Shown here: piece by piece, positions 1 through 64,000 of the stretch | Numbering within the stretch: position 1 is the first letter of the stretch | Layout of the letters: each line of letters starts with the position of its first letter | Assembly (NCBI GenBank): GCA_041665385.1 | Contig: JBAYIX010000003.1 | Coordinates: 13,128 to 77,127, forward strand | DNA length: 64,000 nt | Source of the DNA: Minisyncoccota bacterium | GTDB lineage: Bacteria > Patescibacteriota > Minisyncoccia > Phycocordibacterales > PALSA-1337 | Reading direction: 5' to 3' | Program-made: the position numbers and the translations under genes | Notes under the pieces: model-generated | The model's input: only the letters and a program-made list of their open reading frames with translations | Databases searched by the model: none | What the model was told of the DNA's origin: nothing

Positions 1-214
1 TTATGGGTGCATTGGGATTGCCATATATGTGATCTTTCGTAGTTATTTCTCGCATGTTCATCTCGCCTCGCTTGGCATTTTCGAGAGCTGCGGCGCTACT
101 CGGTCCGTTACTGCTTACTGGTTGTTTGACCCAGATGATAGCTACGGCTATTATGGCGCCTGCAATAATGATAGCTCCGGGTAATGTGATAGCGGATGTT
201 TTTTGTTTTTCCAT
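1..214 (-). CDS. DsbA-family thioredoxin-domain protein (N-terminal part; gene runs off the window edge)
   Basis: Minus-strand ATG at 214..212, then MEKQKTSAITLPGAIIIAGAIIAVAIIW (signal/TM) ... KDHIYGNPNAPI, a typical lead-in to the DsbA/BdbD CxxC region. The frame stays open to position 1. The + strand ORF 54..242 is its antisense shadow. Confidence 0.5.
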   Translation of the reverse strand, partial: MEKQKTSAITLPGAIIIAGAIIAVAIIWVKQPVSSNGPSSAAALENAKRGEMNMREITTKDHIYGNPNAPI

Positions 215-238
215 AAGTTCATTATATTCTAAGCAAAG

Positions 239-814
239 CTAAAAAGGTAGCGTATATGTGATGGCACTCGATGCGGGCATCTCCCATCCCGAGATCTTTA
301 GGGGTACTTCCTTGAGTATGCCGCTGTCTATATATTTCAAGTGTTTGTTTGCGACGGCATAGTCGTAGAGTTCCTTGGTAATGCGCACATCGTCTATGCA
401 GTACTTGATCAACTTGTCGATCTCGCCATTGTTCCACCACTCTATGGCATCGAGGCCGTGTCCGCTCTTGTTCATCCCTAAGGTTGCGGAGGCTACACTG
501 TCGAGCTTCAGGCGTCTGCCCATGGAGAGTTGCACTTCTTTCATCAGGTCTATGCTTTTTATTCGACTTAGATCACCAGGATAGTATTTGTTTAGAAGAG
601 GTATGTCGAAATGGTCGCCATTCCAGGTGATGAAAATGTCGGCTTGTTCGAGAATGGGCCAGAGGTCCTTGAAGTCGGACTCTAGGAAACTCTTGTATTC
701 GTTCGTGAAGGAGTCGTGTATGCAGACTACGGAGACATCTAGGTCTGTAGGGTCATTGGATCCGACATCCGAAAAAATATTCTTGGTCTCCAAGTCAAAG
801 GTGATCCTTCTCAT
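239..814 (-). CDS. predicted 3'-5' exonuclease, RNase H-like fold (PolB-exonuclease-like/DEDD type)
   Basis: 191 aa with FDLETKN, WNGDHFDIPLL and YCIDDV motifs, resembling Exo I/II/III acidic motifs of DEDD exonucleases. Confidence 0.5.
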   Translation of the reverse strand: MRRITFDLETKNIFSDVGSNDPTDLDVSVVCIHDSFTNEYKSFLESDFKDLWPILEQADIFITWNGDHFDIPLLNKYYPGDLSRIKSIDLMKEVQLSMGRRLKLDSVASATLGMNKSGHGLDAIEWWNNGEIDKLIKYCIDDVRITKELYDYAVANKHLKYIDSGILKEVPLKISGWEMPASSAITYTLPF

Positions 815-965
815 TTGTTTATCTAATGGCAGATGCGAGACCGTCTGCGTCCATCTCGTTTTCGGTGCCAGTCTTTAGGTTTTTTAATTTGTATTTTCCG
901 GACCTGGTTTTGTAAAGTTCGGTCGAGATTCTGTTTGCTTTTGCGGACATGGATTGATTGTAACA

Positions 966-1006
966 AATAAAGAAAAAACCCGCCAAGCTCAGAGTGAGTT
1001 GGCGGG
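966..1006 (-). terminator. Rho-independent terminator (minus strand)
   Basis: 8-bp GC stem CCCGCCAA/TTGGCGGG (979-986 / 999-1006) with a 12-nt loop. On the minus strand it is followed by a T-run (A6 at 972-978 on +). Confidence 0.55.
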
Positions 1007-1380
1007 TGCATAGAAAACAGCGAAGTGGCAGTCGGATTAGGGTGCAGTTTGAGAATGTTCAGGTTGACGGTTCACGGCGCCGCTGAAGTGACGGGCGAGG
1101 ACACGATCGTTTGTGGTTCCACCGATCAGTTGGCCTTGAGGTGATACTCTCCAAGTTTTCGCTTGGAGCGGTCGCAACACTCTGGCGCCGGGACTGGTAC
1201 TGAGAGGTGCCGGAGTGTGGTCCTTCATCGGATCGACGTCGTGAGGGAGCGGGGTGAGAAACACTTTCTTTTGCTTTCCTTGCATATAGGACTCGGTTTT
1301 GTTGTGTTGAAACACAGCTATGCGGTCCGTTCACGGTGATAACGGAAGGAACTGTGCTGGGAAAAAGAGTACCATGGTTA
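1007..1380 (-). ncRNA. GC-rich structured non-coding segment; candidate ncRNA, identity unresolved (RNase P RNA size class)
   Basis: About 55% GC in an AT-rich genome. Only two overlapping, Pro/Arg/Ser-rich junk ORFs on the minus strand. Several local hairpins, including CCAAG-CGAAAA-CTTGG. Co-oriented terminator at 966-1006. No conserved RNase P P4 sequence could be confirmed by eye. Confidence 0.2.
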
Positions 1381-1417
1381 TGGTTTTAACGCAAGAGTTT
1401 GAATATCTGGTTTTATT

Positions 1418-1457
1418 TTATCACTTCTTGATCACAATTTTATCATTTCTTTATCAG
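1418..1457. promoter_or_regulatory. four T(T/G)ATCA repeats phased at exactly 11 bp upstream of pilB
   Basis: ttatcac 1418, tgatcac 1429, ttatcat 1440, ttatcag 1451. The related TTATCAG/TGATAA motif recurs upstream of pilA (5651-5689). Confidence 0.4.
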
Positions 1458-1492
1458 AAATTCATAAATAATTCATAGGCATTTGCTACGCT

Positions 1493-2644
1493 TTGCTCAT
1501 GAATGAAACAACAGCATTTGCACCCAATCATGATATTGAGACCAGTTTATTTCCAGGTACTGAATTATCCGCAGTCGAGACTCTGAACGGCATATTTTCT
1601 CATGCGGTCTTTTTGAGAGCATCGGATGTACATATAGATCCGCGAGAGGCAGATCTTTTCATCCGTGTGAGAATTGACGGTTCACTTCAGGAAGCCGGCA
1701 CGTTACCAAAGACTCTTCACGGTGAGATTATTTCTCGGCTAAAGATTCTGAGCGGGGCAAGAACAGATATTCATTTTGAGCCGCAGGACGGCAGGTGGAG
1801 GGAGAAAATCGGTGGCAAAGACTACAATCTTCGCATTTCATTCATGCCCACTTATCACGGAGAGAATGCTGTCATAAGGTTCTTGCCAGCCAAAACTTTG
1901 GAACACGCCTCTTTTGCAAAGTTGGGTTTCACTCCCGACCATGCTCGAGTCATAGACTCGGCACTAAAGAAACCAAACGGACTGATTCTAATTACGGGTC
2001 CGACCGGCTCGGGAAAGACCACGACGATTCACGCATTCTTGGCTTTGAAATCAAAAGAACCGATATCGATAATCACTCTCGAAGATCCTGTCGAATACGA
2101 AATAAGCGGAGTCCGACAAGTTCATATTCGGCATTCACACGGCGTAACTTTTGCTTCCGGTTTGCGTGCCGCTCTGCGGCAGGATCCAAATGTGATTATG
2201 GTCGGCGAGATCCGAGACAGCGAAACTGCAAAAGTAGCAATTCATACCGCTCTTACCGGCCACTTGGTTTTGTCGACTCTCCATACAAATTCTGCCCTGG
2301 AAGCGATACCGCGGCTCGTCGATATGGGTGTGGATCATTTCCTCCTGGCCTCGACGATGCGCCTCATCATCGCTCAGCGACTTGTAAGGACGATATGCGA
2401 GCAGTGTCTCGGTTCCGGATGCTTCTCGTGCAGAAGTTCAGGTTATGCCGGACGTTCGGTGATAGCAGAGGCTTGTGAAGTCGATGCAGGTCTCCGTGAA
2501 ATGATAGAGAAAAAGGAGACACTTGCGACTTGTACGGAATATGCCCGTAAGAGGGGCTTTCGGCCCATGCATGAAGATGGAACAGAAAAAGTCGATTGGG
2601 GAGTGACCACAAGGGAAGAAGTTTTGAGAGTCTTGTACACATAA
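1493..2644 (+). CDS. pilB: type IV pilus assembly ATPase (GspE/PilB family, short form)
   Basis: Walker A GPTGSGKTTT, Asp and His boxes, and the tetracysteine motif CEQCLGSGCFSC typical of assembly (not retraction) ATPases. Only 383 aa; the N1 domain is absent. Confidence 0.85.
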   Translation: MLMNETTAFAPNHDIETSLFPGTELSAVETLNGIFSHAVFLRASDVHIDPREADLFIRVRIDGSLQEAGTLPKTLHGEIISRLKILSGARTDIHFEPQDGRWREKIGGKDYNLRISFMPTYHGENAVIRFLPAKTLEHASFAKLGFTPDHARVIDSALKKPNGLILITGPTGSGKTTTIHAFLALKSKEPISIITLEDPVEYEISGVRQVHIRHSHGVTFASGLRAALRQDPNVIMVGEIRDSETAKVAIHTALTGHLVLSTLHTNSALEAIPRLVDMGVDHFLLASTMRLIIAQRLVRTICEQCLGSGCFSCRSSGYAGRSVIAEACEVDAGLREMIEKKETLATCTEYARKRGFRPMHEDGTEKVDWGVTTREEVLRVLYT

Positions 2645-2645
2645 C

Positions 2646-3710
2646 ATGAGTAAAATTTTTAAAATAAAAAAAGCTCGCTTTTCCCGAAAAGAGATGATCA
2701 TCTTTTTGGAGCGTTTGGAATTGTATCTTTCTTCGGGACTGTCAATAAATAAGGCTATAGAAATAATGGCAGAGGGTGTGTCAAAAAAAAGATTGGTAAC
2801 CACGTTGTTGCTTTTGGAACATATTGAGTCTGGCAACACTTTATCTGGCTCTCTTGCAAATACCATTCACTTGCCACCGGCAATATTGGGTCTGATACGG
2901 AATGGTGAATCTGTAGGCAAATTGCCAAAAGCGCTCAGCTTTTCTCGTGATCTTATCGAAAGGGAAGATGAACTTATAAAAAAGTGTTTTTCGGCAATGA
3001 CCTATCCTGTCGTCATAGGCTTTTTCGCTTTTATCCTAACTATCGGGCTTATGAAAGGCGTTATGCCCCAGATAATGCCTATGCTCAAAAGTCTCAATGT
3101 AGAGTTGCCGTTGCTCACCCGATTGGTCATGTTTGTTTCGGATTGTATAAGCAGTTACGGTCTTTTGGTCTTGGTCGGTGGGATAATATTGTGCTCTATT
3201 TACATGTATAGCTATTCAAAAATAATAAAAGTTCGTTTTATTTCGCACGCTATCTTGCTGCGTATCCCGATCATTGGAAAAATAATGCATTTGTACACGG
3301 TGTCGCTGTTTATGAGATCGATGGGATCCTTGGTGGAATCTGGACTGCCAGCTGTTTCCGCATATGAAAGTACGGCATCAGCTATTTCTATCCTACCAAT
3401 CCGGAAAGCTTTCGAATCGGAGTCAGACAAAATAAAAAATGGTGTAAGTATAAGCTTTGCTATAACCAAAATAAACAGGGTGCCAAGTTTTGTACCATCA
3501 CTAGTCAAGGCTGGAGAAATGACAGGTTCGCTCGGAGCGTCACTTTCTCGGTGTTCTCTAATCATAGACAAGGATATTGAATATGCGCTCAAGAAATCCA
3601 CGGTATTGATCGAGCCTGTCATGATGGTGGGAATGGGTACTGTGATAGGCGGTATCGCTTTGTCTATTATTATGCCGATATATGACGTTTCAAAGGTCCT
3701 ACAACACTAA
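2646..3710 (+). CDS. pilC: type IV pilus platform protein (GspF/PilC family)
   Basis: Two T2SS-F-like repeats and multiple TM helices. Immediately downstream of pilB. Confidence 0.8.
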   Translation: MSKIFKIKKARFSRKEMIIFLERLELYLSSGLSINKAIEIMAEGVSKKRLVTTLLLLEHIESGNTLSGSLANTIHLPPAILGLIRNGESVGKLPKALSFSRDLIEREDELIKKCFSAMTYPVVIGFFAFILTIGLMKGVMPQIMPMLKSLNVELPLLTRLVMFVSDCISSYGLLVLVGGIILCSIYMYSYSKIIKVRFISHAILLRIPIIGKIMHLYTVSLFMRSMGSLVESGLPAVSAYESTASAISILPIRKAFESESDKIKNGVSISFAITKINRVPSFVPSLVKAGEMTGSLGASLSRCSLIIDKDIEYALKKSTVLIEPVMMVGMGTVIGGIALSIIMPIYDVSKVLQH

Positions 3711-5112
3711 TATTTTGTCAAAAAAGAACAATCAAAAAGGTATAATTTTGATAGACATTTTGATGGCACTATCTTTGGCTGCTCTAGTTCTCATCTCACT
3801 CGGTATTATTACAGAAAATGCGCATAGTGTTTTTGTGCGGGCAAAGGAAAGGAATAAACTATTGGATGAATATCGAAACAGCAGTTCGATAGTCTATGTT
3901 TCGAAAAGAAAATACGGAAATAATCTGATGGAAAGTCAGATAAGTGTTTCGAATGCTTCTGGTACCGATAGTACCTCACGTTTCATTCAATTGGTAAATT
4001 TTACTTCTGTTAACAGTTTGGAATCCTCCCAGAATGCGGATCTATCAGGGTCACCTCTATGTACACCCGACTTTTTTCGCTCAAATGTCGTCGGTTCGTA
4101 TCAGCGAGAGGGTTCATATATTCCCCTGATTCGCGAGATAGTTTTGCCTGTGATTCCTGGCATACCACTCACAGACCTTGAAGTCAGAAATTCTGTGGCA
4201 TACATTTCTGCAGATTCCTCGTCTGCGTCCGATCCGGACTTGTATATTTTTGATCTGAAAGGCGGAGGAAATCCTACTTTGTTATCTTCTATAAATACAG
4301 GTCCAGGAATATCCTCTTTTGTAATATCCGGCAAAAGAGTATATGCGGCGGCACGTAGCACGGCGGCGGAGCTTCATATTATTCGCTTAGACAGCCTAAC
4401 AAGTCCGACATTGGAAAATAAATACCGATTACTGTTACCTTATGCTACAGCCACAGCCCCTTTTGGGAGCTCGATATTTATAAACAATAAGTACATATTT
4501 ATTGGTACGGAAAAATGGGATGGCGAAGAATTTGCGGTGCTCGATGTCCAAAATTCCATAAATATAACCAAACTATCCGGTTGGGAAACGAATAGCAAGA
4601 TAAACAGCGTATATTATTCTGACGGCTTTATCTACCTTGCCAGTTCGGATCAGAAACAACTCCGAGTTTTGAAGATTGATGAACAAAGGAATATCACTGA
4701 GGTTGGCAGTTTTTCCCCGAGTGGTTGGCAAAGGCAAGAAGGTAAAAACGTATCTATATTCGAAGACGGTGTGTCTTTTACTCGCACATCCGGCGGTTTC
4801 GATTTGGTTTCGGACCATGAACTATTTAGCTTCGCTTCTACCTCCAGTACAACGCTTTCTTTTCCGGTAAGCATCAATATTCCAGGTGGAGTCTACGGAG
4901 CTGTACAAGATCGCTACAATACATATGCCTCGACTCGAGATATAAACCGTGAGTTTCGGATATTCCGGTCCTTGCCGTCAGAAGGTTCACAATTTGCTTC
5001 TAGTACGTCATATTCCTTGCCCATTGCGCCGCAGTCAATGACTTGTGACAACGACAAAATTTATATTCTTTCTCACTCTTCACCCACGATATATGAAATC
5101 ACTTTCCAATAG
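3682..5112 (+). CDS. large prepilin-like protein (pseudopilin/pilus-associated, 476 aa)
   Basis: N-terminus KKNNQKG|IILIDILMALSLAALVLISLGII is a class III signal with Asp at +5. Long Ser/Thr-rich C-terminal region, possibly beta-propeller-like. Confidence 0.5.
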   Translation: MTFQRSYNTNILSKKNNQKGIILIDILMALSLAALVLISLGIITENAHSVFVRAKERNKLLDEYRNSSSIVYVSKRKYGNNLMESQISVSNASGTDSTSRFIQLVNFTSVNSLESSQNADLSGSPLCTPDFFRSNVVGSYQREGSYIPLIREIVLPVIPGIPLTDLEVRNSVAYISADSSSASDPDLYIFDLKGGGNPTLLSSINTGPGISSFVISGKRVYAAARSTAAELHIIRLDSLTSPTLENKYRLLLPYATATAPFGSSIFINNKYIFIGTEKWDGEEFAVLDVQNSINITKLSGWETNSKINSVYYSDGFIYLASSDQKQLRVLKIDEQRNITEVGSFSPSGWQRQEGKNVSIFEDGVSFTRTSGGFDLVSDHELFSFASTSSTTLSFPVSINIPGGVYGAVQDRYNTYASTRDINREFRIFRSLPSEGSQFASSTSYSLPIAPQSMTCDNDKIYILSHSSPTIYEITFQ

Positions 5113-5260
5113 GGGTATGACAATAATCGAAGTTGTAATCTATGTAGTTTTGCTGTCCTTACTTTTGGCTGGAACGCTCCGGTTTTGTTATGACACGTAT
5201 TTGAGCAATATTCGGCTAAATAATGAAATAGAAAATGAATATAATCAAAGCATCAAATAA
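5093..5260 (+). CDS. minimal prepilin-like protein (55 aa)
   Basis: MKSLSNRG|MTIIEVVIYVVLLSLLLAG is a canonical G|xTxIE prepilin signal. The start was reset to the in-frame ATG at 5093 within ORF 5045..5260. Confidence 0.45.
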   Translation: MKSLSNRGMTIIEVVIYVVLLSLLLAGTLRFCYDTYLSNIRLNNEIENEYNQSIK

Positions 5261-5615
5261 TATCCACGGTTTAAATAATTGTAGAGAAAAAGGTTTTAGT
5301 GCGCTGATAGCCGTCGTTCTGCTTGCTTCCGGAGCAATGGCATTTTCTATTGCCACACTAGGTTCGGCTATGACTTTTGCTGACCTAGTAAACAAACGCG
5401 AATTTCGTATCCAAGCAGGACTAAACGCACGAGCTTGCCTGGATACGATCAGGATTATGGCTCTAAAAGATTATTTTTTGAATGGAACACTGAATCTCAG
5501 AGAATTTGGCTGCGTAGCAAATGTTACAAACAATAACAGAGGTGTTTTGGAGGCTAGTCTCGTTTCTAAGTTTAACAATGTATCAGCATATATCAATTCT
5601 GAAATTATTATCTAA
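5235..5615 (+). CDS. prepilin-like protein (126 aa)
   Basis: REKG|FSALIAVVLLASGAMAF is a pilin-like N-terminal helix with Ile at +5. Confidence 0.4.
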   Translation: MNIIKASNNIHGLNNCREKGFSALIAVVLLASGAMAFSIATLGSAMTFADLVNKREFRIQAGLNARACLDTIRIMALKDYFLNGTLNLREFGCVANVTNNNRGVLEASLVSKFNNVSAYINSEIII

Positions 5616-5725
5616 CTTTATTATTATTTGAACATAAATTTATTACTTTTTTATCAGATTTTCACAGATTCTTCATTTGAGCCTGATAAACTTTATTCAT
5701 TATTAAAAGTAATTATTTTATAAAA

Positions 5726-6211
5726 ATGATAAGAAAAAATAAGAAGCGCGGGTTTACATTGATCGAGATCCTGGTGGTGATCGGTATTATAGCTATCTTG
5801 GCTGCTGTTGTTCTCGTCGCAGTCAATCCTTCTAGAATGTTCAAAATGGCGCGAGATTCGCAAAGAACCAGCAATGTTAACGCAATATTGAATGCCGTGA
5901 GCCAAAATATTGCTGAACACAAGGGAAAGTTTATCTGTGTCGGAGAGGACTTCCAGCTGCCGACAGACTCGGTGACAATTGTGAGAAATAAAACAAGCAG
6001 CGATACTTTACTTATATATCCGGGTGATATTGCAAAATGTCTTGTTCCTGATTACATATCATCATTACCTTTTGATCCTTCAAAAGTCGGTACACATTAT
6101 ACTGACCCGACAGATTACGATACTGGATATTTCATCGGGATAGATGCCACTGGCAGAATAACAGCAAGTTCCACAGGGGAATTGGTGGCCTCAATAGTCG
6201 TCACAAGGTAA
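5726..6211 (+). CDS. pilA: type IV pilin (major pilin candidate)
   Basis: KKRG|FTLIEILVVIGIIAILAAVVLVAV is a classic class III signal with Glu5. 161 aa. Confidence 0.8.
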   Translation: MIRKNKKRGFTLIEILVVIGIIAILAAVVLVAVNPSRMFKMARDSQRTSNVNAILNAVSQNIAEHKGKFICVGEDFQLPTDSVTIVRNKTSSDTLLIYPGDIAKCLVPDYISSLPFDPSKVGTHYTDPTDYDTGYFIGIDATGRITASSTGELVASIVVTR

Positions 6212-6238
6212 GTCCAAATATGATGCTATAATGACCAG

Positions 6239-7249
6239 GTGTCTTCAAGAAGATATCTCACAATCCTGGGAACTGTGGCCGGAGCTCTGGTGTTCGCCGC
6301 AGCATTCCTGCGTTTCTCCCTGCCTCCGACTGTAGCGTCGGATAGTATGTCGGTAGGGCAGAACGCTACGGTAGCAGATGCTGACCCAAGTTTCTTTGAC
6401 TGGAGTCGGTTGGACGGAGATGTTGCTACCTCTACCAAAACTGACAGTTTATCTTCCATAGAAGATGTTATCATCGGTTCCATATCGAATTTACCGAGGA
6501 AGCCTCCTGTTAAGAAACTTGGAGTGACTGCTCGGGCATATCTCATCGGCAACATAGCTTCCGGTAAAGTCTTCTTGTCCACAAACGCTAATGTATCTCT
6601 ACCAGTAGCCTCAATGTCGAAACTTGTTACCGCTTTAATTGTTCTTTACTCCTTGCCTGCCACATCCACGATAGAGATAACCCAAGAGATCATGGACAAG
6701 CTACCTGCTGAAAATAATTTTACTGCCGGGGATAAATATACTGCGAAAGAATTGCTGTATCCCATGCTTCTCACATCTTCCAATATAGCCGCCGAAGCGC
6801 TGGCTTCTGCGACAAATAGGGCTAAGTTCCTGGAGCTCATGTCCGGCTATGCCTGGGAGATCGGCATGCCGGAAACGTATTTTGCGGACCCATCGGGTAT
6901 CAGTCCTCAAAATACTGCTTCCGCAAATAATATATTTGCGCTTGCTAGATACCTTTATAACTTCCATCCGGATGTTCTGGCCATGACGCGTGTGAGCCAA
7001 ATGTTAGTGCCTGCCACGGCAGAGCATATAGAAAGAATATTTCCGAGTATTCATCCCTTCGTCGACGATCCGCGTTTCATAGGTGGCAAGACAGGTCGTA
7101 CTCCCCAGGCAAAGGAGACTATGCTTACTATGTTGAACATAAACGATCAGCCCATAGCTTTTGTGGTTATGGGCTCAGAAGTGGGCATGCGCGAAGCTGA
7201 TACGAGGACTCTTATATCGGAATATCTTAGGATCCAAGCCAATCTCTGA
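6239..7249 (+). CDS. D-alanyl-D-alanine carboxypeptidase (S11, PBP5/6-like)
   Basis: SxxK (SMSKL), SxN (SSN) and KTG (KTGRT) motifs. N-terminal TM anchor. GTG start. Confidence 0.8.
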   Translation: MSSRRYLTILGTVAGALVFAAAFLRFSLPPTVASDSMSVGQNATVADADPSFFDWSRLDGDVATSTKTDSLSSIEDVIIGSISNLPRKPPVKKLGVTARAYLIGNIASGKVFLSTNANVSLPVASMSKLVTALIVLYSLPATSTIEITQEIMDKLPAENNFTAGDKYTAKELLYPMLLTSSNIAAEALASATNRAKFLELMSGYAWEIGMPETYFADPSGISPQNTASANNIFALARYLYNFHPDVLAMTRVSQMLVPATAEHIERIFPSIHPFVDDPRFIGGKTGRTPQAKETMLTMLNINDQPIAFVVMGSEVGMREADTRTLISEYLRIQANL

Positions 7250-7982
7250 TCATAGTCTTTACTTCTTCCGGTCCGCTAACTTGGATACAATCTACGCCAG
7301 ATGCGCGCGCAGGAAAGTCGTTGCCACCTGGGAAGAGAGCGTCGCCTATGAATAGGATTTTATCCTTCTCAATATTCAAAAATTCTTCTAGTTTGCGTAT
7401 GCCGTAACTCTTGTTTACTCCTCGTCGGGTAATATCTATAGATGTCGTGCCACCGATACGTGTCTCGAACATTGGGATCTTGTCTTGCAATATGGCGACT
7501 ATCTTCTCACGTTTCTTTCTGTCGGGGTCCCAGGTAGTCTTGGCCGTGAGAGGAGCGTTTTGTCCCAAAGCAGAAAATGTTATCTGCGATTTGCGGTCTT
7601 CAATCTGTTCACCATATATCTGTGATGCGTCGCTGTGCCCAGACATCTTTAGTGAAGCAGATAGTGCCGATAAAATCTTTTCTTTTTCCTGTGCCGTCAG
7701 GTCTTCTGCATATTCCATGTGCCAGTCGCCTTTCCATGAATATAAACGAGTACCTGAAGTTGGTAAAAGGAACATGTTTGTATATCCGGCCGCGTCTATC
7801 GGTAAGGCGGATAAAAATTGGTATTGAAATTGTTGGTAGCTCCCGCCTGACATAACGGCAACTTTCTTGGATTTGAGGAGGTTGACAAGGAGTTCCGCCA
7901 TATCTGGCTCCAAAAAAGACTTGCTCGGCGCCAACGTGCCGTCTAGGTCAAATACTATGAGATCATACTTGGGTAATGGCAT
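7227..7982 (-). CDS. phosphomannomutase, eukaryotic type (HAD-IIB, PMM family)
   Basis: FDLDGTL at the N-terminus, VAVMSGGSYQQ, and the PGGNDF signature (IGDALFPGGNDFPA) shared with PMM1/PMM2. 251 aa. Confidence 0.7.
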   Translation of the reverse strand: MPLPKYDLIVFDLDGTLAPSKSFLEPDMAELLVNLLKSKKVAVMSGGSYQQFQYQFLSALPIDAAGYTNMFLLPTSGTRLYSWKGDWHMEYAEDLTAQEKEKILSALSASLKMSGHSDASQIYGEQIEDRKSQITFSALGQNAPLTAKTTWDPDRKKREKIVAILQDKIPMFETRIGGTTSIDITRRGVNKSYGIRKLEEFLNIEKDKILFIGDALFPGGNDFPARASGVDCIQVSGPEEVKTMIRDWLGS

Positions 7983-7992
7983 ATGAATGTTA

Positions 7993-9894
7993 TTAGACTT
8001 CTAGCATCTTTAATATCGCACTGATCTTCATAGTTGCGACGCCTATCACAGTATCTGCTGCACCATAGTACATGTATGCTGTCTGTCCGCGGACCACGAG
8101 TCCGCAAGGGAAGACAACGTGAGGAACGATACCCTTGTGTTCGTATTCTGTCTCGGGTTCGAATAATGGAATGGCCGTACGAGCCTTGATGATGGTAGGA
8201 TCTTCGAGATCTAGAAGTACAGCGCCTACTCTGTATGTTGTGCTCCAGGAAACACCGTGATATAGGAGCAACCAGCCATGCTTTGTCTTTACTGGTGGGG
8301 AAGCTATACCTACTTTGCCACCATCCCACATACCACGTCTCGGTCCGAGTATCTCTATGCATTCATCTATATATTCCTTTGTAAAGTCGAGAGAATTCAG
8401 AAAGTCTGCGCATATACTCTCGTTCACTCTATGGAAAACCATATATTTGCCATTCACTGTTTCTGGGAGGAAAGTCGAATCCTTATTTGGGACATTTTGG
8501 GGAGTGATGAGTCTGGGTTCTGACCAGGCACTCCATTTCTTTGCCAGGAAATCCTTCTTACTAATGTCTGTGACTGCTACACGGGGAACACTACCGTCAT
8601 ATGCAGTATATGACATGTATAATCTGTCTCCTATCTCTACTATGCGCGGGTCTTCGCAACCGTAGTTGGTTCCGGAGTCATTCCTTTCGAAGCTTGCTCT
8701 TGCAAAATATACAGGTTTCTCACTGCGCTCATCTAGAGAGAGTCCATCGCGAGATCGAGCGTATCCAAAAGCAGAAATATTTGTATCAGAAACTGCACGA
8801 TAAAAAATGTGCACATCATCACCGACTTCTATGGCGGCGGGATTGAGAGTGCCTCGTGCCTCCCAGGAATATCCGGGACGTGGAGCTATGATGGGGTTGC
8901 CTGGAAAACGGGTGATGACCTTTTTCTCGCTGTCTGTGATACTACGTAATAGGTTCTCGAGAGGAATAGTTGCTACCGCACAATATGTGTCGGTTGCGCC
9001 ATAGTATATCTCCAGTTTGTCATCGTTTATTATAGCCCCAGAAGGGAAGATAACATTTGGTACCTGGCCGATGAGCTCGTAGTGTGCGTCAGGAACCATA
9101 AATGGACCCTTCGTTCGACCTATGACTTTTCTGGGATTTTTGAGATCGAGCAAAACAACCTCGATACCAAATACGACATGGTCACTGCCATAACGCTGAA
9201 TATGGGAATATACGACGAGCCAACCCTTGTCGGTCTTTACTGGTGCAGCACCGAGCTCCAAATGGTCGTCGGGTAGTCTTCGGATATTGATCTTGTGGGA
9301 CTCCATCTGATCATGCCATCCCTTCCAATATTTTTCGGACCACATGTCCTCCTCCTTTTCAAATTCAGCATAACAGATGTCCGAAGGCGGATTGTCAGTA
9401 TTGACTGTTAGGAGAACGGCGAACTTTCCGTTTATTTTTTCTGGAAACATCGCAATGCCTTTGGAGTTGAAGGGTGTTACTTGGTGCTTCTCCGTTATTG
9501 TATTCAGGTCGTCGCTTATGGCGACTGCCGTACGGATATTTTCTGATGAGAAAGGGTAGCCACCGAGACCAGTATAAAAGATATAGTATTTTCCATCGAG
9601 TTTGGTCACACGTGGATCTTCACAGCCAAATTTATCATAAGGCATATCGGGCTTTACTAGGACTGCGCGGTCTATGTACATGCCCTCCTTTTTGGATTTC
9701 TTTGCGCGGGCGATCACGGACATGCGGATGTGGGGTTCGCGCAGGAGTTGTGGTTCGGACATTGCGCGATAAACAAGGTAGAAATCTTTGTTATGTATGA
9801 CTGGACAGCCGTTGAATGCGGCTGCTGCTTCCCAGGGATGGTTCCTAGTCGGAGAGAGGATGGGATTTTGTTCGGAGCGTTTGAGTGTAAACAT
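7993..9894 (-). CDS. tandem GH130/DUF377 glycoside phosphorylase-like protein (two beta-propeller domains)
   Basis: Two repeats each carrying GCEDPR(V/I) ... Y(Y/M)(F/S)YT motifs characteristic of the GH130 beta-1,4-mannoside phosphorylase fold. Start set at the in-frame ATG at 9894. Confidence 0.7.
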   Translation of the reverse strand: MFTLKRSEQNPILSPTRNHPWEAAAAFNGCPVIHNKDFYLVYRAMSEPQLLREPHIRMSVIARAKKSKKEGMYIDRAVLVKPDMPYDKFGCEDPRVTKLDGKYYIFYTGLGGYPFSSENIRTAVAISDDLNTITEKHQVTPFNSKGIAMFPEKINGKFAVLLTVNTDNPPSDICYAEFEKEEDMWSEKYWKGWHDQMESHKINIRRLPDDHLELGAAPVKTDKGWLVVYSHIQRYGSDHVVFGIEVVLLDLKNPRKVIGRTKGPFMVPDAHYELIGQVPNVIFPSGAIINDDKLEIYYGATDTYCAVATIPLENLLRSITDSEKKVITRFPGNPIIAPRPGYSWEARGTLNPAAIEVGDDVHIFYRAVSDTNISAFGYARSRDGLSLDERSEKPVYFARASFERNDSGTNYGCEDPRIVEIGDRLYMSYTAYDGSVPRVAVTDISKKDFLAKKWSAWSEPRLITPQNVPNKDSTFLPETVNGKYMVFHRVNESICADFLNSLDFTKEYIDECIEILGPRRGMWDGGKVGIASPPVKTKHGWLLLYHGVSWSTTYRVGAVLLDLEDPTIIKARTAIPLFEPETEYEHKGIVPHVVFPCGLVVRGQTAYMYYGAADTVIGVATMKISAILKMLEV

Positions 9895-9899
9895 ATATT

Positions 9900-11015
9900 T
9901 TATTCTTTGCCATTGGTTAGGAGCCAGTCTAATAATTCTCGTAACGGAGTATGTGCGACGCATACATGCTTGTCTCCTCCGCCGTAATATACGTATAACG
10001 TATCATCTTTAACAGTTGCTCCGCAGGCATATACAACACCTGGTTTCCAGTCATTTTCATACCATTCCGTGGGTGTAAGGATGGGGGAAGGGGATCTAGC
10101 GATGATTTTCGTAGGATTATTGAGGTCGAGGAGGAGAGCACCTAGCTTGTAGCCGATATGCGGCTCACGTTTGTCCATGGCATGGTATAGGACGAGCCAA
10201 CCCTGAGGAGTCTTTATGGGCGGAGGGCCGCCGCCACGGATCATATTGTCCCAAAAGTCTTTGCGCCCGGGCTGTGGACCGGCTTTGCGTGGGCTCGATA
10301 TTTCCCTGGTCATAGGTCCCAAGGTGTCAACGTATTCGATCATGACCTTTGGCACTATACTATGGAGTATGGCAAACTTACCGTTTACTTTTTCCGGAAA
10401 GAGGAGCCAGTTTTTATTGATCTGACTTTTGGGAGAAATAAAAACTGGTCGAGACCACTTCCATCGCTTCTGATAAAAGTCTTCGGCATTGATGGATGTG
10501 AGGGCGATCCTTATGAAGTCCCAACCGTCAAAAGCGTTGAAAGTCATATATATCTTTTCTCCTATGCGGACCAGTCTCGGATCTTCGGCCCCGCCCCAAC
10601 TGCCGCCGGAAGGGTAAATGACAGGATCATATCCCTTTGTATGTGCAGGGATATTTTCGCGCGGTTTTTGCATGGCGAATATGGGATAGGAGAGGCGTTC
10701 GTCTATGGTAAGTCCGTCCTTGCTCGATGCATAACCGAAACGAGACACACCGTCTGCACCTATGGCACGGTATACGAGGTGTACTTTCCCTGTATCATCC
10801 TGAAGTGCGGCCGGGTTGAAAGTGCCAACTGTCTCCCATTCATTCCAGGGCTGAGGAGACATGATGGGATTCATAACGTGGCGGTTTATCTTTTTTGAAG
10901 ATTTACCATCACGATCCCGCAGACTCGCACTCATCCACCATATATAGGCTAGCGCTATGAGCGCGAGCAAGAATGAAAGTAATGAAAATATTAGGGTGCT
11001 AGTGATTTGATCCAT
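9900..11015 (-). CDS. GH130/DUF377 glycoside phosphorylase-like protein with N-terminal TM anchor
   Basis: N-terminal TM (LIFSLLSFLLALIALAYIWW), then GGAEDPRLVRIGEKIYMTFNAFDG. Confidence 0.7.
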   Translation of the reverse strand: MDQITSTLIFSLLSFLLALIALAYIWWMSASLRDRDGKSSKKINRHVMNPIMSPQPWNEWETVGTFNPAALQDDTGKVHLVYRAIGADGVSRFGYASSKDGLTIDERLSYPIFAMQKPRENIPAHTKGYDPVIYPSGGSWGGAEDPRLVRIGEKIYMTFNAFDGWDFIRIALTSINAEDFYQKRWKWSRPVFISPKSQINKNWLLFPEKVNGKFAILHSIVPKVMIEYVDTLGPMTREISSPRKAGPQPGRKDFWDNMIRGGGPPPIKTPQGWLVLYHAMDKREPHIGYKLGALLLDLNNPTKIIARSPSPILTPTEWYENDWKPGVVYACGATVKDDTLYVYYGGGDKHVCVAHTPLRELLDWLLTNGKE

Positions 11016-11057
11016 TTATGTAAAATATTGGCGAAGTGAAAGATCGCCGAAACCAGA

Positions 11058-11414
11058 TTACCCCTGAATTCTCCCGTACTTGTCATCGAGTCTTACGATG
11101 TCTTTTTCATCGAAATTTCCGAATGATATTTCAAGGATCTCGAGGGCCTCTGTGCCACCTGCTATACGGTGCTCGGTACCGCGAGGTATCCAATGCGTCT
11201 CACCCTTTTTTGCCGGGATGACATCTTTGCCTTTTGTGACGTGTCCCGAACCGCCGAGTATGCACCAAAACTCATCGCGCATGGTGTGTGTCTGCAAACT
11301 TAGGATCTCTCCTGCCTTTACCGTAATGATCTTTACGGTCGTCGGCTCATTGTGGGTGAACTCTATGAAATCTCCCCAAGGACGTTCTTCTCTGTATGGT
11401 TTGGGAGGTTGCAT
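11058..11414 (-). CDS. cupin-domain protein (mannose-6-phosphate isomerase type II C-terminal-domain-like)
   Basis: 118 aa Cupin_2 fold with His/Glu metal ligands (LQTHTMRDEFWCILGG ... GTEHRI). Last gene of the PMM-GH130 operon. Confidence 0.55.
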   Translation of the reverse strand: MQPPKPYREERPWGDFIEFTHNEPTTVKIITVKAGEILSLQTHTMRDEFWCILGGSGHVTKGKDVIPAKKGETHWIPRGTEHRIAGGTEALEILEISFGNFDEKDIVRLDDKYGRIQG

Positions 11415-11571
11415 GATTGCCCCTAATTATACTCGAAAAGTCATAGAAATACGCATGAAAACTGTGCATAACTCGGAGAGTTCCTTCCTACGCCAAGGCT
11501 TCGGAAGGCAAGTCAATCTCACAGAACACGCACTGTTTGCAAAAAAGTCTTAAATATGCGATATTAGTCCC

Positions 11572-11796
11572 ATGGTAAACAGGATGCGCGCAACGCGGGC
11601 ACACCGCGATAATAGGAGGTCACACCACGCTCTGGGAGCGGCGCGTTTTTCCAAATGCCAGAATTGTGGCACGATGCACAAGAGCCACACTATCTGCATG
11701 ACATGCGGATGGTACAATGGTAGAAAGGTGCTTGATCTCGCGGCAAAGGCAGCAGCCAAGGCCAAGAGAAAAACAGCAGCCGCAAAGAAAGCTTAG
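11572..11796 (+). CDS. rpmF: 50S ribosomal protein L32
   Basis: RRSHHAL ... CQNCGTMHKSHTICMTCGWYNGRKV zinc ribbon. Lys/Ala-rich C-terminal tail. Confidence 0.85.
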   Translation: MVNRMRATRAHRDNRRSHHALGAARFSKCQNCGTMHKSHTICMTCGWYNGRKVLDLAAKAAAKAKRKTAAAKKA

Positions 11797-11854
11797 TTTG
11801 TAACCGTTGGCCAGAACTGGCCAAATTTAGAGAATAGTTCTTTAACGCAAAATT

Positions 11855-12754
11855 ATGGCAAACCGCCATCTGTCACGTTCAATCGTTTTACAATCTTTGT
11901 TCGAATGGGACTTCCGCGGTCAGAAGGATGCGGAAATACCTCTAATTATTGGGCGCAATATGAAAGAGTTTGCCCCGGGAGTAAATGACTTTTCTTTTGT
12001 CGAGAATTTAATAAAAGGAATTTTGGCCAAAAGAAAGGAACTGGATGATATCATAGAAAAGGCTGCGCCCGACTGGCCTATAGACAAGATCTCTCCAGCT
12101 GATAGAAATGTGTTGCGACTCGGCCTGTACGAGCTCTTATTTTCTGACCGTTCGGAAGTACCCGCAAAGGTGGCTATAAATGAGGCTATCGAACTGGCAA
12201 AAACATTTGGAGGAGATACTAGTGGTCGCTTCGTAAACGGCGTCCTCGGCGCTGTCTACAAAGAGCTCGGCGAGCCCGGCAAGGATGCTGTAACCACAAA
12301 GAGAAAGAAGGTAGAAGTGCCATACGAAGCTATGCCCGTACAGCACCTCGGCGGTGCTGTGGTATACGCCCGCGAAGGCAATGATATATATCTGGCTTTT
12401 GTACACGATGTTTTTGGTCATTGGACTCTTTCCAAAGGCAAAATAGCCGAAGGTGTTGACCCAAAGATCGGCACAATAGCCAAAGTAAGGGAAGAAATAG
12501 GTCTAGACGTAGAAGTCACAGCGGACCTCGGGACCAACGAGTACATAGCCAATGACCCGGAGATAGGTAAGATCCGAAAGGAGGTTCACTATTATCTGGC
12601 CGAGTCGCCCTTCAATTCCTTGGTATTGGCGAAGAAGCCCGGCCTCGATGACGCGAAGTGGTTCAAGATCGCGGACATCATAGAGCTCAACTTCTATAAC
12701 GATATTCTTCCAATAGTGACTAGGGCGGTAACGATACTGAGTCAAGCAAAATGA
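11855..12754 (+). CDS. NusB-like N-terminal domain fused to a Nudix-fold domain
   Basis: Residues 1-150 are NusB-like (RSIVLQSLFEWDF ... ). Residues 170-299 have a Nudix fold, with the box GKIAEGVDPKIGTIAKVREEIGL (RE of REx2EE replaced by AK). Confidence 0.65.
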   Translation: MANRHLSRSIVLQSLFEWDFRGQKDAEIPLIIGRNMKEFAPGVNDFSFVENLIKGILAKRKELDDIIEKAAPDWPIDKISPADRNVLRLGLYELLFSDRSEVPAKVAINEAIELAKTFGGDTSGRFVNGVLGAVYKELGEPGKDAVTTKRKKVEVPYEAMPVQHLGGAVVYAREGNDIYLAFVHDVFGHWTLSKGKIAEGVDPKIGTIAKVREEIGLDVEVTADLGTNEYIANDPEIGKIRKEVHYYLAESPFNSLVLAKKPGLDDAKWFKIADIIELNFYNDILPIVTRAVTILSQAK

Positions 12755-12771
12755 ATTAAGAATCAGGAATT

Positions 12772-13470
12772 ATGAAACCTACTACAGAATCTTTCGAAAA
12801 ACGTATTGGTGTGAAGTTTGATGACGCAAAGCTGTTGCGTTCTGCTGTGACGCATCGTTCCTACCTGAATGAAAATAAAAAAGTAGATCTGGAACACAAT
12901 GAACGTCTGGAATTTTTGGGAGATGCTGTTCTCGAACTGGTCGTGACTAGTTATCTATTTCGCAAATATACCAAGAAGGCCGAGGGCGAGCTCACGGCAT
13001 TTCGTTCTGCTCTGGTGAATACTGTGAGTCTGACCAAAGTCGCAGAACATATCGGTCTCAATGAATTTCTACTCTTGTCGCGCGGTGAAGCCAAGGATAT
13101 CGGACGTGCACGTTCGGTAATATTGGCAAATGCCGTGGAGGCTGTCATAGGAGCGATATATCTCGACCAGGGTTACAATGCTGCGGCAAACTTTATTGCG
13201 GATCATCTGTTGAATACTATAGACATAGAAGAGATAATAAAGAACAAGACCTGGATAGATGCCAAGAGCCGTTTCCAGGAAAAAGCCCAAGAAAAAGCAG
13301 GTAAGACTCCTTCCTACAAGACGCTCAAAGAGGCCGGACCTGACCATGACAAAGTTTTTACTCTGGGGGTATTTTTGGGAGATGTGCAAGTGGCCACAGG
13401 TAGTGGCCCATCCAAGCAGGAAGCGGAACAAAAAGCCGCGGAAAAGGCACTAGAAGTCAAAGGTTGGTAA
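12772..13470 (+). CDS. rnc: ribonuclease III
   Basis: ERLEFLGDAVLELVV signature plus a C-terminal dsRBD. Confidence 0.9.
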   Translation: MKPTTESFEKRIGVKFDDAKLLRSAVTHRSYLNENKKVDLEHNERLEFLGDAVLELVVTSYLFRKYTKKAEGELTAFRSALVNTVSLTKVAEHIGLNEFLLLSRGEAKDIGRARSVILANAVEAVIGAIYLDQGYNAAANFIADHLLNTIDIEEIIKNKTWIDAKSRFQEKAQEKAGKTPSYKTLKEAGPDHDKVFTLGVFLGDVQVATGSGPSKQEAEQKAAEKALEVKGW

Positions 13471-15749
13471 AAAGTGCTACAATAATATTTATGTACCTAA
13501 AGTCCCTAGAAATAGCAGGATTCAAATCTTTTCCGAAGAAAATTTCCCTGGAATTTACATCATCGATCACCGGTATAGTTGGTCCAAACGGTTCCGGCAA
13601 GTCTAACGTCGCCGAGTCATTTCGCTTCGTCCTCGGGGAACAGTCCATGAAGTCGCTTCGTGGCAAGAGAGGTGAGGATCTCATCTGGAACGGCGGAGGC
13701 GAGGCAGGTAGGGCAAATCGCGCTAGCGTAAAATTGACCTTTGACAACAGGCGAAGATTTTTTCAGAGCATCGACTTTGATGAAGTCTCGATAGAGCGTG
13801 TGGTGAACAGAGATAGCTCAAATGAATATCTCCTCAATGGTAGCCCTGTGCGACTCAAAGATATAGCGGAGCTCCTTGTAGGTGCGCATGTGGGCGCGAG
13901 TGGGCACCACATCATTTCTCAGGGTGAAGCTGACCGTATATTGTCTGCATCTATCAAAGAGCGCCGAGAAATGGTAGAAGACGCTCTCGGTCTCAAAGTC
14001 TACCAGTGGAAGAAACTCGAAAGCTTACGCAAATTAGAAAAGACGGAGGAAAATATGAAGCAGGTAGAGTCGCTCCGACGCGAAATAGCACCACATCTCA
14101 AATTTTTGAAAAAGCAGGTGGAAAAAGTAGAAAAGGCAGAGGAGATGAGACATGAATTGGTAGAGATATGCAGATCTTACTTTGCACGTGAGGATCTTTA
14201 TATACGCACAGAGAAAGAAAAGCTCAAGACCGAGGTGGCGGTACCAAAGAAGGAATCCGAGGAACTGGATAGAGCATTGGAGCAAGCAAAGAATATTCTC
14301 GCCTTGTCCAAAAATAAGGATCAGAAAAGTGAACAGGTGATAGCAAAAGAGTCCGCTCTTTCGGAAATTCGTATTGAGAAAGATCGCATTACCAGAGAAT
14401 CTGGTCGCATAGAGGGTGAGATCAGCGCAAACAAAAAAACCATAGAAAGGGAAAAGGCAAAGATTCAGGACGAAAAGACAAAAGTAGTCTACTTGCGCGA
14501 CGTAGAGGAGATGGTTGTCCGAATAGAAGGCTTTGTGGCCATCGACGATGTAAAAAAACTTTTTAATGATGTTGTAAGTACACTCAGGGAATTTGTGATT
14601 AGGCACAAATCGTCACTAGATTCTGAACTGGTGTCCGATTGCGAAGTTATAATATCTCGCCTCGAAAATGAGAAAAGGGATTGTGACAACAGGCTCGCCG
14701 AACTGATGCAAAGTGAGTCACAGCTCCATAGAGAATACAATGAAATAAAAAATCAGATAGAAATAGAAAAAGATACAGATCGCGATGCGGAAAAGGAAGT
14801 TTTTCGTATCATTGCTAGACAAAATGAAGTGAGGAGTATACTTTCTGGTATAAATAGTCGGCTCACTGCTATCTCTTATGCCGAAGAAACTTATAAAAAG
14901 GAAATGGGCGAAGCTGGTATCTTGGTGGGTAGAGAGGCGGTATCATTTGATCCATTAAATACTGAATCTGGTGGACAGACGGCTTCTAGGGAGGAGCAAG
15001 AAGCATTTCGAAGACAGATAGAAAGAATAAAGATTCGTTTGGAAGATGCTGGTGTAGGAGGGGGTAGTGAGATCATGAAGGAATACAAAGAAACAGAAGA
15101 AAGAGATGCCTTCCTGGCGCGGGAGCTCGGCGACCTGGAGAGAGCTAAGGAAGAACTGAACAAACTCATAGCTGACCTCGATATGAGGATAGATGTGGAA
15201 TTCAAGACTGGCATATTGAAAATTAATAGTGAATTTCAAAAGTACTTTGTCCTCATGTTTGGTGGCGGTAAGGCAGAATTGTCAGTCGTACGGGAAACAA
15301 AAAGGCGCAAGAAAAGCGAAACAGAGGAACTAAGTGATGCCTTGTCGGGGAACGAAGTGGATACGACAGATGAATTGGCCGATGAGCAAGGGCCGGAAGG
15401 ACTGGAAGTGAATATCAGTTTGCCCAGGAAGAAAATTAAGGGTTTGGAAATGCTTTCTGGTGGCGAAAGAGCACTCACTTCGATAGCGCTTCTCTTTGCG
15501 GTGTCACAGGTCAATCCTCCACCATTCATAATACTAGATGAGACAGATGCTGCACTAGATGAAGCGAACTCAAAGAAATACGGCGATATGATAGAAAGTC
15601 TATCCAAAGAATCGCAATTGATCCTCATAACTCACAATCGCGAAACAATGTCTCGCGCTGGAGTAATATATGGCATCACTATGGGTTCCGACGGAGCTTC
15701 GAGACTCCTCTCTATCGCTTTTGAAGATGCCGTGAAAGTAGCAAAATAA
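13464..15749 (+). CDS. SMC-family chromosome segregation ATPase, short hinge-less form
   Basis: N-terminal Walker A GPNGSGKSN, C-terminal LSGGERALTSIALLFA ... ILDETDAALD. Continuous coiled coil with no recognisable hinge domain. 761 aa. Confidence 0.75.
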   Translation: MVKSATIIFMYLKSLEIAGFKSFPKKISLEFTSSITGIVGPNGSGKSNVAESFRFVLGEQSMKSLRGKRGEDLIWNGGGEAGRANRASVKLTFDNRRRFFQSIDFDEVSIERVVNRDSSNEYLLNGSPVRLKDIAELLVGAHVGASGHHIISQGEADRILSASIKERREMVEDALGLKVYQWKKLESLRKLEKTEENMKQVESLRREIAPHLKFLKKQVEKVEKAEEMRHELVEICRSYFAREDLYIRTEKEKLKTEVAVPKKESEELDRALEQAKNILALSKNKDQKSEQVIAKESALSEIRIEKDRITRESGRIEGEISANKKTIEREKAKIQDEKTKVVYLRDVEEMVVRIEGFVAIDDVKKLFNDVVSTLREFVIRHKSSLDSELVSDCEVIISRLENEKRDCDNRLAELMQSESQLHREYNEIKNQIEIEKDTDRDAEKEVFRIIARQNEVRSILSGINSRLTAISYAEETYKKEMGEAGILVGREAVSFDPLNTESGGQTASREEQEAFRRQIERIKIRLEDAGVGGGSEIMKEYKETEERDAFLARELGDLERAKEELNKLIADLDMRIDVEFKTGILKINSEFQKYFVLMFGGGKAELSVVRETKRRKKSETEELSDALSGNEVDTTDELADEQGPEGLEVNISLPRKKIKGLEMLSGGERALTSIALLFAVSQVNPPPFIILDETDAALDEANSKKYGDMIESLSKESQLILITHNRETMSRAGVIYGITMGSDGASRLLSIAFEDAVKVAK

Positions 15750-17021
15750 ATGAACATTCATTTTTTCAAAGTAATTTTGGATATTTTGGAAGCATGGTCG
15801 CTCCATGGTGGGTACGTTTTTTTGTTTTTGGTTTCCACTCTCGAAGCAGTACCAGTCATAGGTTCCGCAGTACCGGGTCATACAGCAGTTATTTTGGCCG
15901 GATTTCTTTCTCGGATAGGCGTCCTGAATGTCTGGTTCGTGATGTTGATCGCCACGTTGGGCGCAATAATTGGCGATATGATCGGATATTATATTGGTCG
16001 AACATACGGTCTAAGGATTATCGAAAGATATAGGGGTAGATTTTTCTTGAGAGATGAATATATAGATAAGGCGAGATCTCTCATATCGAAACATACAGGA
16101 AAAGCTCTCATTATTGGTCGGTTCAACCCTTTAACGCGGCCATTCATGCCTCTTCTGGTCGGAGCGAGCCACGGCCAGGTAGGGAAGTTTTGGTTTTATA
16201 ATATTGCAGGTGGCATAATCTGGGCGGTTTCCTCTGTGTCACTCGGATATGCTTTTGGAGTGGGGTATCATGCCGCGGCACAGATCTTCGGTAAGGCTGT
16301 GGTAATAGTCACACTGGTCGGAGTGGTGGCGATATGGGGATATAGCTTCGTAAATCGGCATTTCCATGTCTTCAAAAAGTATGAACTGTTTATTTTGGGG
16401 CTAAACTTAATTTCTTTTTTTGGAATTATTCAAATGATGCAGGATGCTTGGGCTACGCCTTCTTTTATGGTGAATTTTGATGTTTGGCTCAGTATTTTTG
16501 TGGGCGATTATGTCACCACACCAATGCTTTCTTTGGCTAGGTTAGTGACAGATGTCGGGGGTGCGGCGGTGACGGCAAGTATCGGTCTAGCTGTTGGGAT
16601 TTGGTTTCTGTATGTTCAGAGGTGGCGATCTGCTCTCATCATGCTCTTTTCTGTCGGCACCACACTCCTTTCCGTCGAACTAATTAAGGCACTTTTCATG
16701 CGAGACAGACCATTGAATGCGGTCTATCTCATCTTGAATGATCCTAGTTTCCCGAGCGGACACGCGGCGCTGGCAGCGGCGTTTTTTGCCGCAATAGCGT
16801 ACCTATATGTACCGAAGATCGGATCTTCTGTAAAGAGGGAAATACTACTGGTCGGCTGCGTATTGGCGGCTTTTCTGATAGGGCTTACGCGTATCCTGTT
16901 AAACTTGCACTGGGCATCGGATGTCATAGCAGGGTGGTCGCTCGGCCTATTTTGTGCCACATTTTCTATACTTTTGGTTCGGTATGTTGGGGCGTTTGTG
17001 ATGAATAGGAGGAAAGAGTAG
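15750..17021 (+). CDS. DedA/VTT-domain membrane protein fused to PAP2 phosphatase domain
   Basis: N-terminal DedA motif (GDMIGYYIGRTYG). C-terminal PAP2 motifs KALFMRDRP, PSGH, HWASDV. Confidence 0.75.
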   Translation: MNIHFFKVILDILEAWSLHGGYVFLFLVSTLEAVPVIGSAVPGHTAVILAGFLSRIGVLNVWFVMLIATLGAIIGDMIGYYIGRTYGLRIIERYRGRFFLRDEYIDKARSLISKHTGKALIIGRFNPLTRPFMPLLVGASHGQVGKFWFYNIAGGIIWAVSSVSLGYAFGVGYHAAAQIFGKAVVIVTLVGVVAIWGYSFVNRHFHVFKKYELFILGLNLISFFGIIQMMQDAWATPSFMVNFDVWLSIFVGDYVTTPMLSLARLVTDVGGAAVTASIGLAVGIWFLYVQRWRSALIMLFSVGTTLLSVELIKALFMRDRPLNAVYLILNDPSFPSGHAALAAAFFAAIAYLYVPKIGSSVKREILLVGCVLAAFLIGLTRILLNLHWASDVIAGWSLGLFCATFSILLVRYVGAFVMNRRKE

Positions 17022-17099
17022 TCTTCATCCAAAAATTTGAGTTCCTAAAATAAAAGTGTTGTAATTCTTAGGCAAATTATACCATGCCTGGGAAGCTCG

Positions 17100-17311
17100 A
17101 AATGAGGGCATAATAGGAACCTATCATTTGACGTTCCGTCAAGTTTATGAAAATAAAATAGGAAGGCTTGCATGGACGTTATAATACAGTGAGCAGGAGC
17201 TAACCCCCCTGCAACAAATACCATGGCTGAACCAGTAAAGAAGCCGGGAGCACCGGCTGAGCCTACACAGGCTTAGTTCTATTGAAGAGACGCTCCAAAA
17301 GAGCGTTTTTT
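17100..17311 (+). ncRNA. candidate small RNA ending in an intrinsic terminator
   Basis: Three short GC hairpins (GCAGG..CCTGC, GCCGG-GAGCA-CCGGC, AGCCT-ACAC-AGGCT), then GACGCTC-CAAAA-GAGCGT + T6 at 17289-17311. No ORF. The 5' end is undefined. Confidence 0.25.
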
Positions 17312-17349
17312 CATTATTAGGGCCTGTATATGTGATGCCCACCTTTTTT

Positions 17350-17457
17350 CCCAGCAAGGTTGTGCGGGCTTTTTCCTTCATTTGAAATATTTGTGCAGGG
17401 TCCGAGTATTGTAAACACTTCACAAATGAAGGAAAAAGCCCGCACAACCTTGCTGGG
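17350..17457. repeat. perfect 35-bp inverted repeat with a 38-nt loop carrying the core TGTGCAGGGTC
   Basis: Arms 17350-17384 and 17423-17457 are exact reverse complements. The loop contains ttTGTGCAGGGTCcgag. Both Met-ORFs across the region (17145..17498 -, 17360..17566 +) are mirror artifacts of it. Confidence 0.85.
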
Positions 17458-17827
17458 AGGTGAACGTAGCTCAATAAACATTTTCTTCCATACAGCACAA
17501 CAACCCGCTTTGGCGGGCTGTGTGCATAATGGTTACTCGCAATCGGAGATAGATCGCAAATTTTAAGTGGTGTCCGTTTCCGACGCTAGGCGTGGAATTT
17601 TTTTTGGACCCTATATTTTATGAGTTAAGGATCATCTCCATCATTGGTAACCTGTATTAAGGATATTATTTTTGGTCGCAAAAGTCAAAGGAAAAAGGGG
17701 CCTTTTTCTGGGGTTTAGCTGTGCACAAACTGTGCATAAGTTCACTTTTTCTGTGGACAGAGATTTATCACACAAAACGATGCACTGTGCAATACTTTAC
17801 AAGCATATCCTTGGCTTCCGGAATCTT

Positions 17828-19971
<2,144 letters not shown>

Positions 19972-20104
19972 AGTGCAATTCCTTTGGTTAGTTGTTGACT
20001 TCTCAGATCATTATATACTGACAGGCGTGATCTGTCAAAGGTAGTTTTTTGTACAAGCCGGCGATTCCTAGGGGGTGACCACACGTTTTTCATCGGAGCC
20101 TGGA

Positions 20105-20230
20105 ATTATAGCATGCACGCTCTTATTCTTACTCAAAAGCAGGGCTCTAGTGAGCCACGGTATTGGATGTCAAATGGTGGCTCAGTGACAACGTAGAATG
20201 AACGAAAAATAAGAGCGTGCGTGCTATAAT
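20105..20230. repeat. 23-bp inverted repeat (one U-G compensated position) enclosing a nested 8-bp hairpin, in the leader of the FAD oxidase gene
   Basis: attatagcaTgcacgctcttatt at 20105-20127 versus the reverse complement of 20208-20230 (c/t difference gives a U-G pair in RNA). Inner TGAGCCAC/GTGGCTCA at 20151-58 / 20177-84. Confidence 0.7.
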
Positions 20231-20356
20231 CCGACCCCTCTGTGGCGGCGAGGTGTGTGACGCCAAGGCGGTGGTCGGCCTGGAGAGTGGGAGGTGATCC
20301 AGTTCAAGACTTCCTGACACAATAGTTTACTTAAACCCTGTTTATGTTGCCGGCGC

Positions 20357-22054
20357 TTGTACTTATCTGTCTATCTATGTAGCAATCAACAGGTCATATT
20401 TACTGCCGTAGGTTATAATACACTCATGCCCAATGAAAAAGAGATTGCAGGTTTCATATCCGGCGATGTGGACTCGAGTAAGGAAGCGCTCGAGACGGCT
20501 AGCCATGACGCCAGCATATTTGAAATCAAACCACAGCTGGTTGTGAGGCCGAGAAATTCTGAGGATCTGAAGAAGCTGGTAAAGTATGTCTCCGAAAAAG
20601 GAGGCATGAGTCTCACGGCGCGATCTGCTGGCACAGACATGAGTGGTGGACCACTTACAGAGTCCATAGTCGTAGAATTCACAAAGTATTTCAATAACAT
20701 TATCGAAGTAGGCGAAGGAAATGCCATCACCCAGCCTGGAGTTTATTATCGTGACTTTGACAAAGCGACAAAAGAAAAAGGCGGGCAGATAATGCCGAGC
20801 TATCCAGCATCGCGCGAGCTTTGCACTGTAGGTGGCATAGTTTCCAATAATTCTGGTGGTGAAAAAACTCTCACATATGGCAAAACCGAGCGCTATATAC
20901 GCCGTCTCAAAGTCGTGCTCGCCGACGGCAATGAATATGAATTCAAACCATTAAATGCGACAGAACTGGAAGAAAAAAAGAAAAATCAGAATTTTGAAGG
21001 AGAGATATATCGCAACATGGATAGTCTCATAACTGAAAATGAAGAGAGAATCCGATCTGCAAGACCATTAGTCTCAAAGAACTCCTGTGGTTACTACCTC
21101 TGGAATGTAAAAGATAAAGAAAAGGGGACTTTTGACCTGACAAAGCTCATAGCAGGGTCGCAGGGTACGTTGGGAATGGTAACAGAAGTGGAATTTGCGC
21201 TGGTGAAGCCTAAACTGCACTCACGGCTCCTCGTGGTATTCCTCACGGACCTGAAGCTCCTCGCCGATACTGCTATGCACATACTGAAATTCCAACCGGA
21301 AAGCTTCGAATCTTATGATGATCATACATTCAAAATTGCTGTAAAATTCTTGCCTCAACTCATGCGTCAGATGGGAGGGAATCTCATTACTCTAGGTCTG
21401 GAATTCCTGCCAGAAATGATGGCTGTCATAGAGGGTGGAGTGCCAAAGCTCGTCCTCATGGCAGAATTTACCGCAGACACACCCGAAGAAGCAGTGGCAA
21501 AGGCCGAGGCGGCAAAAGACTCCATAAAGGACTTGCATGAGAAGGCAAAGGTCACTACGACAGCGCGCGATGCGAACAAGTATTGGATCATCCGCAGGGA
21601 GAGTTTCAATATGTTGCGCCACCACGTGAAGGAGTTGCGTACGGCACCATTCATAGATGATTTTGCGGTATTGCCTGCGCGCCTGCCGGAATTTTTGCCA
21701 AAGCTTTACTCTATTTTGGACCAATATAATCTCACCTATACCATTGCCGGCCATGTGGGTGATGGAAATTTCCATATCATTCCGCTCATGAACCTACACG
21801 AGGTGAAGTCACACGAGATCATCAAGGAACTCTCTGTAAAAGTCTATGAACTAGTCCACGAATTTGCTGGCACTATAACCGCCGAACACAACGATGGCAT
21901 GATCCGTACACCATTTATAAAGATGCAATACGGCGAGGAGGTCTATAAGCTCTTCGAGGAGACAAAGAAGATCTGGGATCCCAAGGGGATATTTAACCCG
22001 GGAAAGAAAGTGGGTGGCACATTGGAATATGCTTTTGCGCATATTATTAAATAA
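20357..22054 (+). CDS. FAD-linked oxidase (FAD_binding_4; GlcD/D-lactate dehydrogenase-like)
   Basis: ARSAGTDMSGGPLTE FAD-binding motif and a C-terminal FAD-oxidase domain. The true start may be the ATG at 20424 (MPNEKEIAGF). Confidence 0.75.
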   Translation: MYLSVYLCSNQQVIFTAVGYNTLMPNEKEIAGFISGDVDSSKEALETASHDASIFEIKPQLVVRPRNSEDLKKLVKYVSEKGGMSLTARSAGTDMSGGPLTESIVVEFTKYFNNIIEVGEGNAITQPGVYYRDFDKATKEKGGQIMPSYPASRELCTVGGIVSNNSGGEKTLTYGKTERYIRRLKVVLADGNEYEFKPLNATELEEKKKNQNFEGEIYRNMDSLITENEERIRSARPLVSKNSCGYYLWNVKDKEKGTFDLTKLIAGSQGTLGMVTEVEFALVKPKLHSRLLVVFLTDLKLLADTAMHILKFQPESFESYDDHTFKIAVKFLPQLMRQMGGNLITLGLEFLPEMMAVIEGGVPKLVLMAEFTADTPEEAVAKAEAAKDSIKDLHEKAKVTTTARDANKYWIIRRESFNMLRHHVKELRTAPFIDDFAVLPARLPEFLPKLYSILDQYNLTYTIAGHVGDGNFHIIPLMNLHEVKSHEIIKELSVKVYELVHEFAGTITAEHNDGMIRTPFIKMQYGEEVYKLFEETKKIWDPKGIFNPGKKVGGTLEYAFAHIIK

Positions 22055-22060
22055 AATATC

Positions 22061-22513
22061 ATGACCAACAATATAGCAAAGTACGATATGGCCTTTATAC
22101 AGTTTTGTCGACGGATATCTGTACCACTCGCTCGCTTCGGCTTATTCCTAGTCTTCTTTTGGTTCGGTGCTCTTAAGGTTGTGGATATGAGTCCGGCCAG
22201 TCCTCTGGTCCAAGCCCTCTTCGAAAAGACTATTCCTTTTATGAGTTTCGGTACATTCATAGTGCTCTTTGGGATATTTGAATGTCTCATCGGTATCCTC
22301 TTCCTCATCCGCGGAGCAGAGCGTATCGTCATACCACTTCTGGCACTCCATATGGTCACGACTGTCATGCCGCTCTTCATGCTTCCGTCTGCGACATGGT
22401 CGGCATTTCTGGTGCCCACTATGGAAGGTCAGTACATCATCAAAAATATTCTCATAATAGCGGCGGCTATAGTGGTTGCGGCTCACGTGCATCCGTTGAA
22501 GCACAAATCTTAG
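22061..22513 (+). CDS. small multi-pass membrane protein (DoxX/DUF417-like)
   Basis: 150 aa with four hydrophobic helices. Confidence 0.4.
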   Translation: MTNNIAKYDMAFIQFCRRISVPLARFGLFLVFFWFGALKVVDMSPASPLVQALFEKTIPFMSFGTFIVLFGIFECLIGILFLIRGAERIVIPLLALHMVTTVMPLFMLPSATWSAFLVPTMEGQYIIKNILIIAAAIVVAAHVHPLKHKS

Positions 22514-22533
22514 CAGTGTGTTAGCTTATATCC

Positions 22534-23319
22534 ATGAAAGAAAACAAACCACCAAAAGAAAACAAAACATCGTGGGGTGAGGTCGCCGACTGGTACGACG
22601 ATATGCTGGAGCAAAACAGAGACTCATTTCAAGAAAAGGTGATACTACCGAACCTTTTGCGCATGGTAGAACCAGAGAAAGGTATGACAATACTAGATCT
22701 CGCTTGCGGTCAGGGGTATTTTGTGCGGGCATTCCATGAAAAAGGTGCGACTGTGATGGCTTCGGATATTTCACCGGAGCTTATTGATATCGCTAGGAAA
22801 CATTCCTCCAAGGAGATAGAATATTTCATAGCACCTGCAGATAGTATGGAAAAAGTGCAGGACAAGAGTGTCGACGTGGTCACTATTATTTTAGCTATCC
22901 AAAACATAGAGAACTTGCAGGGAACAATAAGTGAGTCGGCAAGGGTGCTCAAAGCGGGTGGTAGGCTGATTTTCGTCATAAATCATCCGGCATTCCGCAT
23001 ACCCAAGCGTTCTGCATGGGGATGGGATGAAACAGAAAAGAAACAATATCGCCGCATAGATGCTTATATGTCTGACAATCGGATAGAGATAGACATGACA
23101 CCAGGAGAAAAACTCGCAACAAAGAAGAGACAGACACTTTCATTTCATAGGCCTCTTCAGGCATATTTCAAGAGCCTGAATAAAAGCGGTCTCGCAGTTA
23201 CTCGCTTCGAGGAATGGATATCACACAAAGCCAGCCAACCGGGACCGAGAGCTGTCGAAGAAGATCGGATCCGTAAGGAGATACCTATGTTTCTATGCAT
23301 AGAGTCAAAGAAAATATAA
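22534..23319 (+). CDS. class I SAM-dependent methyltransferase
   Basis: Motif I LDLACGQGYF, post-I acidic residue, and the Methyltransf_11/25 pattern. Confidence 0.8.
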   Translation: MKENKPPKENKTSWGEVADWYDDMLEQNRDSFQEKVILPNLLRMVEPEKGMTILDLACGQGYFVRAFHEKGATVMASDISPELIDIARKHSSKEIEYFIAPADSMEKVQDKSVDVVTIILAIQNIENLQGTISESARVLKAGGRLIFVINHPAFRIPKRSAWGWDETEKKQYRRIDAYMSDNRIEIDMTPGEKLATKKRQTLSFHRPLQAYFKSLNKSGLAVTRFEEWISHKASQPGPRAVEEDRIRKEIPMFLCIESKKI

Positions 23320-23341
23320 TTGAATTTGGAGAATATTAGTC

Positions 23342-24571
23342 TTAGTTTGTATCCTTGATAGATAGTGCGGGGATGACTGCTGTGAGGCAGATCACTCCTA
23401 TGATGACGAACAAGTACTGGTTTGTTGTGAACATTAGACCAACAATAGTGATGAGAGGAGCGATGAAAAGGGAAACTGGCCTGGTGATACGGAATACACC
23501 CAGAGCGGCGGCATCGCGTGGTGAAACCGTTTTGAAAAAGTAAGACTCTATCATGACTTCGACCGAAGCCGCTCCGATACGGGTGATGAATAGCACTAGA
23601 GCCCAGAGAGCGACATTTGGAATATTTATGAAAGCGAGGAATATGGTAGCAATGCCCATGATGACGAAACCAAGAGCCATTATCTCTTTTTCGCCGTATT
23701 TTTCGTCCGCTATTTTACCCAAGGGGTATTGGATCAGAGGGAATGGTAGAAGCATGATAGTGAGTATGAGTCCGATATCGAACCAGCTGAAGCCCATGGT
23801 CTTATTCAAGTATATGGGGCTATACACAACCATCCAGGAATAAAAGACTTGAAGTATGATGTTCGCACTAAAAAGTTTGACCCAGTTTTTGTTGCCACCG
23901 ATATGCTTTACCAGCTGGACAGGGGAGAGATGGATATAGTTCGGGTCCTTGAAGCGGGGGAAGTTGCGGTATATGAGGTAGAGGAATGGTAGGAGCATGA
24001 GGAGTGCCGCAAAGAAAGTATTCCTATAGTTACCTGTACTACCTATGAGCATACTGCCGATGAGGGGGGCGATGAGCCATGAGGCATTGAGGGAGGCATT
24101 GTAGAGTCCGCGAACTTTACCGATGTGGACACTATCTGTATATACCTCTAGGAAGATGTCGAGAGTAAGACCAATGAGGGCGGACACTGCGAGCTGAACC
24201 ATAAAGAATGTCGCAATGACGGTGGGTGATGCGGAAAAGAACAAGCCTATGAAGAGTATTATCTGAATGCAGATAAGGACAACTGAGGTTTTGTAGTTGC
24301 CGTATCTACGTATGAAAGATGGTGCGATGAGGAAGCCGAGTATGGAAACGGCTCCGCCTACCATATAGATGAGGCTGACTATTCTCTCGCTGCCAAATTC
24401 GCTTAGGAAGCTGGAGTTGGAATACATAGGGAGGACTATGTGGAGCGCATATATGAAACCGATAAGAGCTATGGTGTAAATGACGTTACTCTTGGGGAGA
24501 TCACGAGAAGAACTGATTTGCATATGGGGTATTATAACATGCAGTTTGTTTTCGGAACCTGGGCATAGCAC
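23342..24571 (-). CDS. MFS transporter
   Basis: About 12 TM helices. Signature loop GRYGNYK-like between TM2 and TM3. Confidence 0.75.
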   Translation of the reverse strand: MLCPGSENKLHVIIPHMQISSSRDLPKSNVIYTIALIGFIYALHIVLPMYSNSSFLSEFGSERIVSLIYMVGGAVSILGFLIAPSFIRRYGNYKTSVVLICIQIILFIGLFFSASPTVIATFFMVQLAVSALIGLTLDIFLEVYTDSVHIGKVRGLYNASLNASWLIAPLIGSMLIGSTGNYRNTFFAALLMLLPFLYLIYRNFPRFKDPNYIHLSPVQLVKHIGGNKNWVKLFSANIILQVFYSWMVVYSPIYLNKTMGFSWFDIGLILTIMLLPFPLIQYPLGKIADEKYGEKEIMALGFVIMGIATIFLAFINIPNVALWALVLFITRIGAASVEVMIESYFFKTVSPRDAAALGVFRITRPVSLFIAPLITIVGLMFTTNQYLFVIIGVICLTAVIPALSIKDTN

Positions 24572-24747
24572 ACAGCAAATCCTCTCTTTTGAGAAGTGTT
24601 TACGGTCCGATAGCTTTGCACTGCTATTCCAAAAGAGAGGATTTGCTGTGTGCTATGCCCAGGTTCCGCGCGAGTAAAAAAAGATGTTAATATTTGTGAA
24701 CAAATTGCAGTTGCATTTTACCTCAAATGTGGTATGATTATGGCACC

Positions 24748-24873
24748 ATGAATAAATTCATGAAAGAAACAAATACAAAATCTGACCATAGCTTGCCTGT
24801 GGGAGCTTCTCGTGTGTTTGTTGCACATTTCAAAATGGGCGAGCAGATCTTGCCCGATGTTCCAAATATTTAA
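24748..24873 (+). CDS. small ORF (41 aa), hypothetical peptide upstream of the ABC exporter
   Basis: ATG 24748, TAA 24871-73, giving MNKFMKETNTKSDHSLPVGASRVFVAHFKMGEQILPDVPNI. Absent from the ORF track because it is under 60 aa. Followed by the terminator at 24901. Confidence 0.2.
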   Translation: MNKFMKETNTKSDHSLPVGASRVFVAHFKMGEQILPDVPNI

Positions 24874-24900
24874 TTTTACATTGTACTTATTGAGTATTTG

Positions 24901-24930
24901 AAACATCGTGAAAAACGATGTTTTTTATTC
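24901..24930 (+). terminator. Rho-independent terminator
   Basis: AAACATCGT-GAAAAA-ACGATGTTT is a perfect 9-bp stem, then TTTTATT. Confidence 0.55.
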
Positions 24931-25008
24931 ACAAATTTGTTCTTTATTGTTCTTTGTTCGTTCAAAACTTTGTTCTTCACAATCTCATAAACCCTAGAAA
25001 GGAGCGGT

Positions 25009-26802
25009 ATGAAAGATAAAAAAGAGAGGAATCCTCTCATGTACCTGTTCGGTAAAACCTGGCAGTATTCGGAGGATAACAGGAAAATGGTGGTAGTGTA
25101 CTGGACGATGTTCGTAATAGCGAATATCATCTCTCTCACTGTCCAACCCTTCGTAATGGCAAAGATCGTAAACACGATCCAGGTGGAAGGAGTAACATCC
25201 GCAAACCTGACAACACTGGTCTTACTCATGGTCGTGACTGTGTTTTCTGGCCTGGCCTTCTGGGCACTTCACGGTCCGGCTCGGTGCATCGAGCGGAACA
25301 ACGCATTCAAGGTGCGTCTCAACTATCGAAAGTATTTTATCCGGGGGATCATGACCTTGCCGCTAGAGTGGCATGTCGATCATCATTCCGGAGATACTAT
25401 CGATAGGATAGAAAAGGGAACGAATGCGCTCTATTCTTTTTCGGAGGATTCCTTTGAGATGATCTATGCGATAGTACAGCTAGTCGTGTGCTATTCGATA
25501 TTGGTCTATCTGAGCGGTCCTTCCGCACTGATCGTGCTCGTCATGATCCTTGTTTCTTGTTGTATAACGGTCGCCTTTGACAAGGTACTCGCTCTCCAAT
25601 ATAGGGAGCTAAATCGTTCCGAGAATCAAGTCTCGGAAAGTGTGTTCGATGCTGTGAGCAACATATCGACCGTGATAATATTGCGTGTCGAAAAATACGT
25701 CTATGATGCCATTGTGCACAAGACCGAGAAACCCTTCGATCTATTCCGGGCAAATCAACGCTTGAATGAATGGAAATGGTTCCTTGCAAGCTTGCTCTGT
25801 ACGCTCATGACCGCACTAGTCTTGTCTGTGTACTTCTATCAAAATCTGAATAGTCCCAAGGCTCTATTGCTCGGGAACCTATTCCTACTCGTGAAGTATT
25901 TGGACAGGATCAGTGACTTGTTCTTCCGCTTCACCGGCAGTTATGGAGATGTCATAAAGTGGCGCTCGAGAGTCCAGAATGCCGAAGATCTCTCACAAGA
26001 TTTTCGTCAGGAAAACTTTTCGAACCATGTCCTACCACCCTCGTGGCAAAGAGTGGAGGTAAGTGATCTTTCTTTCTCTTATCCAAACGGAAAGGGAGAG
26101 GAGTATCATCTGAAGGACATTTCATTTGCGTTCCGGCGTGGGGAAAGGATAGCTCTAGTCGGCGGGACAGGTAGTGGCAAGACTACGTTTTTGAAGATCA
26201 TGAGAGATCTGTATCATCCGAAGAAGGTCACACTCAAAGTTGATGGAAATAGTATCCAAAATGGCTTTGAGGGTATCAGTCGGGCTATATCTCTGGTTCC
26301 TCAAGATCCAGAAATATTTGCCAATACTATTCTCTCCAATATAACCATGGGTGCGGAGTATGATATCGAGCTTGTCAGGAAATACTCAGATATGGCCTGC
26401 TTTACGCCGGTCGCACTGAATCTGCCCAACAAGTATGACTCTTCGATCAAAGAGAAGGGTGTGAACCTCTCCGGAGGGGAACAACAACGTCTAGCTCTCA
26501 CGCGCGGACTCCTGGCTTGTCATGACAAGGATATCGTCCTACTCGATGAGCCGACCAAGAGTCTAGATACGGTCACGGCCGAAACCGTCTACAGAAACAT
26601 CTTCCATTCATTCGAAAGGAAGACTATCATCTCTACTATTCACGACATCCATCTCTTGCCACTCTTTGACAGGATATGTGTGTTCGATAAGGGAAGCATC
26701 GTAGCATCTGGTTCCTTGAGCGAACTCTTACGAACATGTCCCAAATTCATCTCTCTGTGGGAAACTATGCGTAGGGTAATGATGGAGAAGAGAGATCAGT
26801 AG
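25009..26802 (+). CDS. ABC transporter, fused permease/ATP-binding (type I exporter)
   Basis: Six N-terminal TM helices. Walker A GGTGSGKTT, signature LSGGEQQRLALTRGL, Walker B VLLDEPT. Confidence 0.85.
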   Translation: MKDKKERNPLMYLFGKTWQYSEDNRKMVVVYWTMFVIANIISLTVQPFVMAKIVNTIQVEGVTSANLTTLVLLMVVTVFSGLAFWALHGPARCIERNNAFKVRLNYRKYFIRGIMTLPLEWHVDHHSGDTIDRIEKGTNALYSFSEDSFEMIYAIVQLVVCYSILVYLSGPSALIVLVMILVSCCITVAFDKVLALQYRELNRSENQVSESVFDAVSNISTVIILRVEKYVYDAIVHKTEKPFDLFRANQRLNEWKWFLASLLCTLMTALVLSVYFYQNLNSPKALLLGNLFLLVKYLDRISDLFFRFTGSYGDVIKWRSRVQNAEDLSQDFRQENFSNHVLPPSWQRVEVSDLSFSYPNGKGEEYHLKDISFAFRRGERIALVGGTGSGKTTFLKIMRDLYHPKKVTLKVDGNSIQNGFEGISRAISLVPQDPEIFANTILSNITMGAEYDIELVRKYSDMACFTPVALNLPNKYDSSIKEKGVNLSGGEQQRLALTRGLLACHDKDIVLLDEPTKSLDTVTAETVYRNIFHSFERKTIISTIHDIHLLPLFDRICVFDKGSIVASGSLSELLRTCPKFISLWETMRRVMMEKRDQ

Positions 26803-27063
26803 TTCGTTCTTTAGTTCGTTAGTCACAGGGCACTCTTAATGGGTGCCTTTTTTCATGAAAAATTCCAATGTAACCACGACGAAACTCCAGCAATTTTCTT
26901 CGATCTCGTCGAGGACTGTCTGAGAGAGTATAAATTTCTGGACAAAATGGGAACCATTGCATGCCCTCGTGACCATTTTGTCCTGAAATTTAACGAGCGA
27001 GTTCCGCAGACGAGTGAGAAGAAGATTGCTGGGGTTGAGGTCGTAATTCCGTAAGCTTGTGAA

Positions 27064-29169
27064 CTAAATCATCAAAATAACCGGAATAACCATCGGCCTT
27101 TTCGCCGTCTTTTGCAGAAGGAAATGGCTCACAGCATCTGATATCGTATCTTTCACGAAGTCCACATTGATAGGATTCTGTCCCTTCGTTGCTTTTTCTG
27201 CCGTATCCTTTATGAGTAACCGCACCTCGTGGAGGAGTTCCTGAGATTCACGCAAGTATACGAAACCACGGGAGATAATATCCGGAGACTTTTTGAGTTT
27301 GCCTGTAGAAATATTTATGATACCAAAGATGATAAATATTCCATCCTGAGCCAGCATCTGTCGGTCGCGTATAACCACATCCTGCACATCGCCCACGGAG
27401 AAACCGTCCACGAGTACAAGACCGGAAGGAGCCTTTTCTTTTAGCTTCACAATGCGTTGTCCTCCTCCTTGGATCTCGATGATGGAACTATTGTCCGGTA
27501 TGACCACGTCTTCCTCCTTGAGATTGTTCGCCTCCTTTGCCACATCTCCGTGTACGCGGAGCATGTAGTGATAGCCGTGCAGAGGCATGAAGAACTTGGG
27601 ACGGATCTTCCTGTGTATCCACAATGTTTCGTCTTTGTACGCGTGACCTGTAGAGTGCACTTCTGCTGTACGGTAGTGGACTATTTTGGCACCTTGCCTC
27701 GATAGATTGTCCTTGAGCTTTTGCACAGCGCGTTCATTGCCAGGAATAACCGAAGACGAGAGGATGACCGTGTCGCGAGGAGTGATCTTGACCTTGGCAT
27801 GAGTGCGGTTTGCTATGCGCATGAGGGCGGCAAATTCGTCACCCTGTGCGCCGGTAGCGAGGATCACGATCCTATCCGGAGGGTAGTTGTCCATATCATC
27901 GGAAGAGATGATGGTCTCGCTCTTGGCTTTGAGGAGTCCTAGGTGTTTGCAAATCTCGATATTTTGTTTGAGACTCCTGCCTTCGATCACGACTTTCTTG
28001 CCATAGAGCTCGGCGAACTCTACCATCTTGAGCAGGCGCTCTAGGAGGGAGGAGAACGTGGCGATGATGAGGCGACCAGTGGAATTCTTTATATATTGCT
28101 CTAGGTTTTTGTGGACTATCTTTTCAGGTATGGAAAAGCCAGGTATCTCTACGTTGGTCGAGTCTGCCATGAGCATGAGTACTTTTTCATTTTTGAACGC
28201 ACGGTCGTATTCGGCTTCTTCTTCTGGTGTGGCGACACCATCTATGTGGTCCATCTTTAGGTCGCCGGTGTGTACTATAGATCCCCAAGGAGTTTGTATG
28301 ATGAGTCCCATGGCATCGGGAATGGTATGAGTCACTGCGAAGAACCGTATCTTGAAAGCGCCGACGCTTATGGTCTCATTTTTTTCAACTATGCGTATGT
28401 CCAGCTTTGGCAGGTGGGGAAATTCTTCTTGTCTCTTGTTTATGAGGACCGAGCTCAACATGCGGGTATATACTGGCGGGTTGCCGATGCGGGGCATGAT
28501 ATACGGTATACCTCCAATATGGTCGAGGTGGCCGTGTGTGATGATAACGGCTCGGACCTTGTCTTGTCTCTCTTCTAGATACTTTGTATTTGGTAATATG
28601 TAGTCGATACCAGGTGTATTTTCGTCTCGGAATTGGAAACCAATGTCGACAACGAGGATATCATCGCCAAATTCTATAGCGGTCATGTTGCGGCCGACTT
28701 CCTCAACTCCGCCCAACGGAACGATGCGGATAGAATCTGCAGCCAATGGTGGTATGGTATCGCCATGAGTGTCTTTGGACTGAGGGGAAGCAGAAGGTCG
28801 TCTCCTCGCTGGCTTGGTCATTTCTTTCCGCATGACATTCATGCGCGCGCCGGCCACATGACGGGTGGCAGTCGGCCTAGCGGGGACATTTCCATCCATA
28901 GTATGTCGAGCTCCACGACCCATGACTATGCGGTGACCGGTTATGTTCGAACTGTTGCTATTGTAATTTCTTGCTACTGGAACTGGGGATGCAGATGCTA
29001 CTGGAACAGCATTGATAGAAGATGGGACAGTTGACCCGGTATCTGTACGCAAGGTACGTGTAGGAGTAGGACGGGAAAAAGGTCGTCTACGGAAAGGTGG
29101 TCTACTGTCGCCCTGTGAAGGACGGCTGGCGGAACTGTCGGACTGAGAATTGTTTTGATTGTTATTCAT
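27064..29169 (-). CDS. rnj: ribonuclease J (metallo-beta-lactamase/beta-CASP) with a roughly 150-aa low-complexity N-terminal extension
   Basis: HGHLDHIGG motif, beta-CASP and the C-terminal domain. The N-terminus is Ser/Pro/Arg/Thr-rich and disordered. Confidence 0.85.
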   Translation of the reverse strand: MNNNQNNSQSDSSASRPSQGDSRPPFRRRPFSRPTPTRTLRTDTGSTVPSSINAVPVASASPVPVARNYNSNSSNITGHRIVMGRGARHTMDGNVPARPTATRHVAGARMNVMRKEMTKPARRRPSASPQSKDTHGDTIPPLAADSIRIVPLGGVEEVGRNMTAIEFGDDILVVDIGFQFRDENTPGIDYILPNTKYLEERQDKVRAVIITHGHLDHIGGIPYIMPRIGNPPVYTRMLSSVLINKRQEEFPHLPKLDIRIVEKNETISVGAFKIRFFAVTHTIPDAMGLIIQTPWGSIVHTGDLKMDHIDGVATPEEEAEYDRAFKNEKVLMLMADSTNVEIPGFSIPEKIVHKNLEQYIKNSTGRLIIATFSSLLERLLKMVEFAELYGKKVVIEGRSLKQNIEICKHLGLLKAKSETIISSDDMDNYPPDRIVILATGAQGDEFAALMRIANRTHAKVKITPRDTVILSSSVIPGNERAVQKLKDNLSRQGAKIVHYRTAEVHSTGHAYKDETLWIHRKIRPKFFMPLHGYHYMLRVHGDVAKEANNLKEEDVVIPDNSSIIEIQGGGQRIVKLKEKAPSGLVLVDGFSVGDVQDVVIRDRQMLAQDGIFIIFGIINISTGKLKKSPDIISRGFVYLRESQELLHEVRLLIKDTAEKATKGQNPINVDFVKDTISDAVSHFLLQKTAKRPMVIPVILMI

Positions 29170-30916
29170 TGTTATTTGACGTAAAGATTTTCCATACGCT
29201 TTGTGTATTAAGATACCATTTGCTAATAGAGTTCCATCGGTCCGAAGGCACAGTCACGGAATTGAGGGCTATGCCTTTCAGATTTTTTGGGACTATGTAA
29301 GTGAAGTTAGGTGAATAAAGGAATATTGCTGGTAGGTCGGTGCGGATGAGCTTGTCTAGTTCTGTGTAATTTGCCGATCTCTTCTTGTCATCATTGGTGG
29401 AACGGATTTCCTCGAGGATTTTGTCAACCTTACTATTTGCATACATCGAGATGTTGAGGCCGGGGGCGTTCATCTGAGATGAGTGCCAGAAGGCGTACAA
29501 ATCACGGTCCTTGCCCATCTGCTGGCCGAACAGGAGAACGTCGTATTTTCTAGGCCGGATAACATTCTGGTATAGATCGCTCTGAGTGAAGGTCTTCACG
29601 CTTACTTCGGCACCCATTTTCCTCCAGGTTTCTTCGAGTATCTCCGCAGTCTTCTTGAGATCATCGGAATCCGCAGTATAAATGGTAAAGGATATGGTGG
29701 AGCTGGCTGTTTTCGAAATCTTTTTCACATATATGCCGGAGGCGTCCTTTTTCCAGCCGTTATTTTCGAGGAGGGTTTGGGCGTCTGTTATACCCTGAAA
29801 TACCGTACTGGAAGCCGCATCTCTATGTATTAGCCCGTTTGGTAATGGTCCGTCGAGAGGCACGCCGTAGCCGTTCAGGACTATGTCTATGATGGCTTGC
29901 TTGTCCAGGCTCACATCGAGTGCTTGGCGTACGGCTTTTTCGCTGAGAACTTTGGCCTGGTTCTGGTTTATGAAAATACTGAATAATCTCGGAAGCGGAG
30001 AAGATATGACTGTATATGACTCTGCACTGTCTGTTGCAAGCTTGGCTGCTTCATCTGCAGGTACTGCAGAGAGACTATCTATAGATCCATTGTCTATGGC
30101 CATGAGCGCTTTTTCATTGTCTGTAAACATGTCAAAGGTTATGGTGGAGATATATGGTTTGTCACCATAATAATTGTTCCACGTAGAAAGCTTGTACCTC
30201 GTCGGTATGCCATCGGAATCTTTTGCTATTGAGTTTACTTTGTAAGGGCCGGAACCTACTGGGCGAATATTATAATCGCTAAATATGAACTGATCGTCCG
30301 TGACAGTCGACCAGATATGTTTTGGTAGGATTCCCAAGGTGGTATTTGTAAGGAAGGGGGCATAAGGTTGCTTTAGGACGAAATGTATTTCGGTAGGGGA
30401 GATTTTTTCCACTGTGATATTTATCCAGTCCGCACGACGGGGACTCTTCAGTACCGCATCCATTACTTTTTGTATTGTAAACTCCACGTCATCTGCCGTG
30501 ACTTGTGAGCCGTCTTGAAACCTTGCTTCGGGGCGGATCTTGAATGTATATGTCAGGCCGTCGGGTGATATGGAAAATTCCGAAGCGAGGTCGGGTACGA
30601 TCTCCTGGCCGTCATATTTCATAAGACCGGAATAAACCAGAGCTGCTATGTCGCGGTCGGAATCAGTAATTGCAAGAACGGGGTTTATGGTCCTAGGTAG
30701 TCCGATAAGGCCTTCGTGGAGCTCTCCGCCGTATGCTGGTACGGATACTTTGAAATAACTGCTCGCACTCATGGCCATGGATAAGGCGGTGATGCCCGCT
30801 AGTACCACCAGAACGCCAAAAATAACTTTCTCTGTTGCCGAGAAACGTTCAATAATCTTCAGTATGCGAGAACCGCTTTTGAAGCGGAGCTCCTTTGTAG
30901 AATCAAATTCAGGCAC
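29162..30916 (-). CDS. ABC-type substrate-binding protein, family 5 (oligopeptide/nickel-like), membrane-anchored
   Basis: N-terminal TM anchor, then the SBP_bac_5 fold along its length. No adjacent permease genes. Confidence 0.7.
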   Translation of the reverse strand: MPEFDSTKELRFKSGSRILKIIERFSATEKVIFGVLVVLAGITALSMAMSASSYFKVSVPAYGGELHEGLIGLPRTINPVLAITDSDRDIAALVYSGLMKYDGQEIVPDLASEFSISPDGLTYTFKIRPEARFQDGSQVTADDVEFTIQKVMDAVLKSPRRADWINITVEKISPTEIHFVLKQPYAPFLTNTTLGILPKHIWSTVTDDQFIFSDYNIRPVGSGPYKVNSIAKDSDGIPTRYKLSTWNNYYGDKPYISTITFDMFTDNEKALMAIDNGSIDSLSAVPADEAAKLATDSAESYTVISSPLPRLFSIFINQNQAKVLSEKAVRQALDVSLDKQAIIDIVLNGYGVPLDGPLPNGLIHRDAASSTVFQGITDAQTLLENNGWKKDASGIYVKKISKTASSTISFTIYTADSDDLKKTAEILEETWRKMGAEVSVKTFTQSDLYQNVIRPRKYDVLLFGQQMGKDRDLYAFWHSSQMNAPGLNISMYANSKVDKILEEIRSTNDDKKRSANYTELDKLIRTDLPAIFLYSPNFTYIVPKNLKGIALNSVTVPSDRWNSISKWYLNTQSVWKIFTSNNNE

Positions 30917-30922
30917 TAAAAT

Positions 30923-31144
30923 TTAGATCAGATTTATAAGGGCCGACACTGCAAATAATATTGCGACTACTATTGTTATGATGAATAGCCATTTTTCTAG
31001 GCCTCTCCTGGTGTGGTAAGCGGAACTCCAGTTGTCACTACCCCCGAATGCGCCGCCGAGCTGAGCTCCGGTTCTCTGTAGGAGAATAGCGGAAATCAGA
31101 ATTACGGACAGGATCACCTGGAGGTAAGGGAGGAGAGATTTCAT
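30923..31144 (-). CDS. secG: preprotein translocase subunit SecG
   Basis: 73 aa, two TM helices, LLQRTGAQLGGAFGG motif. Confidence 0.7.
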   Translation of the reverse strand: MKSLLPYLQVILSVILISAILLQRTGAQLGGAFGGSDNWSSAYHTRRGLEKWLFIITIVVAILFAVSALINLI

Positions 31145-31187
31145 TTACCTGATAAGGCTATCATAGGCTTTATTTTTTTGCAATGAG

Positions 31188-31355
31188 TTTCGACCCTGCC
31201 GCACTCTCTTCCCTCGACTGCGGATTCACTCGTCACATCTCGGCATTTCCACAAACTGTGCCCTGCAAGGATTCGGTCACAGTTTGGGAAATGCATCGAG
31301 ATCTGACTTCGTGAAGAGTCCTCGCCTTCGGGAAGAGAGTGCGGCAGGGTCGAAA
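31188..31355. repeat. perfect 26-bp inverted repeat flanking a 116-nt structured spacer in the secG-groES divergent region
   Basis: tttcgaccctgccgcactctcttccc at 31188-31213 versus the exact reverse complement at 31330-31355. Inner near-palindrome ccacaaactgtg ... cacagtttggg. The arms contain GCACTC / GAGTGC hexamers. Confidence 0.8.
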
Positions 31356-31549
31356 TAAATCAATGGGATTATTCCTGAAAAATAATAATATATGCTTGTC
31401 AAGTTGCTCAATCGGCTCAAATAACTATAATTGACCCTACGAGACTGGAAAGCGCCTTTTGGTGTGTTTTTGGTCATATTTATCACATTTTGTTTCAGTT
31501 TCAGTAATAATTAACGGTATTTATAAGCACTAACTAATCTTTTTAAAAT

Positions 31550-31879
31550 ATGTCAAAAGACAATAAGGATAATAAGGCAGGAAACAAGATAGCACTACAG
31601 CCACTCCAGGACCGTGTGCTCATAAAAGAGAATACTGACACAAAGGAAAGGAAGACTTCATTTGGCATCATCATTCCTGTCACTTCCGAAGAAGACAAGG
31701 GAAGCAAGAAGGGAGAAGTCATAGCTGTAGGCCCAGGCAAGATAGAAGACGGCAAGCTCGTACCTGTCTCTGTAAAAGTTGGTAGTGAAGTGCTCTTTCA
31801 GTGGGGAGACAAGATAAAGATGGGAGAGGATGAATACTACCTCGTCCGCGAGAGTGAAATATTAGCAGTCATAAAGTAG
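31550..31879 (+). CDS. groES: co-chaperonin GroES
   Basis: 109 aa canonical Cpn10. Confidence 0.95.
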   Translation: MSKDNKDNKAGNKIALQPLQDRVLIKENTDTKERKTSFGIIIPVTSEEDKGSKKGEVIAVGPGKIEDGKLVPVSVKVGSEVLFQWGDKIKMGEDEYYLVRESEILAVIK

Positions 31880-33553
<1,674 letters not shown>

Positions 33554-33576
33554 AAAGTTGTGTTTTTGCGCAGCTT

Positions 33577-34272
33577 TTGTATAATAATTTCACTATGAAT
33601 AAATCAAAAGGTTCCACATCTCTGATCGTGATCGTGATTGCGCTTGTCGTTATCGGCCTTATCGTATGGTTCGGCAGGACTCCTTCGAATGTAACGCCTT
33701 CCTTCGAGGCAGAAGGTGATGCTCCAGTAGCTGTATCTGAAACCACAAAGGTTTCCGGTTCTGTCTCCGAGTATCAAAATGCCGAGCTCGGCTTTTCCGT
33801 AAAGTATCCTACGTCTTGGGAAAAGGAAGAAGCCAATAGTGGTGTGAATTTCGTCATTCCTATAGATAAGAGCCAAGTCTCTACTATTGCGACCTTGCAG
33901 GCGAATGTTCAGGTGCTTCCTGGTACATGTGCTTTTCCTCCTGTGACTACAATTAAGGACAGGAGCACGCTCAAGGTTGGTGAAAACACCTTCAACATGA
34001 TCTCCATGTCGAACACTGTTCAGACTCGCACATATTTCAATCGTATGTATTCTTTGCAGTCAGAAGGCATCTGCTACATGTTCTCGCTCGCGTCTATCGA
34101 CTTCACTCCGGCCAGCAAAGGCCTCACAGGATCCCAGGTCACACAAGCACAGAATAATAACAAGGCTATCATAGCTACCGCAGATTCAGATTTCCAAAGC
34201 ATGATAAAATCCTTTGCTTTCGTCGTTTTGCCAGCAGGCAGTGATGAGACCAAGGCTGCTCCAGGAAAGTAG
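33577..34272 (+). CDS. hypothetical membrane-anchored secreted protein
   Basis: N-terminal TM (STSLIVIVIALVVIGLIVWF), then a Ser/Thr-rich ectodomain. Confidence 0.4.
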   Translation: MYNNFTMNKSKGSTSLIVIVIALVVIGLIVWFGRTPSNVTPSFEAEGDAPVAVSETTKVSGSVSEYQNAELGFSVKYPTSWEKEEANSGVNFVIPIDKSQVSTIATLQANVQVLPGTCAFPPVTTIKDRSTLKVGENTFNMISMSNTVQTRTYFNRMYSLQSEGICYMFSLASIDFTPASKGLTGSQVTQAQNNNKAIIATADSDFQSMIKSFAFVVLPAGSDETKAAPGK

Positions 34273-34311
34273 GTAACGTCTGGTTGTGTTTATTCGTTAT
34301 CAAAAAAAATC

Positions 34312-34866
34312 ATGTTGTACATTATTTTAGGCATAGTAGTACTCGCGGTTATCTGGGCGGTGTTTTCTTACAATCGTCTGGTCACAGCCGTCAATAGGGC
34401 CAAGGAAGCTTGGTCGGATATAGATGTACAGCTCAAGCGTCGTTATGACCTCATACCGAACTTGGTAAATACGGTCAAAGGCTATGCGACTCACGAGAGT
34501 CAGGCCTTCGAAAATGTTACAAAAGCTCGTTCCGCAGCTATGGGTGCTGGCAGTCTATCCGAGAAGGGTCAGGCGGAGTCTATGCTCGCTGGAGCTCTAA
34601 AGTCTGTTTTTGCCATTGCCGAAGCCTATCCCGAACTCAAAGCAAACCAAAACTTCCTCGCTCTACAGAGTGAACTTTCTGACACAGAAAACAAGATCCA
34701 AGCGGCAAGACGCTTCTATAATGGTAATGTTCGCGATCTAAATACCTCTATACAGGTATTTCCTGGCAATATCATTGCGGGTGCTTTCCACTTTGTTCCC
34801 ATGGAGTTCTTCCAGCTCGATCCCAACGATGCTGCCGCAAAACAGCCGGTAGAAGTAAAGTTCTAA
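34312..34866 (+). CDS. LemA family protein
   Basis: N-terminal TM followed by the LemA signature NRLV ... DIDVQLKRRYDLIPNLV. Confidence 0.85.
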   Translation: MLYIILGIVVLAVIWAVFSYNRLVTAVNRAKEAWSDIDVQLKRRYDLIPNLVNTVKGYATHESQAFENVTKARSAAMGAGSLSEKGQAESMLAGALKSVFAIAEAYPELKANQNFLALQSELSDTENKIQAARRFYNGNVRDLNTSIQVFPGNIIAGAFHFVPMEFFQLDPNDAAAKQPVEVKF

Positions 34867-35766
34867 GTGTCTACGCTATATACACAACAGGCAACAAACG
34901 TCCGAAAAACCTGGCTTCTCATGTCGGTGTTTTTTGCCTTTATCGTCTCCCTGGGCTGGTTCGTCGGATATTATTATGAAAATATTGTCATTTTGCCGAT
35001 AGCTATTATTTTTTCTCTGGTTATGAATATTGCGAGCTATTGGTATTCTGACAAGATATCTCTTGCTCTCGCCGGGGCACATCCTGCAAACAGGTTGGAC
35101 AATGTCGAGCTCTATCGCATAGTGGAGAATCTTTCTATTACTGCGGGCTTGCCTCTGCCCGGAATATATATCATAGACGACATGTCACCAAATGCTTTTG
35201 CTACCGGACGAGATAAGGACCATGCGGCTATAGCTGTTACGACTGGGCTTATCCGTATGTTGGATAAAACCGAGCTAGAAGGAGTTATCGCACACGAGCT
35301 CTCCCATATAGGCAATCGTGATACACTCCTCCAGACAGTAGTGGTCGTGCTGGTGGGCTTTGTATCCATACTCGCACATTTCTTTACCCGGAGCATGTTC
35401 TTGGGCGGCAACAGGCGGGACAATGACCGAGGCCAGCTGGGTGCTGTACTTGCCATCGTGGGTGTGGTTTTTGTGATCTTGTCGCCTATTATTGCCCAGA
35501 TTATTCAGCTCGCTATATCGCGAAAGAGGGAGTTCCTGGCGGATGCTAGTGGCGCCCTCATGACCCGATATCCAGAAGGGCTTGCGAGCGCACTCTTGAA
35601 AATATCGAGCTATTCTCAGCCGCTAAAAAATGCCAACAATGCCACGGCACATCTTTTCATTTCAAATCCCTTTGGCCCCAAAGCCTATAGAGGTCTCGCC
35701 AAACTTTTCATGACCCATCCTCCTACGGAAGAGAGGGTAGCGGCGCTCCGAGGAATGAAAGCGTGA
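34867..35766 (+). CDS. htpX: zinc metalloprotease HtpX (M48)
   Basis: HELSHIGNRD (HExxH), four TM helices, C-terminal THPPTEERV. Confidence 0.85.
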   Translation: MSTLYTQQATNVRKTWLLMSVFFAFIVSLGWFVGYYYENIVILPIAIIFSLVMNIASYWYSDKISLALAGAHPANRLDNVELYRIVENLSITAGLPLPGIYIIDDMSPNAFATGRDKDHAAIAVTTGLIRMLDKTELEGVIAHELSHIGNRDTLLQTVVVVLVGFVSILAHFFTRSMFLGGNRRDNDRGQLGAVLAIVGVVFVILSPIIAQIIQLAISRKREFLADASGALMTRYPEGLASALLKISSYSQPLKNANNATAHLFISNPFGPKAYRGLAKLFMTHPPTEERVAALRGMKA

Positions 35767-35780
35767 GAAGGGTAGTATGA

Positions 35781-36638
35781 CTATTTTTGTGCCAAGTCGT
35801 GCTCTCGGAGACTTTCCGCATATATCCTTTCTACATCTGCGGCCGCAAGTGCCTGAGGATATATTCTGACATCGTCGATATAACCGGTAAAGTTCGTGTT
35901 TGAGTTTGTACTCTTACCAACATACACATATCCGTTCACATCGTAGCCAATAAATCCTCCTGTATCGACTACAGCAGGTTTGCCGTCGATGTAGAGAGTA
36001 GTTATACCAGTTGAGTCGTTGTGTGTAGCTGTGATCTGAACCCATTTATTGACGGAACTAGAATTTACTTCGCTCGCGTATAAACAGTGGAATGTACTGG
36101 AGGCACCGCAAGTCGTGTTTACTTGGTTAGTATTAAAATAAAATAGTATTTTATTATTGTAGTTCCAGCCTATGATGGGGTATGAAAATGTTCCAGCTGT
36201 ATAAGTAAATACAACCTTATTTGTCTGAGTAATAGTCGGCTTTGCCCATACACTCAGAGTCCAGCTACGACCCACAGGTACGCCCGTAGAAGATAATCCG
36301 TACGAAGAACCGGAAAAATACATGGAATTTCCAGTGACACCATCTGCTGAAGTTGGTCCGCCGGTAAAGATGAGGGTATTGTTGTTTCCAGAAGTATCTT
36401 GCCCCAAGTTTCCACTGTTGTTGAAATCCCACATTGCTCCTGCTGTTGCACCGAGCGAGTGGTAGTTGGTAGAGTCGAACTGTAGAGCTACTCCTGTCAC
36501 TGCTCTATCTCTGGCGTTCCGTAGGGCCACCAGTATAGTCGATGAGAGAGTACCTATTATAGATATGACGACCAAAAGTTCTATGAGAGTAAATCCTCGA
36601 GCCGTATTGTTAAGAATCATCAGTTTATTATAGCGCAT
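35781..36638 (-). CDS. prepilin-type N-terminus fused to a LamG-like (concanavalin-like) domain
   Basis: ARG|FTLIELLVVISIIGTLSS class III signal. C-terminal DDVRIYPQAL motif typical of Laminin_G_3. Confidence 0.6.
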   Translation of the reverse strand: MRYNKLMILNNTARGFTLIELLVVISIIGTLSSTILVALRNARDRAVTGVALQFDSTNYHSLGATAGAMWDFNNSGNLGQDTSGNNNTLIFTGGPTSADGVTGNSMYFSGSSYGLSSTGVPVGRSWTLSVWAKPTITQTNKVVFTYTAGTFSYPIIGWNYNNKILFYFNTNQVNTTCGASSTFHCLYASEVNSSSVNKWVQITATHNDSTGITTLYIDGKPAVVDTGGFIGYDVNGYVYVGKSTNSNTNFTGYIDDVRIYPQALAAADVERIYAESLREHDLAQK

Positions 36639-36736
36639 TTACCCGGATTTTTTTGGGTAGAAATATTTACAAATAGTTGCGGTTTGTAACATGTTTTTCT
36701 CCAAGTAGTCTATAATGTGTGTATGATCGATAGAAT

Positions 36737-37291
36737 ATGAAAATGAAACACAAGTTATATTACAAAATCTTTATTTTGGTCACTCTCTTCGTTGTTGCAG
36801 TACTTTTGGCCAATCTAATAAAAGGTAACTCCGTCGTCCAAGACATTACGGAGCGATTTGGCTATATGGGAGTATTCATCCTCGGTTTTGTGAGTGGATT
36901 CAACGTGTGGGTGCCAGTGCCGGCAATGAGTTTCCTCTCTATTTTTACAGAAGCGGGACTGAACGTTGTGGTCGTTGTCGCGGTCGTGAGTTTCGGAATG
37001 ACTTGTGGAGATACGGTGGGATACCTCGTGGGCAAGCTTGGCAGGAAAGCGGCGGGGGACCTACCCATACCGTCATGGATTCGCAGAATAGAAGAAATTG
37101 TAAATCACTACAAATACGGACTGCCGACATTCCTATTTTTATATGCTGGTTTTGTGCCGCTACCAAATGAATTGATCGTCGTACCTGCTGCCGCTACAGG
37201 TAGGGAATGGTATGTGATACTTGTGCCACTATTCCTGGGAAACGTGGTCTTCAATACACTTATTTTCATGGGGATAACTAGTATGTTTTGA
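36737..37291 (+). CDS. DedA/VTT-like small membrane protein
   Basis: GDTVGYLVGKLGRK motif. Four to five TM helices. Confidence 0.45.
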   Translation: MKMKHKLYYKIFILVTLFVVAVLLANLIKGNSVVQDITERFGYMGVFILGFVSGFNVWVPVPAMSFLSIFTEAGLNVVVVVAVVSFGMTCGDTVGYLVGKLGRKAAGDLPIPSWIRRIEEIVNHYKYGLPTFLFLYAGFVPLPNELIVVPAAATGREWYVILVPLFLGNVVFNTLIFMGITSMF

Positions 37292-37331
37292 GAAAGTGTA
37301 ATAACAAAACACCCGCGATAATAAACAACAA

Positions 37332-37362
37332 AACACCAAGAGAATTCTCTTGGTGTTTTGTG
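37332..37362 (+). terminator. Rho-independent terminator
   Basis: AACACCAAGAG-AATT-CTCTTGGTGTT is an 11-bp stem, then TTGTGT. Confidence 0.55.
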
Positions 37363-37430
37363 TAAACGTGATAGCACGTGAGTCGCACTGAAGCGTCAGG
37401 CTCGTGAGAACACGTTACTCACAGGTTGTC

Positions 37431-37454
37431 ACTGCGGAGAGGAGGGGATTCGAA
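37431..37454. repeat. direct repeat matching the tRNA-Ser 3' end (23 of 24 nt); putative attL-like site
   Basis: actgcggagaggaGgggattcgaa versus tRNA-Ser 3' region 40493-40516 actgcggagaggaAgggattcgaa. Confidence 0.6.
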
Positions 37455-37615
37455 GCTTACAGCCGTTCAGCAGAACGTGCCGGAGGAGGTGCGGTACAGG
37501 TTTCGCATTCATGAGGTAGGATGCCACCTCATGAATAGGCTCAACCTTTTCGAATTCCTTCACGCAAGCCGCGAAGGCGGCTTGCTCTCTCCTTCGTTTA
37601 CTCGCTGCGCTCGTT

Positions 37616-37639
37616 CACTGCGGAGACGGTGGGATGAAG
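37616..37639. repeat. second, more degenerate copy of the tRNA-Ser 3'-end repeat
   Basis: cactgcggagacggtgggatgaag. Shares tcactgcggaga with the copy at 37430. Confidence 0.45.
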
Positions 37640-37706
37640 TTGGAACTTATTTGGCTTGTAATATAAATAAACTAGTAACAATTCAATAAAGTTGTAGAAT
37701 GGCCAC

Positions 37707-38648
37707 ATGGATATTCAATTGAGCAGAAATTCAAAATGTAGCTGTGGCAGCGGGAAAAAATATAAAAAATGCTGTCTTGAAAAAGACCAGCAAAATAGAC
37801 CTGCATCAGTACCGGGTGGAGCTATTGCCGGTGTTCTTTATGGACCAATATCAACGGCATCAGAGGACCACTTCCTTAATCGGTTCATGTTCGGAATTCT
37901 GAATATTCGCGATTTTGTAGTTCCCAAGGAAAAGCGGAACGAATTTGACAAAGATTATGATGCTATCCTTCAGAATCTTACTGAAGCCAATTTTGCTAAA
38001 GACTTCTCGTTGAGCTGTATGAAAGGTCATATTAAGGCTATTCATGACGGTAAAGACGGCGTCGTGACAGGTTATCAATTGAATGTGACCCATCCTATAG
38101 ATACGGAACTAAACGTATTCTTCAAAGATTTCTTCATCCGATCAACAATGGCAATAGGCGGGCTGCAAAGACTGCTGAATAAGTGGTTCGGGTATAACAC
38201 AAGCTTTCTCTTTTCTGATGACGAAAAGAAGTTCAAAAAAGGCGCGTCGTCTTTCAAACTTGACCAAAAAGATCCCCGATTTCAAAATCTGGCAATGTTC
38301 ATAAAATCACACCGAGATGATTGGTATATAAAATTTAAGGATCTGAGAGATGACATTGAGCACAATGGTTACAAATTGCCCCAGATAAAACACAGGGTTG
38401 GACCAGATGGAAAAGTACAGGTTCTGTTTCCGGCACCCCACGGACAAACCATAGAGCAAATCCTAAATATAGGTTGGAACAATTTGTTGAATTTATGTGA
38501 AGAAGTCCTTGTGTTTATTATGAGTCTTGAATTAAAGGACCAATACATTATCTGGAAAGTACCGGAAGAGAAAAGGGAACAATTCAATTGGGTTAGATAC
38601 AAAGTATCAATTCCAGATTTTCCCGAAGCGCACGTCTCATGCTCGTAG
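37707..38648 (+). CDS. SEC-C motif (CxCGSGKKYKKCC zinc-binding) N-terminal domain protein, function unknown
   Basis: N-terminal KCSCGSGKKYKKCCL equals the SecA C-terminal/YchJ-type metal-binding motif. The remaining roughly 290 aa have no recognisable motifs. Confidence 0.45.
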   Translation: MDIQLSRNSKCSCGSGKKYKKCCLEKDQQNRPASVPGGAIAGVLYGPISTASEDHFLNRFMFGILNIRDFVVPKEKRNEFDKDYDAILQNLTEANFAKDFSLSCMKGHIKAIHDGKDGVVTGYQLNVTHPIDTELNVFFKDFFIRSTMAIGGLQRLLNKWFGYNTSFLFSDDEKKFKKGASSFKLDQKDPRFQNLAMFIKSHRDDWYIKFKDLRDDIEHNGYKLPQIKHRVGPDGKVQVLFPAPHGQTIEQILNIGWNNLLNLCEEVLVFIMSLELKDQYIIWKVPEEKREQFNWVRYKVSIPDFPEAHVSCS

Positions 38649-38777
38649 AGATTCAACCCACAGAGTTGAAGGCGGTGTGGTGACGTCGAAACTTTTCTTG
38701 CATTGAATATAGCCAAAATTTGGGTAAAAGAAGAACCGCTCGACAAAAGCCAAGCGGCCTTCGTGAGCGGTGTTGAT

Positions 38778-39299
38778 TTAACCGACTTTTTGAGTTGGGT
38801 GCTGTCTCGCAAAGATCCATCGATCAGCCCATCCATAAGGCATCAGGTCGAGCTTTGTGACAGGTGAATGCGTAGTTATGCGACGGTTTTTTGCATCCGC
38901 TTCCATCGGAATCACTTCCGAGTAGCGAAGTAGGAATTTTTCACCCGATAATTCTAACGGCTCCATCGCAACATTGATCCACGCCTGACCGTAGAACTTG
39001 ACTCTTGGTTCTAACGGATAGGCTAGTGCAGCCATCTCCGCCGTGCAGAGCATGTATCCTTTGGCGACAATGGCTTCGTAGACTTTCTCTACCGAGGCTA
39101 CAGATTCACCTGTTAATTCATAGTCTGGTGCACAGAAGAGATCTACCTCGATCTGAGTCTTCGATGGGGCGTACTGACGCAACGCCGGAACGACACCTTC
39201 GCCGATCCAGAAACCATTGTGTCGTTTTTCTTCGAGGATTTCCTCGATAGATGTGTAGGTGCCAAGTTGCACCGTTCTTGTGTGAATGGGCTGGTTCAT
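38778..39299 (-). CDS. hypothetical protein
   Basis: 173 aa, no motifs recognised. Confidence 0.35.
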   Translation of the reverse strand: MNQPIHTRTVQLGTYTSIEEILEEKRHNGFWIGEGVVPALRQYAPSKTQIEVDLFCAPDYELTGESVASVEKVYEAIVAKGYMLCTAEMAALAYPLEPRVKFYGQAWINVAMEPLELSGEKFLLRYSEVIPMEADAKNRRITTHSPVTKLDLMPYGWADRWIFARQHPTQKVG

Positions 39300-39492
39300 T
39301 TGTTTCTCTTTCTCAAAGTTTTTGAAGTTGAAAATGACTTTAAAATCACATCAATTGTGAGCTTAAAGTCACTTTCAACCTATATCAAAGATCTGGACTT
39401 TCAGGATTCGCGATTATTCGATCGTAAATCCAGTTGAGTGCCCCACATTGCTGTGAGGCCGAGATTACGTTCAATCTCAAAAGTGATGAAGG

Positions 39493-40212
39493 TTACTTGT
39501 TCGCAGAAGCTCTTTCCGTATTATCCTTCGTGAGCTGCGCGGACGCTTGTTTAAAGATTTCTCCTTTATCAGGCGTCAGACCAAAGTCGTGCGTCGCGAC
39601 ATTCCAGATTCGATCAAACATTCCTTCGCAATGTTCAATCCAATTGCCCGCGTGAATGACGCTAAAGCGGGCTATGTCCGGCACGATTCGGATCGTTTCA
39701 AAGTCTGCTTGCGCATCAAGAATCCTGTAAGCCGCTCGAACCAGTCTTTCCTTAACCTGCGGATCGTCAATTACATCCCAGTAAGGATTGCCTTGGCCTA
39801 GGTAGTTGAGCGAATCCACTGATCTGCCAAGTCGGGCAAAGATCTCGTCGCAGTCGGAGATGTTTTGTCTAGCGGCTTGATTCTCGTTATCCAAGCGCCT
39901 CAGCCAAACAAAGCATGCAACGACCATCGAAAACGGAATACCCCGTATCACTGCAACCCAGACAGGGTCAACGATACCCCACTTAGAAGTATACGTGATC
40001 GCCAGGATAAAGAGAGCACCGAGCCCAAACATTATCTTCTGGATTCGGTTGATCTTCGTGTCGTTTTGCTTGATTTTGGCGAGAGCCGTCTCCCTTTCTT
40101 GTTTTGCCTTGAGCAAGCTTTGACCGTGGATCATTGCCTTTTCCCATTGCAAACGGAGACTCTCGGCGACAACGCGCATCAGGACTTCGATTTCTTTCTC
40201 AGTAATTTTCAC
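39493..40212 (-). CDS. hypothetical protein with N-terminal coiled coil, two adjacent TM helices and a C-terminal soluble domain
   Basis: TM pair IMFGLGALFILAITY / VWVAVIRGIPFSMVVACFVWL. No catalytic motifs recognised. Confidence 0.35.
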   Translation of the reverse strand: MKITEKEIEVLMRVVAESLRLQWEKAMIHGQSLLKAKQERETALAKIKQNDTKINRIQKIMFGLGALFILAITYTSKWGIVDPVWVAVIRGIPFSMVVACFVWLRRLDNENQAARQNISDCDEIFARLGRSVDSLNYLGQGNPYWDVIDDPQVKERLVRAAYRILDAQADFETIRIVPDIARFSVIHAGNWIEHCEGMFDRIWNVATHDFGLTPDKGEIFKQASAQLTKDNTERASANK

Positions 40213-40496
40213 AGAACTTTCCTTTCAGTGCCATTTTAGACCATGGGGTTGTAGCCCATTTTTACAAGCTTGTGACCTGTAAAAATACTTCATGCAGTCT
40301 AGAACAGTTGGCGGCTATTCTGCGGGGTATTATAACAAATTACATAACGAAAGTCAAGCATTGTCTAGGTTTTAACATGGCTCTGCTTAGCCACATTTCT
40401 CCGCTAAATTTATTCGTGACCGGTGATTCATGGTTGCTCCTCAAGAATATTTTAAGCCACAGACTTCTTGTCCACTTTATGGGGTACGGATCAACT

Positions 40497-40583
40497 GCGG
40501 AGAGGAAGGGATTCGAACCCTTGATGCCCTTTCGGACATACTACCTTTCCAGGGTAGCCCATTCGACCGCTCTGGCACCTCTC
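40497..40583 (-). tRNA. tRNA-Ser (anticodon GGA)
   Basis: 87 nt. Acceptor GGAGAGG/CCTCTCC, 3-bp D stem with an 11-nt D loop, anticodon loop CTGGAAA, long variable arm (ATGTCC-GAAA-GGGCAT), T-arm AAGGG-TTCGAAT-CCCTT, discriminator G. Confidence 0.8.
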
Positions 40584-40615
40584 CATGGAGAACATAATAG
40601 TATTAATTTGGACTT

Positions 40616-40996
40616 TTGGGAAATAAATCATATAATGTACCTATTAATCGTGATAATTTTGAAAGTATGAAATCCATAAAAAAGACGAATATTACTTCAC
40701 CTTTGCCCAAGGAAACATACGAAAAAAACGCACGGCTATACAAAATTTTGGCAAATCCCAAACGTTTGGAGATATTGAATATCTTAAAACAGAATGATAC
40801 ATCGGTAGAGAAACTCCTAACCCTTACAAAACTCCCAAAAGCTAACCTTTCACAACATATGGCCGTTATGCGTCATTGTGGCCTCGTTGTCTCTCATAGG
40901 AAAGGTCTAAATATTACTTATAGCATCGTAGATCCACGCATTGTCGCGGCGTGCGGCATACTCCAGCAACTGCGAAGTCTAGATCTAGTCAGATAA
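40616..40996 (+). CDS. ArsR/SmtB-family transcriptional regulator
   Basis: LANPKRLEILNIL ... LSQHMAVMRHCGLVVSHRKG wHTH. The true start is probably the ATG at 40667. Confidence 0.7.
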   Translation: MGNKSYNVPINRDNFESMKSIKKTNITSPLPKETYEKNARLYKILANPKRLEILNILKQNDTSVEKLLTLTKLPKANLSQHMAVMRHCGLVVSHRKGLNITYSIVDPRIVAACGILQQLRSLDLVR

Positions 40997-41014
40997 TTGT
41001 TTGATAACATATAA

Positions 41015-42025
41015 ATGAAAATAATATTTTTTGAAGCCACAGAAGAAGAAAAGCAATTTTTATCTAATCTTTCACCTGAAAATGATTGTGTTTTTTATGA
41101 AGAAACTTTAACAGAACAAAATGTGGACCTAGCAAAGGATGCAGAAGCAATATCTATTTTTGTAAATTCTGTACTTTCTGAAAAAGTAATAGAGGGAATA
41201 CCAAATCTAAAGTTTATCTCCACGCGTTCTACAGGTTTCGACCATATAGACATTGAGTTTGCAAAAAAAAGAGGCATAAAAGTTTCGAACGTCCCATCTT
41301 ATGGTTCACGAACAGTTGCTGAATATACTTTTGCACTTATCCTGAACCTATCGCGTAAGGTCGGAGATGCATCACTCCAGATAAAACAAAATGGTGATTT
41401 TGATATATCATCTTTTCGAGGGTTTGATCTCTATGAGAAGACATTGGGTGTCATAGGTACAGGTAAAATAGGTAAAAATGTTATAAAGATTGCTCGAGGC
41501 TTTGGCATGAATGTTTTGGCTTTTGATAAATTTCACGATGATAAATTTGCAGCGGAGAACAATGTAAAATATCTACCGCTCGAAGAAGTACTTTCACTTT
41601 CAGATGTCGTCACTATTCATACTCTCTATAACAAAGATACCTACCATCTTCTCAATAAGGAAAATATGAAGCTTATGAAGAAAGGTGCATATCTCATAAA
41701 TACTGCACGCGGGGAAATAGTAGAAACCGACGCTCTGGTGTGGGCACTTCAGGAAAAGATACTTGCTGGCGCAGGTCTGGATGTCCTCGAAGGCGAGCGT
41801 GCTCTCAAAGAAGGTACAGAGGCTGTGATGGATGAAGGCCGAAAGGATCAAAATTTCAAAACCTTGCTCGAAGATCATATACTCATGGATATGCCGAACG
41901 TTACGGTGACGCCACACATCGCTTTTTCTTCCCGAGAAGCCGAAGCAGAAATACTAAAAACAACAATAGAAAATATCATCGCATATAATATAGGTGCACC
42001 ACAAAACTTGGTACAAAAAGTATGA
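41015..42025 (+). CDS. D-isomer-specific 2-hydroxyacid dehydrogenase (D-lactate dehydrogenase-like)
   Basis: NAD-binding GVIGTGKIGKNV, catalytic Arg/Glu/His triad pattern. Confidence 0.85.
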   Translation: MKIIFFEATEEEKQFLSNLSPENDCVFYEETLTEQNVDLAKDAEAISIFVNSVLSEKVIEGIPNLKFISTRSTGFDHIDIEFAKKRGIKVSNVPSYGSRTVAEYTFALILNLSRKVGDASLQIKQNGDFDISSFRGFDLYEKTLGVIGTGKIGKNVIKIARGFGMNVLAFDKFHDDKFAAENNVKYLPLEEVLSLSDVVTIHTLYNKDTYHLLNKENMKLMKKGAYLINTARGEIVETDALVWALQEKILAGAGLDVLEGERALKEGTEAVMDEGRKDQNFKTLLEDHILMDMPNVTVTPHIAFSSREAEAEILKTTIENIIAYNIGAPQNLVQKV

Positions 42026-42825
42026 ATAGCAAGTCCCAAATAATAGCGACTATAGGTCCGGCAAGCAGGGACAAAAATATCCTACGGGAGATGATCTTGC
42101 ACCAGATGGATGTAGCCAGGCTCAACTTTTCCTGGGCATCGACGAAGGAGCATGCTGAAAATATAGCCACCATAAGGGAATTGGAAAAAGAAATTGGCAG
42201 AAAAATAATTATCATCCAAGATCTTTCCGGTCCCAGAGTGCAAAAAGAGGATAGTCATCAATACAACGCTCTCGCTGTTGAAACTATTACAGAAAAAGAT
42301 CTTAGCGATCTGGATTTTGGTCTCAAGGCTGGCGTCGACTATGTGGCGATGTCCTTCGTCGGTTCGGCGAAAGATATAGAGCGGCTTCGTGGGGAGATAG
42401 TAAAAAGAGGCAAGGATACCCCGATCATTGCAAAGATCGAGAGGAGGGATGCACTCACGAACCTTTCCGAGATCATCCAGGCTTCCGATGCGGTCTTGAT
42501 AGCACGCGGTGATTTGCGCGATGCTATCCCTCTCGAGCAGATACCTTTCGTTCAGGCAGACATCATTCATAGGTGCAAGGCGGCAGGTAAGCCTGTCATC
42601 ACTGCGACCGAGATGCTCCTTTCCATGACCGACCATTCTCTGCCCACGCGTGCAGAGGTGACAGATGTGGCAAATGCCATCATCCAGGGTTCCGATGCCG
42701 TCATGCTGTCCGAAGAAACTGCTCGAGGCAAGTATCCAGTAGAAGCAGTGAAGATCATGGAGAGGATCGTCCTAGAGGCGGAGCGACACCTGGGGGGCAA
42801 CGCTGTATTCGACGTACTAAAATGA
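42022..42825 (+). CDS. minimal pyruvate kinase (barrel domain only; B/lid and C-terminal domains absent)
   Basis: KIIATIGPAS, MDVARLNFSW, MSFVG, IAKIERR, ARGDL, MLSEETA motifs of the PK A-domain. A short linker RVQKEDSHQYN replaces the roughly 100-aa B domain. Ends at 267 aa. Confidence 0.65.
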   Translation: MNSKSQIIATIGPASRDKNILREMILHQMDVARLNFSWASTKEHAENIATIRELEKEIGRKIIIIQDLSGPRVQKEDSHQYNALAVETITEKDLSDLDFGLKAGVDYVAMSFVGSAKDIERLRGEIVKRGKDTPIIAKIERRDALTNLSEIIQASDAVLIARGDLRDAIPLEQIPFVQADIIHRCKAAGKPVITATEMLLSMTDHSLPTRAEVTDVANAIIQGSDAVMLSEETARGKYPVEAVKIMERIVLEAERHLGGNAVFDVLK

Positions 42826-43952
42826 AATACTATATCGTCGCGGCGAGAAATAAGCTGTTTTTTTTATTTTATAAAGTCGTACTCAAGCCGATTTTTTTTC
42901 GCATGGATCCGGAAGATGTTCATGACAGGATGAATGTCGTGGGCAAGGTTTTGGGTAAGTATAGAATTTCACAATTGTTTTCGCGGGTACTTTTTGGATA
43001 TTCTCATCCTAGTTTGGAGCAGACCGTTCTCGGAATAAAGTTTGAAAATCCTGTTGGTCTTGCGGCCGGATTTGATAAAAATGGTGAGCTTACAGATATC
43101 ATACCTTTTGTTGGTTTTGGCTTTGAAGAGATAGGGTCCGTAACGGGTAATCGCTGTGAGGGTAACCCAAAGCCACGGTTGTGGAGATTGCAGAAATCAG
43201 AGGGGTTGGTCGTGTACTATGGTCTGAAAAATGATGGAGCGGGGGCTATCCGAGCGAGACTCCTTGGTAAGAAGTTTGTGAGACCTATTGGTACGAGCGT
43301 TGCCATGACAAATTGCAAGGAAAATATGGAGCTCAATACGGCGGTGGGGGATTATGCAAAAGCATTTACCTCATTCACGGACATAGGTCATTATTTCACT
43401 ATCAACATCAGTTGTCCCAATGCCGAGGGTGGTCAGCCCTTCGTCGATGCAGACAAACTCCATATTTTACTTGATTCTTTAGATAAGATATATACATCCA
43501 AGCCAGTTTTCATAAAACTTTCGCCGGATATTACTCTTGAAAAAGTTGACACTATTTTGGATGTGGCAAAGAAACATCGTGTTCATGGTATCATCGTCAC
43601 CAACCTTACAAAGAAAAGAGACAACCCAGCTATTTTAGATCTGAATATTCCTGCACACGGAGGCATCAGTGGTAAACCTGTGCAGAGCATGTCGGACGAC
43701 CTCATCGCACACATATATAAGAGAGAGAGCGGACGGTTTGTCATCATAGGTTGTGGAGGGATATTCACCGCCGAGGATGCATATAGGAAGATACGTCTGG
43801 GCGCGACACTGCTCCAGCTCATAACAGGGATGATATATCAAGGTCCACAGGTTATTGGCGAGATAAACAGGGGTATAGTAAGATTACTGTCGCGTGACGG
43901 ATATGCAAATATTAGTGAAGCAATCGGCGCCGCGCATAACAAACAAAAATGA
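42822..43952 (+). CDS. pyrD: dihydroorotate dehydrogenase (class 2, quinone)
   Basis: GLAAGFDKNGE and the FMN/orotate binding pattern. N-terminal membrane-association segment. Confidence 0.85.
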   Translation: MKYYIVAARNKLFFLFYKVVLKPIFFRMDPEDVHDRMNVVGKVLGKYRISQLFSRVLFGYSHPSLEQTVLGIKFENPVGLAAGFDKNGELTDIIPFVGFGFEEIGSVTGNRCEGNPKPRLWRLQKSEGLVVYYGLKNDGAGAIRARLLGKKFVRPIGTSVAMTNCKENMELNTAVGDYAKAFTSFTDIGHYFTINISCPNAEGGQPFVDADKLHILLDSLDKIYTSKPVFIKLSPDITLEKVDTILDVAKKHRVHGIIVTNLTKKRDNPAILDLNIPAHGGISGKPVQSMSDDLIAHIYKRESGRFVIIGCGGIFTAEDAYRKIRLGATLLQLITGMIYQGPQVIGEINRGIVRLLSRDGYANISEAIGAAHNKQK

Positions 43953-44599
43953 ATACAGAAAATAAAATAGGCAAGCTCGTAATAGTCCGGCATCATGAGT
44001 CAGAATGGAACAAGCTCGGCAAGTGGACGGGTCTCACAGATGTGCATCTGACACCACACGGTCACGCCAAGTCCGAAGAGATGGGATCACTCATAAAGGA
44101 GATTTGCTTCGATCAGGCATTTACCTCGAAGCAGGTGCGTTCGATAGAGACACTATCGTCTATGCTCAAAAACTGCATGGCGGACCAGCACCTACCTACA
44201 GAACAAGCGGCGGCATTGAATGAGCGCGATTATGGAGATTATACAGGTAAAAATAAGTGGGATATGCAGACGCTTCTGGGTAAAGAAGAATTTGATAAGT
44301 TGCGTCGAGAATGGGACCACCCAGTGCCAAATGGTGAGACACTGAAAATGGTTTATGAAAGGGCGGTACCTTTCTACTTGGAAAAAATATTACCACTCTT
44401 GGTCGCAGGTAAAAATGTTTTGATAGTTTCTCACGGTAATACTATCCGTGCGCTTATGAAATATATCGAGAATATTGCCGACAAGGACATGGTGCATGTA
44501 GAAATGCTTTTTGGTGCGGTACTCATATATGACTTGGATAAGGAAGGTCGTATGCTAAGGAAGGAGATCAGAAAAGTAGAGTCTCATGTGAATGCATAA
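43949..44599 (+). CDS. histidine-phosphatase-family protein (2,3-BPG-dependent phosphoglycerate mutase-like)
   Basis: RHHESEWN (RHG-type catalytic His) and a second His in SHGNTIRAL. Confidence 0.75.
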   Translation: MNTENKIGKLVIVRHHESEWNKLGKWTGLTDVHLTPHGHAKSEEMGSLIKEICFDQAFTSKQVRSIETLSSMLKNCMADQHLPTEQAAALNERDYGDYTGKNKWDMQTLLGKEEFDKLRREWDHPVPNGETLKMVYERAVPFYLEKILPLLVAGKNVLIVSHGNTIRALMKYIENIADKDMVHVEMLFGAVLIYDLDKEGRMLRKEIRKVESHVNA

Positions 44600-44693
44600 G
44601 GTCAGCCACGATTGAGTTTACTCCTTCTGGTCTGTGCATAACTCACATATCTTGTTTTCCTATAATGAGTTAAAATTTCGTCAGGAGGACTTT

Positions 44694-44915
44694 ATGAATG
44701 GACACCTATCCGCACAACTTCCCCCGCTTTTGGTAGAATACGCAGATCAGTTGCGCGGGGAAGTCGTAGGAGAAAAGAATAGGTACTTTACCGGAGAAAA
44801 ATTTCAGCATTCTCCGGATACTACCGAGTGTCGGTTTCACCACCTCGTTTGGGGTGGACTTCAGAGATTTCACGAGCATTTCAAAACATCCCATTTGCTT
44901 CGGGGTGGTACCTGA
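44694..44915 (+). CDS. small hypothetical protein (73 aa)
   Basis: AGGAGG RBS 7 nt upstream of ATG 44694. Terminator at 44926-44955. His/Gly-rich. Confidence 0.3.
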   Translation: MNGHLSAQLPPLLVEYADQLRGEVVGEKNRYFTGEKFQHSPDTTECRFHHLVWGGLQRFHEHFKTSHLLRGGT

Positions 44916-44925
44916 AGCTTAGGAC

Positions 44926-44955
44926 CGGGTGGGTACGAGTGTACCCGCCTTTTTT
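44926..44955 (+). terminator. Rho-independent terminator
   Basis: GGTGGGTAC-GAGT-GTACCCGCC (one U-G pair), then TTTTTTA. Confidence 0.55.
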
Positions 44956-44986
44956 ATATTGGAATACTTTTGGCTATTCTGGTAAC

Positions 44987-46084
44987 ATGCGGATCATGAT
45001 CAGTCAAAAGGGTAAAAAAGTATATGTCGGTCTTTCCGGTGGCGTAGATAGCGCCGTTTCCCTGGCTTTGCTGCAAAAAGCCGGATATGACGTTACGGGA
45101 GTCTTTATAAAGGTTTGGCAACCCGACTGGATAGAATGTAGCTCGAGAGAAGATCGTCATGACGCTATGAGGGTTGCGGCGCATCTGAATGTGCCTTTTG
45201 TCACTCTGGATTTGGAAAAGGAATATAAGGAAGGAGTGATAGACTATATGATATCGGAGTACAAGGTTGGGCGTACGCCAAATCCGGATGTGATGTGCAA
45301 TAGAGAGGTAAAATTTGGTGCTTTTTGGAAATGGGCAAAAAACAATGGCGCAGATTATATTGCGACTGGACATTATGCGCAGGTGACACCAGACCGGAAA
45401 ATGCTTATGGGCAATGATTCGAACAAGGATCAGACATATTTTTTGTGGACTCTGGAGAGGTCGGACCTCTCCCATGTTCTATTTCCCGTGGGACATTTAC
45501 CAAAGCCAGAGGTGAGAAAGCTCGCAAAAAAGTTCCACCTACCAAATGCCGTAAAGAAGGATAGTCAAGGATTGTGTTTCATCGGCAAGATCGATGTAAA
45601 GGATTTTTTGAGGCATTACATAAAGGAACAACCTGGCAATGTTCTCGATAATAAAGGAAAAATAATAGGCTTACATACTGGTGCCTTGCTCTATACCATA
45701 GGCGAGCGTCACGGTTTTGAAATATATTCAAAAACGCCAAATGATACTCCCTACTATGTCATATCAAAGAATGTTGAACAAAATACAATCACAGTTTCAA
45801 ATAAAAAAGACAATGATATCTTGCCTGGTGGCAAGAATGAAGTGGAGTTGGAAAAAGTAACCTGGGTATCTGGTAAACCTCCAGAAGGCAATCATGTTAT
45901 TCATAGCTTTCCATTCCAGACTAGGAGCAGGTACAGACAAGAATTGCAGAATGTTCGAATAATATCTGCGAGCGATGGTAAAGCAAAAATTGAGTTTGAA
46001 AACATTCAGGATACTCTCACACCAGGTCAGTCTCTTGTGATATATAAAGATGAGGAATGTCTGGGTGGAGGAATAATATTATAA
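44987..46084 (+). CDS. mnmA: tRNA-specific 2-thiouridylase MnmA
   Basis: PP-loop SGGVDS, catalytic Cys pattern. Start reset to the ATG at 44987 (MRIMISQKGKKVYVGLSGG). Confidence 0.85.
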   Translation: MRIMISQKGKKVYVGLSGGVDSAVSLALLQKAGYDVTGVFIKVWQPDWIECSSREDRHDAMRVAAHLNVPFVTLDLEKEYKEGVIDYMISEYKVGRTPNPDVMCNREVKFGAFWKWAKNNGADYIATGHYAQVTPDRKMLMGNDSNKDQTYFLWTLERSDLSHVLFPVGHLPKPEVRKLAKKFHLPNAVKKDSQGLCFIGKIDVKDFLRHYIKEQPGNVLDNKGKIIGLHTGALLYTIGERHGFEIYSKTPNDTPYYVISKNVEQNTITVSNKKDNDILPGGKNEVELEKVTWVSGKPPEGNHVIHSFPFQTRSRYRQELQNVRIISASDGKAKIEFENIQDTLTPGQSLVIYKDEECLGGGIIL

Positions 46085-46103
46085 ATATTGCTATAATGTC
46101 GCA

Positions 46104-46949
46104 ATGACAAATCCAGTCACAGTCACGAAAAACGATGGAACCAAGCAGGTATTCGAAGAAGAGAAGCTCATCCAATCTCTAAAAAGAGTGCATGCGCCGG
46201 ATGAAGCCGTAGCAGACATTGTGGACCAGATCGGTAGAGAAATGCATGACGGCATAACAACTACGGAGATTTATGCCAGAGCTTTTGAACTTCTGAAAAA
46301 ACATTCTCATCATGCCGCTCTGAAATACTCCATAAGAAGGGCGATATTTGATCTGGGGCCCGATGGTTTCCCATTTGAAAAGTTCGTTGCAAGAATATTC
46401 AATGTTTGGGGTTACGAAGCTGTTACCGACCAGATAGTCATGGGTGAATGTGTTTCTCACGAAGTGGATGTGGTTGCTTGGAAAGGTGATGAGCTCGCCA
46501 TGGTTGAGGCAAAATTTCACAACGAATTTGGCATGAAGTCGGATCTCAAGGTTGCGTTGTACATCAAGGCGCGGTACGACGATCTTTCTATGAATGTTTA
46601 TGATTTTGGAGGTAGAGAACGCAAACTCTCGGGCCGTTGGCTGGTCACAAATACAAAGTTTACGGACAAGGCGATCATTTATGGCGAATGCAAGAAGCTC
46701 AATCTCATAGGCTGGAACTATCCGGCGCAAAATAGTCTGCATGACATTATCGAAAAATATACTCTTCATCCAATCACATCCCTTACCTCGCTTACTAGTC
46801 AGCAAAAGAAAGAGCTTGTGAATAGGGGGGCGATCATTTGTTCGGATCTGGTGAAGAATCCACAACATTTGAGGGATATTGGTGTGCATGAGGATATGAT
46901 AGAAAAGATCATTCATGAGTCGGAGGCGATCGCACAGCTTTCAAAGTAG
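46104..46949 (+). CDS. ATP-cone domain fused to Mrr-type PD-(D/E)xK restriction-endonuclease-like domain
   Basis: N-terminal VTVTKNDGTKQVFEEEKLIQSLKRV ... is ATP-cone-like. C-terminal GYEAV ... EVDVVAW ... VEAKFH is the Mrr_cat D ... (D/E)xK motif. Confidence 0.65.
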   Translation: MTNPVTVTKNDGTKQVFEEEKLIQSLKRVHAPDEAVADIVDQIGREMHDGITTTEIYARAFELLKKHSHHAALKYSIRRAIFDLGPDGFPFEKFVARIFNVWGYEAVTDQIVMGECVSHEVDVVAWKGDELAMVEAKFHNEFGMKSDLKVALYIKARYDDLSMNVYDFGGRERKLSGRWLVTNTKFTDKAIIYGECKKLNLIGWNYPAQNSLHDIIEKYTLHPITSLTSLTSQQKKELVNRGAIICSDLVKNPQHLRDIGVHEDMIEKIIHESEAIAQLSK

Positions 46950-47123
46950 TTTTGTAGGCACCAGTCAAGAGAAGCCCTTCGGGACACGCCGTCGGTGCCT
47001 GCTGGCACCGCGGCTGGTTCTCGGCCGCCTACGCGGCCTCCGAAACGTCCCTCAGAGCTTTCTCTTGACCGGTGCCTTTCCACACCACTTCAATTATTTG
47101 TGCGGTCGTTATAAAATGCACTT

Positions 47124-47720
47124 ATGCCAGACAAAACAGAAAAAATGAAAGTCATTCACGACGAGATCACGGCTCTCAAGGAGTCTCCGCTATATGAATA
47201 CCGCACGACCAATAATTATTTCCCTGTAATAGGCGAGGGTAGTCTCACAGCAAAGATTATGTTCGTGGGTGAAGCTCCAGGCAGGAATGAGGCAAAGACC
47301 GGAAGGCCTTTTTGTGGTGCGGCGGGGAAGGTGCTGGATAGTCTATTGGGGCATGTAGGCATCGAACGTCAGTTTATTTATATAACTAACATAGTGAAGG
47401 ATCGTCCGCCAGAGAATAGAGATCCAACAGCGCGAGAGATAGAAGTTTACGGCCCATTCCTGGACAGGCAGATAGAGATTATACAGCCTCATGTCATTGC
47501 GACCTTGGGTAGGTATGCTATGGGCTATATTATGGGTAGGTTTCATCTCGGAGAGAAGTTGGAACCGATAGGTGAAGCTCATGGGAAAACATATAAGGCG
47601 AACGCGAGCTATGGAGATATCGATATTGTGGCGCTTTATCACCCGTGTGTGGCGGTTTACAATCCGAATAATATTGGCAAATTAAAAAAGGATTTTGAGG
47701 TGCTGAAGGCATATTTTTGA
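47124..47720 (+). CDS. uracil-DNA glycosylase, family 4
   Basis: GEAPGRNEAKTGRPFCGAAGKVLD motif A, plus the HP motif near the C-terminus. Confidence 0.85.
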   Translation: MPDKTEKMKVIHDEITALKESPLYEYRTTNNYFPVIGEGSLTAKIMFVGEAPGRNEAKTGRPFCGAAGKVLDSLLGHVGIERQFIYITNIVKDRPPENRDPTAREIEVYGPFLDRQIEIIQPHVIATLGRYAMGYIMGRFHLGEKLEPIGEAHGKTYKANASYGDIDIVALYHPCVAVYNPNNIGKLKKDFEVLKAYF

Positions 47721-47816
47721 CAAAAGAATTAATTCTTATAAATATAGAAACGGGCACATAGATGTCTTTTCAAATAAAAAGCTGACGAAATAGACACAAA
47801 ATGCTATATTTCATGC

Positions 47817-49661
47817 ATGAAATCACAAGAGATAAGGTCGCGTTTCCTAGCTTTTTTTGAGAAGCGCAAACACGTCATCATACCTTCTGCTTCGCTCGTC
47901 ACCTCGGACGAAAAGGGAGTTACAGACAGCACACTCTTTAACGCCGCAGGCATGCAGCCACTCGTGCCATATCTCCTGGGCAAGCCACACCCTATGGGCA
48001 AGCGCCTGGCAAATGTACAAAAAGTCCTGCGCACAGTAGACATAGATGAGATAGGCGACAATACCCATGCGACATTTTTCGAAATGTTGGGAAACTGGTC
48101 ACTGGGAGACTATTTCAAGGAGGAAGCCATAAACTGGAGTTATGAATTTCTGACTTCAAGGGAGGAGGGTCTTGGTTTGGATCCTGAACGACTTTACATA
48201 ACCGTCTTCGAAGGCGATCACAATGCCCCAAAGGACGATGAAGCTGCAAATATATGGCGCAAGATCTATTCTGATAATCATCAGGAAGTAGAAAAAGAGG
48301 AAAAATCCCGGATATTTTTCATGCCGGCGAGCTCGAACTGGTGGCAAGCGGGTGAAAATGGACCCTGTGGACCGGATACTGAGATGTATTATGATATCGG
48401 TAATAAATTTGCTGGCAAGCATATCACCAAGGAACAATTCCTCGATGCCGACTCGAAGCGAGAAGTCGTGGAGATCTGGAACGACGTTTTTATGCAATAT
48501 GAAAAAATTGATGGCAAGATAGTGGGTAGTCTGCCAAATCCTTCCGTAGATACCGGGGCGGGGCTCGAACGCGTAACCATGACGATGCAAAATGTATCAA
48601 ACATTTATGATACCGATCTTTTCCTGGACATCATGTCGGTGACCAAAAAATGGTCAGGCGACCGAAAGAGTCAGAGAATCATAGCTGACCACATCCGTGC
48701 TGCGGTTTTCCTCATTACCGATCGTGTCGTGCCTTCCAATACCGATCGGGGCTATGTACTTCGTCGTTTGATAAGAAAGGCGATATTTCACACGGACAAA
48801 AAAAGCATAAATGAAGAGGGTATTGACGAGCTCATAGATGCGGTCATAAGGATATATGGAGATGCATATCCAGATCTTTCCGCGAAAAGCCCTGCTACAA
48901 AGAAAGTCCTAGCAGATGAATCTGCAAAATTCACCCATGCGTTGGAAGAAGGAAGTAAAGAATTTGAAAAGCTCGCGACCGCAAGTGTATTTGAAGATAT
49001 GAAAATATCTGGAAAAGATGCCTTCATGCTCTTTTCTTCTTACGGACTGCCCATAGATATGACGGTAGCACTGGCAAAAGAAAAAGACTTGATTGTGGAT
49101 GTAAATGGTTATAACGATGAATACAAAAAACATCAGGAGCTTTCGCGCGCGGGCGCAGAGAAAAAGTTCAAAGGCGGACTCTCCGATGTTTCCGATGAGA
49201 TGGTACTCCGGTATCATACCGCTACACATCTCTTGCATCAGGCTCTCCATGACGTGCTCGGCCCGGGTGTGATGCAAAAAGGCTCCAATATAACGCCGGA
49301 GCGTTTGCGTTTTGACTTTGCCCACAGCACAAAGATGACAGAACAAGAAAAGATGAAAGTAGAAAATATTATCAATGAAAAAATAGCTGCAGCCCTGCCT
49401 GTGAACAAGGTTATCATGTCGAGGGAAAAAGCCGAAAAAACTGGTGCAAAACATTTCTTCGGAGAAAAATATGGCAGTGAGGTATCGATATATTTCATTG
49501 GTGATACGCTAGATCGGGCGTATTCAAAAGAATTTTGCGGAGGTCCGCATGTAGAAAACACGAACCATCTCTCCGGTCCGGAAGGTAATTGGCGCTTCAA
49601 GATCACAAAAGAGGAAGCCGTCGCACAAGGTATACGTCGCATAAAGGCGGTTTTGGTATGA
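47817..49661 (+). CDS. alaS: alanine--tRNA ligase (catalytic + editing domains; C-Ala domain absent)
   Basis: N-terminal class II aaRS AlaRS motifs (FNAAGMQPL). Editing-domain HxxxH (HTATHLLHQALH). 614 aa. Confidence 0.9.
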   Translation: MKSQEIRSRFLAFFEKRKHVIIPSASLVTSDEKGVTDSTLFNAAGMQPLVPYLLGKPHPMGKRLANVQKVLRTVDIDEIGDNTHATFFEMLGNWSLGDYFKEEAINWSYEFLTSREEGLGLDPERLYITVFEGDHNAPKDDEAANIWRKIYSDNHQEVEKEEKSRIFFMPASSNWWQAGENGPCGPDTEMYYDIGNKFAGKHITKEQFLDADSKREVVEIWNDVFMQYEKIDGKIVGSLPNPSVDTGAGLERVTMTMQNVSNIYDTDLFLDIMSVTKKWSGDRKSQRIIADHIRAAVFLITDRVVPSNTDRGYVLRRLIRKAIFHTDKKSINEEGIDELIDAVIRIYGDAYPDLSAKSPATKKVLADESAKFTHALEEGSKEFEKLATASVFEDMKISGKDAFMLFSSYGLPIDMTVALAKEKDLIVDVNGYNDEYKKHQELSRAGAEKKFKGGLSDVSDEMVLRYHTATHLLHQALHDVLGPGVMQKGSNITPERLRFDFAHSTKMTEQEKMKVENIINEKIAAALPVNKVIMSREKAEKTGAKHFFGEKYGSEVSIYFIGDTLDRAYSKEFCGGPHVENTNHLSGPEGNWRFKITKEEAVAQGIRRIKAVLV

Positions 49662-49673
49662 TATAATTCGTTC

Positions 49674-50831
49674 ATGTTTTTCTCTGAAAAAAAAGAAGAC
49701 AGGGTTATCCTTCTCATATCCGTGCAGAGCTCCATGGTTCGCGGTACGCTCGTACGCGACAGAGCTGGTGAACTCCCTCTAGTCATGTGGAGTTCGAGCA
49801 AAGCTATCCGCCATAGGGAAGATGCCGATGCGTCCTATTTACCAAAAGCCACTTTTACTCATGTTCGGAACCTATCGGAAGAAATAGCGAGGGATTACGA
49901 AGCTTATCGGCATTCAGATCCGAGCCTGCCCGCCTATATAGAGGAAGTGCATTATGCCCTTGCTTCGCCGTGGATATTGTCTCATGCACTTACATTATCG
50001 AAGAAATATGACAATGCGGTTCCGGTATCAGAAAAAATGATTCTGACAATAATATCCGATGCCCGATCAAAATTCCTACCCAAAGACGCAAAGGAACTTG
50101 CTATTGTCGAAGAAAAAATATTCGATATCCGATTGAACGGCTATTCCATATCGAGTTGGCAGGGAAAGACCGCACATTCGCTCGAAATATCGTTTGCAAC
50201 CAGCGCGATAGAGATCAAGACCGAAGAAAAATTCCGAGAAGCATGCGGGCATATCGTCCGTGGCAACAATATCTTCTTCCATTCCTCCTTGCTCCTGCAC
50301 CATATCGGCCTACAGCATATATTTCCCGAAAAAGTGAGTTATGTCCTCGTGCATGTTCACGGCGAGCTCACCGACGTTGTAGTTGTGGAAAACCGCATGT
50401 GTACTTTCTTCGGCTCATTCCCCATGGGTATCAATACTGCCATTCGACAGATCGCTCTTTCGGCAAATGTGACAGAACAGGTTGCGGACTCCATGCTCAC
50501 GATGTATATCGGCGGCAGGATGGATACAGCAGAGAAGGAAAAGACACGTGTCATCATCGAAACTATTTCGGCAGAATGGAATGCTCAGTTTGCAAACCTG
50601 ACAGGGGGATACCTGTCCGACGAGCACTTGCCGGAGACGGCTATCTTGACATCTAGGAGTCACGAGGCTTTTTTCGTGGAGAGCTATAAAAAACATTTTG
50701 AAAAGAGCAAAGTAGAGCTCATATCAACAGAAATGCTTTCTGGTTTCATTTCGTTTGCACCCAAAGTGGAGAAGCTCCGGCTCACGGGACTATATTCCAT
50801 AGCCTTGACTATCCTTCATAAACGATTATAA
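49674..50831 (+). CDS. hypothetical protein, possibly actin-like ATPase fold (FtsA/PilM-like)
   Basis: VILLISVQSSMVRGTLV and VLVHVHGELTDVVVVEN resemble phosphate-1/phosphate-2 motifs of the ASKHA superfamily. Weak. Confidence 0.3.
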   Translation: MFFSEKKEDRVILLISVQSSMVRGTLVRDRAGELPLVMWSSSKAIRHREDADASYLPKATFTHVRNLSEEIARDYEAYRHSDPSLPAYIEEVHYALASPWILSHALTLSKKYDNAVPVSEKMILTIISDARSKFLPKDAKELAIVEEKIFDIRLNGYSISSWQGKTAHSLEISFATSAIEIKTEEKFREACGHIVRGNNIFFHSSLLLHHIGLQHIFPEKVSYVLVHVHGELTDVVVVENRMCTFFGSFPMGINTAIRQIALSANVTEQVADSMLTMYIGGRMDTAEKEKTRVIIETISAEWNAQFANLTGGYLSDEHLPETAILTSRSHEAFFVESYKKHFEKSKVELISTEMLSGFISFAPKVEKLRLTGLYSIALTILHKRL

Positions 50832-50841
50832 AGTACATATT

Positions 50842-52920
50842 GTGGACAAATCTCTATTTACAATATCTACCAGCATGAAGCCTGCTGGCGACCAGATAAA
50901 TGCCATAAAGCTGATTAGAGAAGGCTTGGAAAAAGGCATGGACCGCCAAACACTCCTGGGCGTGACCGGTTCCGGCAAGACATTTACCATGGCAAATGTC
51001 ATAACCCATTACGGAAAGCCCGCACTTGTGATAGCTCATAACAAGACGTTAGCCGCTCAGCTAGCGCAAGAATATAGGGCTTTTTTCCCCAACCATGCCG
51101 TGCATTATTTCGTATCTTACTATGACTTTTACCAGCCAGAGGCATATATACCGTCGACGGACACATATATAGAGAAGGAGGCTATGATCAATGAAGAGAT
51201 CGAGCGTTTGCGACATGCCTCTACGCAGGCGCTCTTGACTAGGAAGGATGTCATCATCGTCGCGTCGGTATCCTGTATATACGGTTTGGGTAGCCCTGTC
51301 GAATATGAAAAAGTAAATATGAAGCTATCGGTGGGGGCGGATATCTCTCGTGCAGAACTCATAAGAAAGATGATCGGCATACATTTCGTCCGGACAAATG
51401 CCGATCTCAAGTCTGGCCAGTTCCGTGCCCTAGGTAACATGGTAGAAGTCATGCCTGTGAATGATCGAACACTTTATCGTATCGCTTTTGACGAAAAGGG
51501 TATACAAGCTATAACAGAGATAGATCCTGTGAGTCATAGTTTGCGTGCCTCACATGAGACAGTTTTCATCTTTCCTGCGAAGCACTTCATAAGCAATGAT
51601 GAGCAGACGGCGAAAGCTCTCGAAACCATAAAGATCGAGCTTGCTCAGCAGTTAAAGGTTCTGGAAAAAGAGGGAAAGATGTTGGAGGCAGAGAGGCTGA
51701 AGAGGCGTGTGAAATATGATCTCTCTATGATAAAGGAGATAGGTTATACCAATGGCATAGAAAATTATTCCAGGCATTTTTCGGGCAAGACGCCGGGTGA
51801 GCCGCCGGACTCACTCCTCTCGTATTTTCCTCATGACAAAAATGGCAAAGCAGATTTCCTCACGGTCATAGATGAGTCTCATGTCACCGTACCGCAACTA
51901 AACGGCATGTATGCAGGAGACGCTTCGCGCAAGGGTACACTCATAGAGCATGGTTTCCGACTGCCATCGGCGAAGGATAATAGACCGCTCAAATTTGACG
52001 AATTTCTGGAGAGGGTGGGACCTATCGTCTTTACTTCTGCAACCCCGGGAGAGTATGAGAGGAAAAACTCACAGCAAATAGCTGAGCAGGTCATACGCCC
52101 GACAGGACTCGTAGATCCTTTGCTCGAGATAAAGCCGGTCAGTGCTGATGTTGGTCTTTCTTCATCGGAAGGGGGCAAATATCCCGGTCAAGTCTATGAC
52201 TTTATCCGCGAAGCGGAAATGACGATAAAGAAAGGTGATCGCGTGCTCGCTACAACTCTTACAAAAAAGATGGCGGAGGATCTGGCGGAGTTTCTAAAAG
52301 AAAAAGGTATGAAGGCGAATTTTCTTCATAGTGATGTAAAAACTATGGACCGCATCACGACGCTCACAGACTTTCGCCGTGGCAAATATGAATGTCTGGT
52401 TGGTGTAAACCTGCTCCGAGAAGGACTGGACCTACCGGAAGTATCGCTCATAGGTATACTTGACGCAGACAAGGAAGGATTTCTACGGTCGGAGACATCA
52501 CTCATACAGACTATTGGTCGCGCGGCTCGCAACTCTGCTGGTAGAGTCATCTTGTATGCTGATAGGAGGACTCCCTCTATGGAGAAGGCAATATCTGAGA
52601 CAGAGCGTCGAAGGAAAAAGCAGACAGCATACAATGTCGAGCACGGTATCACTCCTCTCACGATAAAAAAAGAAATACACGATATCACCGATACTATCCG
52701 GTCTGAGCACGAGCTTGCGGTGAATGAGATCGCTAAAATAGACGAAGAACTGGCGAAAACAAATCCAAAATTACTCCTGCGTAACAAAGAAGAGCAGATG
52801 TCCGATGCAGTGAAGGAGCTCGACTTTGAGACGGCGGCTCTCATTCGTGACGAGCTTATTTTGCTTCGTCGGAAATATGGTCTGGAAGATAAACCCAGAA
52901 GGAAAAAGAAAGGGCAGTAG
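50842..52920 (+). CDS. uvrB: excinuclease ABC subunit B
   Basis: Canonical UvrB along the full length (GVTGSGKTFT, beta-hairpin, C-terminal UVR domain). Confidence 0.95.
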   Translation: MDKSLFTISTSMKPAGDQINAIKLIREGLEKGMDRQTLLGVTGSGKTFTMANVITHYGKPALVIAHNKTLAAQLAQEYRAFFPNHAVHYFVSYYDFYQPEAYIPSTDTYIEKEAMINEEIERLRHASTQALLTRKDVIIVASVSCIYGLGSPVEYEKVNMKLSVGADISRAELIRKMIGIHFVRTNADLKSGQFRALGNMVEVMPVNDRTLYRIAFDEKGIQAITEIDPVSHSLRASHETVFIFPAKHFISNDEQTAKALETIKIELAQQLKVLEKEGKMLEAERLKRRVKYDLSMIKEIGYTNGIENYSRHFSGKTPGEPPDSLLSYFPHDKNGKADFLTVIDESHVTVPQLNGMYAGDASRKGTLIEHGFRLPSAKDNRPLKFDEFLERVGPIVFTSATPGEYERKNSQQIAEQVIRPTGLVDPLLEIKPVSADVGLSSSEGGKYPGQVYDFIREAEMTIKKGDRVLATTLTKKMAEDLAEFLKEKGMKANFLHSDVKTMDRITTLTDFRRGKYECLVGVNLLREGLDLPEVSLIGILDADKEGFLRSETSLIQTIGRAARNSAGRVILYADRRTPSMEKAISETERRRKKQTAYNVEHGITPLTIKKEIHDITDTIRSEHELAVNEIAKIDEELAKTNPKLLLRNKEEQMSDAVKELDFETAALIRDELILLRRKYGLEDKPRRKKKGQ

Positions 52921-52995
52921 GACAATTTTAGAGCCGTTTTTTCTATATACCTCTGTTATCAACACCCCTCCCGTGAAGTATGCTAAAATGGTGCC

Positions 52996-53790
52996 ATGCA
53001 ATCAGACAATAAAGTAGTTTGTAGTGGACAGAAGATAGTTGTGATCACCAATGATGCCGCTTTTGGTGACAATATACACAACAAGCTCGTGGAAATAGGC
53101 TATGAAGTAAAGCTTCTAAAAGAGGGTAATGAAGGCCTGAAAGCTATGTATGATGTGTTGCCGCATTTGGCTCTCATAGATGTCGATGTTCCCGGCCTAT
53201 CAGGGTATGATATTTTGGAAAAGAAGCAGGCGGAACCTCTCCTCGCAAAGATCCCTGTATTTCTCATGTCAACACAGGGTGTGCCCATAAACATGCGTCG
53301 CGTGCCGGAAGGTAGTGTGAACGAGTTTATTGTCTCGCTAAAGGCAGATGTGGAAGATGTCAGTAACCGAGTAAACAAACATTTTGGTTGCGTACCAAAA
53401 TCCAATCAGGCGAAAACTGGCGAAGTCAAAAGGATATTATGGGTAGAAGATGACAAACTCATAGGCAGCATACTAGGCAAGAAACTAATATCGTCTGGCT
53501 TCGACTTGGTACATGCCAAGAATGGTGAAGAGGCGATGAAAGAGCTAGAACAAACTATTCCCAACGCTATGATGATAGACCTTTTGTTGCCTGGTATGAC
53601 AGGCTTTGACATATTACAGAAAGTTCGCGACAACCCCCGGTACAATGATCTTCCGATAATGATCCTCTCTAACCTGAGCAAGCCGGGCGATATAAATCGT
53701 ACAAAGGTATTGGGTGCCCAGAAATTCCTCGTAAAGGCGACCGCTTCACTCGACCAGATCATCGCCGAGGTTCGCAATTTGGCGAAATAG
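52996..53790 (+). CDS. response regulator with two tandem receiver domains and no output domain
   Basis: REC1 has the phospho-site IDVDVPG but ND instead of the DD pair. REC2 is fully canonical (VEDD, MIDLLLPG, ILSN, K). Confidence 0.75.
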   Translation: MQSDNKVVCSGQKIVVITNDAAFGDNIHNKLVEIGYEVKLLKEGNEGLKAMYDVLPHLALIDVDVPGLSGYDILEKKQAEPLLAKIPVFLMSTQGVPINMRRVPEGSVNEFIVSLKADVEDVSNRVNKHFGCVPKSNQAKTGEVKRILWVEDDKLIGSILGKKLISSGFDLVHAKNGEEAMKELEQTIPNAMMIDLLLPGMTGFDILQKVRDNPRYNDLPIMILSNLSKPGDINRTKVLGAQKFLVKATASLDQIIAEVRNLAK

Positions 53791-53816
53791 GAAAAATGTG
53801 CTAAAATCCTCCCGTC

Positions 53817-56468
53817 ATGCCACACAAGCGGGAAATAAAAATAAAGAGCGGTGCGAAGGTGCCGGAGGATAAGATAATAGTGAAGGGTGCGCGCACCCAC
53901 AACCTCAAGAATATTACGGTTGAGATGCCCCGAAACAAAATGATAGCCATTACTGGTCTGTCTGGTTCGGGCAAATCTTCGTTGGCCTTTGACACGATAT
54001 TCGCAGAAGGTCAGCGTCGGTACATAGAGTCTCTCTCCGCTTATGCCAGGCAGTTTTTGCACAAGATGCAAAAGCCCGATGTCGATGAGATCATTGGGCT
54101 TTCTCCTGCTATAGCTATAGACCAAAAATCTCGTTCCAACAACCCTCGCTCGACCGTGGCCACCATCACAGAGATATACGACTATCTCCGTATACTTTTT
54201 GCACGTGTGGGGAAGCCACACTGTCTGGTCTGTAATAGGCCCATACACCGCATATCCAAAGAAGAGATCATGGATACTATAATAAAGACTGTGCGAGAAC
54301 GGACAACTAGAGCAAAGAAAGTCTTTGGTGTGGATGTTACAGATGCCAAGGTTACTATATATTCTCCGGTCGTTGTGGGTAGGAAAGGTGAATATTATCA
54401 ACTTTTGTATGACCTTCTCGGCAAAGGTTATGACCGTGTGCGAGTGGACGGCAAAACATTCCGACTCAGGGAACAGATCATTCTAGAAAAGAATAAAAAG
54501 CACGATATCGATGTTCTCGTGGATGAAATATTTGTAAGCGAAATAAAAGATGCAAAAAAAGGTGACAATGCCCGTGAGCGACTCTCGGAGTCTTTGGAAC
54601 GTGCCATTTTGGAATCCGAAGGACTCATAAAGATCGCATATCCGGGCGGTGCAGAAAATAAAGAGCAAAAAAACGAGCACGAGCTGCCTAGTAATGAAGT
54701 TCTCATGTCGGTAAAGTTTATGTGCCCGTATGACGGATTTTCCTACCCGGAAATAGAGCCGAGATTATTTTCTTTCAACTCTCCATATGGAGCTTGTCCC
54801 GCTTGTAATGGTCTCGGCACGGAAAGTATCTTTTCCGATGATCCTTGCAAGACTTGCAAAGGTAAACGTCTCCGCGAAGAAGCCTTGCATGTACTTATCG
54901 GTGATAAGAATATTGTTCATATCACGGAGCTTTCTATAGAGCATGCTGTGGCATATTTTGACACTTTGGTCCTCACACCTGGAGAGAGGGAGATAGCAAA
55001 GGTGGTCCTGAAAGAGATCGGTGCACGTCTTTCATTTATGGTAAATGTGGGAATAGAATACTTGACCCTGAACAGGAGAGCGAACACTCTCTCTGGTGGA
55101 GAGGCACAACGTATCCGTCTGGCTTCTCAGCTGGGTTCTGGGCTCGTGGGCGCTCTCTATGTCCTCGATGAGCCTACGATAGGTCTGCATCAGCGTGACA
55201 ATGACAAACTCATAGGTACACTCCTCCATCTCCGGGATATTGGGAATACCATAATCATTGTGGAGCATGACGAGGATACAATGTATGCCTCAGACTATAT
55301 TATCGACATTGGGCCAGGGGCTGGAGTCCATGGCGGGGAAGTTGTGGTCTCCGGATATTTGGAGGATCTGCTTACTGCAAAGACCAACCACAGTGATTCT
55401 CTAACCTTGTCATATCTGCGTGGAGAAAAGAAGATAGAACTTCCTGGAGAGAGACGTGCCCCCAAAGGTAAAATCATGATCCGTGGGGGGAATATTTTCA
55501 ATATAAAAGATCTCAATGTCGATGTACCATTGGGTAGTCTAAATGTCATTACCGGTGTTTCCGGTTCCGGTAAATCTTCCTTTATGTATGAGATTCTATA
55601 CAGGAATCTCCAGGCGAGGCTCGAGCCTGCTCATAGGAGTAATGAAGTAGTAAATGCAAAGGAATTTAATGGCACAGAATATCTGGGTCGAGCAATACTC
55701 ATAGACCAGTCGCCAATAGGTAGGACGCCACGTTCCAACCCTGCTACATATACCGGAGCCTGGACGCATATCCGTGACCTCTTTGCTTCCGAACCAGAAG
55801 CCCGCGCTCGTGGCTGGGGACCGGGTAGATTTTCATTCAATAGGCCTGGTGGACGCTGTGAAGCGTGTGAGGGTAATGGCGAAATAGCTGTGGAGATGCA
55901 CTTTTTGCCAACTGTCTATGTCACTTGTGATGTCTGCAATGGCACGAGATTTATGAAAGAAACTTTGGATATAAAGTACCGCAAAAAGAATGTGCATGAA
56001 GTGCTGGAAATGACTATAGAAGAAGCTCTAAAATTTTTTGTTGATATACCTGCAGTAGAAGATAGGCTCCAGACTCTTTTAGAAGTTGGTCTCGGTTATG
56101 TGAAGATCGGTCAGGCGGCGACGACGCTTTCGGGTGGAGAAGCACAGCGTGTGAAGATATCATCTGAGCTATATCGTCCTCATGTGCAAAAGAGTATATA
56201 TCTTCTAGATGAACCGACGGTGGGACTGCACTACGAAGATGTGAAGAAGCTTATTGATATTTTGCAAAAGCTGGTGGATAAAGGGAATACGGTGGTGGTT
56301 ATCGAACATAACCTAGATCTCATAAAGAGTGCGGACTATGTTATAGATATCGGCCCGGAAGGTGGTGAACGTGGGGGGAAGATCGTGGCAAAGGGGACAC
56401 CAGAAGATGTGGCGAATAATCCGAAGTCATTTACGGGGCAGTATTTGAAGAAGGTGCTGAAGAGGTAA
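53817..56468 (+). CDS. uvrA: excinuclease ABC subunit A
   Basis: Two ABC modules and Zn fingers, canonical. 883 aa. Confidence 0.95.
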
Positions 56469-56502
56469 GGGTGGTGTTCGCAAGGTCCGTGATCTCCCGC
56501 CC

Positions 56503-56675
56503 CCACCTGCACAAGCAGTATCGGGACACGCTCAAAATCCGCAACTGCTCATAGAACGCCTGTTGCGGATTTTGAGCTAGTTTCGTCCTCGCCCTATGGT
56601 GACAATGCAGATACACTGTATCCGGCTCGGACTCCAAATGTCCCTCTACTGCATGTGCAGGCGGGGGTGGTCGTT
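56503..56675. repeat. nested inverted repeats downstream of uvrA (outer roughly 17-bp arms, inner perfect 16-bp hairpin)
   Basis: Inner GCTCAAAATCCGCAAC (56530-45) / GTTGCGGATTTTGAGC (56562-77). Outer ccgcccccacctgcaca ... tgtgcaggcgggggtgg. Contains TGTGCAGG. Confidence 0.6.
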
Positions 56676-56720
56676 CGCTGACCCTTCGAAGCCTGGACCA
56701 TCAACTATCCACAGTTTGCA

Positions 56721-57626
56721 TTGCGGTGTGTGTGGAATAATACCTCTATGAAAACAATATCTTTTTTGGTTCTTTCTGTTGTGCTTATGGCTGGAATAGT
56801 ATCTGCGGCTACGACAATAAGTACGGACATCAGCACGGGAGGGACACTAAATGTTACAGGCACGAGTACATTTATGGGAAAGGTGGGAATTGGAACAACA
56901 ACTCCGACTGGTCTTTTGAATATTTACAATCCAGTTTCAGGTCAAAACGACGGCGTTATAATTTCGGGTAACGGTAGTCATTATATATACTTTTCAAGAG
57001 GACAAAATTTTAATCACGGTTTATTAATAGGTAAAGGCACTTCTGCTGCAAGTAGTGGATTTACAAATGCTTCAAATATTCGTTCTGCTGGAGGTGTAGA
57101 TGAAAATATTGAAATTAACCCGGGCAGGAACGCTTCAAGTGCTTCTGGACGAATAAATATTGCAAACCTAAGAGGGTTAATTGGTATCGGTCCCAGCGTC
57201 TCAACACCTATTGCTCTGGTGCATATTAGTTCGAGTACCCCGTCTTCTGACTTGTTTAGAATAGATGGCTCAACAGGTAATACATTAATATACAAATCTT
57301 CAGGAAGTTTTGGTATTGGTATTACGGCTCCTACAGCCCTTTTGCACGTTTCTACAACATCTCCTGGTATCGATGTTTTCAAGGTTACTGCTGGAGCTCA
57401 AAACTTGGTTTACAACTCTTCGGGTAATTTGGGTATTGGCACTACCACCCCTGTTTCCAAACTCCATGTATCGAACGGCGCCTCTGCCACAACCACTATC
57501 AATGTCGGTGAATTTGGCAGCCTAACCAGCAAAGCTTGCTTTAATACTAAAAATCTTGCCGGTGCAGATATCTCCTACTATTTTAATGGGACAACGATGG
57601 TGGTTGAAAACAATCCGTGTAGGTAA
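56721..57626 (+). CDS. secreted repeat protein (G-[IL]-G-x-T-x-P ... LHVS repeats), surface/fibre-like
   Basis: Signal peptide, then at least 4 repeats such as GKVGIGTTTPTGLLNIYN, SGSFGIGITAPTALLHVS, SGNLGIGTTTPVSKLHVS. Confidence 0.45.
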   Translation: MRCVWNNTSMKTISFLVLSVVLMAGIVSAATTISTDISTGGTLNVTGTSTFMGKVGIGTTTPTGLLNIYNPVSGQNDGVIISGNGSHYIYFSRGQNFNHGLLIGKGTSAASSGFTNASNIRSAGGVDENIEINPGRNASSASGRINIANLRGLIGIGPSVSTPIALVHISSSTPSSDLFRIDGSTGNTLIYKSSGSFGIGITAPTALLHVSTTSPGIDVFKVTAGAQNLVYNSSGNLGIGTTTPVSKLHVSNGASATTTINVGEFGSLTSKACFNTKNLAGADISYYFNGTTMVVENNPCR

Positions 57627-57670
57627 GGATGACATCCTGATCGCGTTCGACTGTTCCAATAGTTAAAAAA

Positions 57671-57702
57671 CTCGGCAGTATGTCCTGCCGAGTGTGTGTT
57701 TG
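57671..57702 (+). terminator. Rho-independent terminator
   Basis: CTCGGCAG-TATGTC-CTGCCGAG, then TGTGTGTTTG. Confidence 0.55.
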
Positions 57703-57713
57703 CATTGACATCA

Positions 57714-57884
57714 TCATCTCCCAAAGAACCGATTTGCGAACTTGAAGGTGACAGCGAAGAGTAGCGCGATAGTGACCCCAAGTACGAGCAGTAGCTGTCG
57801 CAACGGCCAGCTAAGTGCTGGGTGCCATTCGCTGGGGAGAGCTTTGATCGCCATGCAGTCAGAAACATGTTGAGTCAGTCTCAT
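57714..57884 (-). CDS. small membrane protein (56 aa), RBS-supported, divergent from uvrC
   Basis: AGGAGG 5 nt upstream of the minus-strand ATG at 57884. MRLTQHVSDCMAIKALPSEWHPALSWPLRQLLLVLGVTIALLFAVTFKFANRFFGR. Not in the ORF track (under 60 aa). Confidence 0.3.
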   Translation of the reverse strand: MRLTQHVSDCMAIKALPSEWHPALSWPLRQLLLVLGVTIALLFAVTFKFANRFFGR

Positions 57885-57964
57885 TTTCCTCCTTTTGTTC
57901 TAGGGTGAAAGGTGACAGTAGCGGAGTGTTGCAAACCGTCTGCCTTTACAATACTCTTATTATC

Positions 57965-59188
57965 ATGTTGCGTCAAAAGCTTACAAAACTAGATATTCCA
58001 GACAATTCTGGCATTTATATATTCCGGGACGCAAAGAAGCGTCCATTGTATATAGGGCGGGCGACTTCGCTCCATGACAGGACATTGAGCTACTTTTCTC
58101 CGGATATTATCGAAACTAGAGGCCCCAGGATCGTCGATATGGTGACAAAGGCTGTAGGCATCACCTGGCAGGAGACGAGCTCGGTGCTGGAGGCGATATT
58201 TCTCGAAAGCGCGCTCATAAAGAAGTACCAGCCATACTACAATGTCGACGAGAGAGATGACAAGAGCTCGCTCTACCTCATCATTACAAATGAGGAGTGG
58301 CCTAGGGTATTCCTCGAGCGGGTAAGGGACTATGACCAAAAGAAAGAGCAGGGTGTATTGCCATATGATGTCAAACACTGCTTTGGACCTTTTTTACATA
58401 CCGGCCTAATAAAAGAAGCACTAAAGATCCTCAGGCGACTTTTCCCATTCCGGGACAAGAAGGCAAATGATCCCAAACACGAAGCATTTTATCGTGCACT
58501 AGGCCGGTCTCCGGAGCGTGATAGTGATAGAGACCGAGAGCAATACCAAAAGACTATCGATCATCTCGTATTATTTTTCCAGGGCAAGAAGAATCAGCTA
58601 CAGAGGGATCTCGAAAGAGAGATGAAAGAGTATGTGAAGAAATTGGAATTTGAAGAGGCGGACAAAGCCAAGAAGCTCATATATGCTCTGGACCACATAA
58701 ATGACATAGCACTCCTCAAACGTGACCTCAGACAAAATGCCAGACCATTCCGCATAGAGGCATACGACATAGCTCATATGGGTGGCACAAATGTCGTCGG
58801 TGCCATGGTCGTCCTCACCGATGGCCAGCTCGACAATAGCCAATATAGGAAGTTCAAGATATCGGAAGAGAGGAGTCATGACATAGCTGGACTGGCGGAG
58901 GTTTTGTCTAGGCGTCTGAACCATACCGAGTGGCAATATCCAGACCTAATAGTACTAGATGGCAATGAAGTGCAAAAGGCCGCCGCCGAAGCGGTACTGA
59001 AGGCCAGGCGCATAGGCATACCTGTCGTCGCAGTGACCAAGGATGATAAGCACAAGGCGGATAGGCTCATAGGTAATGACGAGCTTATAAAAGAATACAA
59101 ACTGGATATTATTGCTCTCAATGCGGAGTGTCATCGCTTCGCTATCGCTTATCACCGGCAGAGGAGACGTGATATAATTCCTAGGTGA
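57965..59188 (+). CDS. uvrC: excinuclease ABC subunit C (GIY-YIG + UvrBC-interaction + RNase H-like endonuclease domains; HhH absent)
   Basis: GIYIFRD ... YIGRA GIY-YIG motif. UVR domain (EFEEADKAKKLIYAL). C-terminal endonuclease domain. Start reset to the ATG at 57965. Confidence 0.85.
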   Translation: MLRQKLTKLDIPDNSGIYIFRDAKKRPLYIGRATSLHDRTLSYFSPDIIETRGPRIVDMVTKAVGITWQETSSVLEAIFLESALIKKYQPYYNVDERDDKSSLYLIITNEEWPRVFLERVRDYDQKKEQGVLPYDVKHCFGPFLHTGLIKEALKILRRLFPFRDKKANDPKHEAFYRALGRSPERDSDRDREQYQKTIDHLVLFFQGKKNQLQRDLEREMKEYVKKLEFEEADKAKKLIYALDHINDIALLKRDLRQNARPFRIEAYDIAHMGGTNVVGAMVVLTDGQLDNSQYRKFKISEERSHDIAGLAEVLSRRLNHTEWQYPDLIVLDGNEVQKAAAEAVLKARRIGIPVVAVTKDDKHKADRLIGNDELIKEYKLDIIALNAECHRFAIAYHRQRRRDIIPR

Positions 59189-60168
59189 TACACAAACTGC
59201 GCGTAGGAGTCATACGAGGTGGCCCGAGCCACGAATATGATATCTCGCTTCAGACCGGAGCGAATGTCCTCTCTGCTCTCGGAGAACATCATGTCGGCAA
59301 ATATGAAGCGCATGACATACACATAGACCAGGAAGGCAAGTGGCATTATGATGGTGTGCCAGTGAATATTGGTGACCTCTCGAATAGGCTCGATGTTGCG
59401 GTGAATGCTCTACATGGTAACTACGGTGAGGATGGCAAGATCCAGCATGTTTTCGAATTACACGGAATACCTTTCACAGGCTCCGGTTCTCTAGGGTCTG
59501 CTATAGGTATGAATAAGGTGCTCACAAAGAAAGTTTTTGCTTCTCATGGCATACAGACACCATTGTCGCGAACGGTTTCCAGTCAGAGGATCAAGGAAGA
59601 GTTTGGTGATATCCACAATGAATTTTATGATACTCTCATTTTGCCTGTAGTTGTAAAGCCGATAAAGAGTGGTTCGTCTGTGGGTGTGACTATTGTCAGG
59701 AAATATGACGAGCTACCGCATGCACTTTTGAAAGCAATTCATTTTGACGATACAGTAATGATAGAAGACTACGTGAAGGGTATAGAGGCTACATGCGGTG
59801 TGATAGATGATTTCCGAGGCGAGGAGCTATATGCTCTGCCACCGGTAGAGATCCGACCAGATACGGAATTCTTCGACTATGCGGCAAAATATGCGGGCAA
59901 GTCTAGCGAGATAGTGCCTGCCACATTTTCACATATCATAAAACATAATATTCAAAATCTGGCAAAGAAGATACATCGTGCGCTAGGATTGAGGCATTAT
60001 TCTAGATCTGATTTTATTATTCATCCGTCTCGTGGTATATATGCATTGGAGGTGAATACTTTGCCGGGTCTTACGGGCGAATCTCTCTTTCCGAAGTCGC
60101 TACGTGCGGTAGGGAGTGATACGCCTGAATTTATAGATCATTTGATACAGTTGGCGATAAGGCGCTAA
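59185..60168 (+). CDS. ddl: D-alanine--D-alanine ligase
   Basis: ATP-grasp. N-terminal VGVIRGGPSHEYDISL. C-terminal ALEVNTLPGLT. Confidence 0.9.
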   Translation: MIHKLRVGVIRGGPSHEYDISLQTGANVLSALGEHHVGKYEAHDIHIDQEGKWHYDGVPVNIGDLSNRLDVAVNALHGNYGEDGKIQHVFELHGIPFTGSGSLGSAIGMNKVLTKKVFASHGIQTPLSRTVSSQRIKEEFGDIHNEFYDTLILPVVVKPIKSGSSVGVTIVRKYDELPHALLKAIHFDDTVMIEDYVKGIEATCGVIDDFRGEELYALPPVEIRPDTEFFDYAAKYAGKSSEIVPATFSHIIKHNIQNLAKKIHRALGLRHYSRSDFIIHPSRGIYALEVNTLPGLTGESLFPKSLRAVGSDTPEFIDHLIQLAIRR

Positions 60169-60175
60169 AATAGAA

Positions 60176-60279
60176 AACTGGGGCACACACATGTTTTTTC
60201 ATGAAAAGTGAGAAGATGTGCAGGGTCAACGTTCGAGGCAGTTCTACTTTTCATAAAAAAACATGTGTGTGCCCCAGTT
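60176..60279. repeat. 34-bp inverted repeat (one mismatch) with a 36-nt loop carrying TGTGCAGGGTC, 10 nt upstream of tRNA-Ala
   Basis: Arms 60176-60209 / 60246-60279. The loop gagaagaTGTGCAGGGTCaacgttcgagg shares an 11-mer with the loop of the 17350 hairpin. Confidence 0.8.
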
Positions 60280-60288
60280 TTCTCTCGC

Positions 60289-60359
60289 GGGCTCATAGTA
60301 AAATGGTATTATACGGCATTCGCATTGCCGAGGTCCGGGTCCGATTCCCGGTGAGTCCA
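60289..60359 (+). tRNA. tRNA-Ala (anticodon CGC)
   Basis: Acceptor GGGCTCA/TGAGTCC with G3:U70. Anticodon stem CGGCA/TGCCG, loop TTCGCAT. T-arm CCGGG-TCCGATT-CCCGG. Discriminator A. 71 nt. Confidence 0.8.
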
Positions 60360-60438
60360 CAAAAATAAGGAGCACACGCAGTGTGCGACTATATTTTTGT
60401 GGATGCCGGCGCCGTAGCGCCGGCGCCACATTTTTGTG
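60360..60438 (+). repeat. tRNA-Ala 3' trailer repeat (copy L) containing a GC-hairpin terminator
   Basis: caaaaataaggagcacacgcagtgtgcgactatatttttgtggat-GCCGGCGC-CGTA-GCGCCGGC-gccacaTTTTTgtg. Near-identical inverted copy at 61730-61801. Confidence 0.8.
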
Positions 60439-60690
60439 TCCCACGCTACGCTCTGGATCTTCGAGATGCCGGCGCCACAGCTTCGCTCATATCGGTGCTA
60501 CACGGTGTGTGTAATAAAAAAAGCAGCACAATCTTGTGCTGCTCCGGATTTCTCTTTTTTCTTTTTCTACTTCCTCAACGTGAGCCGGAATCGTGAGCGT
60601 GTTTTTGAGTCACGCATGCGATTCCTCACATCACCGTCGGCGATGGCGACGTTTGGTTTCGTTGGATCGTGTGACACTGAGGTGTTAAGA

Positions 60691-60975
60691 ATGAATGCTA
60701 GACCAGCAATATCACCGACGCCCAGAGTCTTTGTGCTCGTTATGATCGTTTTCATCAGTATTCTTACTATTTGGGGTCTGCATATATGCTACGATTATTT
60801 ATGTGCATTGTCAAACAAAAAACCATCTCATGGATGGTTTTTTGTTTGCTTACTTGGTGCAACCGCACTGAGCACATTTCTCACTCTTCTCGTGTTCGTG
60901 CCCGCAGTCAGGACAAGTTCTTTTTTCATCCATGGTATTATTTTACAAGTTAATGCTCATAATACGACCATGTAA
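60691..60975 (+). CDS. small membrane protein (94 aa)
   Basis: In-frame ATG at 60691 within ORF 60436..60975. Two to three TM helices. Lies between the trailer repeats. Confidence 0.3.
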   Translation: MNARPAISPTPRVFVLVMIVFISILTIWGLHICYDYLCALSNKKPSHGWFFVCLLGATALSTFLTLLVFVPAVRTSSFFIHGIILQVNAHNTTM

Positions 60976-61167
60976 GTATAATAGTTTTTGTGCCTACTTA
61001 CCATGTTAGTACCTGTGGAGGAGGGGGTTTGGTGCAGGGGAGTTCGTTATGAATAGATATTTAAAGCCGGTTATTCACAAAGGAACCAAATTTCCTTGAC
61101 AGAGGTACTGAAAAAAGCATATACTATCACTGTATCAATACGGGAAAGCACTTCTTAAGGTTCGTCC

Positions 61168-61674
61168 TTAAGCGGTGCTTTTCTTTTTTATATACTCGAT
61201 CTTCTCCCTGAGGTCATCTACATACTGGATCTTCTCAAGGGCTGAGTGAGTAAGTAGGCCAGAACAAAATTTTCTGTTAGTACTCAGCACAATCTCCAGT
61301 TTGTTATTTGCATACAGATGTTCTACAAGAGAATAGAAATCGCCATCATTTGAAACAATTATAGCTTTGTCGTAGTCGTTCCACTCGATCATTGCTCGTA
61401 ATACAATGTCGGCATCGACATTTCCTTTAATCTTACCATCAACATCTGAGATAGTAGGTTTGAATCTAATAATAAAACCGGATTCCTGAAGTTTGTCATA
61501 CAAACTTTGGTTTAAAGCAACAAAACCTATAAACATGTATGCTTTTTCGACATTATATTTTTCGCACAAGTATGTGTTAAATTTCTTGTAGTCAATTTTC
61601 CAGCCAAGCTCTTGAACGCCAAGATTTAGGTTTTGGCTGTCAATAAAAGCGTAATTTTTCATGATTGAATTCAT
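61168..61674 (-). CDS. NYN-domain (LabA-like, PIN-fold) protein
   Basis: IDSQNL ... GNVDADIVLRAM ... IVSNDGDF acidic motifs of the NYN domain. 168 aa. Confidence 0.75.
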   Translation of the reverse strand: MNSIMKNYAFIDSQNLNLGVQELGWKIDYKKFNTYLCEKYNVEKAYMFIGFVALNQSLYDKLQESGFIIRFKPTISDVDGKIKGNVDADIVLRAMIEWNDYDKAIIVSNDGDFYSLVEHLYANNKLEIVLSTNRKFCSGLLTHSALEKIQYVDDLREKIEYIKKKSTA

Positions 61675-61729
61675 TGGCGAATATTGTCTCAGATATATAA
61701 GCCAAATACAACTATTTATCGATTATTTT

Positions 61730-61801
61730 TGTGGCGCCGGCGCTACGGCGCCGGCATCTCACAAAAATATAGTCGCACACTGCGTGTGCTCGTTATTTTT
61801 G
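61730..61801 (-). repeat. tRNA-Ala 3' trailer repeat (copy R, inverted relative to copy L)
   Basis: The reverse complement matches 60360-60430 with two differences (G to C, one extra A). Confidence 0.8.
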
Positions 61802-61874
61802 TGGACCCGAGGAGATTCGAACTCCTGACCTCCTCATTGCAAATGAGGCGCTCTACCAACTAAGCTACGGGCCC
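61802..61874 (-). tRNA. tRNA-Ala (anticodon UGC)
   Basis: GGGCCCGTAGCTTAGTTGGTAGAGCGCCTCATTTGCAATGAGGAGGTCAGGAGTTCGAATCTCCTCGGGTCCA. G3:U70. Anticodon loop TTTGCAA. Confidence 0.85.
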
Positions 61875-61989
61875 ATATTTTTGGGTCTTAGTAGCATAAC
61901 TGAAAACAGCATTTTATTCAACGTTATTGAGAAAAGATAAAAAATATCGTAAGCTATTCAAATCCACGATATTGGGAATATGATAGAAA

Positions 61990-62060
61990 CGGGCTGTAGT
62001 ATAGTGGTAGTATACATCCATGGGGTGGATGCGGTCCGGGTTCGATTCCCGGCAGCCCGA
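61990..62060 (+). tRNA. tRNA-Pro (anticodon GGG)
   Basis: C1:G72 and A73 (Pro identity). Anticodon stem CATCC/GGATG, loop ATGGGGT. T-arm CCGGG-TTCGATT-CCCGG. The D-arm needs two G-U pairs. Confidence 0.65.
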
Positions 62061-62069
62061 CTTCGTTAG

Positions 62070-62142
62070 GGGCCATTAGCTCATTTGGTAGAGCGCACCC
62101 ATGGCATGGGTGAGGTGACCGGTTCGATCCCGGTATGGTCCA
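62070..62142 (+). tRNA. tRNA-Ala (anticodon GGC)
   Basis: GGGCCAT ... G3:U70. D-arm GCTC-ATTTGGTA-GAGC. Anticodon stem CACCC/GGGTG, loop ATGGCAT. T-arm ACCGG-TTCGATC-CCGGT. Confidence 0.8.
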
Positions 62143-62280
62143 CAGATTTCATTTGTTAAGAAAGATCGTCCGTTTACTTGCCAAAGTCTCGTGCCCACTA
62201 TTTCCACCATGGTATTTTGAATTACATCAAAAGCATTCCTATAGCAAACTATTGAATAAAAAAATGATATAATTATTTGC

Positions 62281-63927
62281 ATGAATGAAGAATTCAATAG
62301 AAAAAATACTGTCTCTGATAAGAATGTTTTTCCAGCTCCGGTTATACTAGGTAAAGTAAATACAAACAGATTCTATTTTTACTCAATAATTATAACAGTG
62401 ATTGTGGTTGTTGTAATAGGTGGGTTGTATTTCTACTCATATAGTTCAAAAATAAATGAACAATCAATTACTTTAGAGCATAAACAGAAACTAAATAGAG
62501 TTCCCGACGATTTGGTTTTTTTGCGGGGATTTTGGAACACGAGACAAGAATGGCCGATAAATCAAAGAGTAAGATTTTCAGGTTACCAAGAAAGTCCCTT
62601 AACTAGATTGCGACAGGCATATTGTGAACGGGTAGGTTATGAATACGCTGATTTTGGTGGAGACTGTTTTGTCTATCAATATTATAATTCATACAAAACC
62701 TATTACGATAATTCGGCGGAGTTCACGGTATTCTATCCTTCACTTTGGCAAATAGATTTACAACCTTTGAATTATGGTTTTATAATTGACCCAAAAGTCT
62801 CACTCAGGCGTCAAGGGGCTTCCTGTGCCCTTGTATACGGTCTTGTTGATGAAAATAAACTTTTATCAGCTAGTAACATCTCAACAAGTACGGTAAGTTT
62901 CGGTTATCAAGCATCTGGAAACGTTGCTTCTGAAACAAAAAGATTAAGTAAAATTATTTTATCTTTTGACAGAGAACTCAGTAATGAAGAAAAAGCGGCT
63001 GGTTACACTAACTCAAAAATTGTTGCCATACCACATTTCCCATATAGTTCAAGCCCATTCGGTTTCCTCATAACAAGTGGAGATAAGCAGCCGCTAGTTG
63101 AAGCGTGTGCCGAAGAATTTGACGGCATCCTCGGTGGCAGATCAATATATTATCCATCTGCAAGGTTATCGAACCAATCAAACGGTATTCTGTCGATTCA
63201 AGATGTGTCGTCGTGGTTTGAGAGAGAAGCCGATATTCCGCAAAAAAATATGCTTCTATTTGATAATTTCTCAACAGGGAAAGAGGAGTCAATCGTGTCA
63301 GCAACCTTCTCGAATATTCAAAGAATCTCTGACCCCTTTTTGAGCGGAGGAAAAATATTTTATACGGATGGATCAGCAACTAATACAATAATTAAAACTG
63401 TTGATATTTTAAACGGTGAAAATATGATAGTACCATTATCATATGATGCAACAAAACCAATTCATTCATTCTTCATTAGGGGTGACATATTGTATTACCT
63501 TTCAGGAACATTTTGTAAAGAATATCGTAATAAATGCAAAGATATGAATCTTTTTAGTTACAATATAAAATCAGGAATAAGTGAGAATTTAGCAGGTGGA
63601 ATAATAGCAAGAGACATTGATGGGTTCAGTGCGACGGGAGACTCGCTTATTCTAAGCTGGAGCGATGGCGACGCCGGATGTGCATGGGGTTCATACCAAT
63701 CTTTTACTCTCACAACTAAGGTGGTCAAAGACCTTGGTTCGTATTCATATTGCGAGGGCGATACAGAAGGTACATATACTAAATTCAAAAAACTTGTCGC
63801 TGATTCTGACAGTTTCAGTTATCTAGTCGTCAAAAGCGGTAAAATATTTTCTCCGAGCGGGACGGATACCTATTCTGGGAGAATTTATATTAGAGTCAAT
63901 ACGACAGAATATCCAAAGGATCGGTAA
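62281..63927 (+). CDS. hypothetical membrane-anchored protein (548 aa)
   Basis: N-terminal TM (YFYSIIITVIVVVVIGGLYFY), then a large ectodomain with no recognised motifs. Confidence 0.45.
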   Translation: MNEEFNRKNTVSDKNVFPAPVILGKVNTNRFYFYSIIITVIVVVVIGGLYFYSYSSKINEQSITLEHKQKLNRVPDDLVFLRGFWNTRQEWPINQRVRFSGYQESPLTRLRQAYCERVGYEYADFGGDCFVYQYYNSYKTYYDNSAEFTVFYPSLWQIDLQPLNYGFIIDPKVSLRRQGASCALVYGLVDENKLLSASNISTSTVSFGYQASGNVASETKRLSKIILSFDRELSNEEKAAGYTNSKIVAIPHFPYSSSPFGFLITSGDKQPLVEACAEEFDGILGGRSIYYPSARLSNQSNGILSIQDVSSWFEREADIPQKNMLLFDNFSTGKEESIVSATFSNIQRISDPFLSGGKIFYTDGSATNTIIKTVDILNGENMIVPLSYDATKPIHSFFIRGDILYYLSGTFCKEYRNKCKDMNLFSYNIKSGISENLAGGIIARDIDGFSATGDSLILSWSDGDAGCAWGSYQSFTLTTKVVKDLGSYSYCEGDTEGTYTKFKKLVADSDSFSYLVVKSGKIFSPSGTDTYSGRIYIRVNTTEYPKDR

Positions 63928-64000
63928 TTTCATACTGAATACAAATCGAACTCTTTGGTATTTTGACTACAATGGCAAAATTTTGAAATAATATCAAATA

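Follow-up and report, generated by a model that had tools for sequence, protein, structure and literature searches.

A dispersed family of ~110-bp near-perfect palindromes with an oriented loop in an uncultivated Patescibacteria lineage

The window analyzed in this work, a stretch of DNA of 64,000 nucleotides composed of two MEGAHIT contigs of the ENA assembly ERZ27249449 with an overlap of 140 nucleotides, carries a long hairpin (H1) with a PAP2/DedA gene and the enolase gene, which are convergently oriented, on either side. As shown in Table 1, the arms of H1 flank a loop of 38 nucleotides that contains ttTGTGCAGGGTCcgag, and they pair at 36 of 36 positions. An earlier note on this DNA had described arms of 35 bp (17350-17384 and 17423-17457) around the same 38-nucleotide loop; the perfect pairing and the loop were confirmed, and the arms turned out to be one pair longer. 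By our own arithmetic, a perfect 36-bp inverted repeat with its halves less than 150 nucleotides apart is expected about 2e-15 times by chance in 64 kb. Folded as single-stranded DNA, H1 gave −46.4 kcal/mol, with a z of −12.9 against dinucleotide shuffles. The genome had also been described as AT-rich, which was not borne out by a GC content of 37-48% over 2-kb windows and about 45% overall. In contrast, the two open reading frames that overlap the hairpin (17145..17498 and 17360..17566) were rightly considered spurious, as neither is called as a gene in the source annotation; part of the former falls in sequence that is missing from a relative (L030).

Table 1. Positions of the five palindromic copies and of the 11-mer. 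Numbers refer to the window unless contig L010 is named; all loop sequences are set in one orientation.
Feature	Position	Strand (loop core)	Arms	Loop	Loop sequence
H1	17349..17458	+ (loop forward)	left arm 17349-17384, right arm 17423-17458	17385-17422	aaatatttGTGCAgggtccgagtattGTAAACACTTCa
H2	24553..24668	-	24553-24591/24630-24668, 39/39 paired	24592-24629, 38 nt	gaatagcaGTGCAaagctatcggaccGTAAACACTTCt (minus strand)
H3	60172..60283	+	60172-60209/60246-60283, 37/38 paired with one C.A	60210-60245, 36 nt	gagaagatGTGCAgggtcaacgttcgaggcagttct
H4	L010 11384-11502 (window-equivalent about -570 to -690, ~0.6 kb upstream)		41/41 bp	37 nt	agaagttGTGCAaagtccgggtaatcataatagctcg
H5	L010 17963-18068 (~7.2 kb upstream of the window)		34 bp with one T.G	38 nt	aaatagttGTGCAaatattgagtaaaGTAAACACTTCa
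11-mer TGTGCAGGGTC	17392..17402	+		within H1 loop; family-invariant part GTGCA, 17394-17398	

H1 belongs to a non-coding palindromic repeat of about 110 bp, of which one uncultivated lineage of Patescibacteria (Paceibacteria) has at least five copies. The five copies lie within about 88 kb of a single genome, three of them in the window (H1, H2, and H3) and two (H4 and H5) upstream of it on the same contig (L010). Individual copies measure 106-119 bp, with arms of 34-41 bp and loops of 36-38 nucleotides. H2, the third member in the window, is longer than H1 and was absent from the earlier note, which had placed a second hairpin with 34-bp arms and the same 11-mer in its loop at 60176-60279; this is H3, for which both the hairpin and the 11-mer were recovered, and whose true extent is 60172-60283 with arms of 38 bp. 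The folds of H2 and H3 had z values of −15.4 and −11.3, respectively, against shuffles.

Two of the copies occupy convergent spacers, two co-directional ones, and one a divergent spacer. H4 fills the spacer between convergent DsbA-like and AddB/UvrD-like genes. H3 extends from 3 nucleotides past the ddl stop codon to 5 nucleotides before tRNA-Ala(cgc), both neighbors being co-directional and its loop core being sense to the flanking transcription, whereas the loop of H5, located between a hypothetical gene and gyrB that are likewise co-directional, is antisense to both neighbors. H2 lies in the spacer of two divergent genes, encoding an MFS and an ABC transporter, and is thus upstream of both; it lies 30 nucleotides upstream of the true ATG of the MFS gene (24523), a start that was set by alignment to a homologue. 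By eye, H2 was also found to be directly upstream of a TGtTATAAT box, the predicted MFS promoter. Relative to the plus strand of the window, three loops are in forward and two in reverse orientation.

Sequence of the same species was also found in Logan runs and in JGI 3300037810. The JGI 3300037810 assembly (contigs L037 and L011) contains H3 and H4 without a single base difference, the arm mismatch of H3 included, and a Logan contig (L002) stops within the left arm of H1. Given the match of H3 and H4 in the JGI assembly and the break of the Logan contig in the H1 arm, the palindromes were considered genuine, and the copies were stable across three independent samples. The palindromes hinder short-read assembly.

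Once the loops had been set in one orientation, the core of the family could be written as xAATAGtTGTGCAaaG...GTAAACACTTC, where GTGCA alone is invariant (five of five loops) and TGTGCA is found in four of five. The 11-mer has two exact matches in the window (17392 and 60217), each of them in a hairpin loop, with about 0.03 expected; it had been proposed as the core of the family, a role that it does not hold, being present in H1 and H3 only, with GTGCA as the invariant part. Identity between copies was 58-76% for the loops, compared to 52 ± 5% for shuffled loops, and 47-71% for the arms, compared to 47 ± 6% for shuffled arms. In the majority of arms, a variable outer end is followed by GGCACACA, GCTTTTT, and ATTTG, and the outermost 5-10 bp are unrelated between copies (arm ends TCCCAG, CGGAAC, AGAAAA, CCGCAA, and CCCCAG). 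As judged from their alignment, the five copies are shown to share ancestry in loops and arms alike, which supports the earlier proposal of a palindromic family with a conserved loop and divergent yet self-complementary arms.

For a covariance model (R1), the inner 20 bp and the loop of H1, H2, H3, and H5 were used, with H4 held out. R1 recovered H4 with 56.9 bits (E 1.4e-8) and in the predicted orientation. H1 scored 96.1 bits in forward and 41.8 bits in reverse orientation, H2 85.7 bits on the minus and 35.7 bits on the plus strand, and H3 74.5 bits; since forward scores were far above reverse scores, the loop is oriented. In an unfiltered search of the window, R1 returned the three members with 74-96 bits, the next match being a generic hairpin of 24.9 bits, and over 199 kb (window and relatives) no further member was found besides the known copies. 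A possible distant sixth member is located in a Ca. Taylorbacteria MAG (L003, 6583-6729), with perfect arms of 30 bp and a loop of 87 nucleotides starting with tgctAAATAGtgaaaaTGTGCAAA; among 38 loci, the pattern AAATAG-N1-8-TGTGCAAA matched only this hairpin and H5. This was also the only locus, a distant one (48% amino acid identity), obtained in a PAP2 search of GTDB genomes. The proteins encoded at the flanks assign the window to Patescibacteria/Paceibacteria, the Taylorbacteria MAG being the best GTDB match and other homologues bearing the names Patescibacteria/Paceibacterota.

The pairing within each copy was then compared with the divergence between copies. Watson-Crick pairs were present at 186 of 188 arm positions over the five copies (216 of 218 when the Taylorbacteria hairpin was added), and the two exceptions, C.A in H3 and T.G in H5, are both of the transition type. 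In a six-arm alignment, 40 of 46 columns contained at least two Watson-Crick pair types. The copies diverge from each other by 30-50%, each of them being 97-100% self-complementary; they are thus old relative to each other and internally near-perfect. A mismatch-tolerant, ungapped hairpin scan revealed no decayed copies, all the copies found having scores of at least 31. In an RNA helix under selection many G.U pairs would be expected, and in a MITE of comparable age the arms would have decayed independently. High divergence between copies together with near-perfect pairing within them points to concerted evolution of the arms at the DNA level. Three of the five copies have, in addition, an outer helix of 4-5 bp past a bulge of 3-5 nucleotides, always on the 5′ side in the loop-forward orientation.

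Comparison with related genomes provided information about the origin of the copies. At the H1 site, the 800-nucleotide spacer between PAP2 and enolase is 75% identical to that of L030, whose PAP2 protein is 59% identical, and L030 is without about 170 nucleotides containing H1, its spacer having short terminators of its own and no H element. At the H3 site, two relatives with Ddl proteins 75-76% identical are without the element between ddl and tRNA-Ala(cgc): in one (L031) the ddl stop codon is 4 nucleotides before tRNA-Ala(cgc), and in the other (L035/L036, NCBI GCA_964555555.1) it lies inside tRNA-Ala. The ddl-tRNA-Ala spacer of the window has about 127 extra nucleotides, including the 112 nucleotides of H3, and the C-terminus of Ddl is changed from QLALLGL* to QLAIRR*. 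With two orthologous sites empty in relatives, the copies are best regarded as lineage-specific insertions that took place after the lineages split, and the comparison of related genomes that the earlier note had suggested thus gave presence/absence differences between species at the H1 and H3 loci. Deletion in the relatives is formally an alternative to insertion at the H1 site, and it is unlikely at the H3 site because two relatives agree.

Five related genomes, reached via homologous proteins (8-16 kb each, including a sister of about 80% nucleotide identity), contained no family member. No direct target-site duplication was visible at the flanks of the five copies, the empty sites being too diverged for base-level junctions, and no presence/absence polymorphism was found within the species; the case for mobility is therefore made by the empty sites between species, at 59-76% protein identity. 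That the evidence comes from five copies, all of one species, is its main limit.

Taking these results together, we favor, with a probability of about 0.6, the view that the family is a lineage-specific selfish foldback or Correia-like repeat, the arms of which are homogenized at the DNA level, and not a terminator. The family would have spread as a selfish non-autonomous element, and its resident copies would maintain Watson-Crick arms through a DNA-level process within the element, most likely polymerase template switching or hairpin-templated correction between the arms. Copying from arm to arm would transfer or erase a mutation, and could also reverse the orientation of the spacer and lengthen the palindrome at its outer ends. 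Such arm-to-arm homogenization would account for the divergence of 30-50% combined with a self-complementarity of 97-100% and almost no G.T; the unrelated outermost arm segments, the unequal arm lengths, and the two loop orientations would fit template switching as well. Template switching between the arms of inverted repeats is described as homogenizing the arms and inverting the spacers (PMC8604942; PMC7202029). We consider homogenization as a candidate mechanism, since a perfect duplex maintained by selection would look the same, and the extra outer helix is not accounted for by it. Quasipalindrome correction by template switching shows the same combination of arm homogenization and spacer inversion that we infer for the present family; the literature describes it as a mutational mechanism in short repeats, and its contribution to the upkeep of a 110-bp family is our proposal.

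Transcripts that read through a copy, for instance H3 from ddl to tRNA-Ala, would form a perfect double-stranded RNA stem of 34-41 bp. By parallel with Correia elements, this stem is a predicted substrate of the RNase III, with a double-stranded RNA-binding domain (dsRBD), that is encoded in the window at 12772-13470. A more far-reaching and rather improbable version of the preferred reading would consider the copies as self-templating foldback elements, in which the heritable unit is one arm plus the oriented loop, and the second arm is regenerated by hairpin-primed or template-switch synthesis, either at transposition or continuously in situ. Elements of this kind could spread and persist in a reduced Patescibacteria genome without a dedicated nearby transposase; their arms could remain perfect even as the sequences diverge freely and the palindromes expand into their flanks.

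Among known systems, Correia elements (CREE/NEMIS) of Neisseria, ERIC/IRU, and the RPE of Rickettsia are likewise non-coding sequences of about 100-150 bp, dispersed in intergenic DNA, with inverted repeats around a core, able to form long hairpins as transcripts, and devoid of an internal transposase. The present family belongs to the descriptive class of Correia/ERIC-like palindromic intergenic repeats, which is the closest known class. Copies of Correia, ERIC, and RPE are closely alike and have imperfect arms; Correia elements, in addition, duplicate a TA target and include an IHF site. In contrast, copies of the present family are diverged by 30-50% and self-complementary at 97-100%, their best conserved part is the loop and not the termini, and neither a target duplication nor an IHF-like site was seen. 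Correia elements have been described as capable of binding or being cut by RNase III and of affecting neighboring genes (PMC2649163).

The earlier note had suggested a MITE-, REP-, or PATE-like element, an assignment that did not hold. The family resembles MITEs in being small, non-coding, and multi-copy, with inverted-repeat arms and empty orthologous sites (L030, L031, and L035). However, its terminal repeats match no transposon and are not conserved between copies, the outer 5-10 bp being unrelated; in place of a direct target-site duplication, three of the five copies have the short inverted complementarity past a bulge; and the region examined contains no parent IS or transposase. REP/BIME sequences are also extragenic palindromes and are thought to act as single-stranded hairpins, and REPs are described as sequences of 20-40 nucleotides with a GTAG/CGTC head, clustered around a RAYT gene (PMC3733652). 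The present copies are 106-119 nucleotides long with a loop of about 37 nucleotides, and inspection of the arm ends revealed no GTAG/CGTC head. The RAYT (Y1 HUH) or IS200-like transposase that had been recommended as a check was not encountered in the scanned or annotated open reading frames of window and flanks, which did not include any other transposase, recombinase, HUH/RAYT/TnpA protein, or reverse transcriptase either.

We also considered that the copies could be functional cis-acting structured RNAs, selected to form a long perfect double-stranded RNA, e.g., for RNase III processing that insulates the ddl mRNA from pre-tRNA-Ala, as a 3′ stabilizer, or as a roadblock. Several observations are consistent with this explanation: the arms fully covary and the loop is conserved and oriented, H3 is positioned exactly between ddl and the tRNA and H4 fills a convergent spacer, the window encodes an RNase III with a dsRBD, the two non-Watson-Crick pairs are of the transition type, i.e., G.T on one strand, and Correia elements are reported to be bound and cut by RNase III (PMC2649163). 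We nevertheless judge it unlikely, since 186 of 188 pairs are Watson-Crick with virtually no G.U, whereas helices this long that are selected as RNA typically differ in this respect. Moreover, the loop is sense in H3 and antisense in H5, H2, in its divergent spacer, precedes the predicted MFS promoter, and relatives do without the element at the same sites. Nor was an Rfam family found: at the gathering threshold the window gave five tRNAs only, and permissive searches gave only eukaryotic miRNA-precursor models, on both strands and with 14-49 bits vs. thresholds of 50-211. The earlier note had left open a mobile or protein-recognized element or a structured RNA; the empty sites argue for lineage-specific insertion, and structured RNA has lost ground owing to the scarcity of wobble pairs (two non-Watson-Crick pairs in 188) and the inconsistent orientation relative to transcription.

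Another explanation is that the repeat is a DNA site that, in hairpin or cruciform form, is recognized through its loop by a protein of the host or of the element, with a role in, e.g., recombination, replication restart, nucleoid organization, or uptake. The conserved information is indeed in the loop, the arms needing only to pair, and perfect Watson-Crick arms fit a requirement at the DNA level. TGTGCA is enriched in intergenic DNA (1.53 per kb vs. 0.35 per kb in coding DNA, 4.4-fold), which, together with the recurrence of CTGTGCATAA at four intergenic sites, suggests a bound motif in the lineage. Against this explanation, no candidate protein was identified, the loop core is moderately conserved (58-76%), and close relatives are without the elements. 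A spacer of 36-38 nucleotides also makes cruciform extrusion from duplex DNA unfavorable. We consider a protein-recognized site improbable.

Ordinary, possibly bidirectional, intrinsic terminators that happen to be long are a very improbable explanation, as the earlier note had anticipated. Even though four of the five copies follow at least one gene and convergent genes flank two of them, their stems of 34-41 bp and loops of 36-38 nucleotides are far outside terminator geometry (a short GC-rich stem, a loop of 3-8 nucleotides, and a T-run). Scans of the H1 and H2 regions gave no terminator-like site matching either hairpin, and reading of the flanks revealed no T-run after the stem in any copy, except for the one inside the outer arm of H3. 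Furthermore, H2 is upstream of both its neighbors, the L030 spacer possesses its own short terminators in the absence of an H element, and the homologous loops imply a repeat family rather than independent terminators. Finally, an assembly or amplification artefact (snap-back chimeras), with which the breaking of short-read contigs at arms (L002 in the left arm of H1) would agree, can be dismissed, given that the elements are internal to contigs of 70 and 122 kb, that ENA and JGI assemblies of different samples show no differences in the elements, and that homologous loops are found at five different loci.

Other candidates were discarded on more specific grounds. Arms acting as guides or spacers, i.e., as copies of or antisense to other loci, were rejected because no word longer than 11-12 nucleotides was shared outside the family. 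A CRISPR or TIGR array was rejected because the copies are scattered singly and have no boxes. For an integron attC site, inspection of the ends revealed no R′′/R′ boxes (RYYYAAC ... GTTRRRY), and the copies lie scattered among housekeeping genes, the annotated neighbors including no integrase. A promoter in the H1 loop, suggested by a 9/12 match on the reverse strand, was not above shuffles and, on inspection, has no conserved counterpart in the remaining loops. Phage and plasmid collections contained nothing that matched H1 by BLAST. The pattern GTGCA-N13-GTAAACACTTC had 11 matches in viral contigs, none of them in a hairpin, and AATA-N3-GTGCA-N13-GTAAACACTTC had five matches in JGI metagenome contigs, all by chance; these pattern searches are weak negatives because they cover only the loop subtype of H1, H2, and H5, and the JGI collection missed the species' own copies.

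It is unusual for a repeat to combine an oriented and conserved loop with strongly diverged arms and near-perfect pairing within each copy, and no description of an interspersed repeat family for Patescibacteria was found in the searchable literature. Genomes of Patescibacteria/CPR are small and are usually regarded as containing little mobile DNA. A 2026 survey ranked CPR phyla above all others in the density of short perfect inverted repeats (PMC13155455). According to the present results, palindromes of 110 bp can occur in such a genome at a density of about one per 18 kb. If this pattern were genome-wide, it would provide a natural system for template-switch homogenization and for palindrome stability under reduced repair. 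In practical terms, the elements break short-read assemblies, create spurious mirror-image open reading frames, and can alter gene ends, as in the case of the changed Ddl C-terminus.

The window also contains nested hairpins at 20105-20230, 31188-31355, and 56503-56675. Two of these, those at 56503-56675 and 20105-20230, had been regarded as shorter relatives of the family, which was not confirmed. All three gave R1 scores of 11-14 bits on either strand, compared to 57-96 bits for true members, and they failed to align with one another; in the hairpin at 56503, the TGTGCAGG word is located in the stem and not in the loop. On the basis of the R1 scores they were rejected as members and are considered separate rod-like structures. 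Positions 56522-56661 correspond to a conserved stretch of 140 nucleotides with differing upstream sequence, situated at a fork of the assembly graph, which, under the rather improbable self-templating reading, hints that palindromes of this kind may also seed rearrangements.

Around H1, a copy of the dispersed ~110-bp palindromic repeat family lying between the PAP2/DedA gene and enolase, we found a micro-ORF for which the source record holds no gene annotation. At the matching position of L030, the locus of a related genome that spans the same PAP2-enolase spacer, MAEPVKKPGQPAPEAPTQA* is encoded, and a conserved stem-loop lies 5' of the micro-ORF. Between H1 and enolase (window ~17485-17775), the nucleotide-level conservation of the spacer with L030 exceeds the amino-acid-level conservation of the neighbouring protein (59%), and the spacer contains hairpins, e.g. 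gcacaacaacccgctttggcgggctgtgtgc. Its appearance suggests at least one non-coding RNA that lacks annotation; Rfam gave no family match for it at E<=10. We also observed that the density of the word TGTGCA in intergenic DNA is 4.4 times that in coding DNA. Three of the four sites whose positions are listed in the table carry the 10-mer CTGTGCATAA (at 17520 the sequence is tgTGTGCATAA), and L030 keeps two of the four. The TGTGCA/CTGTGCATAA word may act in this lineage as a specific motif of promoters or operators.

Features in the window and in loci of other genomes (L-numbers)
Feature	Position	Remarks
Candidate promoter	near 17166-17186	near micro-ORF
Micro-ORF MAEPVKKPGAPAEPTQA*	17223-17276	conserved; counterpart in L030
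Hairpin with T-run	17289-17311	3' of micro-ORF
Intergenic TGTGCA sites	11462, 17520, 17730, 44632, plus others	
Rod-like hairpin, 26-bp stem at 92%	20105-20230	z -6.8; divergent spacer
Palindrome without spacer, 31 bp, 81% complementary	26931-26992	between convergent ABC-transporter and RNase J genes
Rod-like hairpin, 26-bp perfect outer stem	31188-31355	z -13.8; divergent spacer upstream of groES
AT-rich imperfect hairpin, 53-nt arms	L031 9885-9996 (also L032-L034)	related species; between uvrC and ddl
Region considered with the structure at 56503-56675	L008 4195-4241	
Inverted duplicate, 77 nt, 97% identical	60355-60430 and 61730-61806	
NYN-domain gene	61168-61674	interrupts tRNA cluster
Gene for 548-aa protein, no Pfam match	62281-63927	interrupts tRNA cluster

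Long intergenic palindromes seem to be generally abundant in this genome. The two rod-like hairpins are mutually unrelated in sequence, and neither was detected by the covariance model of the H1 family, whose best match outside the family, at 24.9 bits, was the spacerless palindrome, which may be a bidirectional terminator. Where the related species has the hairpin with 53-nt arms, uvrC and ddl of the window overlap, and long palindromes seem to differ from one Paceibacteria to another.

A multi-branched structure of ~170 nt (window 56503-56675; RNA fold -98 kcal/mol, z -9.4) lies exactly where the two ENA contigs that together equal the window overlap by 140 nt, with a fork at 56522-56661. 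The 122-kb contig differs from the window 5' of 56522, where it carries genes for FtsZ and an S24 peptidase; it is also missing the left outer arm of the structure. The gene order UvrA-UvrC-Ddl of the window is backed by relatives. The fork could mean that there is a second copy of the repeat, that strains differ by a rearrangement, or that the join is chimeric.

Downstream of ddl, relatives have a compact tRNA cluster, Ala-Ala-Pro-Ala-Pro-Val in ~1 kb (L031 10989-12039, L035 3966-4948), that is split by two protein genes in the window (60289-63927), where tRNA-Pro(ggg) lies on the strand opposite to that in these relatives. tRNA-Ala(cgc) and tRNA-Ala(tgc) have the two copies of the inverted duplicate as their 3' trailers. 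The trailer hairpin (ccacaaaaata...tatttttgtgg) encloses an inner stem; L031 retains this hairpin, and the changes in its inner stem are compensatory.

Follow-up and report, generated by a model that had tools for sequence, protein, structure and literature searches.

The window analysed here, a 64,000-nucleotide stretch of DNA, carries at 46104..46949 on the + strand a real and strongly conserved chromosomal gene of Paceibacteria (candidate phyla radiation, CPR), whose product joins three parts, namely an ATP-cone, an AF1548/Mrr-type nuclease and a DNA-binding tail. We propose, with about even confidence, that this protein is an endonuclease gated by adenine nucleotides that serves to turn over or salvage nucleic acid, with a housekeeping or stress function and not one in restriction. 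That it is gated by nucleotides, cuts DNA and acts in salvage or stress is what we infer from the data presented below.

Gene and domain architecture

The open reading frame 46104-46949 starts with ATG and encodes 281 amino acids plus a stop codon, exactly as given in a preliminary description made from the sequence alone. An identical (100%) NCBI protein is named 'ATP cone domain-containing protein [Candidatus Paceibacterota bacterium]', and searches with the protein against NCBIfam and PHROGs returned no specific match. An antisense reading frame (46179-46916) was regarded as the mere shadow of this gene, public gene calls and homology all being on the + strand. The AlphaFold2 model of the whole protein had a pLDDT of 87.3 and a pTM of 0.82. 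The ATP-cone and PD-(D/E)xK nuclease domains of the preliminary, two-domain description were both correctly called, while a third domain, of the AF1548-like_C or helix-hairpin-helix (HhH) type at residues ~211-281, had been missed.

[quoted passage not shown] Residues 6-75 matched PF03477 with 33.2 bits (gathering score 25.8; E=7.8e-8), bearing out the earlier call, and the cone motif is present as V7-T-K9-N-D11-G12-x4-F17-x3-K21, with a spacing of four residues between the Gly and the Phe and not the three first quoted. The model displays the β-hairpin lid and four-helix fold of a cone (strands 6-8 and 14-16; helices 19-28, 33-46, 53-67 and 69-83), which Foldseek superposed on NrdR ATP-cones with an rmsd of 1.4-1.7 Å over 80-84 columns. 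A search of the PDB with the cone sequence alone gave no match, the domain being detected only by Pfam, hhalign and Foldseek. With E. coli NrdR, hhalign returned E=0.0029 at a probability of 10.6% and aligned K9, F17, K21, L22, T53 and I56 to NrdR K53, F61, K65, L66, S105 and I108, respectively, the roles of the NrdR nucleotide-contact residues having been described (bioRxiv 10.1101/2025.03.28.645925). Among 411 homologues from CPR, Bacteroidota and Archaea, K9, G12, K21 and Y75 were kept in at least 97% and F17 and T53 in 94%, and K/R78 was also conserved family-wide; position 10, which is Arg in E. coli NrdA, is Asn here and variable across the same 411 sequences. When the pocket was examined by structure prediction, as had been suggested, it was intact, the predicted nucleotide contacts being conserved and mapped onto NrdR, and binding of ATP or dATP is predicted.

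The last cone helix is connected directly to the first nuclease helix by the linker L84-G85-P86-x-G88-x-x-F91-E92 (46353..46379, + strand), recognized by conservation and close to invariant, with G85, P86, G88, F91 and E92 each kept in at least 97% of the 411 sequences from the same three lineages; in a second alignment (A1) it did not vary at all.

The PD-(D/E)xK nuclease core spans residues 93-210 (46380..46733, + strand), as identified by the phmmer match to PDB entry 1Y88, Mrr_cat, Foldseek and conservation. Its order of secondary-structure elements in the model fits the αβββαβ core of the superfamily. The predicted catalytic residues are D122 (codon 46467-46469), E135 (46506-46508) and K137 (46512-46514), and E120, Y153, R157, D160 and N183 are further marked residues of the core, which also contains the conserved pair C116/C196. 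E92, E120, D122, E135 and K137 were conserved in 100% of the 411 homologues of the three lineages. D122, E135 and K137 align with D38, E51 and K53 of AF1548, which were predicted to be catalytic (PMC1821046). The strings previously read as an Mrr_cat core were all found, as G103-YEAV, D122 and E135-A-K137, and residues 88-140 matched Mrr_cat (PF04471) with 21.1 bits against a gathering score of 21.0, over profile positions 6-58 of 115 only. Precomputed matches to the same profile were present in many close homologues and absent from many others. The label 'Mrr-type' holds at the level of Pfam Mrr_cat and the PD-(D/E)xK superfamily only, the protein being a member of the AF1548 family with an additional HhH-type domain at its C-terminus and without the module by which true Mrr reads DNA at its N-terminus; no Mrr_N winged helix was matched at E≤1 in Pfam, and the N-terminus is instead the ATP-cone. 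The Foldseek matches of the nuclease domain included Can2, Cdn1, the uncharacterised VC1899, MspJI and McrC, and none of XPF, Mus81 and Hjc was found among the top 50.

The C-terminal AF1548-like helical domain of HhH type comprises residues ~211-281 and the stop codon (46734..46949, + strand) and was assigned from PF22357, the alignment with 1Y88 and the model, in which it forms five helices. Residues 223-276 scored 21.7 bits against PF22357 (AF1548-like_C), below the gathering score of 23.9, and the domain could be aligned residue by residue with 1Y88 through residue 275; one archaeal homologue also scored with HHH_5 (PF14520). The relationship to AF1548 extended over residues 93-275 in phmmer against 1Y88 (E=2e-27), the family profile retrieved 1Y88 as its sole match in the PDB (E=1.1e-37), and Foldseek gave E=2.2e-14 with a target-normalised TM-score of 0.77. 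As judged from these alignments, the protein is a Paceibacteria orthologue of the AF1548 family. Archaeal AF1548 relatives with a full length of 261-280 residues contain all three Pfam domains, including the ATP-cone, so the crystallised AF1548 chain begins after the cone, and the cone-nuclease fusion is by sequence comparison ancestral.

Family distribution and conservation

The AF1548 family is large and already catalogued. Homologues at E≤1e-3 numbered 4054, and the family, with over 4000 clusters at 90% identity, was spread over Patescibacteria, Bacteroidota, Chlamydiota, Archaeoglobi and DPANN archaea, and the 150 listed of the 447 cluster representatives at E<1e-30 were nearly all ~275-290 residues long and matched over their full length. 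Over 20 species the mean identity of the protein was 60.3%, close to the values for MnmA (60.5%) and AlaRS (61.2%), and the GC content of the gene resembled that of its neighbours. The gene thus behaves as one that is passed on vertically with the chromosome and has a housekeeping or stress function. Public names of the homologues include 'restriction endonuclease', from several sources, and, for many JGI entries, 'Holliday junction resolvase(-like)', with a few homologues also matching Pfam Hjc; both labels are unsupported, which is of relevance for annotation. In the searchable literature we found no biochemical work on a member of the family, and no characterisation of an ATP-cone in connection with restriction endonucleases, Mrr, other nucleases or anti-phage activity.

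Genomic neighbourhood in Paceibacteria and in other phyla

The flanking genes named in the preliminary description were both identified by profile searches. Upstream lies mnmA (tRNA 2-thiouridine synthase; 44996..46084, + strand; NCBIfam MnmA, 400 bits for a cut-off of 284), separated from the nuclease gene by 19 nt, and downstream a family-4 uracil-DNA glycosylase (UDG) gene (47124..47720, + strand; TIGR00758, 184 bits for a cut-off of 125). In genomes of related species mnmA was immediately upstream at 20 of 20 loci, the gap not exceeding 74 nt at 15 and being as short as ~7 nt at four, and the UDG gene was downstream at 12 of 20, within 70 nt at six. The Paceibacteria neighbours of the gene also include alaS, uvrB and uvrA, the last two lying 4-7 kb downstream in the window.

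The intergenic region before the UDG gene is occupied by a GC-rich nested-palindrome element (46956..47077, no strand assigned), detected by its fold z-score and as inverted repeat I10, so that the structured element noted earlier at this site is real. It is 66% GC, has 18-nt outer arms enclosing two inner hairpins, and reaches fold z-scores of -8.7 (+ strand) and -9.2 (- strand). The element was identical in three independent assemblies, and none of the 20 related loci had it. It represents an insertion specific to this lineage, placed between the nuclease and UDG genes and outside the conserved context of the nuclease gene. It had no Rfam match at the gathering score or at E≤5, contained no tRNA, tmRNA, terminator-like T-run or promoter, and had no second copy in the 64-kb window, and its inner hairpin had no exact match in viral contigs. 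Because the tests of Rfam, tRNA, terminators, copies and relatives were all null, we rejected the element as a conserved cis-regulatory partner or UDG riboswitch; an origin as a MITE was also set aside, the element having no recognisable target-site duplication and a single known copy. Elsewhere in the window, the long hairpin at 17349-17458 was rejected as a candidate microRNA precursor, all its Rfam matches to such models being far below their gathering scores and owed to a generic hairpin shape.

Outside Paceibacteria the gene was found in a different setting. In Cyclobacterium and Pontibacter (Bacteroidota) and in Criblamydia (Chlamydiota) the AF1548-family gene heads an operon in which it is followed by genes for an MBL/β-CASP/RMMBL nuclease, a phosphorylase of the thymidine/AMP-phosphorylase family and a ribose-phosphate pyrophosphokinase (Prs), and the family proteins of this operon are 39-44% identical to the Paceibacteria protein. 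The linkage to nucleotide-metabolism genes was seen in other phyla and not in Paceibacteria, no homologues of the β-CASP-type, phosphorylase and Prs genes being detected in the 64-kb window. Of 71 metagenomic loci, 32 had a β-CASP gene whose start was within 400 nt on the downstream side, and a universal stress protein (Usp) gene was directly upstream in 17 of 58 loci. The clusters around the gene are rich in universal stress proteins and also contain Hsp20, PFK, GAPDH-like, MgtC and P-type ATPase genes, and Usp-fused permeases adjoin archaeal members of the family. The trio of MBL, Prs and thymidine phosphorylase genes is induced by microoxia in Bradyrhizobium (PMC6515984). In Geoglobus a separate Hjc gene lies 2 kb from the family gene, and at a DPANN locus genes for a purine DNA glycosylase and a DHH nuclease are nearby. 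No ribonucleotide reductase (RNR) genes adjoined the family gene in any neighbourhood inspected, and no linkage to mnmA was seen in the Bacteroidota, Chlamydiota or Archaea loci inspected. Since the neighbourhoods differ between phyla, the biological role may differ as well.

Proposed function

The nucleotide-regulated cleavage suggested in the preliminary description fits the intact cone pocket and the equally intact catalytic triad. In the mechanism that we propose, the N-terminal ATP-cone would act as an ATP/dATP-binding switch as in ribonucleotide reductases and NrdR, tied through the short and almost invariant Gly/Pro linker to a Mg2+-type PD-(D/E)xK endonuclease core, and the C-terminal HhH-type domain would grip nucleic-acid duplexes whatever their sequence. 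When adenine nucleotides occupy the cone (K9, F17, K21, T53, Y75, K/R78), the conformation or oligomeric state would alter, and this change could be transmitted through the rigid linker, which ends in E92 of the catalytic helix, switching cleavage on or off. The enzyme would thereby most likely serve a controlled breakdown of nucleic acid tied to nucleotide or energy status, as in salvage or recycling. The substrate could also be RNA or branched DNA.

A broader and more tentative idea, which we consider possible but doubtful, is that the AF1548 family forms an unrecognised class of metabolic nuclease, a DNase or RNase placed by its cone under the ATP/dATP master switch of ribonucleotide reductases, through which cells would adjust to their adenylate or dATP status how much (deoxy)nucleotide is released from polymeric nucleic acid. 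The nuclease would then open a nucleotide-recycling operon linked to hypoxia or dormancy in Bacteroidota and Chlamydiota, acting ahead of the β-CASP exonuclease, the NMP/nucleoside phosphorylase and PRPP synthetase in that order; among the Paceibacteria, which have reduced genomes and depend on salvage, its gene would have joined the core set. The operon with a β-CASP nuclease, phosphorylase and PRPP synthetase offers a concrete and testable hypothesis of function for a large family whose cone-less structure has been available since 2004 with no function assigned. Experimental work on ATP-cones has, to our knowledge, been confined to ribonucleotide reductases and NrdR; if the proposal is true, the fusion of a cone to a nuclease through an invariant linker extends this allosteric switch to nucleic-acid degradation.

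Alternative functions

The defence role put forward in the preliminary description, here considered as restriction of the Type IV (Mrr-like) kind or as the action of a standalone anti-phage nuclease that responds to altered nucleotide pools, has in its favour an Mrr_cat score at the gathering threshold, the name 'restriction endonuclease' given to homologues by several sources and a predicted fold resembling the nuclease domains of MspJI, McrC and Can2. The sole PADLOC-DB match was PDC-S02 (E=0.011, 13 bits), no match was found in a phage collection of 50,697 records, and the two matches among 72,556 plasmid records were both inside a metabolic operon. The protein has neither Mrr_N nor another modified-base reader domain, and the co-occurring methyltransferases that had been suggested as a check were absent within ±6 kb of the gene. 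Defence genes typically have a patchy, island-borne distribution, a pattern not seen for this gene, whose synteny is fixed and whose conservation is at housekeeping level in 20 species, with the 150 listed representatives nearly all of full length. The suggestion of a standalone defence gene is accordingly not supported, and we consider a restriction or anti-phage function highly improbable. Direction of the nuclease toward RNA, for tRNA or rRNA processing or turnover coupled to MnmA in Paceibacteria, has just as slim a chance: the position of mnmA directly upstream at all 20 loci and the RMMBL 'RNA specificity' domain of the Bacteroidota partner would suit it, but the mnmA linkage is limited to one class and may be inherited gene order, and the usual ligand of HhH-type domains is duplex DNA.

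A DNA-repair or recombination nuclease, structure-specific for flaps, junctions or AP/uracil-repair intermediates and licensed by the cone according to dNTP or ATP status, is in our estimate unlikely. Its nuclease-plus-HhH layout would parallel that of XPF, Mus81 and Hef, and the UDG, uvrB and uvrA genes in Paceibacteria, the glycosylase and DHH nuclease genes near the DPANN gene, and the resolvase names and few Pfam Hjc matches of homologues all point in this direction. However, the UDG adjacency is confined to one bacterial class and often interrupted, the partners conserved across phyla belong to nucleotide metabolism and not to repair, Geoglobus has its separate Hjc, and XPF, Mus81 and Hjc were missing from the top 50 Foldseek matches. 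It is very unlikely that the protein is an NrdR-like nucleotide-sensing DNA-binding regulator, whose nuclease-fold and HhH domains would serve for DNA binding alone, with the cone governing how the protein oligomerises at operator sites. NrdR cones are the closest structural match to the cone, JGI labels one homologue 'transcriptional regulator NrdR family protein', and NrdR itself is a working repressor built from a cone and a DNA-binding domain (PMC9110341). Against this, the complete conservation of E92, D122, E135 and K137 in the 411 sequences is unexpected for a binding-only domain, and the NrdR equivalog TIGR00244 matched in the cone only, with 12.6 bits for a cut-off of 124.65, the four-Cys Zn-ribbon being absent and RNR genes not adjoining the gene in the neighbourhoods inspected.

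Comparison with known systems

The adenine-nucleotide-gated endonuclease that we favour shares features with several known systems. Can2, Card1 and Cdn1, which are among the top Foldseek nuclease matches, likewise fuse a nucleotide sensor to a PD-(D/E)xK nuclease; their CARF- or SAVED-type sensors are for cyclic oligoadenylate, whereas the sensor here is an ATP-cone with predicted ATP/dATP binding and the gene has no CRISPR or CBASS context. With Mrr and other Type IV enzymes the protein has in common the PD-(D/E)xK core, with Mrr_cat at threshold, and it differs from them in having no Mrr_N, defence-island context or mobile-element location and in its housekeeping-like conservation. XPF, Mus81 and Hef, with their ERCC4 nuclease and (HhH)2 architecture, also place a restriction-fold nuclease before an HhH DNA-binding domain, but gave no detectable sequence match or top-50 structural match and have no ATP-cone. 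AF1548 of Archaeoglobus fulgidus (1Y88) is ~34% identical in the structural alignment and has the D-x12-E-x-K and TNTKF motifs in common with the Paceibacteria protein; its crystallised chain (199 residues, the full-length protein having 265) differs in being without the cone, and hence gives no view of the cone-nuclease interface. In the GOS paper AF1548 was predicted only as a 'restriction endonuclease' (PMC1821046). NrdR, which acts by nucleotide-driven oligomer switching (PMC9110341), differs in carrying its cone at the C-terminus, where the present protein has it at the N-terminus, with no Zn-ribbon, a partner domain that is by its sequence a catalytically intact nuclease and no RNR genes nearby; in both proteins, a cone that superposes within 1.4-1.7 Å and has conserved nucleotide-contact positions is coupled to a nucleic-acid-binding module.

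Domain architecture and membership of the AF1548 family

The nuclease gene (46104-46949, + strand) has an ATG start 19 nt past the upstream gene's stop codon and encodes a protein of 281 aa, in which Pfam searches placed an ATP-cone at residues 6-75 (33.2 bits, gathering score 25.8, E=7.8e-8), a Mrr_cat domain at residues 88-140 (21.1 bits, right at the gathering score of 21) and an AF1548-like_C domain at residues 223-276 (21.7 bits, slightly under the gathering score of 23.9). The preliminary description had reported an ATP-cone joined to a nuclease domain, an observation confirmed well beyond chance, and the motif strings that it quoted were all found (V7-x-K9-x-D11-G12-x4-F17-x3-K21, G103-YEAV, D122 and E135-A-K137). 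Its two domains are both present but it overlooked the third, and we consider the three-domain architecture practically certain. The assignment as a Mrr-type nuclease stood in part, with Mrr_cat at its gathering score and the catalytic D/E/K residues in place, but the protein carries no reader domain and a strict Mrr enzyme was rejected. Also discarded as identities were NrdR, for want of a Zn-ribbon, and any known defence protein. An antisense ORF of 245 aa (46179-46916, - strand) lies wholly within the gene and is most likely a shadow ORF, because every homology match and every public gene call falls on the + strand.

Searches with the protein returned 4054 homologues at E<=1e-3, and a 100% identical NCBI entry is annotated as [quoted passage not shown]. 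Among solved structures, the one significant relative was AF1548 of Archaeoglobus fulgidus (PDB 1Y88), matched over residues 93-275 with E=2e-27 in a single-sequence search and with E=1.1e-37 when the AF1548-family profile was used. An AlphaFold2 model built from 54 homologues was confident (mean pLDDT 87.3, pTM 0.82), and its Foldseek matches in the PDB comprised AF1548 (E=2.2e-14, TM 0.77 normalised to target), the PD-(D/E)xK nuclease domains of Can2, Cdn1, VC1899, MspJI and McrC and, matching the N-terminal part, the NrdR ATP-cones of E. coli and S. coelicolor (rmsd 1.4-1.7 A over 80-84 columns) together with those of RNRs.

The alignment with the crystallised AF1548 chain, which is 199 residues long, begins only at window-protein residue 93. 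A search with its sequence retrieved natural full-length relatives of 261-280 aa with ATP-cone, Mrr_cat and AF1548-like_C, among them a 265-aa Archaeoglobus protein (locus L032, 6001-6798) that has an N-terminal ATP-cone and is 99% identical to the crystallised chain over the aligned part. Since the full-length relatives carry all three domains, the crystallised chain starts past the cone, so that the structure is truncated at its N-terminus and the three-domain layout is the family norm; the original AF1548 gene model was probably truncated in the same way. A search of sequence clusters built at 50% identity gave 447 matching clusters at E<1e-30, and nearly all of the 150 representatives listed were 275-290 aa long with full-length matches. 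Members occur in Patescibacteria (Paceibacteria, Taylorbacteria), Bacteroidota (Cyclobacterium, Fulvivirga, Fulvitalea, Pontibacter, Saprospiraceae, Flavobacteriaceae), Chlamydiota (Criblamydia) and archaea (Archaeoglobi, Hadesarchaea, Aenigmarchaeota, Nanoarchaeota). The window gene belongs to the AF1548 family, already catalogued in Pfam, NCBI and PDB.

Conserved sites

In an alignment of 411 full-length members from CPR, Bacteroidota and archaeal groups, E92, E120, D122, E135 and K137 were 100% conserved. D122, E135 and K137 correspond to D38, E51 and K53 of AF1548, residues for which the GOS study predicted a catalytic role (PMC1821046). The window protein is probably an active nuclease. 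In the cone, K9, G12, K21 and Y75 were conserved in at least 97% of the sequences and F17 and T53 in 94%, and position 78 was invariably Lys or Arg in all three groups. A profile alignment of the cone with E. coli NrdR paired K9, F17, K21, L22, T53 and I56 with NrdR K53, F61, K65, L66, S105 and I108, a mapping that is tentative because the hhalign probability was only 10.6% (E=0.0029). The numbering of the E. coli NrdA cone is almost identical (K9, K21, T55, F87, K91). The six NrdR residues are reported to provide the adenine cover, the hydrophobic pocket and the gamma-phosphate contact (bioRxiv 10.1101/2025.03.28.645925).

The segment joining cone and nuclease, L84-G85-P86-x-G88-x-x-F91-E92, is near-invariant in CPR, Bacteroidota and Archaea and ends at the glutamate in the first helix of the nuclease; we infer that it acts as a rigid coupling element. 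Within the nuclease domain, C116 (46449-46451) and C196 (46689-46691) are Cys in at least 97%, and H119 (46458-46460) and H139 (46518-46520) His in at least 90%, of bacterial and archaeal sequences, and these four residues may form a metal or redox site.

Genomic context in Paceibacteria

The nuclease gene lies, as previously described, between mnmA and a family-4 UDG gene. On the mnmA side, the surrounding 6 kb encode an ArsR-type regulator, 2-hydroxyacid dehydrogenase, pyruvate kinase, dihydroorotate dehydrogenase, phosphoglycerate mutase and MnmA; the 6 kb on the other side hold UDG, alaS, a hypothetical gene and uvrB. The mechanical mnmA ORF starts at GTG 44828 (44828-46084, 418 aa), but a start at ATG 44996 (362 aa) agrees with public gene calls and with the MnmA profile. 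Among 20 species-level genomes of relatives (nuclease identity 54-71%), mnmA was immediately upstream in all 20, with a gap of at most 74 nt in 15, and UDG and alaS usually followed downstream. Mean identities were alike for the nuclease (60.3%), MnmA (60.5%) and AlaRS (61.2%), and the GC content of the gene matches that of its neighbours, a pattern typical of vertically inherited core genes.

This conservation, together with the searches, argues against the standalone defence role suggested earlier. PADLOC returned nothing beyond one 13-bit match for the protein, none of 50,697 phage records matched the gene, and the two matches among 72,556 plasmids both fell within a metabolic operon; a co-occurring methyltransferase, sought within 6 kb on either side, was not found.

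The compact GC-rich structured element noted directly downstream was verified as a nested palindrome (46956-47077) that folds on both strands, with 66% GC, 18-nt outer arms 94% complementary and two inner hairpins, and it folds far better than shuffled controls (z = -8.7 and -9.2 for the two strands). Its sequence is the same in three independent assemblies of the source population, it is single-copy within the 64-kb window, it contains no T-run, and Rfam gave no family even at E<=5. It is missing from 20/20 related loci, where UDG can start 10-18 nt after the nuclease gene, which rules it out as a conserved partner; it is a lineage-specific insertion.

Three other intergenic hairpins of ~110-116 nt (17349-17458; 24553-24668, core on the - strand; 60172-60283) have near-perfect 36-39-nt arms, two pairs 100% and one 97% complementary. 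Their arm sequences are unrelated between copies, whereas their ~36-38-nt central loops are common and alignable (consensus about GAAtAgnTGTGCAGGGTCAnCGtAtTGTAAACACTTC), the opposite of MITE/REP elements, which conserve the arms. None of the 117 fetched loci contained the core motif, and the Rfam matches were all generic hairpin hits below threshold. Two further intergenic inverted repeats have 26-nt arms, one 100% complementary with a nested inner palindrome (31188-31355) and the other 92% complementary (20105-20230).

Neighbourhoods in other phyla

In Cyclobacterium (locus L025, 6001-10755), a Pontibacter plasmid (L116, 1972-6597) and a Criblamydia plasmid (L117, 9001-13608), the ATP-cone nuclease heads a co-directional operon of four close-spaced or overlapping genes, followed by an MBL/beta-CASP/RMMBL nuclease (hydrolase), a thymidine-phosphorylase-family protein of ~500 aa and a ribose-phosphate pyrophosphokinase (Prs); Usp, Hsp20, PFK, phosphoketolase and acetate kinase genes lie around it. 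Across 80 metagenomic loci fetched with a Bacteroidota profile, a beta-CASP gene started at most 400 nt downstream in 32 of the 71 with enough sequence, the phosphorylase and Prs followed in 10 and 8, respectively, of the 39 with 5 kb of downstream sequence, and a universal-stress-protein gene was directly upstream in 17/58. Co-directional clusters around these loci contained several Usp paralogues, Hsp20, phosphofructokinase, a GAPDH-like gene and 2-hydroxyacid dehydrogenase, as well as MgtC, P-type ATPases and PAS kinases with response regulators. The last three operon genes correspond to the adjacent Bradyrhizobium diazoefficiens genes bll3115-3117 (MBL-fold hydrolase, ribose-phosphate pyrophosphokinase, thymidine-phosphorylase-family protein), which are induced by microoxia, as are Usp genes (PMC6515984). 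Together with the Bradyrhizobium induction, these neighbourhoods suggest a nucleotide-recycling module, linked to stress or energy, that has the ATP-cone nuclease attached to it in two bacterial phyla.

In Archaeoglobi, the AF1548-family gene neighbours MscS/DUF432, CorA and an amino-acid permease fused to Usp. An Archaeoglobi-like contig (L119, 3163-4807) carries a complete MjaI-type restriction-modification pair (N6_N4_Mtase and RE_MjaI), which adjoins the gene divergently; the pair appears to have inserted independently between the gene and the MscS/DUF432 genes that usually neighbour it.

Proposed function

The window protein is most likely an adenine-nucleotide-gated endonuclease, gating itself being somewhat favoured. 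The cone would sense ATP/dATP, and perhaps ADP or AMP, and respond with a switch in conformation or oligomerisation like that of the cones of RNRs and NrdR (PMC9110341); this switch would control the metal-dependent PD-(D/E)xK active site, with the C-terminal HhH-type domain holding the nucleic acid. The physiological role would most likely be a regulated turnover of nucleic acids, serving nucleotide salvage or needed under energy stress, with salvage specifically possible but less likely than not.

For the Paceibacteria gene, a turnover or salvage role is only moderately likely because it is carried over from homologues that share 39-44% identity with it. The operon partners are all missing from the 64-kb window, in which a canonical RNase J (27064-29169, - strand) is the one enzyme related to them. 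A role in repair is equally allowed by the local context, since DNA-repair genes follow the nuclease gene at 47124-56468 (family-4 UDG, uvrB at 50842-52920 and uvrA at 53817-56468), in a run broken by alaS, a 385-aa protein without family match and a response regulator.

The window gene adds to a catalogued family for none of whose members experimental characterisation was found in the searchable literature, and its interest lies in the proposal that an ATP-cone switch governs nucleic-acid degradation as well. The working logic proposed for this nucleotide-gated endonuclease is that of the ligand-gated PD-(D/E)xK nucleases of the Can2/Card1 type, with a cone of the NrdR/RNR type as the sensor.

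What the first reader, a model, noticed from the sequence alone, without database searches (positions are those of the whole stretch)
60289..62142. Three tRNA-Ala isoacceptors plus tRNA-Pro, with two convergent tRNA-Ala genes sharing a 76-nt 3' trailer that brackets an NYN-nuclease cassette
Seen directly: tRNA-Ala(CGC) on + at 60289-60359 and tRNA-Ala(UGC) on - at 61802-61874 are different tRNAs. Each is followed in its own transcription direction by essentially the same 76-nt sequence (60360-60430 versus the reverse complement of 61730-61801; 2 differences). That sequence contains the hairpin GCCGGCGC-CGTA-GCGCCGGC. The left copy ends in a T-run, making it a working intrinsic terminator. The right copy lacks the T-run.

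The two copies form a giant inverted repeat around 1.3 kb holding a small membrane protein (60691-60975) and an NYN/PIN-fold gene (61168-61674), separated by a bidirectional terminator. Just outside lie tRNA-Pro(GGG) and a third tRNA-Ala(GGC), so all GCN codons are covered within 2 kb.

Near-identity of the trailers next to non-identical tRNA bodies implies recent duplication, gene conversion, or insertion of a cassette with terminal inverted repeats beside tRNA 3' ends. The arrangement could also allow inversion of the cassette.
Basis: seen in the sequence. Interest (0 to 1): 0.7.

Follow-up and report, generated by a model that had tools for sequence, protein, structure and literature searches.

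The report
Copied tRNA terminator, not cassette ends
Two facing alanine-tRNA genes of an uncultured Patescibacteria bacterium carry the same 72-base hairpin tail because one tRNA's own terminator-like tail was copied next to the other, which is fairly ordinary; the nuclease gene lying between them turns out to be paired everywhere with a small antisense RNA gene that no tool or paper searched here describes.

Summary
The four tRNAs are where stated. A 76/77-nt inverted repeat (60355-60430 versus 61730-61806) differs by 1 substitution and 1 indel and starts at the tRNA 3' ends.

The "cassette with terminal inverted repeats" reading does not hold. Two syntenic relatives (L109, L113) have the same convergent tRNA-Ala(CGC)/tRNA-Ala(UGC) pair without the NYN gene. 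In L109 only tRNA-Ala(CGC) carries an orthologous first hairpin, with two compensatory stem changes. So the left copy is native and the right copy is derived.

The right copy alone is flanked by a 12-nt direct repeat, CCACAAAAATAA. This fits a microhomology-guided templated copy (inferred). In L113 a different trailer follows three tRNAs, so trailer sharing recurs in this clade. Most likely function: an A-tract/GC-hairpin/U-tract terminator or 3'-end-protecting element.

The "membrane protein" ORF is probably the wrong strand. A conserved 27-aa Cys-rich ORF lies on the minus strand (60850-60933).

The NYN gene belongs to a conserved ~620-bp module (61091-61713). The module includes a candidate ~60-nt antisense sRNA gene (61131-61190, +) that is absent from Rfam 15. 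It has a near-consensus promoter and covariation support, and a model found it at 87 NYN gene 3' ends and nowhere else.

The parts
60172..60283 (.). 112-nt near-perfect hairpin (38-nt arms, 97% complementary) between the ddl stop codon and tRNA-Ala(CGC). Specific to this lineage: in L109 the tRNA follows ddl within a few bases, and in L113 it overlaps the ddl end.
   Evidence: I2; z -10.5. Also present in L108.
60289..60360 (+). tRNA-Ala(CGC), no encoded CCA.
60355..60430 (+). Left (native) copy of the shared trailer. Hairpin 1: A-tract CACAAAAATA, inner stem GCACAC-GCA-GTGTGC (60372-60386), U-tract TATTTTTGTG. Hairpin 2: GCCGGCGC-CGTA-GCGCCGGC (60405-60424), followed by CCACATTTTTGTG.
   Evidence: Orthologous hairpin 1 with two compensatory pair changes in L109.
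60463..60481 (+). Degenerate partial repeat of hairpin 2 (GAGATGCCGGCGCCACAGC), with the inner 14 nt missing between the two CCGGCGCC repeats. It suggests local slippage or duplication on the left side.
   Evidence: (D2, D5, I5).
60812..60848 (.). A-tract/hairpin/T-tract terminator (CAAACAAAAAACCATC...GATGGTTTTTTGTTTG) directly after the stop codon of the minus-strand micro-ORF.
   Evidence: I6. Homologous position in L109 and L113.
60850..60933 (-). Conserved 27-aa Cys/His-rich micro-ORF MDEKRTCPDCGHEHEKSEKCAQCGCTK. Its conserved promoter and 5' leader extend to about 60987.
   Evidence: Homologues in L109 (MAEVRTCPDCKHEHNAGEKCQCGCTK) and L113 (MADARTCPDCKHQHESGVKCEKCDCTK). All five Cys and both His residues are kept, with several third-position changes in this frame.
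61091..61713 (-). Conserved NYN module: the DNA block found at 78-83% identity in quite different genomic contexts.
61096..61125 (+). Near-consensus sigma-70-type promoter (TTGACA-18-TATACT, 11 of 12) pointing into the 3' end of the NYN gene.
   Evidence: 51 of 64 loci have at most 2 mismatches at a fixed distance, against 2 of 64 shuffled controls.
61131..61190 (+). Candidate ~60-nt antisense sRNA: a 14-bp covarying hairpin plus T-run. Its 3' strand overlaps the last NYN codons (KKKSTA*).
   Evidence: No Rfam match.
61168..61674 (-). NYN-domain (LabA/DUF88-like, PIN-fold) protein of 168 aa; all candidate catalytic Asp residues are invariant.
   Evidence: PDB 2qip, E 5.7e-11.
61723..61734 (-). 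Second copy of the 12-nt direct repeat CCACAAAAATAA (read on the minus strand). It marks the inner junction of the derived trailer copy, 10 nt from the NYN module boundary. The first copy is at 61793-61804 and overlaps the tRNA 3' end.
   Evidence: (D4).
61730..61806 (-). Right (derived) copy of the trailer. It has the same two hairpins, no T-run after hairpin 2, 1 substitution and a 1-nt insertion relative to the left copy.
61801..61874 (-). tRNA-Ala(UGC). A promoter-like TTGAAT-17-TATGCT lies upstream on the minus strand (read from the sequence).
61990..62061 (+). tRNA-Pro(GGG). It is inverted relative to L109 and L113, where it lies on the same strand as tRNA-Ala(UGC) and upstream of it.
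62070..62143 (+). tRNA-Ala(GGC); its 3' flank (CAGATTTC...) is unrelated to the shared trailer.

Best explanation
The region is an old tRNA cluster of a Patescibacteria genome in which tRNA-Ala(CGC) (+) and tRNA-Ala(UGC) (-) converge. This convergent arrangement is shown by synteny.

tRNA-Ala(CGC) has a native two-hairpin trailer that begins right after the discriminator base. Hairpin 1 has an A-tract, a GC stem and a U-tract. Hairpin 2 is a very GC-rich stem followed by a T-run. I infer that the trailer acts as an intrinsic, partly bidirectional terminator and a 3'-end-protecting structure for a tRNA gene that lacks an encoded CCA.

In this lineage one non-reciprocal event copied about 58 nt of that trailer into the 3' flank of tRNA-Ala(UGC). 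The direction of copying is shown by orthology. The mechanism is inferred. The two flanks already shared GTCCACAAAAATAA. A nascent strand probably switched to the inverted donor 1.4 kb away and switched back at the 5-nt microhomology CCACA. That would leave the 12-nt direct repeat CCACAAAAATAA seen around the right copy only.

The copy sits between the tRNA and a separately acquired, self-contained module made of the NYN nuclease gene and its antisense sRNA gene. There it would insulate the module from read-through from the tRNA promoter (inferred).

The 'giant inverted repeat' is therefore a by-product of convergent tRNA genes with the same tail. It does not mark the ends of a mobile or invertible cassette.
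For: - Ancestral convergent pair: L109/L110 (Ddl 76% identical) and L113/L114 (75%) both have ddl, tRNA-Ala(CGC)+, the small Cys-peptide gene (-), tRNA-Ala(UGC)- and further tRNAs, with no NYN gene.
- Left copy native: the L109 tRNA-Ala(CGC) trailer has identical flanks CAAAAATAAGGAGC...GCGACTATATTTTTGT. Its inner stem is changed from GCACAC/GTGTGC to GCTCGC/GCGAGC, which is two compensatory pair changes. A second, different GC hairpin follows.
- L109 tRNA-Ala(UGC) has a different trailer, and L113 tRNA-Ala(UGC) has none.
- Junction signature: the 12-nt direct repeat occurs only at the right copy, and identity ends at CCACA.
- Recurrence: in L113 another ~50-nt hairpin trailer follows tRNA-Ala(CGC), tRNA-Ala(GGC) and tRNA-Val(CAC), each starting after the discriminator.
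- Terminator-like design: 13 terminator-like sites in the 3.5-kb region against 2.5 expected, including both trailer hairpins. Fold z-scores are -8.1 and -5.7. The same A-tract/GC stem/U-tract design follows tRNA-Ala(UGC) in L005 and L109.
- NYN module independent of the trailer: L097 has tRNA-Ala(UGC), 47 nt and then NYN, with no insert. The conserved block is 61091-61713.
Against: - Orthology of the left trailer rests on one outgroup species (L109). L113 has a different trailer at that tRNA.
- Only about 72 kb of one genome could be searched for further copies. The metagenome scan is not exhaustive: it missed L108, which holds the exact 20-mer queried.
- The U-tracts start 5 nt after the GC stems, which is suboptimal for intrinsic termination, and the right hairpin 2 has no U-tract. 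No expression data exist.
- Template switching is inferred from junction microhomology alone. The assumed pre-insertion flank (CAAAAATAATCG...) is not observed in any relative.
- In L005, L007 and L022, direct repeats of 12-24 nt of the tRNA 3' end flank short structured inserts. In L005 they also flank the NYN module. That pattern looks like site-specific integration and could apply here as well.
Confidence: 0.6

Rival explanations
1. Site-specific integration. The NYN module, perhaps carrying the trailer with it, is an integrative cassette that recombines at tRNA 3' ends through a short core (GTCCAC/CCACA). The trailer copy was picked up by imprecise excision from a former site behind tRNA-Ala(CGC) and delivered to tRNA-Ala(UGC).
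For: - The NYN gene lies directly downstream of, and co-oriented with, different tRNAs in its closest relatives. These are Ala-UGC (window, L005, L097), Gly-CCC (L007) and Arg-CCG (L098), plus Tyr and Ser in 5 of 80 species loci.
- L005 holds four direct copies of the tRNA-Ala 3' 19-mer (5508, 5661, 6734, 9409). They delimit cassettes, and one cassette is exactly the NYN module.
- L007 and L022 also duplicate the tRNA 3' end.
- A CCAC(C/A)AAA box precedes the NYN promoter in both the window and L010.
Against: - No integrase or other recombinase is called in the window region or in any of these loci.
- In the window no tRNA 3'-end remnant exists on the far side of the module. The repeats there are inverted, not direct.
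- 75 of 80 species loci have no tRNA directly upstream of NYN.
- The left trailer is vertically inherited.
Confidence: 0.2
2. The 72-nt element is a miniature transposable element (MITE or PATE-like) that targets the 3' end of tRNA-Ala genes.
For: - It has internal inverted repeats (CACAAAAATA / TATTTTTGTG).
- Both copies start exactly at the tRNA end.
- The right copy is flanked by a 12-nt direct repeat.
Against: - Only two copies occur in about 72 kb, and other tRNAs lack it.
- The left copy has no flanking duplication.
- Hairpin 1 is present at the orthologous site of a genome with only 76% Ddl identity. There its flanks are conserved and its stem covaries, which is the behaviour of a constrained resident element and not of a recent insertion.
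- No transposase gene lies nearby.
Confidence: 0.05
3. The inverted repeats are the crossover sites of an invertible DNA segment that swaps which tRNA-Ala promoter reads into NYN.
For: The two 76/77-nt inverted repeats are 97% identical and 1.3 kb apart, with uninterrupted identities of 32 and 29 nt. In either orientation each tRNA would be followed by a co-oriented gene.
Against: - No invertase gene is called within about 10 kb.
- Three independent assemblies show the same orientation: the ENA contig, JGI L108 and Logan L002.
- NYN has its own conserved promoter.
- The repeats are explained by the convergent tRNAs.
Confidence: 0.03
4. The trailer is kept in two copies because it is itself a functional RNA released from the tRNA precursor. 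It would be a 3'-external-transcribed-spacer sRNA or an rtT-like product and not merely a terminator.
For: - The fold is strong and conserved.
- The flanks of hairpin 1 are more conserved between the window and L109 than expected for intergenic DNA at that divergence.
- It starts exactly at the RNase Z-type cleavage site of a tRNA without encoded CCA (sequence).
Against: - No Rfam match.
- No significant complementarity to the NYN sRNA, the NYN leader or the Cys-peptide leader (|z| below 1.3).
- Hairpin 2 is not conserved in L109, and the whole trailer is replaced in L113.
Confidence: 0.1

Closest known systems
Rho-independent (bidirectional) terminators after tRNA genes and between convergent genes
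   Same: A-tract, GC-rich stem-loop and U-tract placed directly after the tRNA. The same design follows tRNA-Ala(UGC) in L005 and L109. The scan flags both trailer hairpins.
   Different: Two stacked hairpins. The U-tract is offset by 5 nt. The basal stem includes the last tRNA bases. The right copy of hairpin 2 lacks a U-tract. Termination has not been tested.
E. coli tyrT operon repeats and rtT RNA (repeats downstream of tRNA-Tyr that each contain part of the tRNA 3' end; own knowledge, Rfam family RtT)
   Same: Structured repeated sequence immediately 3' of a tRNA gene, with short duplications of the tRNA 3' end. Seen in the window right copy and in L005, L007 and L022.
   Different: No sequence or Rfam similarity. 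Here the copies follow different tRNAs, in inverted orientation, rather than forming a tandem array behind one tRNA.
Short-range template-switch mutations that create inverted copies (for example PMC7954356)
   Same: An inverted copy of nearby sequence inserted with microhomology at both junctions (14 nt and 5 nt). The donor is left intact.
   Different: Inferred from a single event. The donor-recipient distance is 1.4 kb. There is no polymorphism data.
tRNA-gene-targeted genomic islands (integrase att sites formed by the tRNA 3' end)
   Same: Relatives show direct repeats of the tRNA 3' end around the NYN module and other cassettes (L005).
   Different: No integrase. In the window the repeats are inverted and consist almost entirely of trailer, not tRNA.
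Type I toxin-antitoxin pairs with 3'-overlapping antisense RNA (B. subtilis txpA/RatA, bsrG/SR4; own knowledge). This comparison concerns the NYN/sRNA module.
   Same: A convergent small RNA gene with its own strong promoter and terminator overlaps the 3' end of the protein gene. The pair forms a compact self-contained module with patchy, context-independent distribution.
   Different: The protein is a 168-aa NYN nuclease, not a small membrane peptide. Toxicity is untested. The conserved loop and 5' tail of the RNA lie outside the coding overlap, which hints at protein binding (type III-like) rather than pure antisense action.

Membership tests
Intrinsic (Rho-independent) terminator | GC-rich stem-loop at the end of a transcription unit | tested here: met
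   Hairpin 1 has 6 GC-rich pairs plus an A/U extension. Hairpin 2 has 8-9 pairs, 8 of them G-C. Both follow the tRNA directly.
Intrinsic (Rho-independent) terminator | U-tract immediately (0-2 nt) after the stem | tested here: inconclusive
   The T-runs begin 5 nt after the inner stem of hairpin 1 (both copies) and after hairpin 2 (left copy). The right hairpin 2 has none.
Intrinsic (Rho-independent) terminator | Transcripts end there | not testable with these tools
   No RNA data are available for this uncultured organism.
MITE / non-autonomous transposon | Many dispersed copies in the genome | tested here: not met
   Two full copies and one fragment in about 72 kb. The rest of the genome is not available.
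MITE / non-autonomous transposon | Target-site duplication at every copy | tested here: not met
   A 12-nt direct repeat occurs at the right copy only.
Integrase-mediated island at a tRNA gene | Direct repeats of the tRNA 3' end at both island ends | tested here: not met
   In the window the repeats are inverted and no tRNA 3'-end remnant lies in 60361-61800. The feature is met in relative L005.
Integrase-mediated island at a tRNA gene | Integrase or recombinase gene in the island | tested here: not met
   No recombinase Pfam family appears among the called genes within about 10 kb. Pfam finds nothing for the small ORFs.
Invertible DNA switch | Both orientations present in the population, with an invertase nearby | tested here: not met
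   One orientation in three assemblies and no invertase gene. Raw reads were not examined.
NYN domain, Pfam PF01936 (LabA/COG1432-like) | Match above the Pfam gathering score, with conserved acidic active-site residues | tested here: met
   58.6 bits against a cutoff of 24.2, E 1.3e-15. D12, D87, D89, D110 and D112 are invariant in 23 sequences. Nearest solved structure is 2qip, of unknown function.
Type I toxin-antitoxin system (NYN/sRNA module) | Cis-encoded antisense RNA overlapping the toxin mRNA | tested here: inconclusive
   The promoter, covarying hairpin, T-run and strand bias all indicate an antisense transcript. Transcription has not been observed.
Type I toxin-antitoxin system (NYN/sRNA module) | Toxin is a small (under 60 aa) hydrophobic peptide | tested here: not met
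   The protein is a 168-aa soluble PIN-fold nuclease.
Any Rfam 15 RNA family (trailer and sRNA) | Covariance-model match | tested here: not met
   Only tRNA passes the gathering score. Nothing overlaps the trailers or 61131-61190 at E up to 1. Nothing matches in six related loci.

The most novel reading that the evidence does not exclude
The most novel reading concerns the NYN gene between the repeats, not the repeats. A 168-aa NYN nuclease and a ~60-nt structured antisense sRNA would form a two-component unit. The sRNA has its own near-consensus promoter, and its terminator hairpin overlaps the NYN stop codon.

The unit is widespread, self-contained and apparently horizontally moving. It is found in Patescibacteria and also in MAGs labelled Omnitrophota, Elusimicrobia, Chloroflexota and others. 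It would work like a toxin-antitoxin or self-regulating nuclease module with an RNA partner, and it tends to settle just 3' of tRNA genes.

As far as Rfam 15 and the paper searches run here show, the RNA family has not been described.
Probability: 0.45. Interest if true: 0.7.

Novelty: new member of a known kind. Interest (0 to 1): 0.4.

Why it matters
The trailer itself matters little. It shows that in these tiny genomes tRNA 3' flanks are exchanged or copied between tRNA genes. It also shows that a striking inverted repeat can be a by-product of gene orientation, which is a caution for scans that look for 'cassettes with terminal inverted repeats'.

The useful by-products are the following:
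- A corrected gene model: a conserved 27-aa Cys-rich peptide on the minus strand replaces the proposed membrane protein.
- Evidence that the tRNA-Ala locus is a hot spot for insertion and rearrangement in this clade.
- A testable new RNA family strictly coupled to a very conserved NYN nuclease whose function is unknown. NYN/LabA proteins have been suspected since 2006 of acting on tRNA or rRNA, but functional studies are lacking (PMC5499597). A dedicated RNA partner gives a concrete experimental handle.

Tried and rejected
- Searching for the trailer elsewhere. There are no further copies in the window or fetched flanks and none in viral contigs.
- The JGI metagenome scan with a 20-mer from hairpin 1 returned nine unrelated integron-attC-like sites that share the 20-mer by chance. 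The scan is not exhaustive: JGI contig L108 holds the exact 20-mer but was not returned. I draw no conclusion from that null result.
- Reading the GC-rich inserts of L005 and L007 as introns or tRNA mimics. The first tRNA copy is complete in both. The inserts are too small for group I introns, and the Patescibacteria tRNA-intron paper (PMC13011429) describes nothing like them.
- A 59-nt repeat in L005 (5 copies), considered as an attC-like recombination site. It always sits just upstream of -35 boxes and is confined to L005 and L010. It looks like a promoter-upstream or regulatory repeat and was not pursued.
- tRNA 3'-end remnants flanking the NYN module in the window: none found.
- Base-pairing between the trailers and the NYN sRNA or nearby leaders: not above shuffled controls.
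- NYN as a known defence or phage gene. There is only a weak PADLOC NYN match (E 2.7e-6), a sub-threshold TIGR00288 match, no phage hits, and at most 35% identity on rhizobial plasmids.
- Literature searches for NYN with antisense RNA or antitoxin found nothing relevant.
Full report
**Source and setting.** The window is part of a 122-kb metagenomic contig (ENA ERZ27249449, k141_791314). The organism belongs to the Patescibacteria (CPR). The closest named relatives of its proteins are Patescibacteria/Paceibacterota MAGs. The finding lies downstream of uvrC and ddl.

**Checking the observation.** ARAGORN and Rfam agree on four tRNAs:
- tRNA-Ala(CGC), + strand, 60289-60360
- tRNA-Ala(UGC), - strand, 61801-61874
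- tRNA-Pro(GGG), + strand, 61990-62061
- tRNA-Ala(GGC), + strand, 62070-62143

None encodes CCA, and all three tRNA-Ala carry G3:U70. The two convergent tRNA-Ala genes are each followed, in their own direction, by the same sequence. This is 60355-60430 versus the reverse complement of 61730-61806. It starts with the shared last five tRNA bases, GTCCA, and differs by one substitution and one 1-nt indel.

The trailer folds into two hairpins (z -8.1 and -5.7). Hairpin 1 is CACAAAAATA..GCACAC-GCA-GTGTGC..TATTTTTGTG. Hairpin 2 is GCCGGCGC-CGTA-GCGCCGGC. After ...GCGCCACA the copies diverge. The left continues TTTTTGTG and the right continues AAAATAA.

No other full copy occurs in the window or in about 7.7 kb beyond its right end. 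The tRNA-Ser, tRNA-Pro, tRNA-Ala(GGC), tRNA-Pro(CGG) and tRNA-Val genes of this genome lack the trailer. A degenerate fragment of hairpin 2 lies at 60463-60481.

**What relatives show.** Homologues of Ddl led to two syntenic relatives. L109/L110 has 76% Ddl identity and L113/L114 has 75%. Both carry the following genes in order:
- ddl
- tRNA-Ala(CGC), + strand
- a short spacer
- tRNA-Ala(UGC), - strand
- tRNA-Pro(GGG), - strand
- tRNA-Ala(GGC), + strand
- tRNA-Pro(CGG), + strand
- tRNA-Val(CAC), + strand

The two convergent tRNA-Ala genes are only about 380-400 nt apart there, and there is no NYN gene. The convergent pair is therefore ancestral, and the 1.4-kb interval in the window is an expanded version of it.

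In L109 the tRNA-Ala(CGC) trailer is clearly orthologous to the window's left copy. The flanks CAAAAATAAGGAGC and GCGACTATATTTTTGT are identical. The inner stem has changed from GCACAC/GTGTGC to GCTCGC/GCGAGC, which is two compensatory pair changes. A second GC-rich hairpin of different sequence follows.

L109's tRNA-Ala(UGC) has a different trailer, CCAAAATCAAACCGCC-GTAA-GGCGGTTTTGATTTTGG. This is again an A-tract/GC-stem/U-tract hairpin. L113's tRNA-Ala(UGC) has no hairpin. By parsimony the left copy is native and the right copy is derived.

**How the copy arose (inferred).** The right copy, and only the right copy, is flanked by a 12-nt direct repeat, CCACAAAAATAA (61793-61804 and 61723-61734). 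Suppose the original tRNA-Ala(UGC) flank was ...GTCCACAAAAATAATCG.... It would then have shared 14 nt with the start of the tRNA-Ala(CGC) trailer.

Copying the trailer up to its terminal CCACA and resuming at the CCACA of the original flank reproduces the present sequence, apart from the two later differences. This is the signature of a microhomology-guided templated insertion, by template switch or short-tract conversion from an inverted donor 1.4 kb away. Such events are well documented elsewhere (for example PMC7954356).

The event is not unique in the clade. In L113 a different ~50-nt hairpin trailer, CTGCTTCGCTCC...GGAGCTTCGCAGTGCAGGCAC, follows three tRNAs: Ala-CGC, Ala-GGC and Val-CAC. 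In each case it begins right after the discriminator. Sharing of trailers among neighbouring tRNA genes is therefore a recurrent feature here and is tied to tRNAs, not to a cassette.

**Likely function of the trailer (inferred).** The design is an A-tract, a GC stem and a U-tract placed at the tRNA end. The same design follows tRNA-Ala(UGC) in L005 and L109, and the terminator scan flags both hairpins. Together these point to an intrinsic, partly bidirectional terminator and 3'-end-protecting structure. Such an element makes sense between convergent transcription units.

The U-tracts are offset by 5 nt and the right hairpin 2 has none, so efficiency is uncertain. In the right copy, hairpin 1 would still separate the tRNA promoter from the NYN gene, which has its own conserved promoter. 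I found no complementarity suggesting a trans-acting role.

**What lies between the repeats.** The conserved frame there is on the minus strand. It is a 27-aa Cys/His-rich peptide (60850-60933) with a conserved promoter and leader and a terminator directly after its stop codon. Homologues occur at the same place in L109 and L113, and several third-position changes fall in that frame.

The NYN gene (61168-61674, -) matches PF01936 with invariant acidic residues. It belongs to a very conserved family. More than 4,000 homologues were found, and identity is about 70% across Patescibacteria. Ddl and UvrC of L005 are only about 45-57% identical to the window's, yet NYN is 84% identical.

The DNA block 61091-61713 recurs at 78-83% identity in unrelated contexts. 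In the nearest relatives NYN sits directly behind a tRNA, but a different one each time:
- Ala-UGC in the window, L005 and L097
- Gly-CCC in L007
- Arg-CCG in L098
- a probable tRNA end at the start of contig L096

L097 is an 'empty' version, with the tRNA, 47 nt and then NYN, and no trailer insert. Among 80 species-level loci only five have a co-oriented tRNA within about 250 nt.

In L005 four direct copies of the tRNA-Ala 3' 19-mer delimit small cassettes, one of which is exactly the NYN module. L007 and L022 also duplicate the tRNA 3' end. This is why I keep site-specific integration of the NYN module as the main rival.

In the window itself, however, there is no recombinase and no direct repeat of the tRNA end on the far side of the module. 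Three assemblies of this organism show a single orientation.

**An unexpected partner of NYN.** Just downstream of the NYN stop codon, on the opposite strand, every close relative has three features in a row:
- a near-consensus promoter (TTGACA-17/18-TATAMT)
- a short conserved single-stranded stretch
- a hairpin ending in a T-run

The 3' strand of the hairpin overlaps the last NYN codons. The same arrangement is visible in nearly all of the roughly 85 NYN loci fetched.

The evidence for a conserved RNA structure on 64 distinct sequences is as follows:
- RNAalifold predicts 14 pairs, and 12 of them show compensatory changes.
- 92.4% of cells are paired, against 84.4% in shuffles.
- The covariation score is 0.398 against 0.242.
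- None of 500 shuffles reaches the observed values for these two measures.
- Sliding the partner columns destroys the signal.

About 100 G-U cells against about 10 A-C cells show that the structure is read on the strand antisense to NYN.

The promoter has at most 2 mismatches to the 12 consensus positions in 51 of 64 loci. The figure is 2 of 64 for shuffled controls. The promoter sits at a fixed distance of 33-34 nt from the loop.

A covariance model (R1) found 87 matches in the antisense orientation in 837 kb. By inspection each lies at the 3' end of a NYN gene, including loci and paralogues that were not used to build the model. There were no matches in the NYN-less loci L109, L113 and L115. 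The reverse strand scores about 45 bits lower.

Rfam 15 has no match for this RNA, and I found no paper describing it. In the window the RNA would span about 61131-61190 (+).

The function is not shown. The architecture works like the 3'-overlapping antisense RNAs of type I toxin-antitoxin systems. Two things differ: the protein is a nuclease rather than a small peptide, and the conserved loop and 5' tail lie outside the coding overlap. That hints that the RNA may be bound or cut by NYN.

**Verdict.** The sequence observation is right. Its most eye-catching interpretation, a cassette bracketed by terminal inverted repeats that might invert, is not supported. The repeat is best explained as a native tRNA terminator-like trailer copied once onto the neighbouring convergent tRNA-Ala gene, in a tRNA cluster that is a local hot spot for rearrangement and insertion. 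That is a new instance of known kinds of things and deserves modest interest. The NYN plus antisense-sRNA module found inside the interval is the part worth following up.

Noticed in passing
window 61096-61190 (+), and the 3' end of NYN genes in L005-L098: A conserved near-consensus promoter plus a ~60-nt covarying hairpin RNA with a T-run lies antisense to the 3' end of the NYN gene. It was found at 87 NYN genes and nowhere else in 837 kb. It has no match in Rfam 15.
   Followed up: yes
window 60850-60933 (-), with terminator at 60812-60848; L109 about 9220-9300; L113 about 4240-4323: A conserved 27-aa Cys/His-rich micro-ORF (CPDC...H.H...C..C.C) with its own promoter and terminator lies between the convergent tRNA-Ala genes in three genomes. 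It has no Pfam or NCBIfam match and may be a zinc-binding peptide.
   Followed up: partly
window 60172-60283: A 112-nt almost perfect hairpin (38-nt arms) is inserted between the ddl stop codon and tRNA-Ala(CGC). It is unique in the window and absent from relatives L109 and L113. Its origin and role are unknown.
   Followed up: partly
L113 4038-4082, 4740-4784, 4949-4993: Three different tRNAs (Ala-CGC, Ala-GGC, Val-CAC) of a relative share another ~50-nt hairpin trailer that starts right after the discriminator base. Its core (GCTCC...GGAGC flanked by CTTCG/CGAAG) resembles hairpin 2 of L109 and hairpins seen in L007 and L066, so a wider family of GC-rich intergenic hairpins may exist in Patescibacteria.
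   Followed up: partly
L005 5508-5526, 5661-5679, 6734-6752, 9409-9427: Four direct copies of the 3' 19-mer of tRNA-Ala(UGC) delimit three small cassettes with no integrase among them: a 134-nt GC-rich structured insert, the NYN module, and a methyltransferase/hypothetical/second-NYN block. It looks like tandem accretion at a tRNA att site.
   Followed up: partly
L005 5917, 6620, 7724, 8616, 10873 (59-98 nt each); L010 1168: A repeat (..CTTAGCAAACTGGTTTCAAAATGCGATACTGAAGTCCACCAAA..) sits just upstream of the -35 box of several unrelated genes. It may be a shared regulatory site and is confined to this sub-lineage.
   Followed up: no
window 61990-62061 versus L109 9601-9672 and L113 4524-4595; window 62281-63927: tRNA-Pro(GGG) is inverted in the window genome relative to both relatives. 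In addition, a 548-aa protein gene without Pfam domains splits the ancestral tRNA cluster: tRNA-Pro(CGG) and tRNA-Val lie just beyond the window end at about 64040-64240.
   Followed up: no
L099-L107 (JGI marine metagenome contigs): The 20-mer GCACACGCAGTGTGCGACTA occurs by chance inside a conserved ~100-nt element flanked by GCCTAAC...GTTAGAG/C, which looks like an integron attC site family. It is unrelated to the finding.
   Followed up: no
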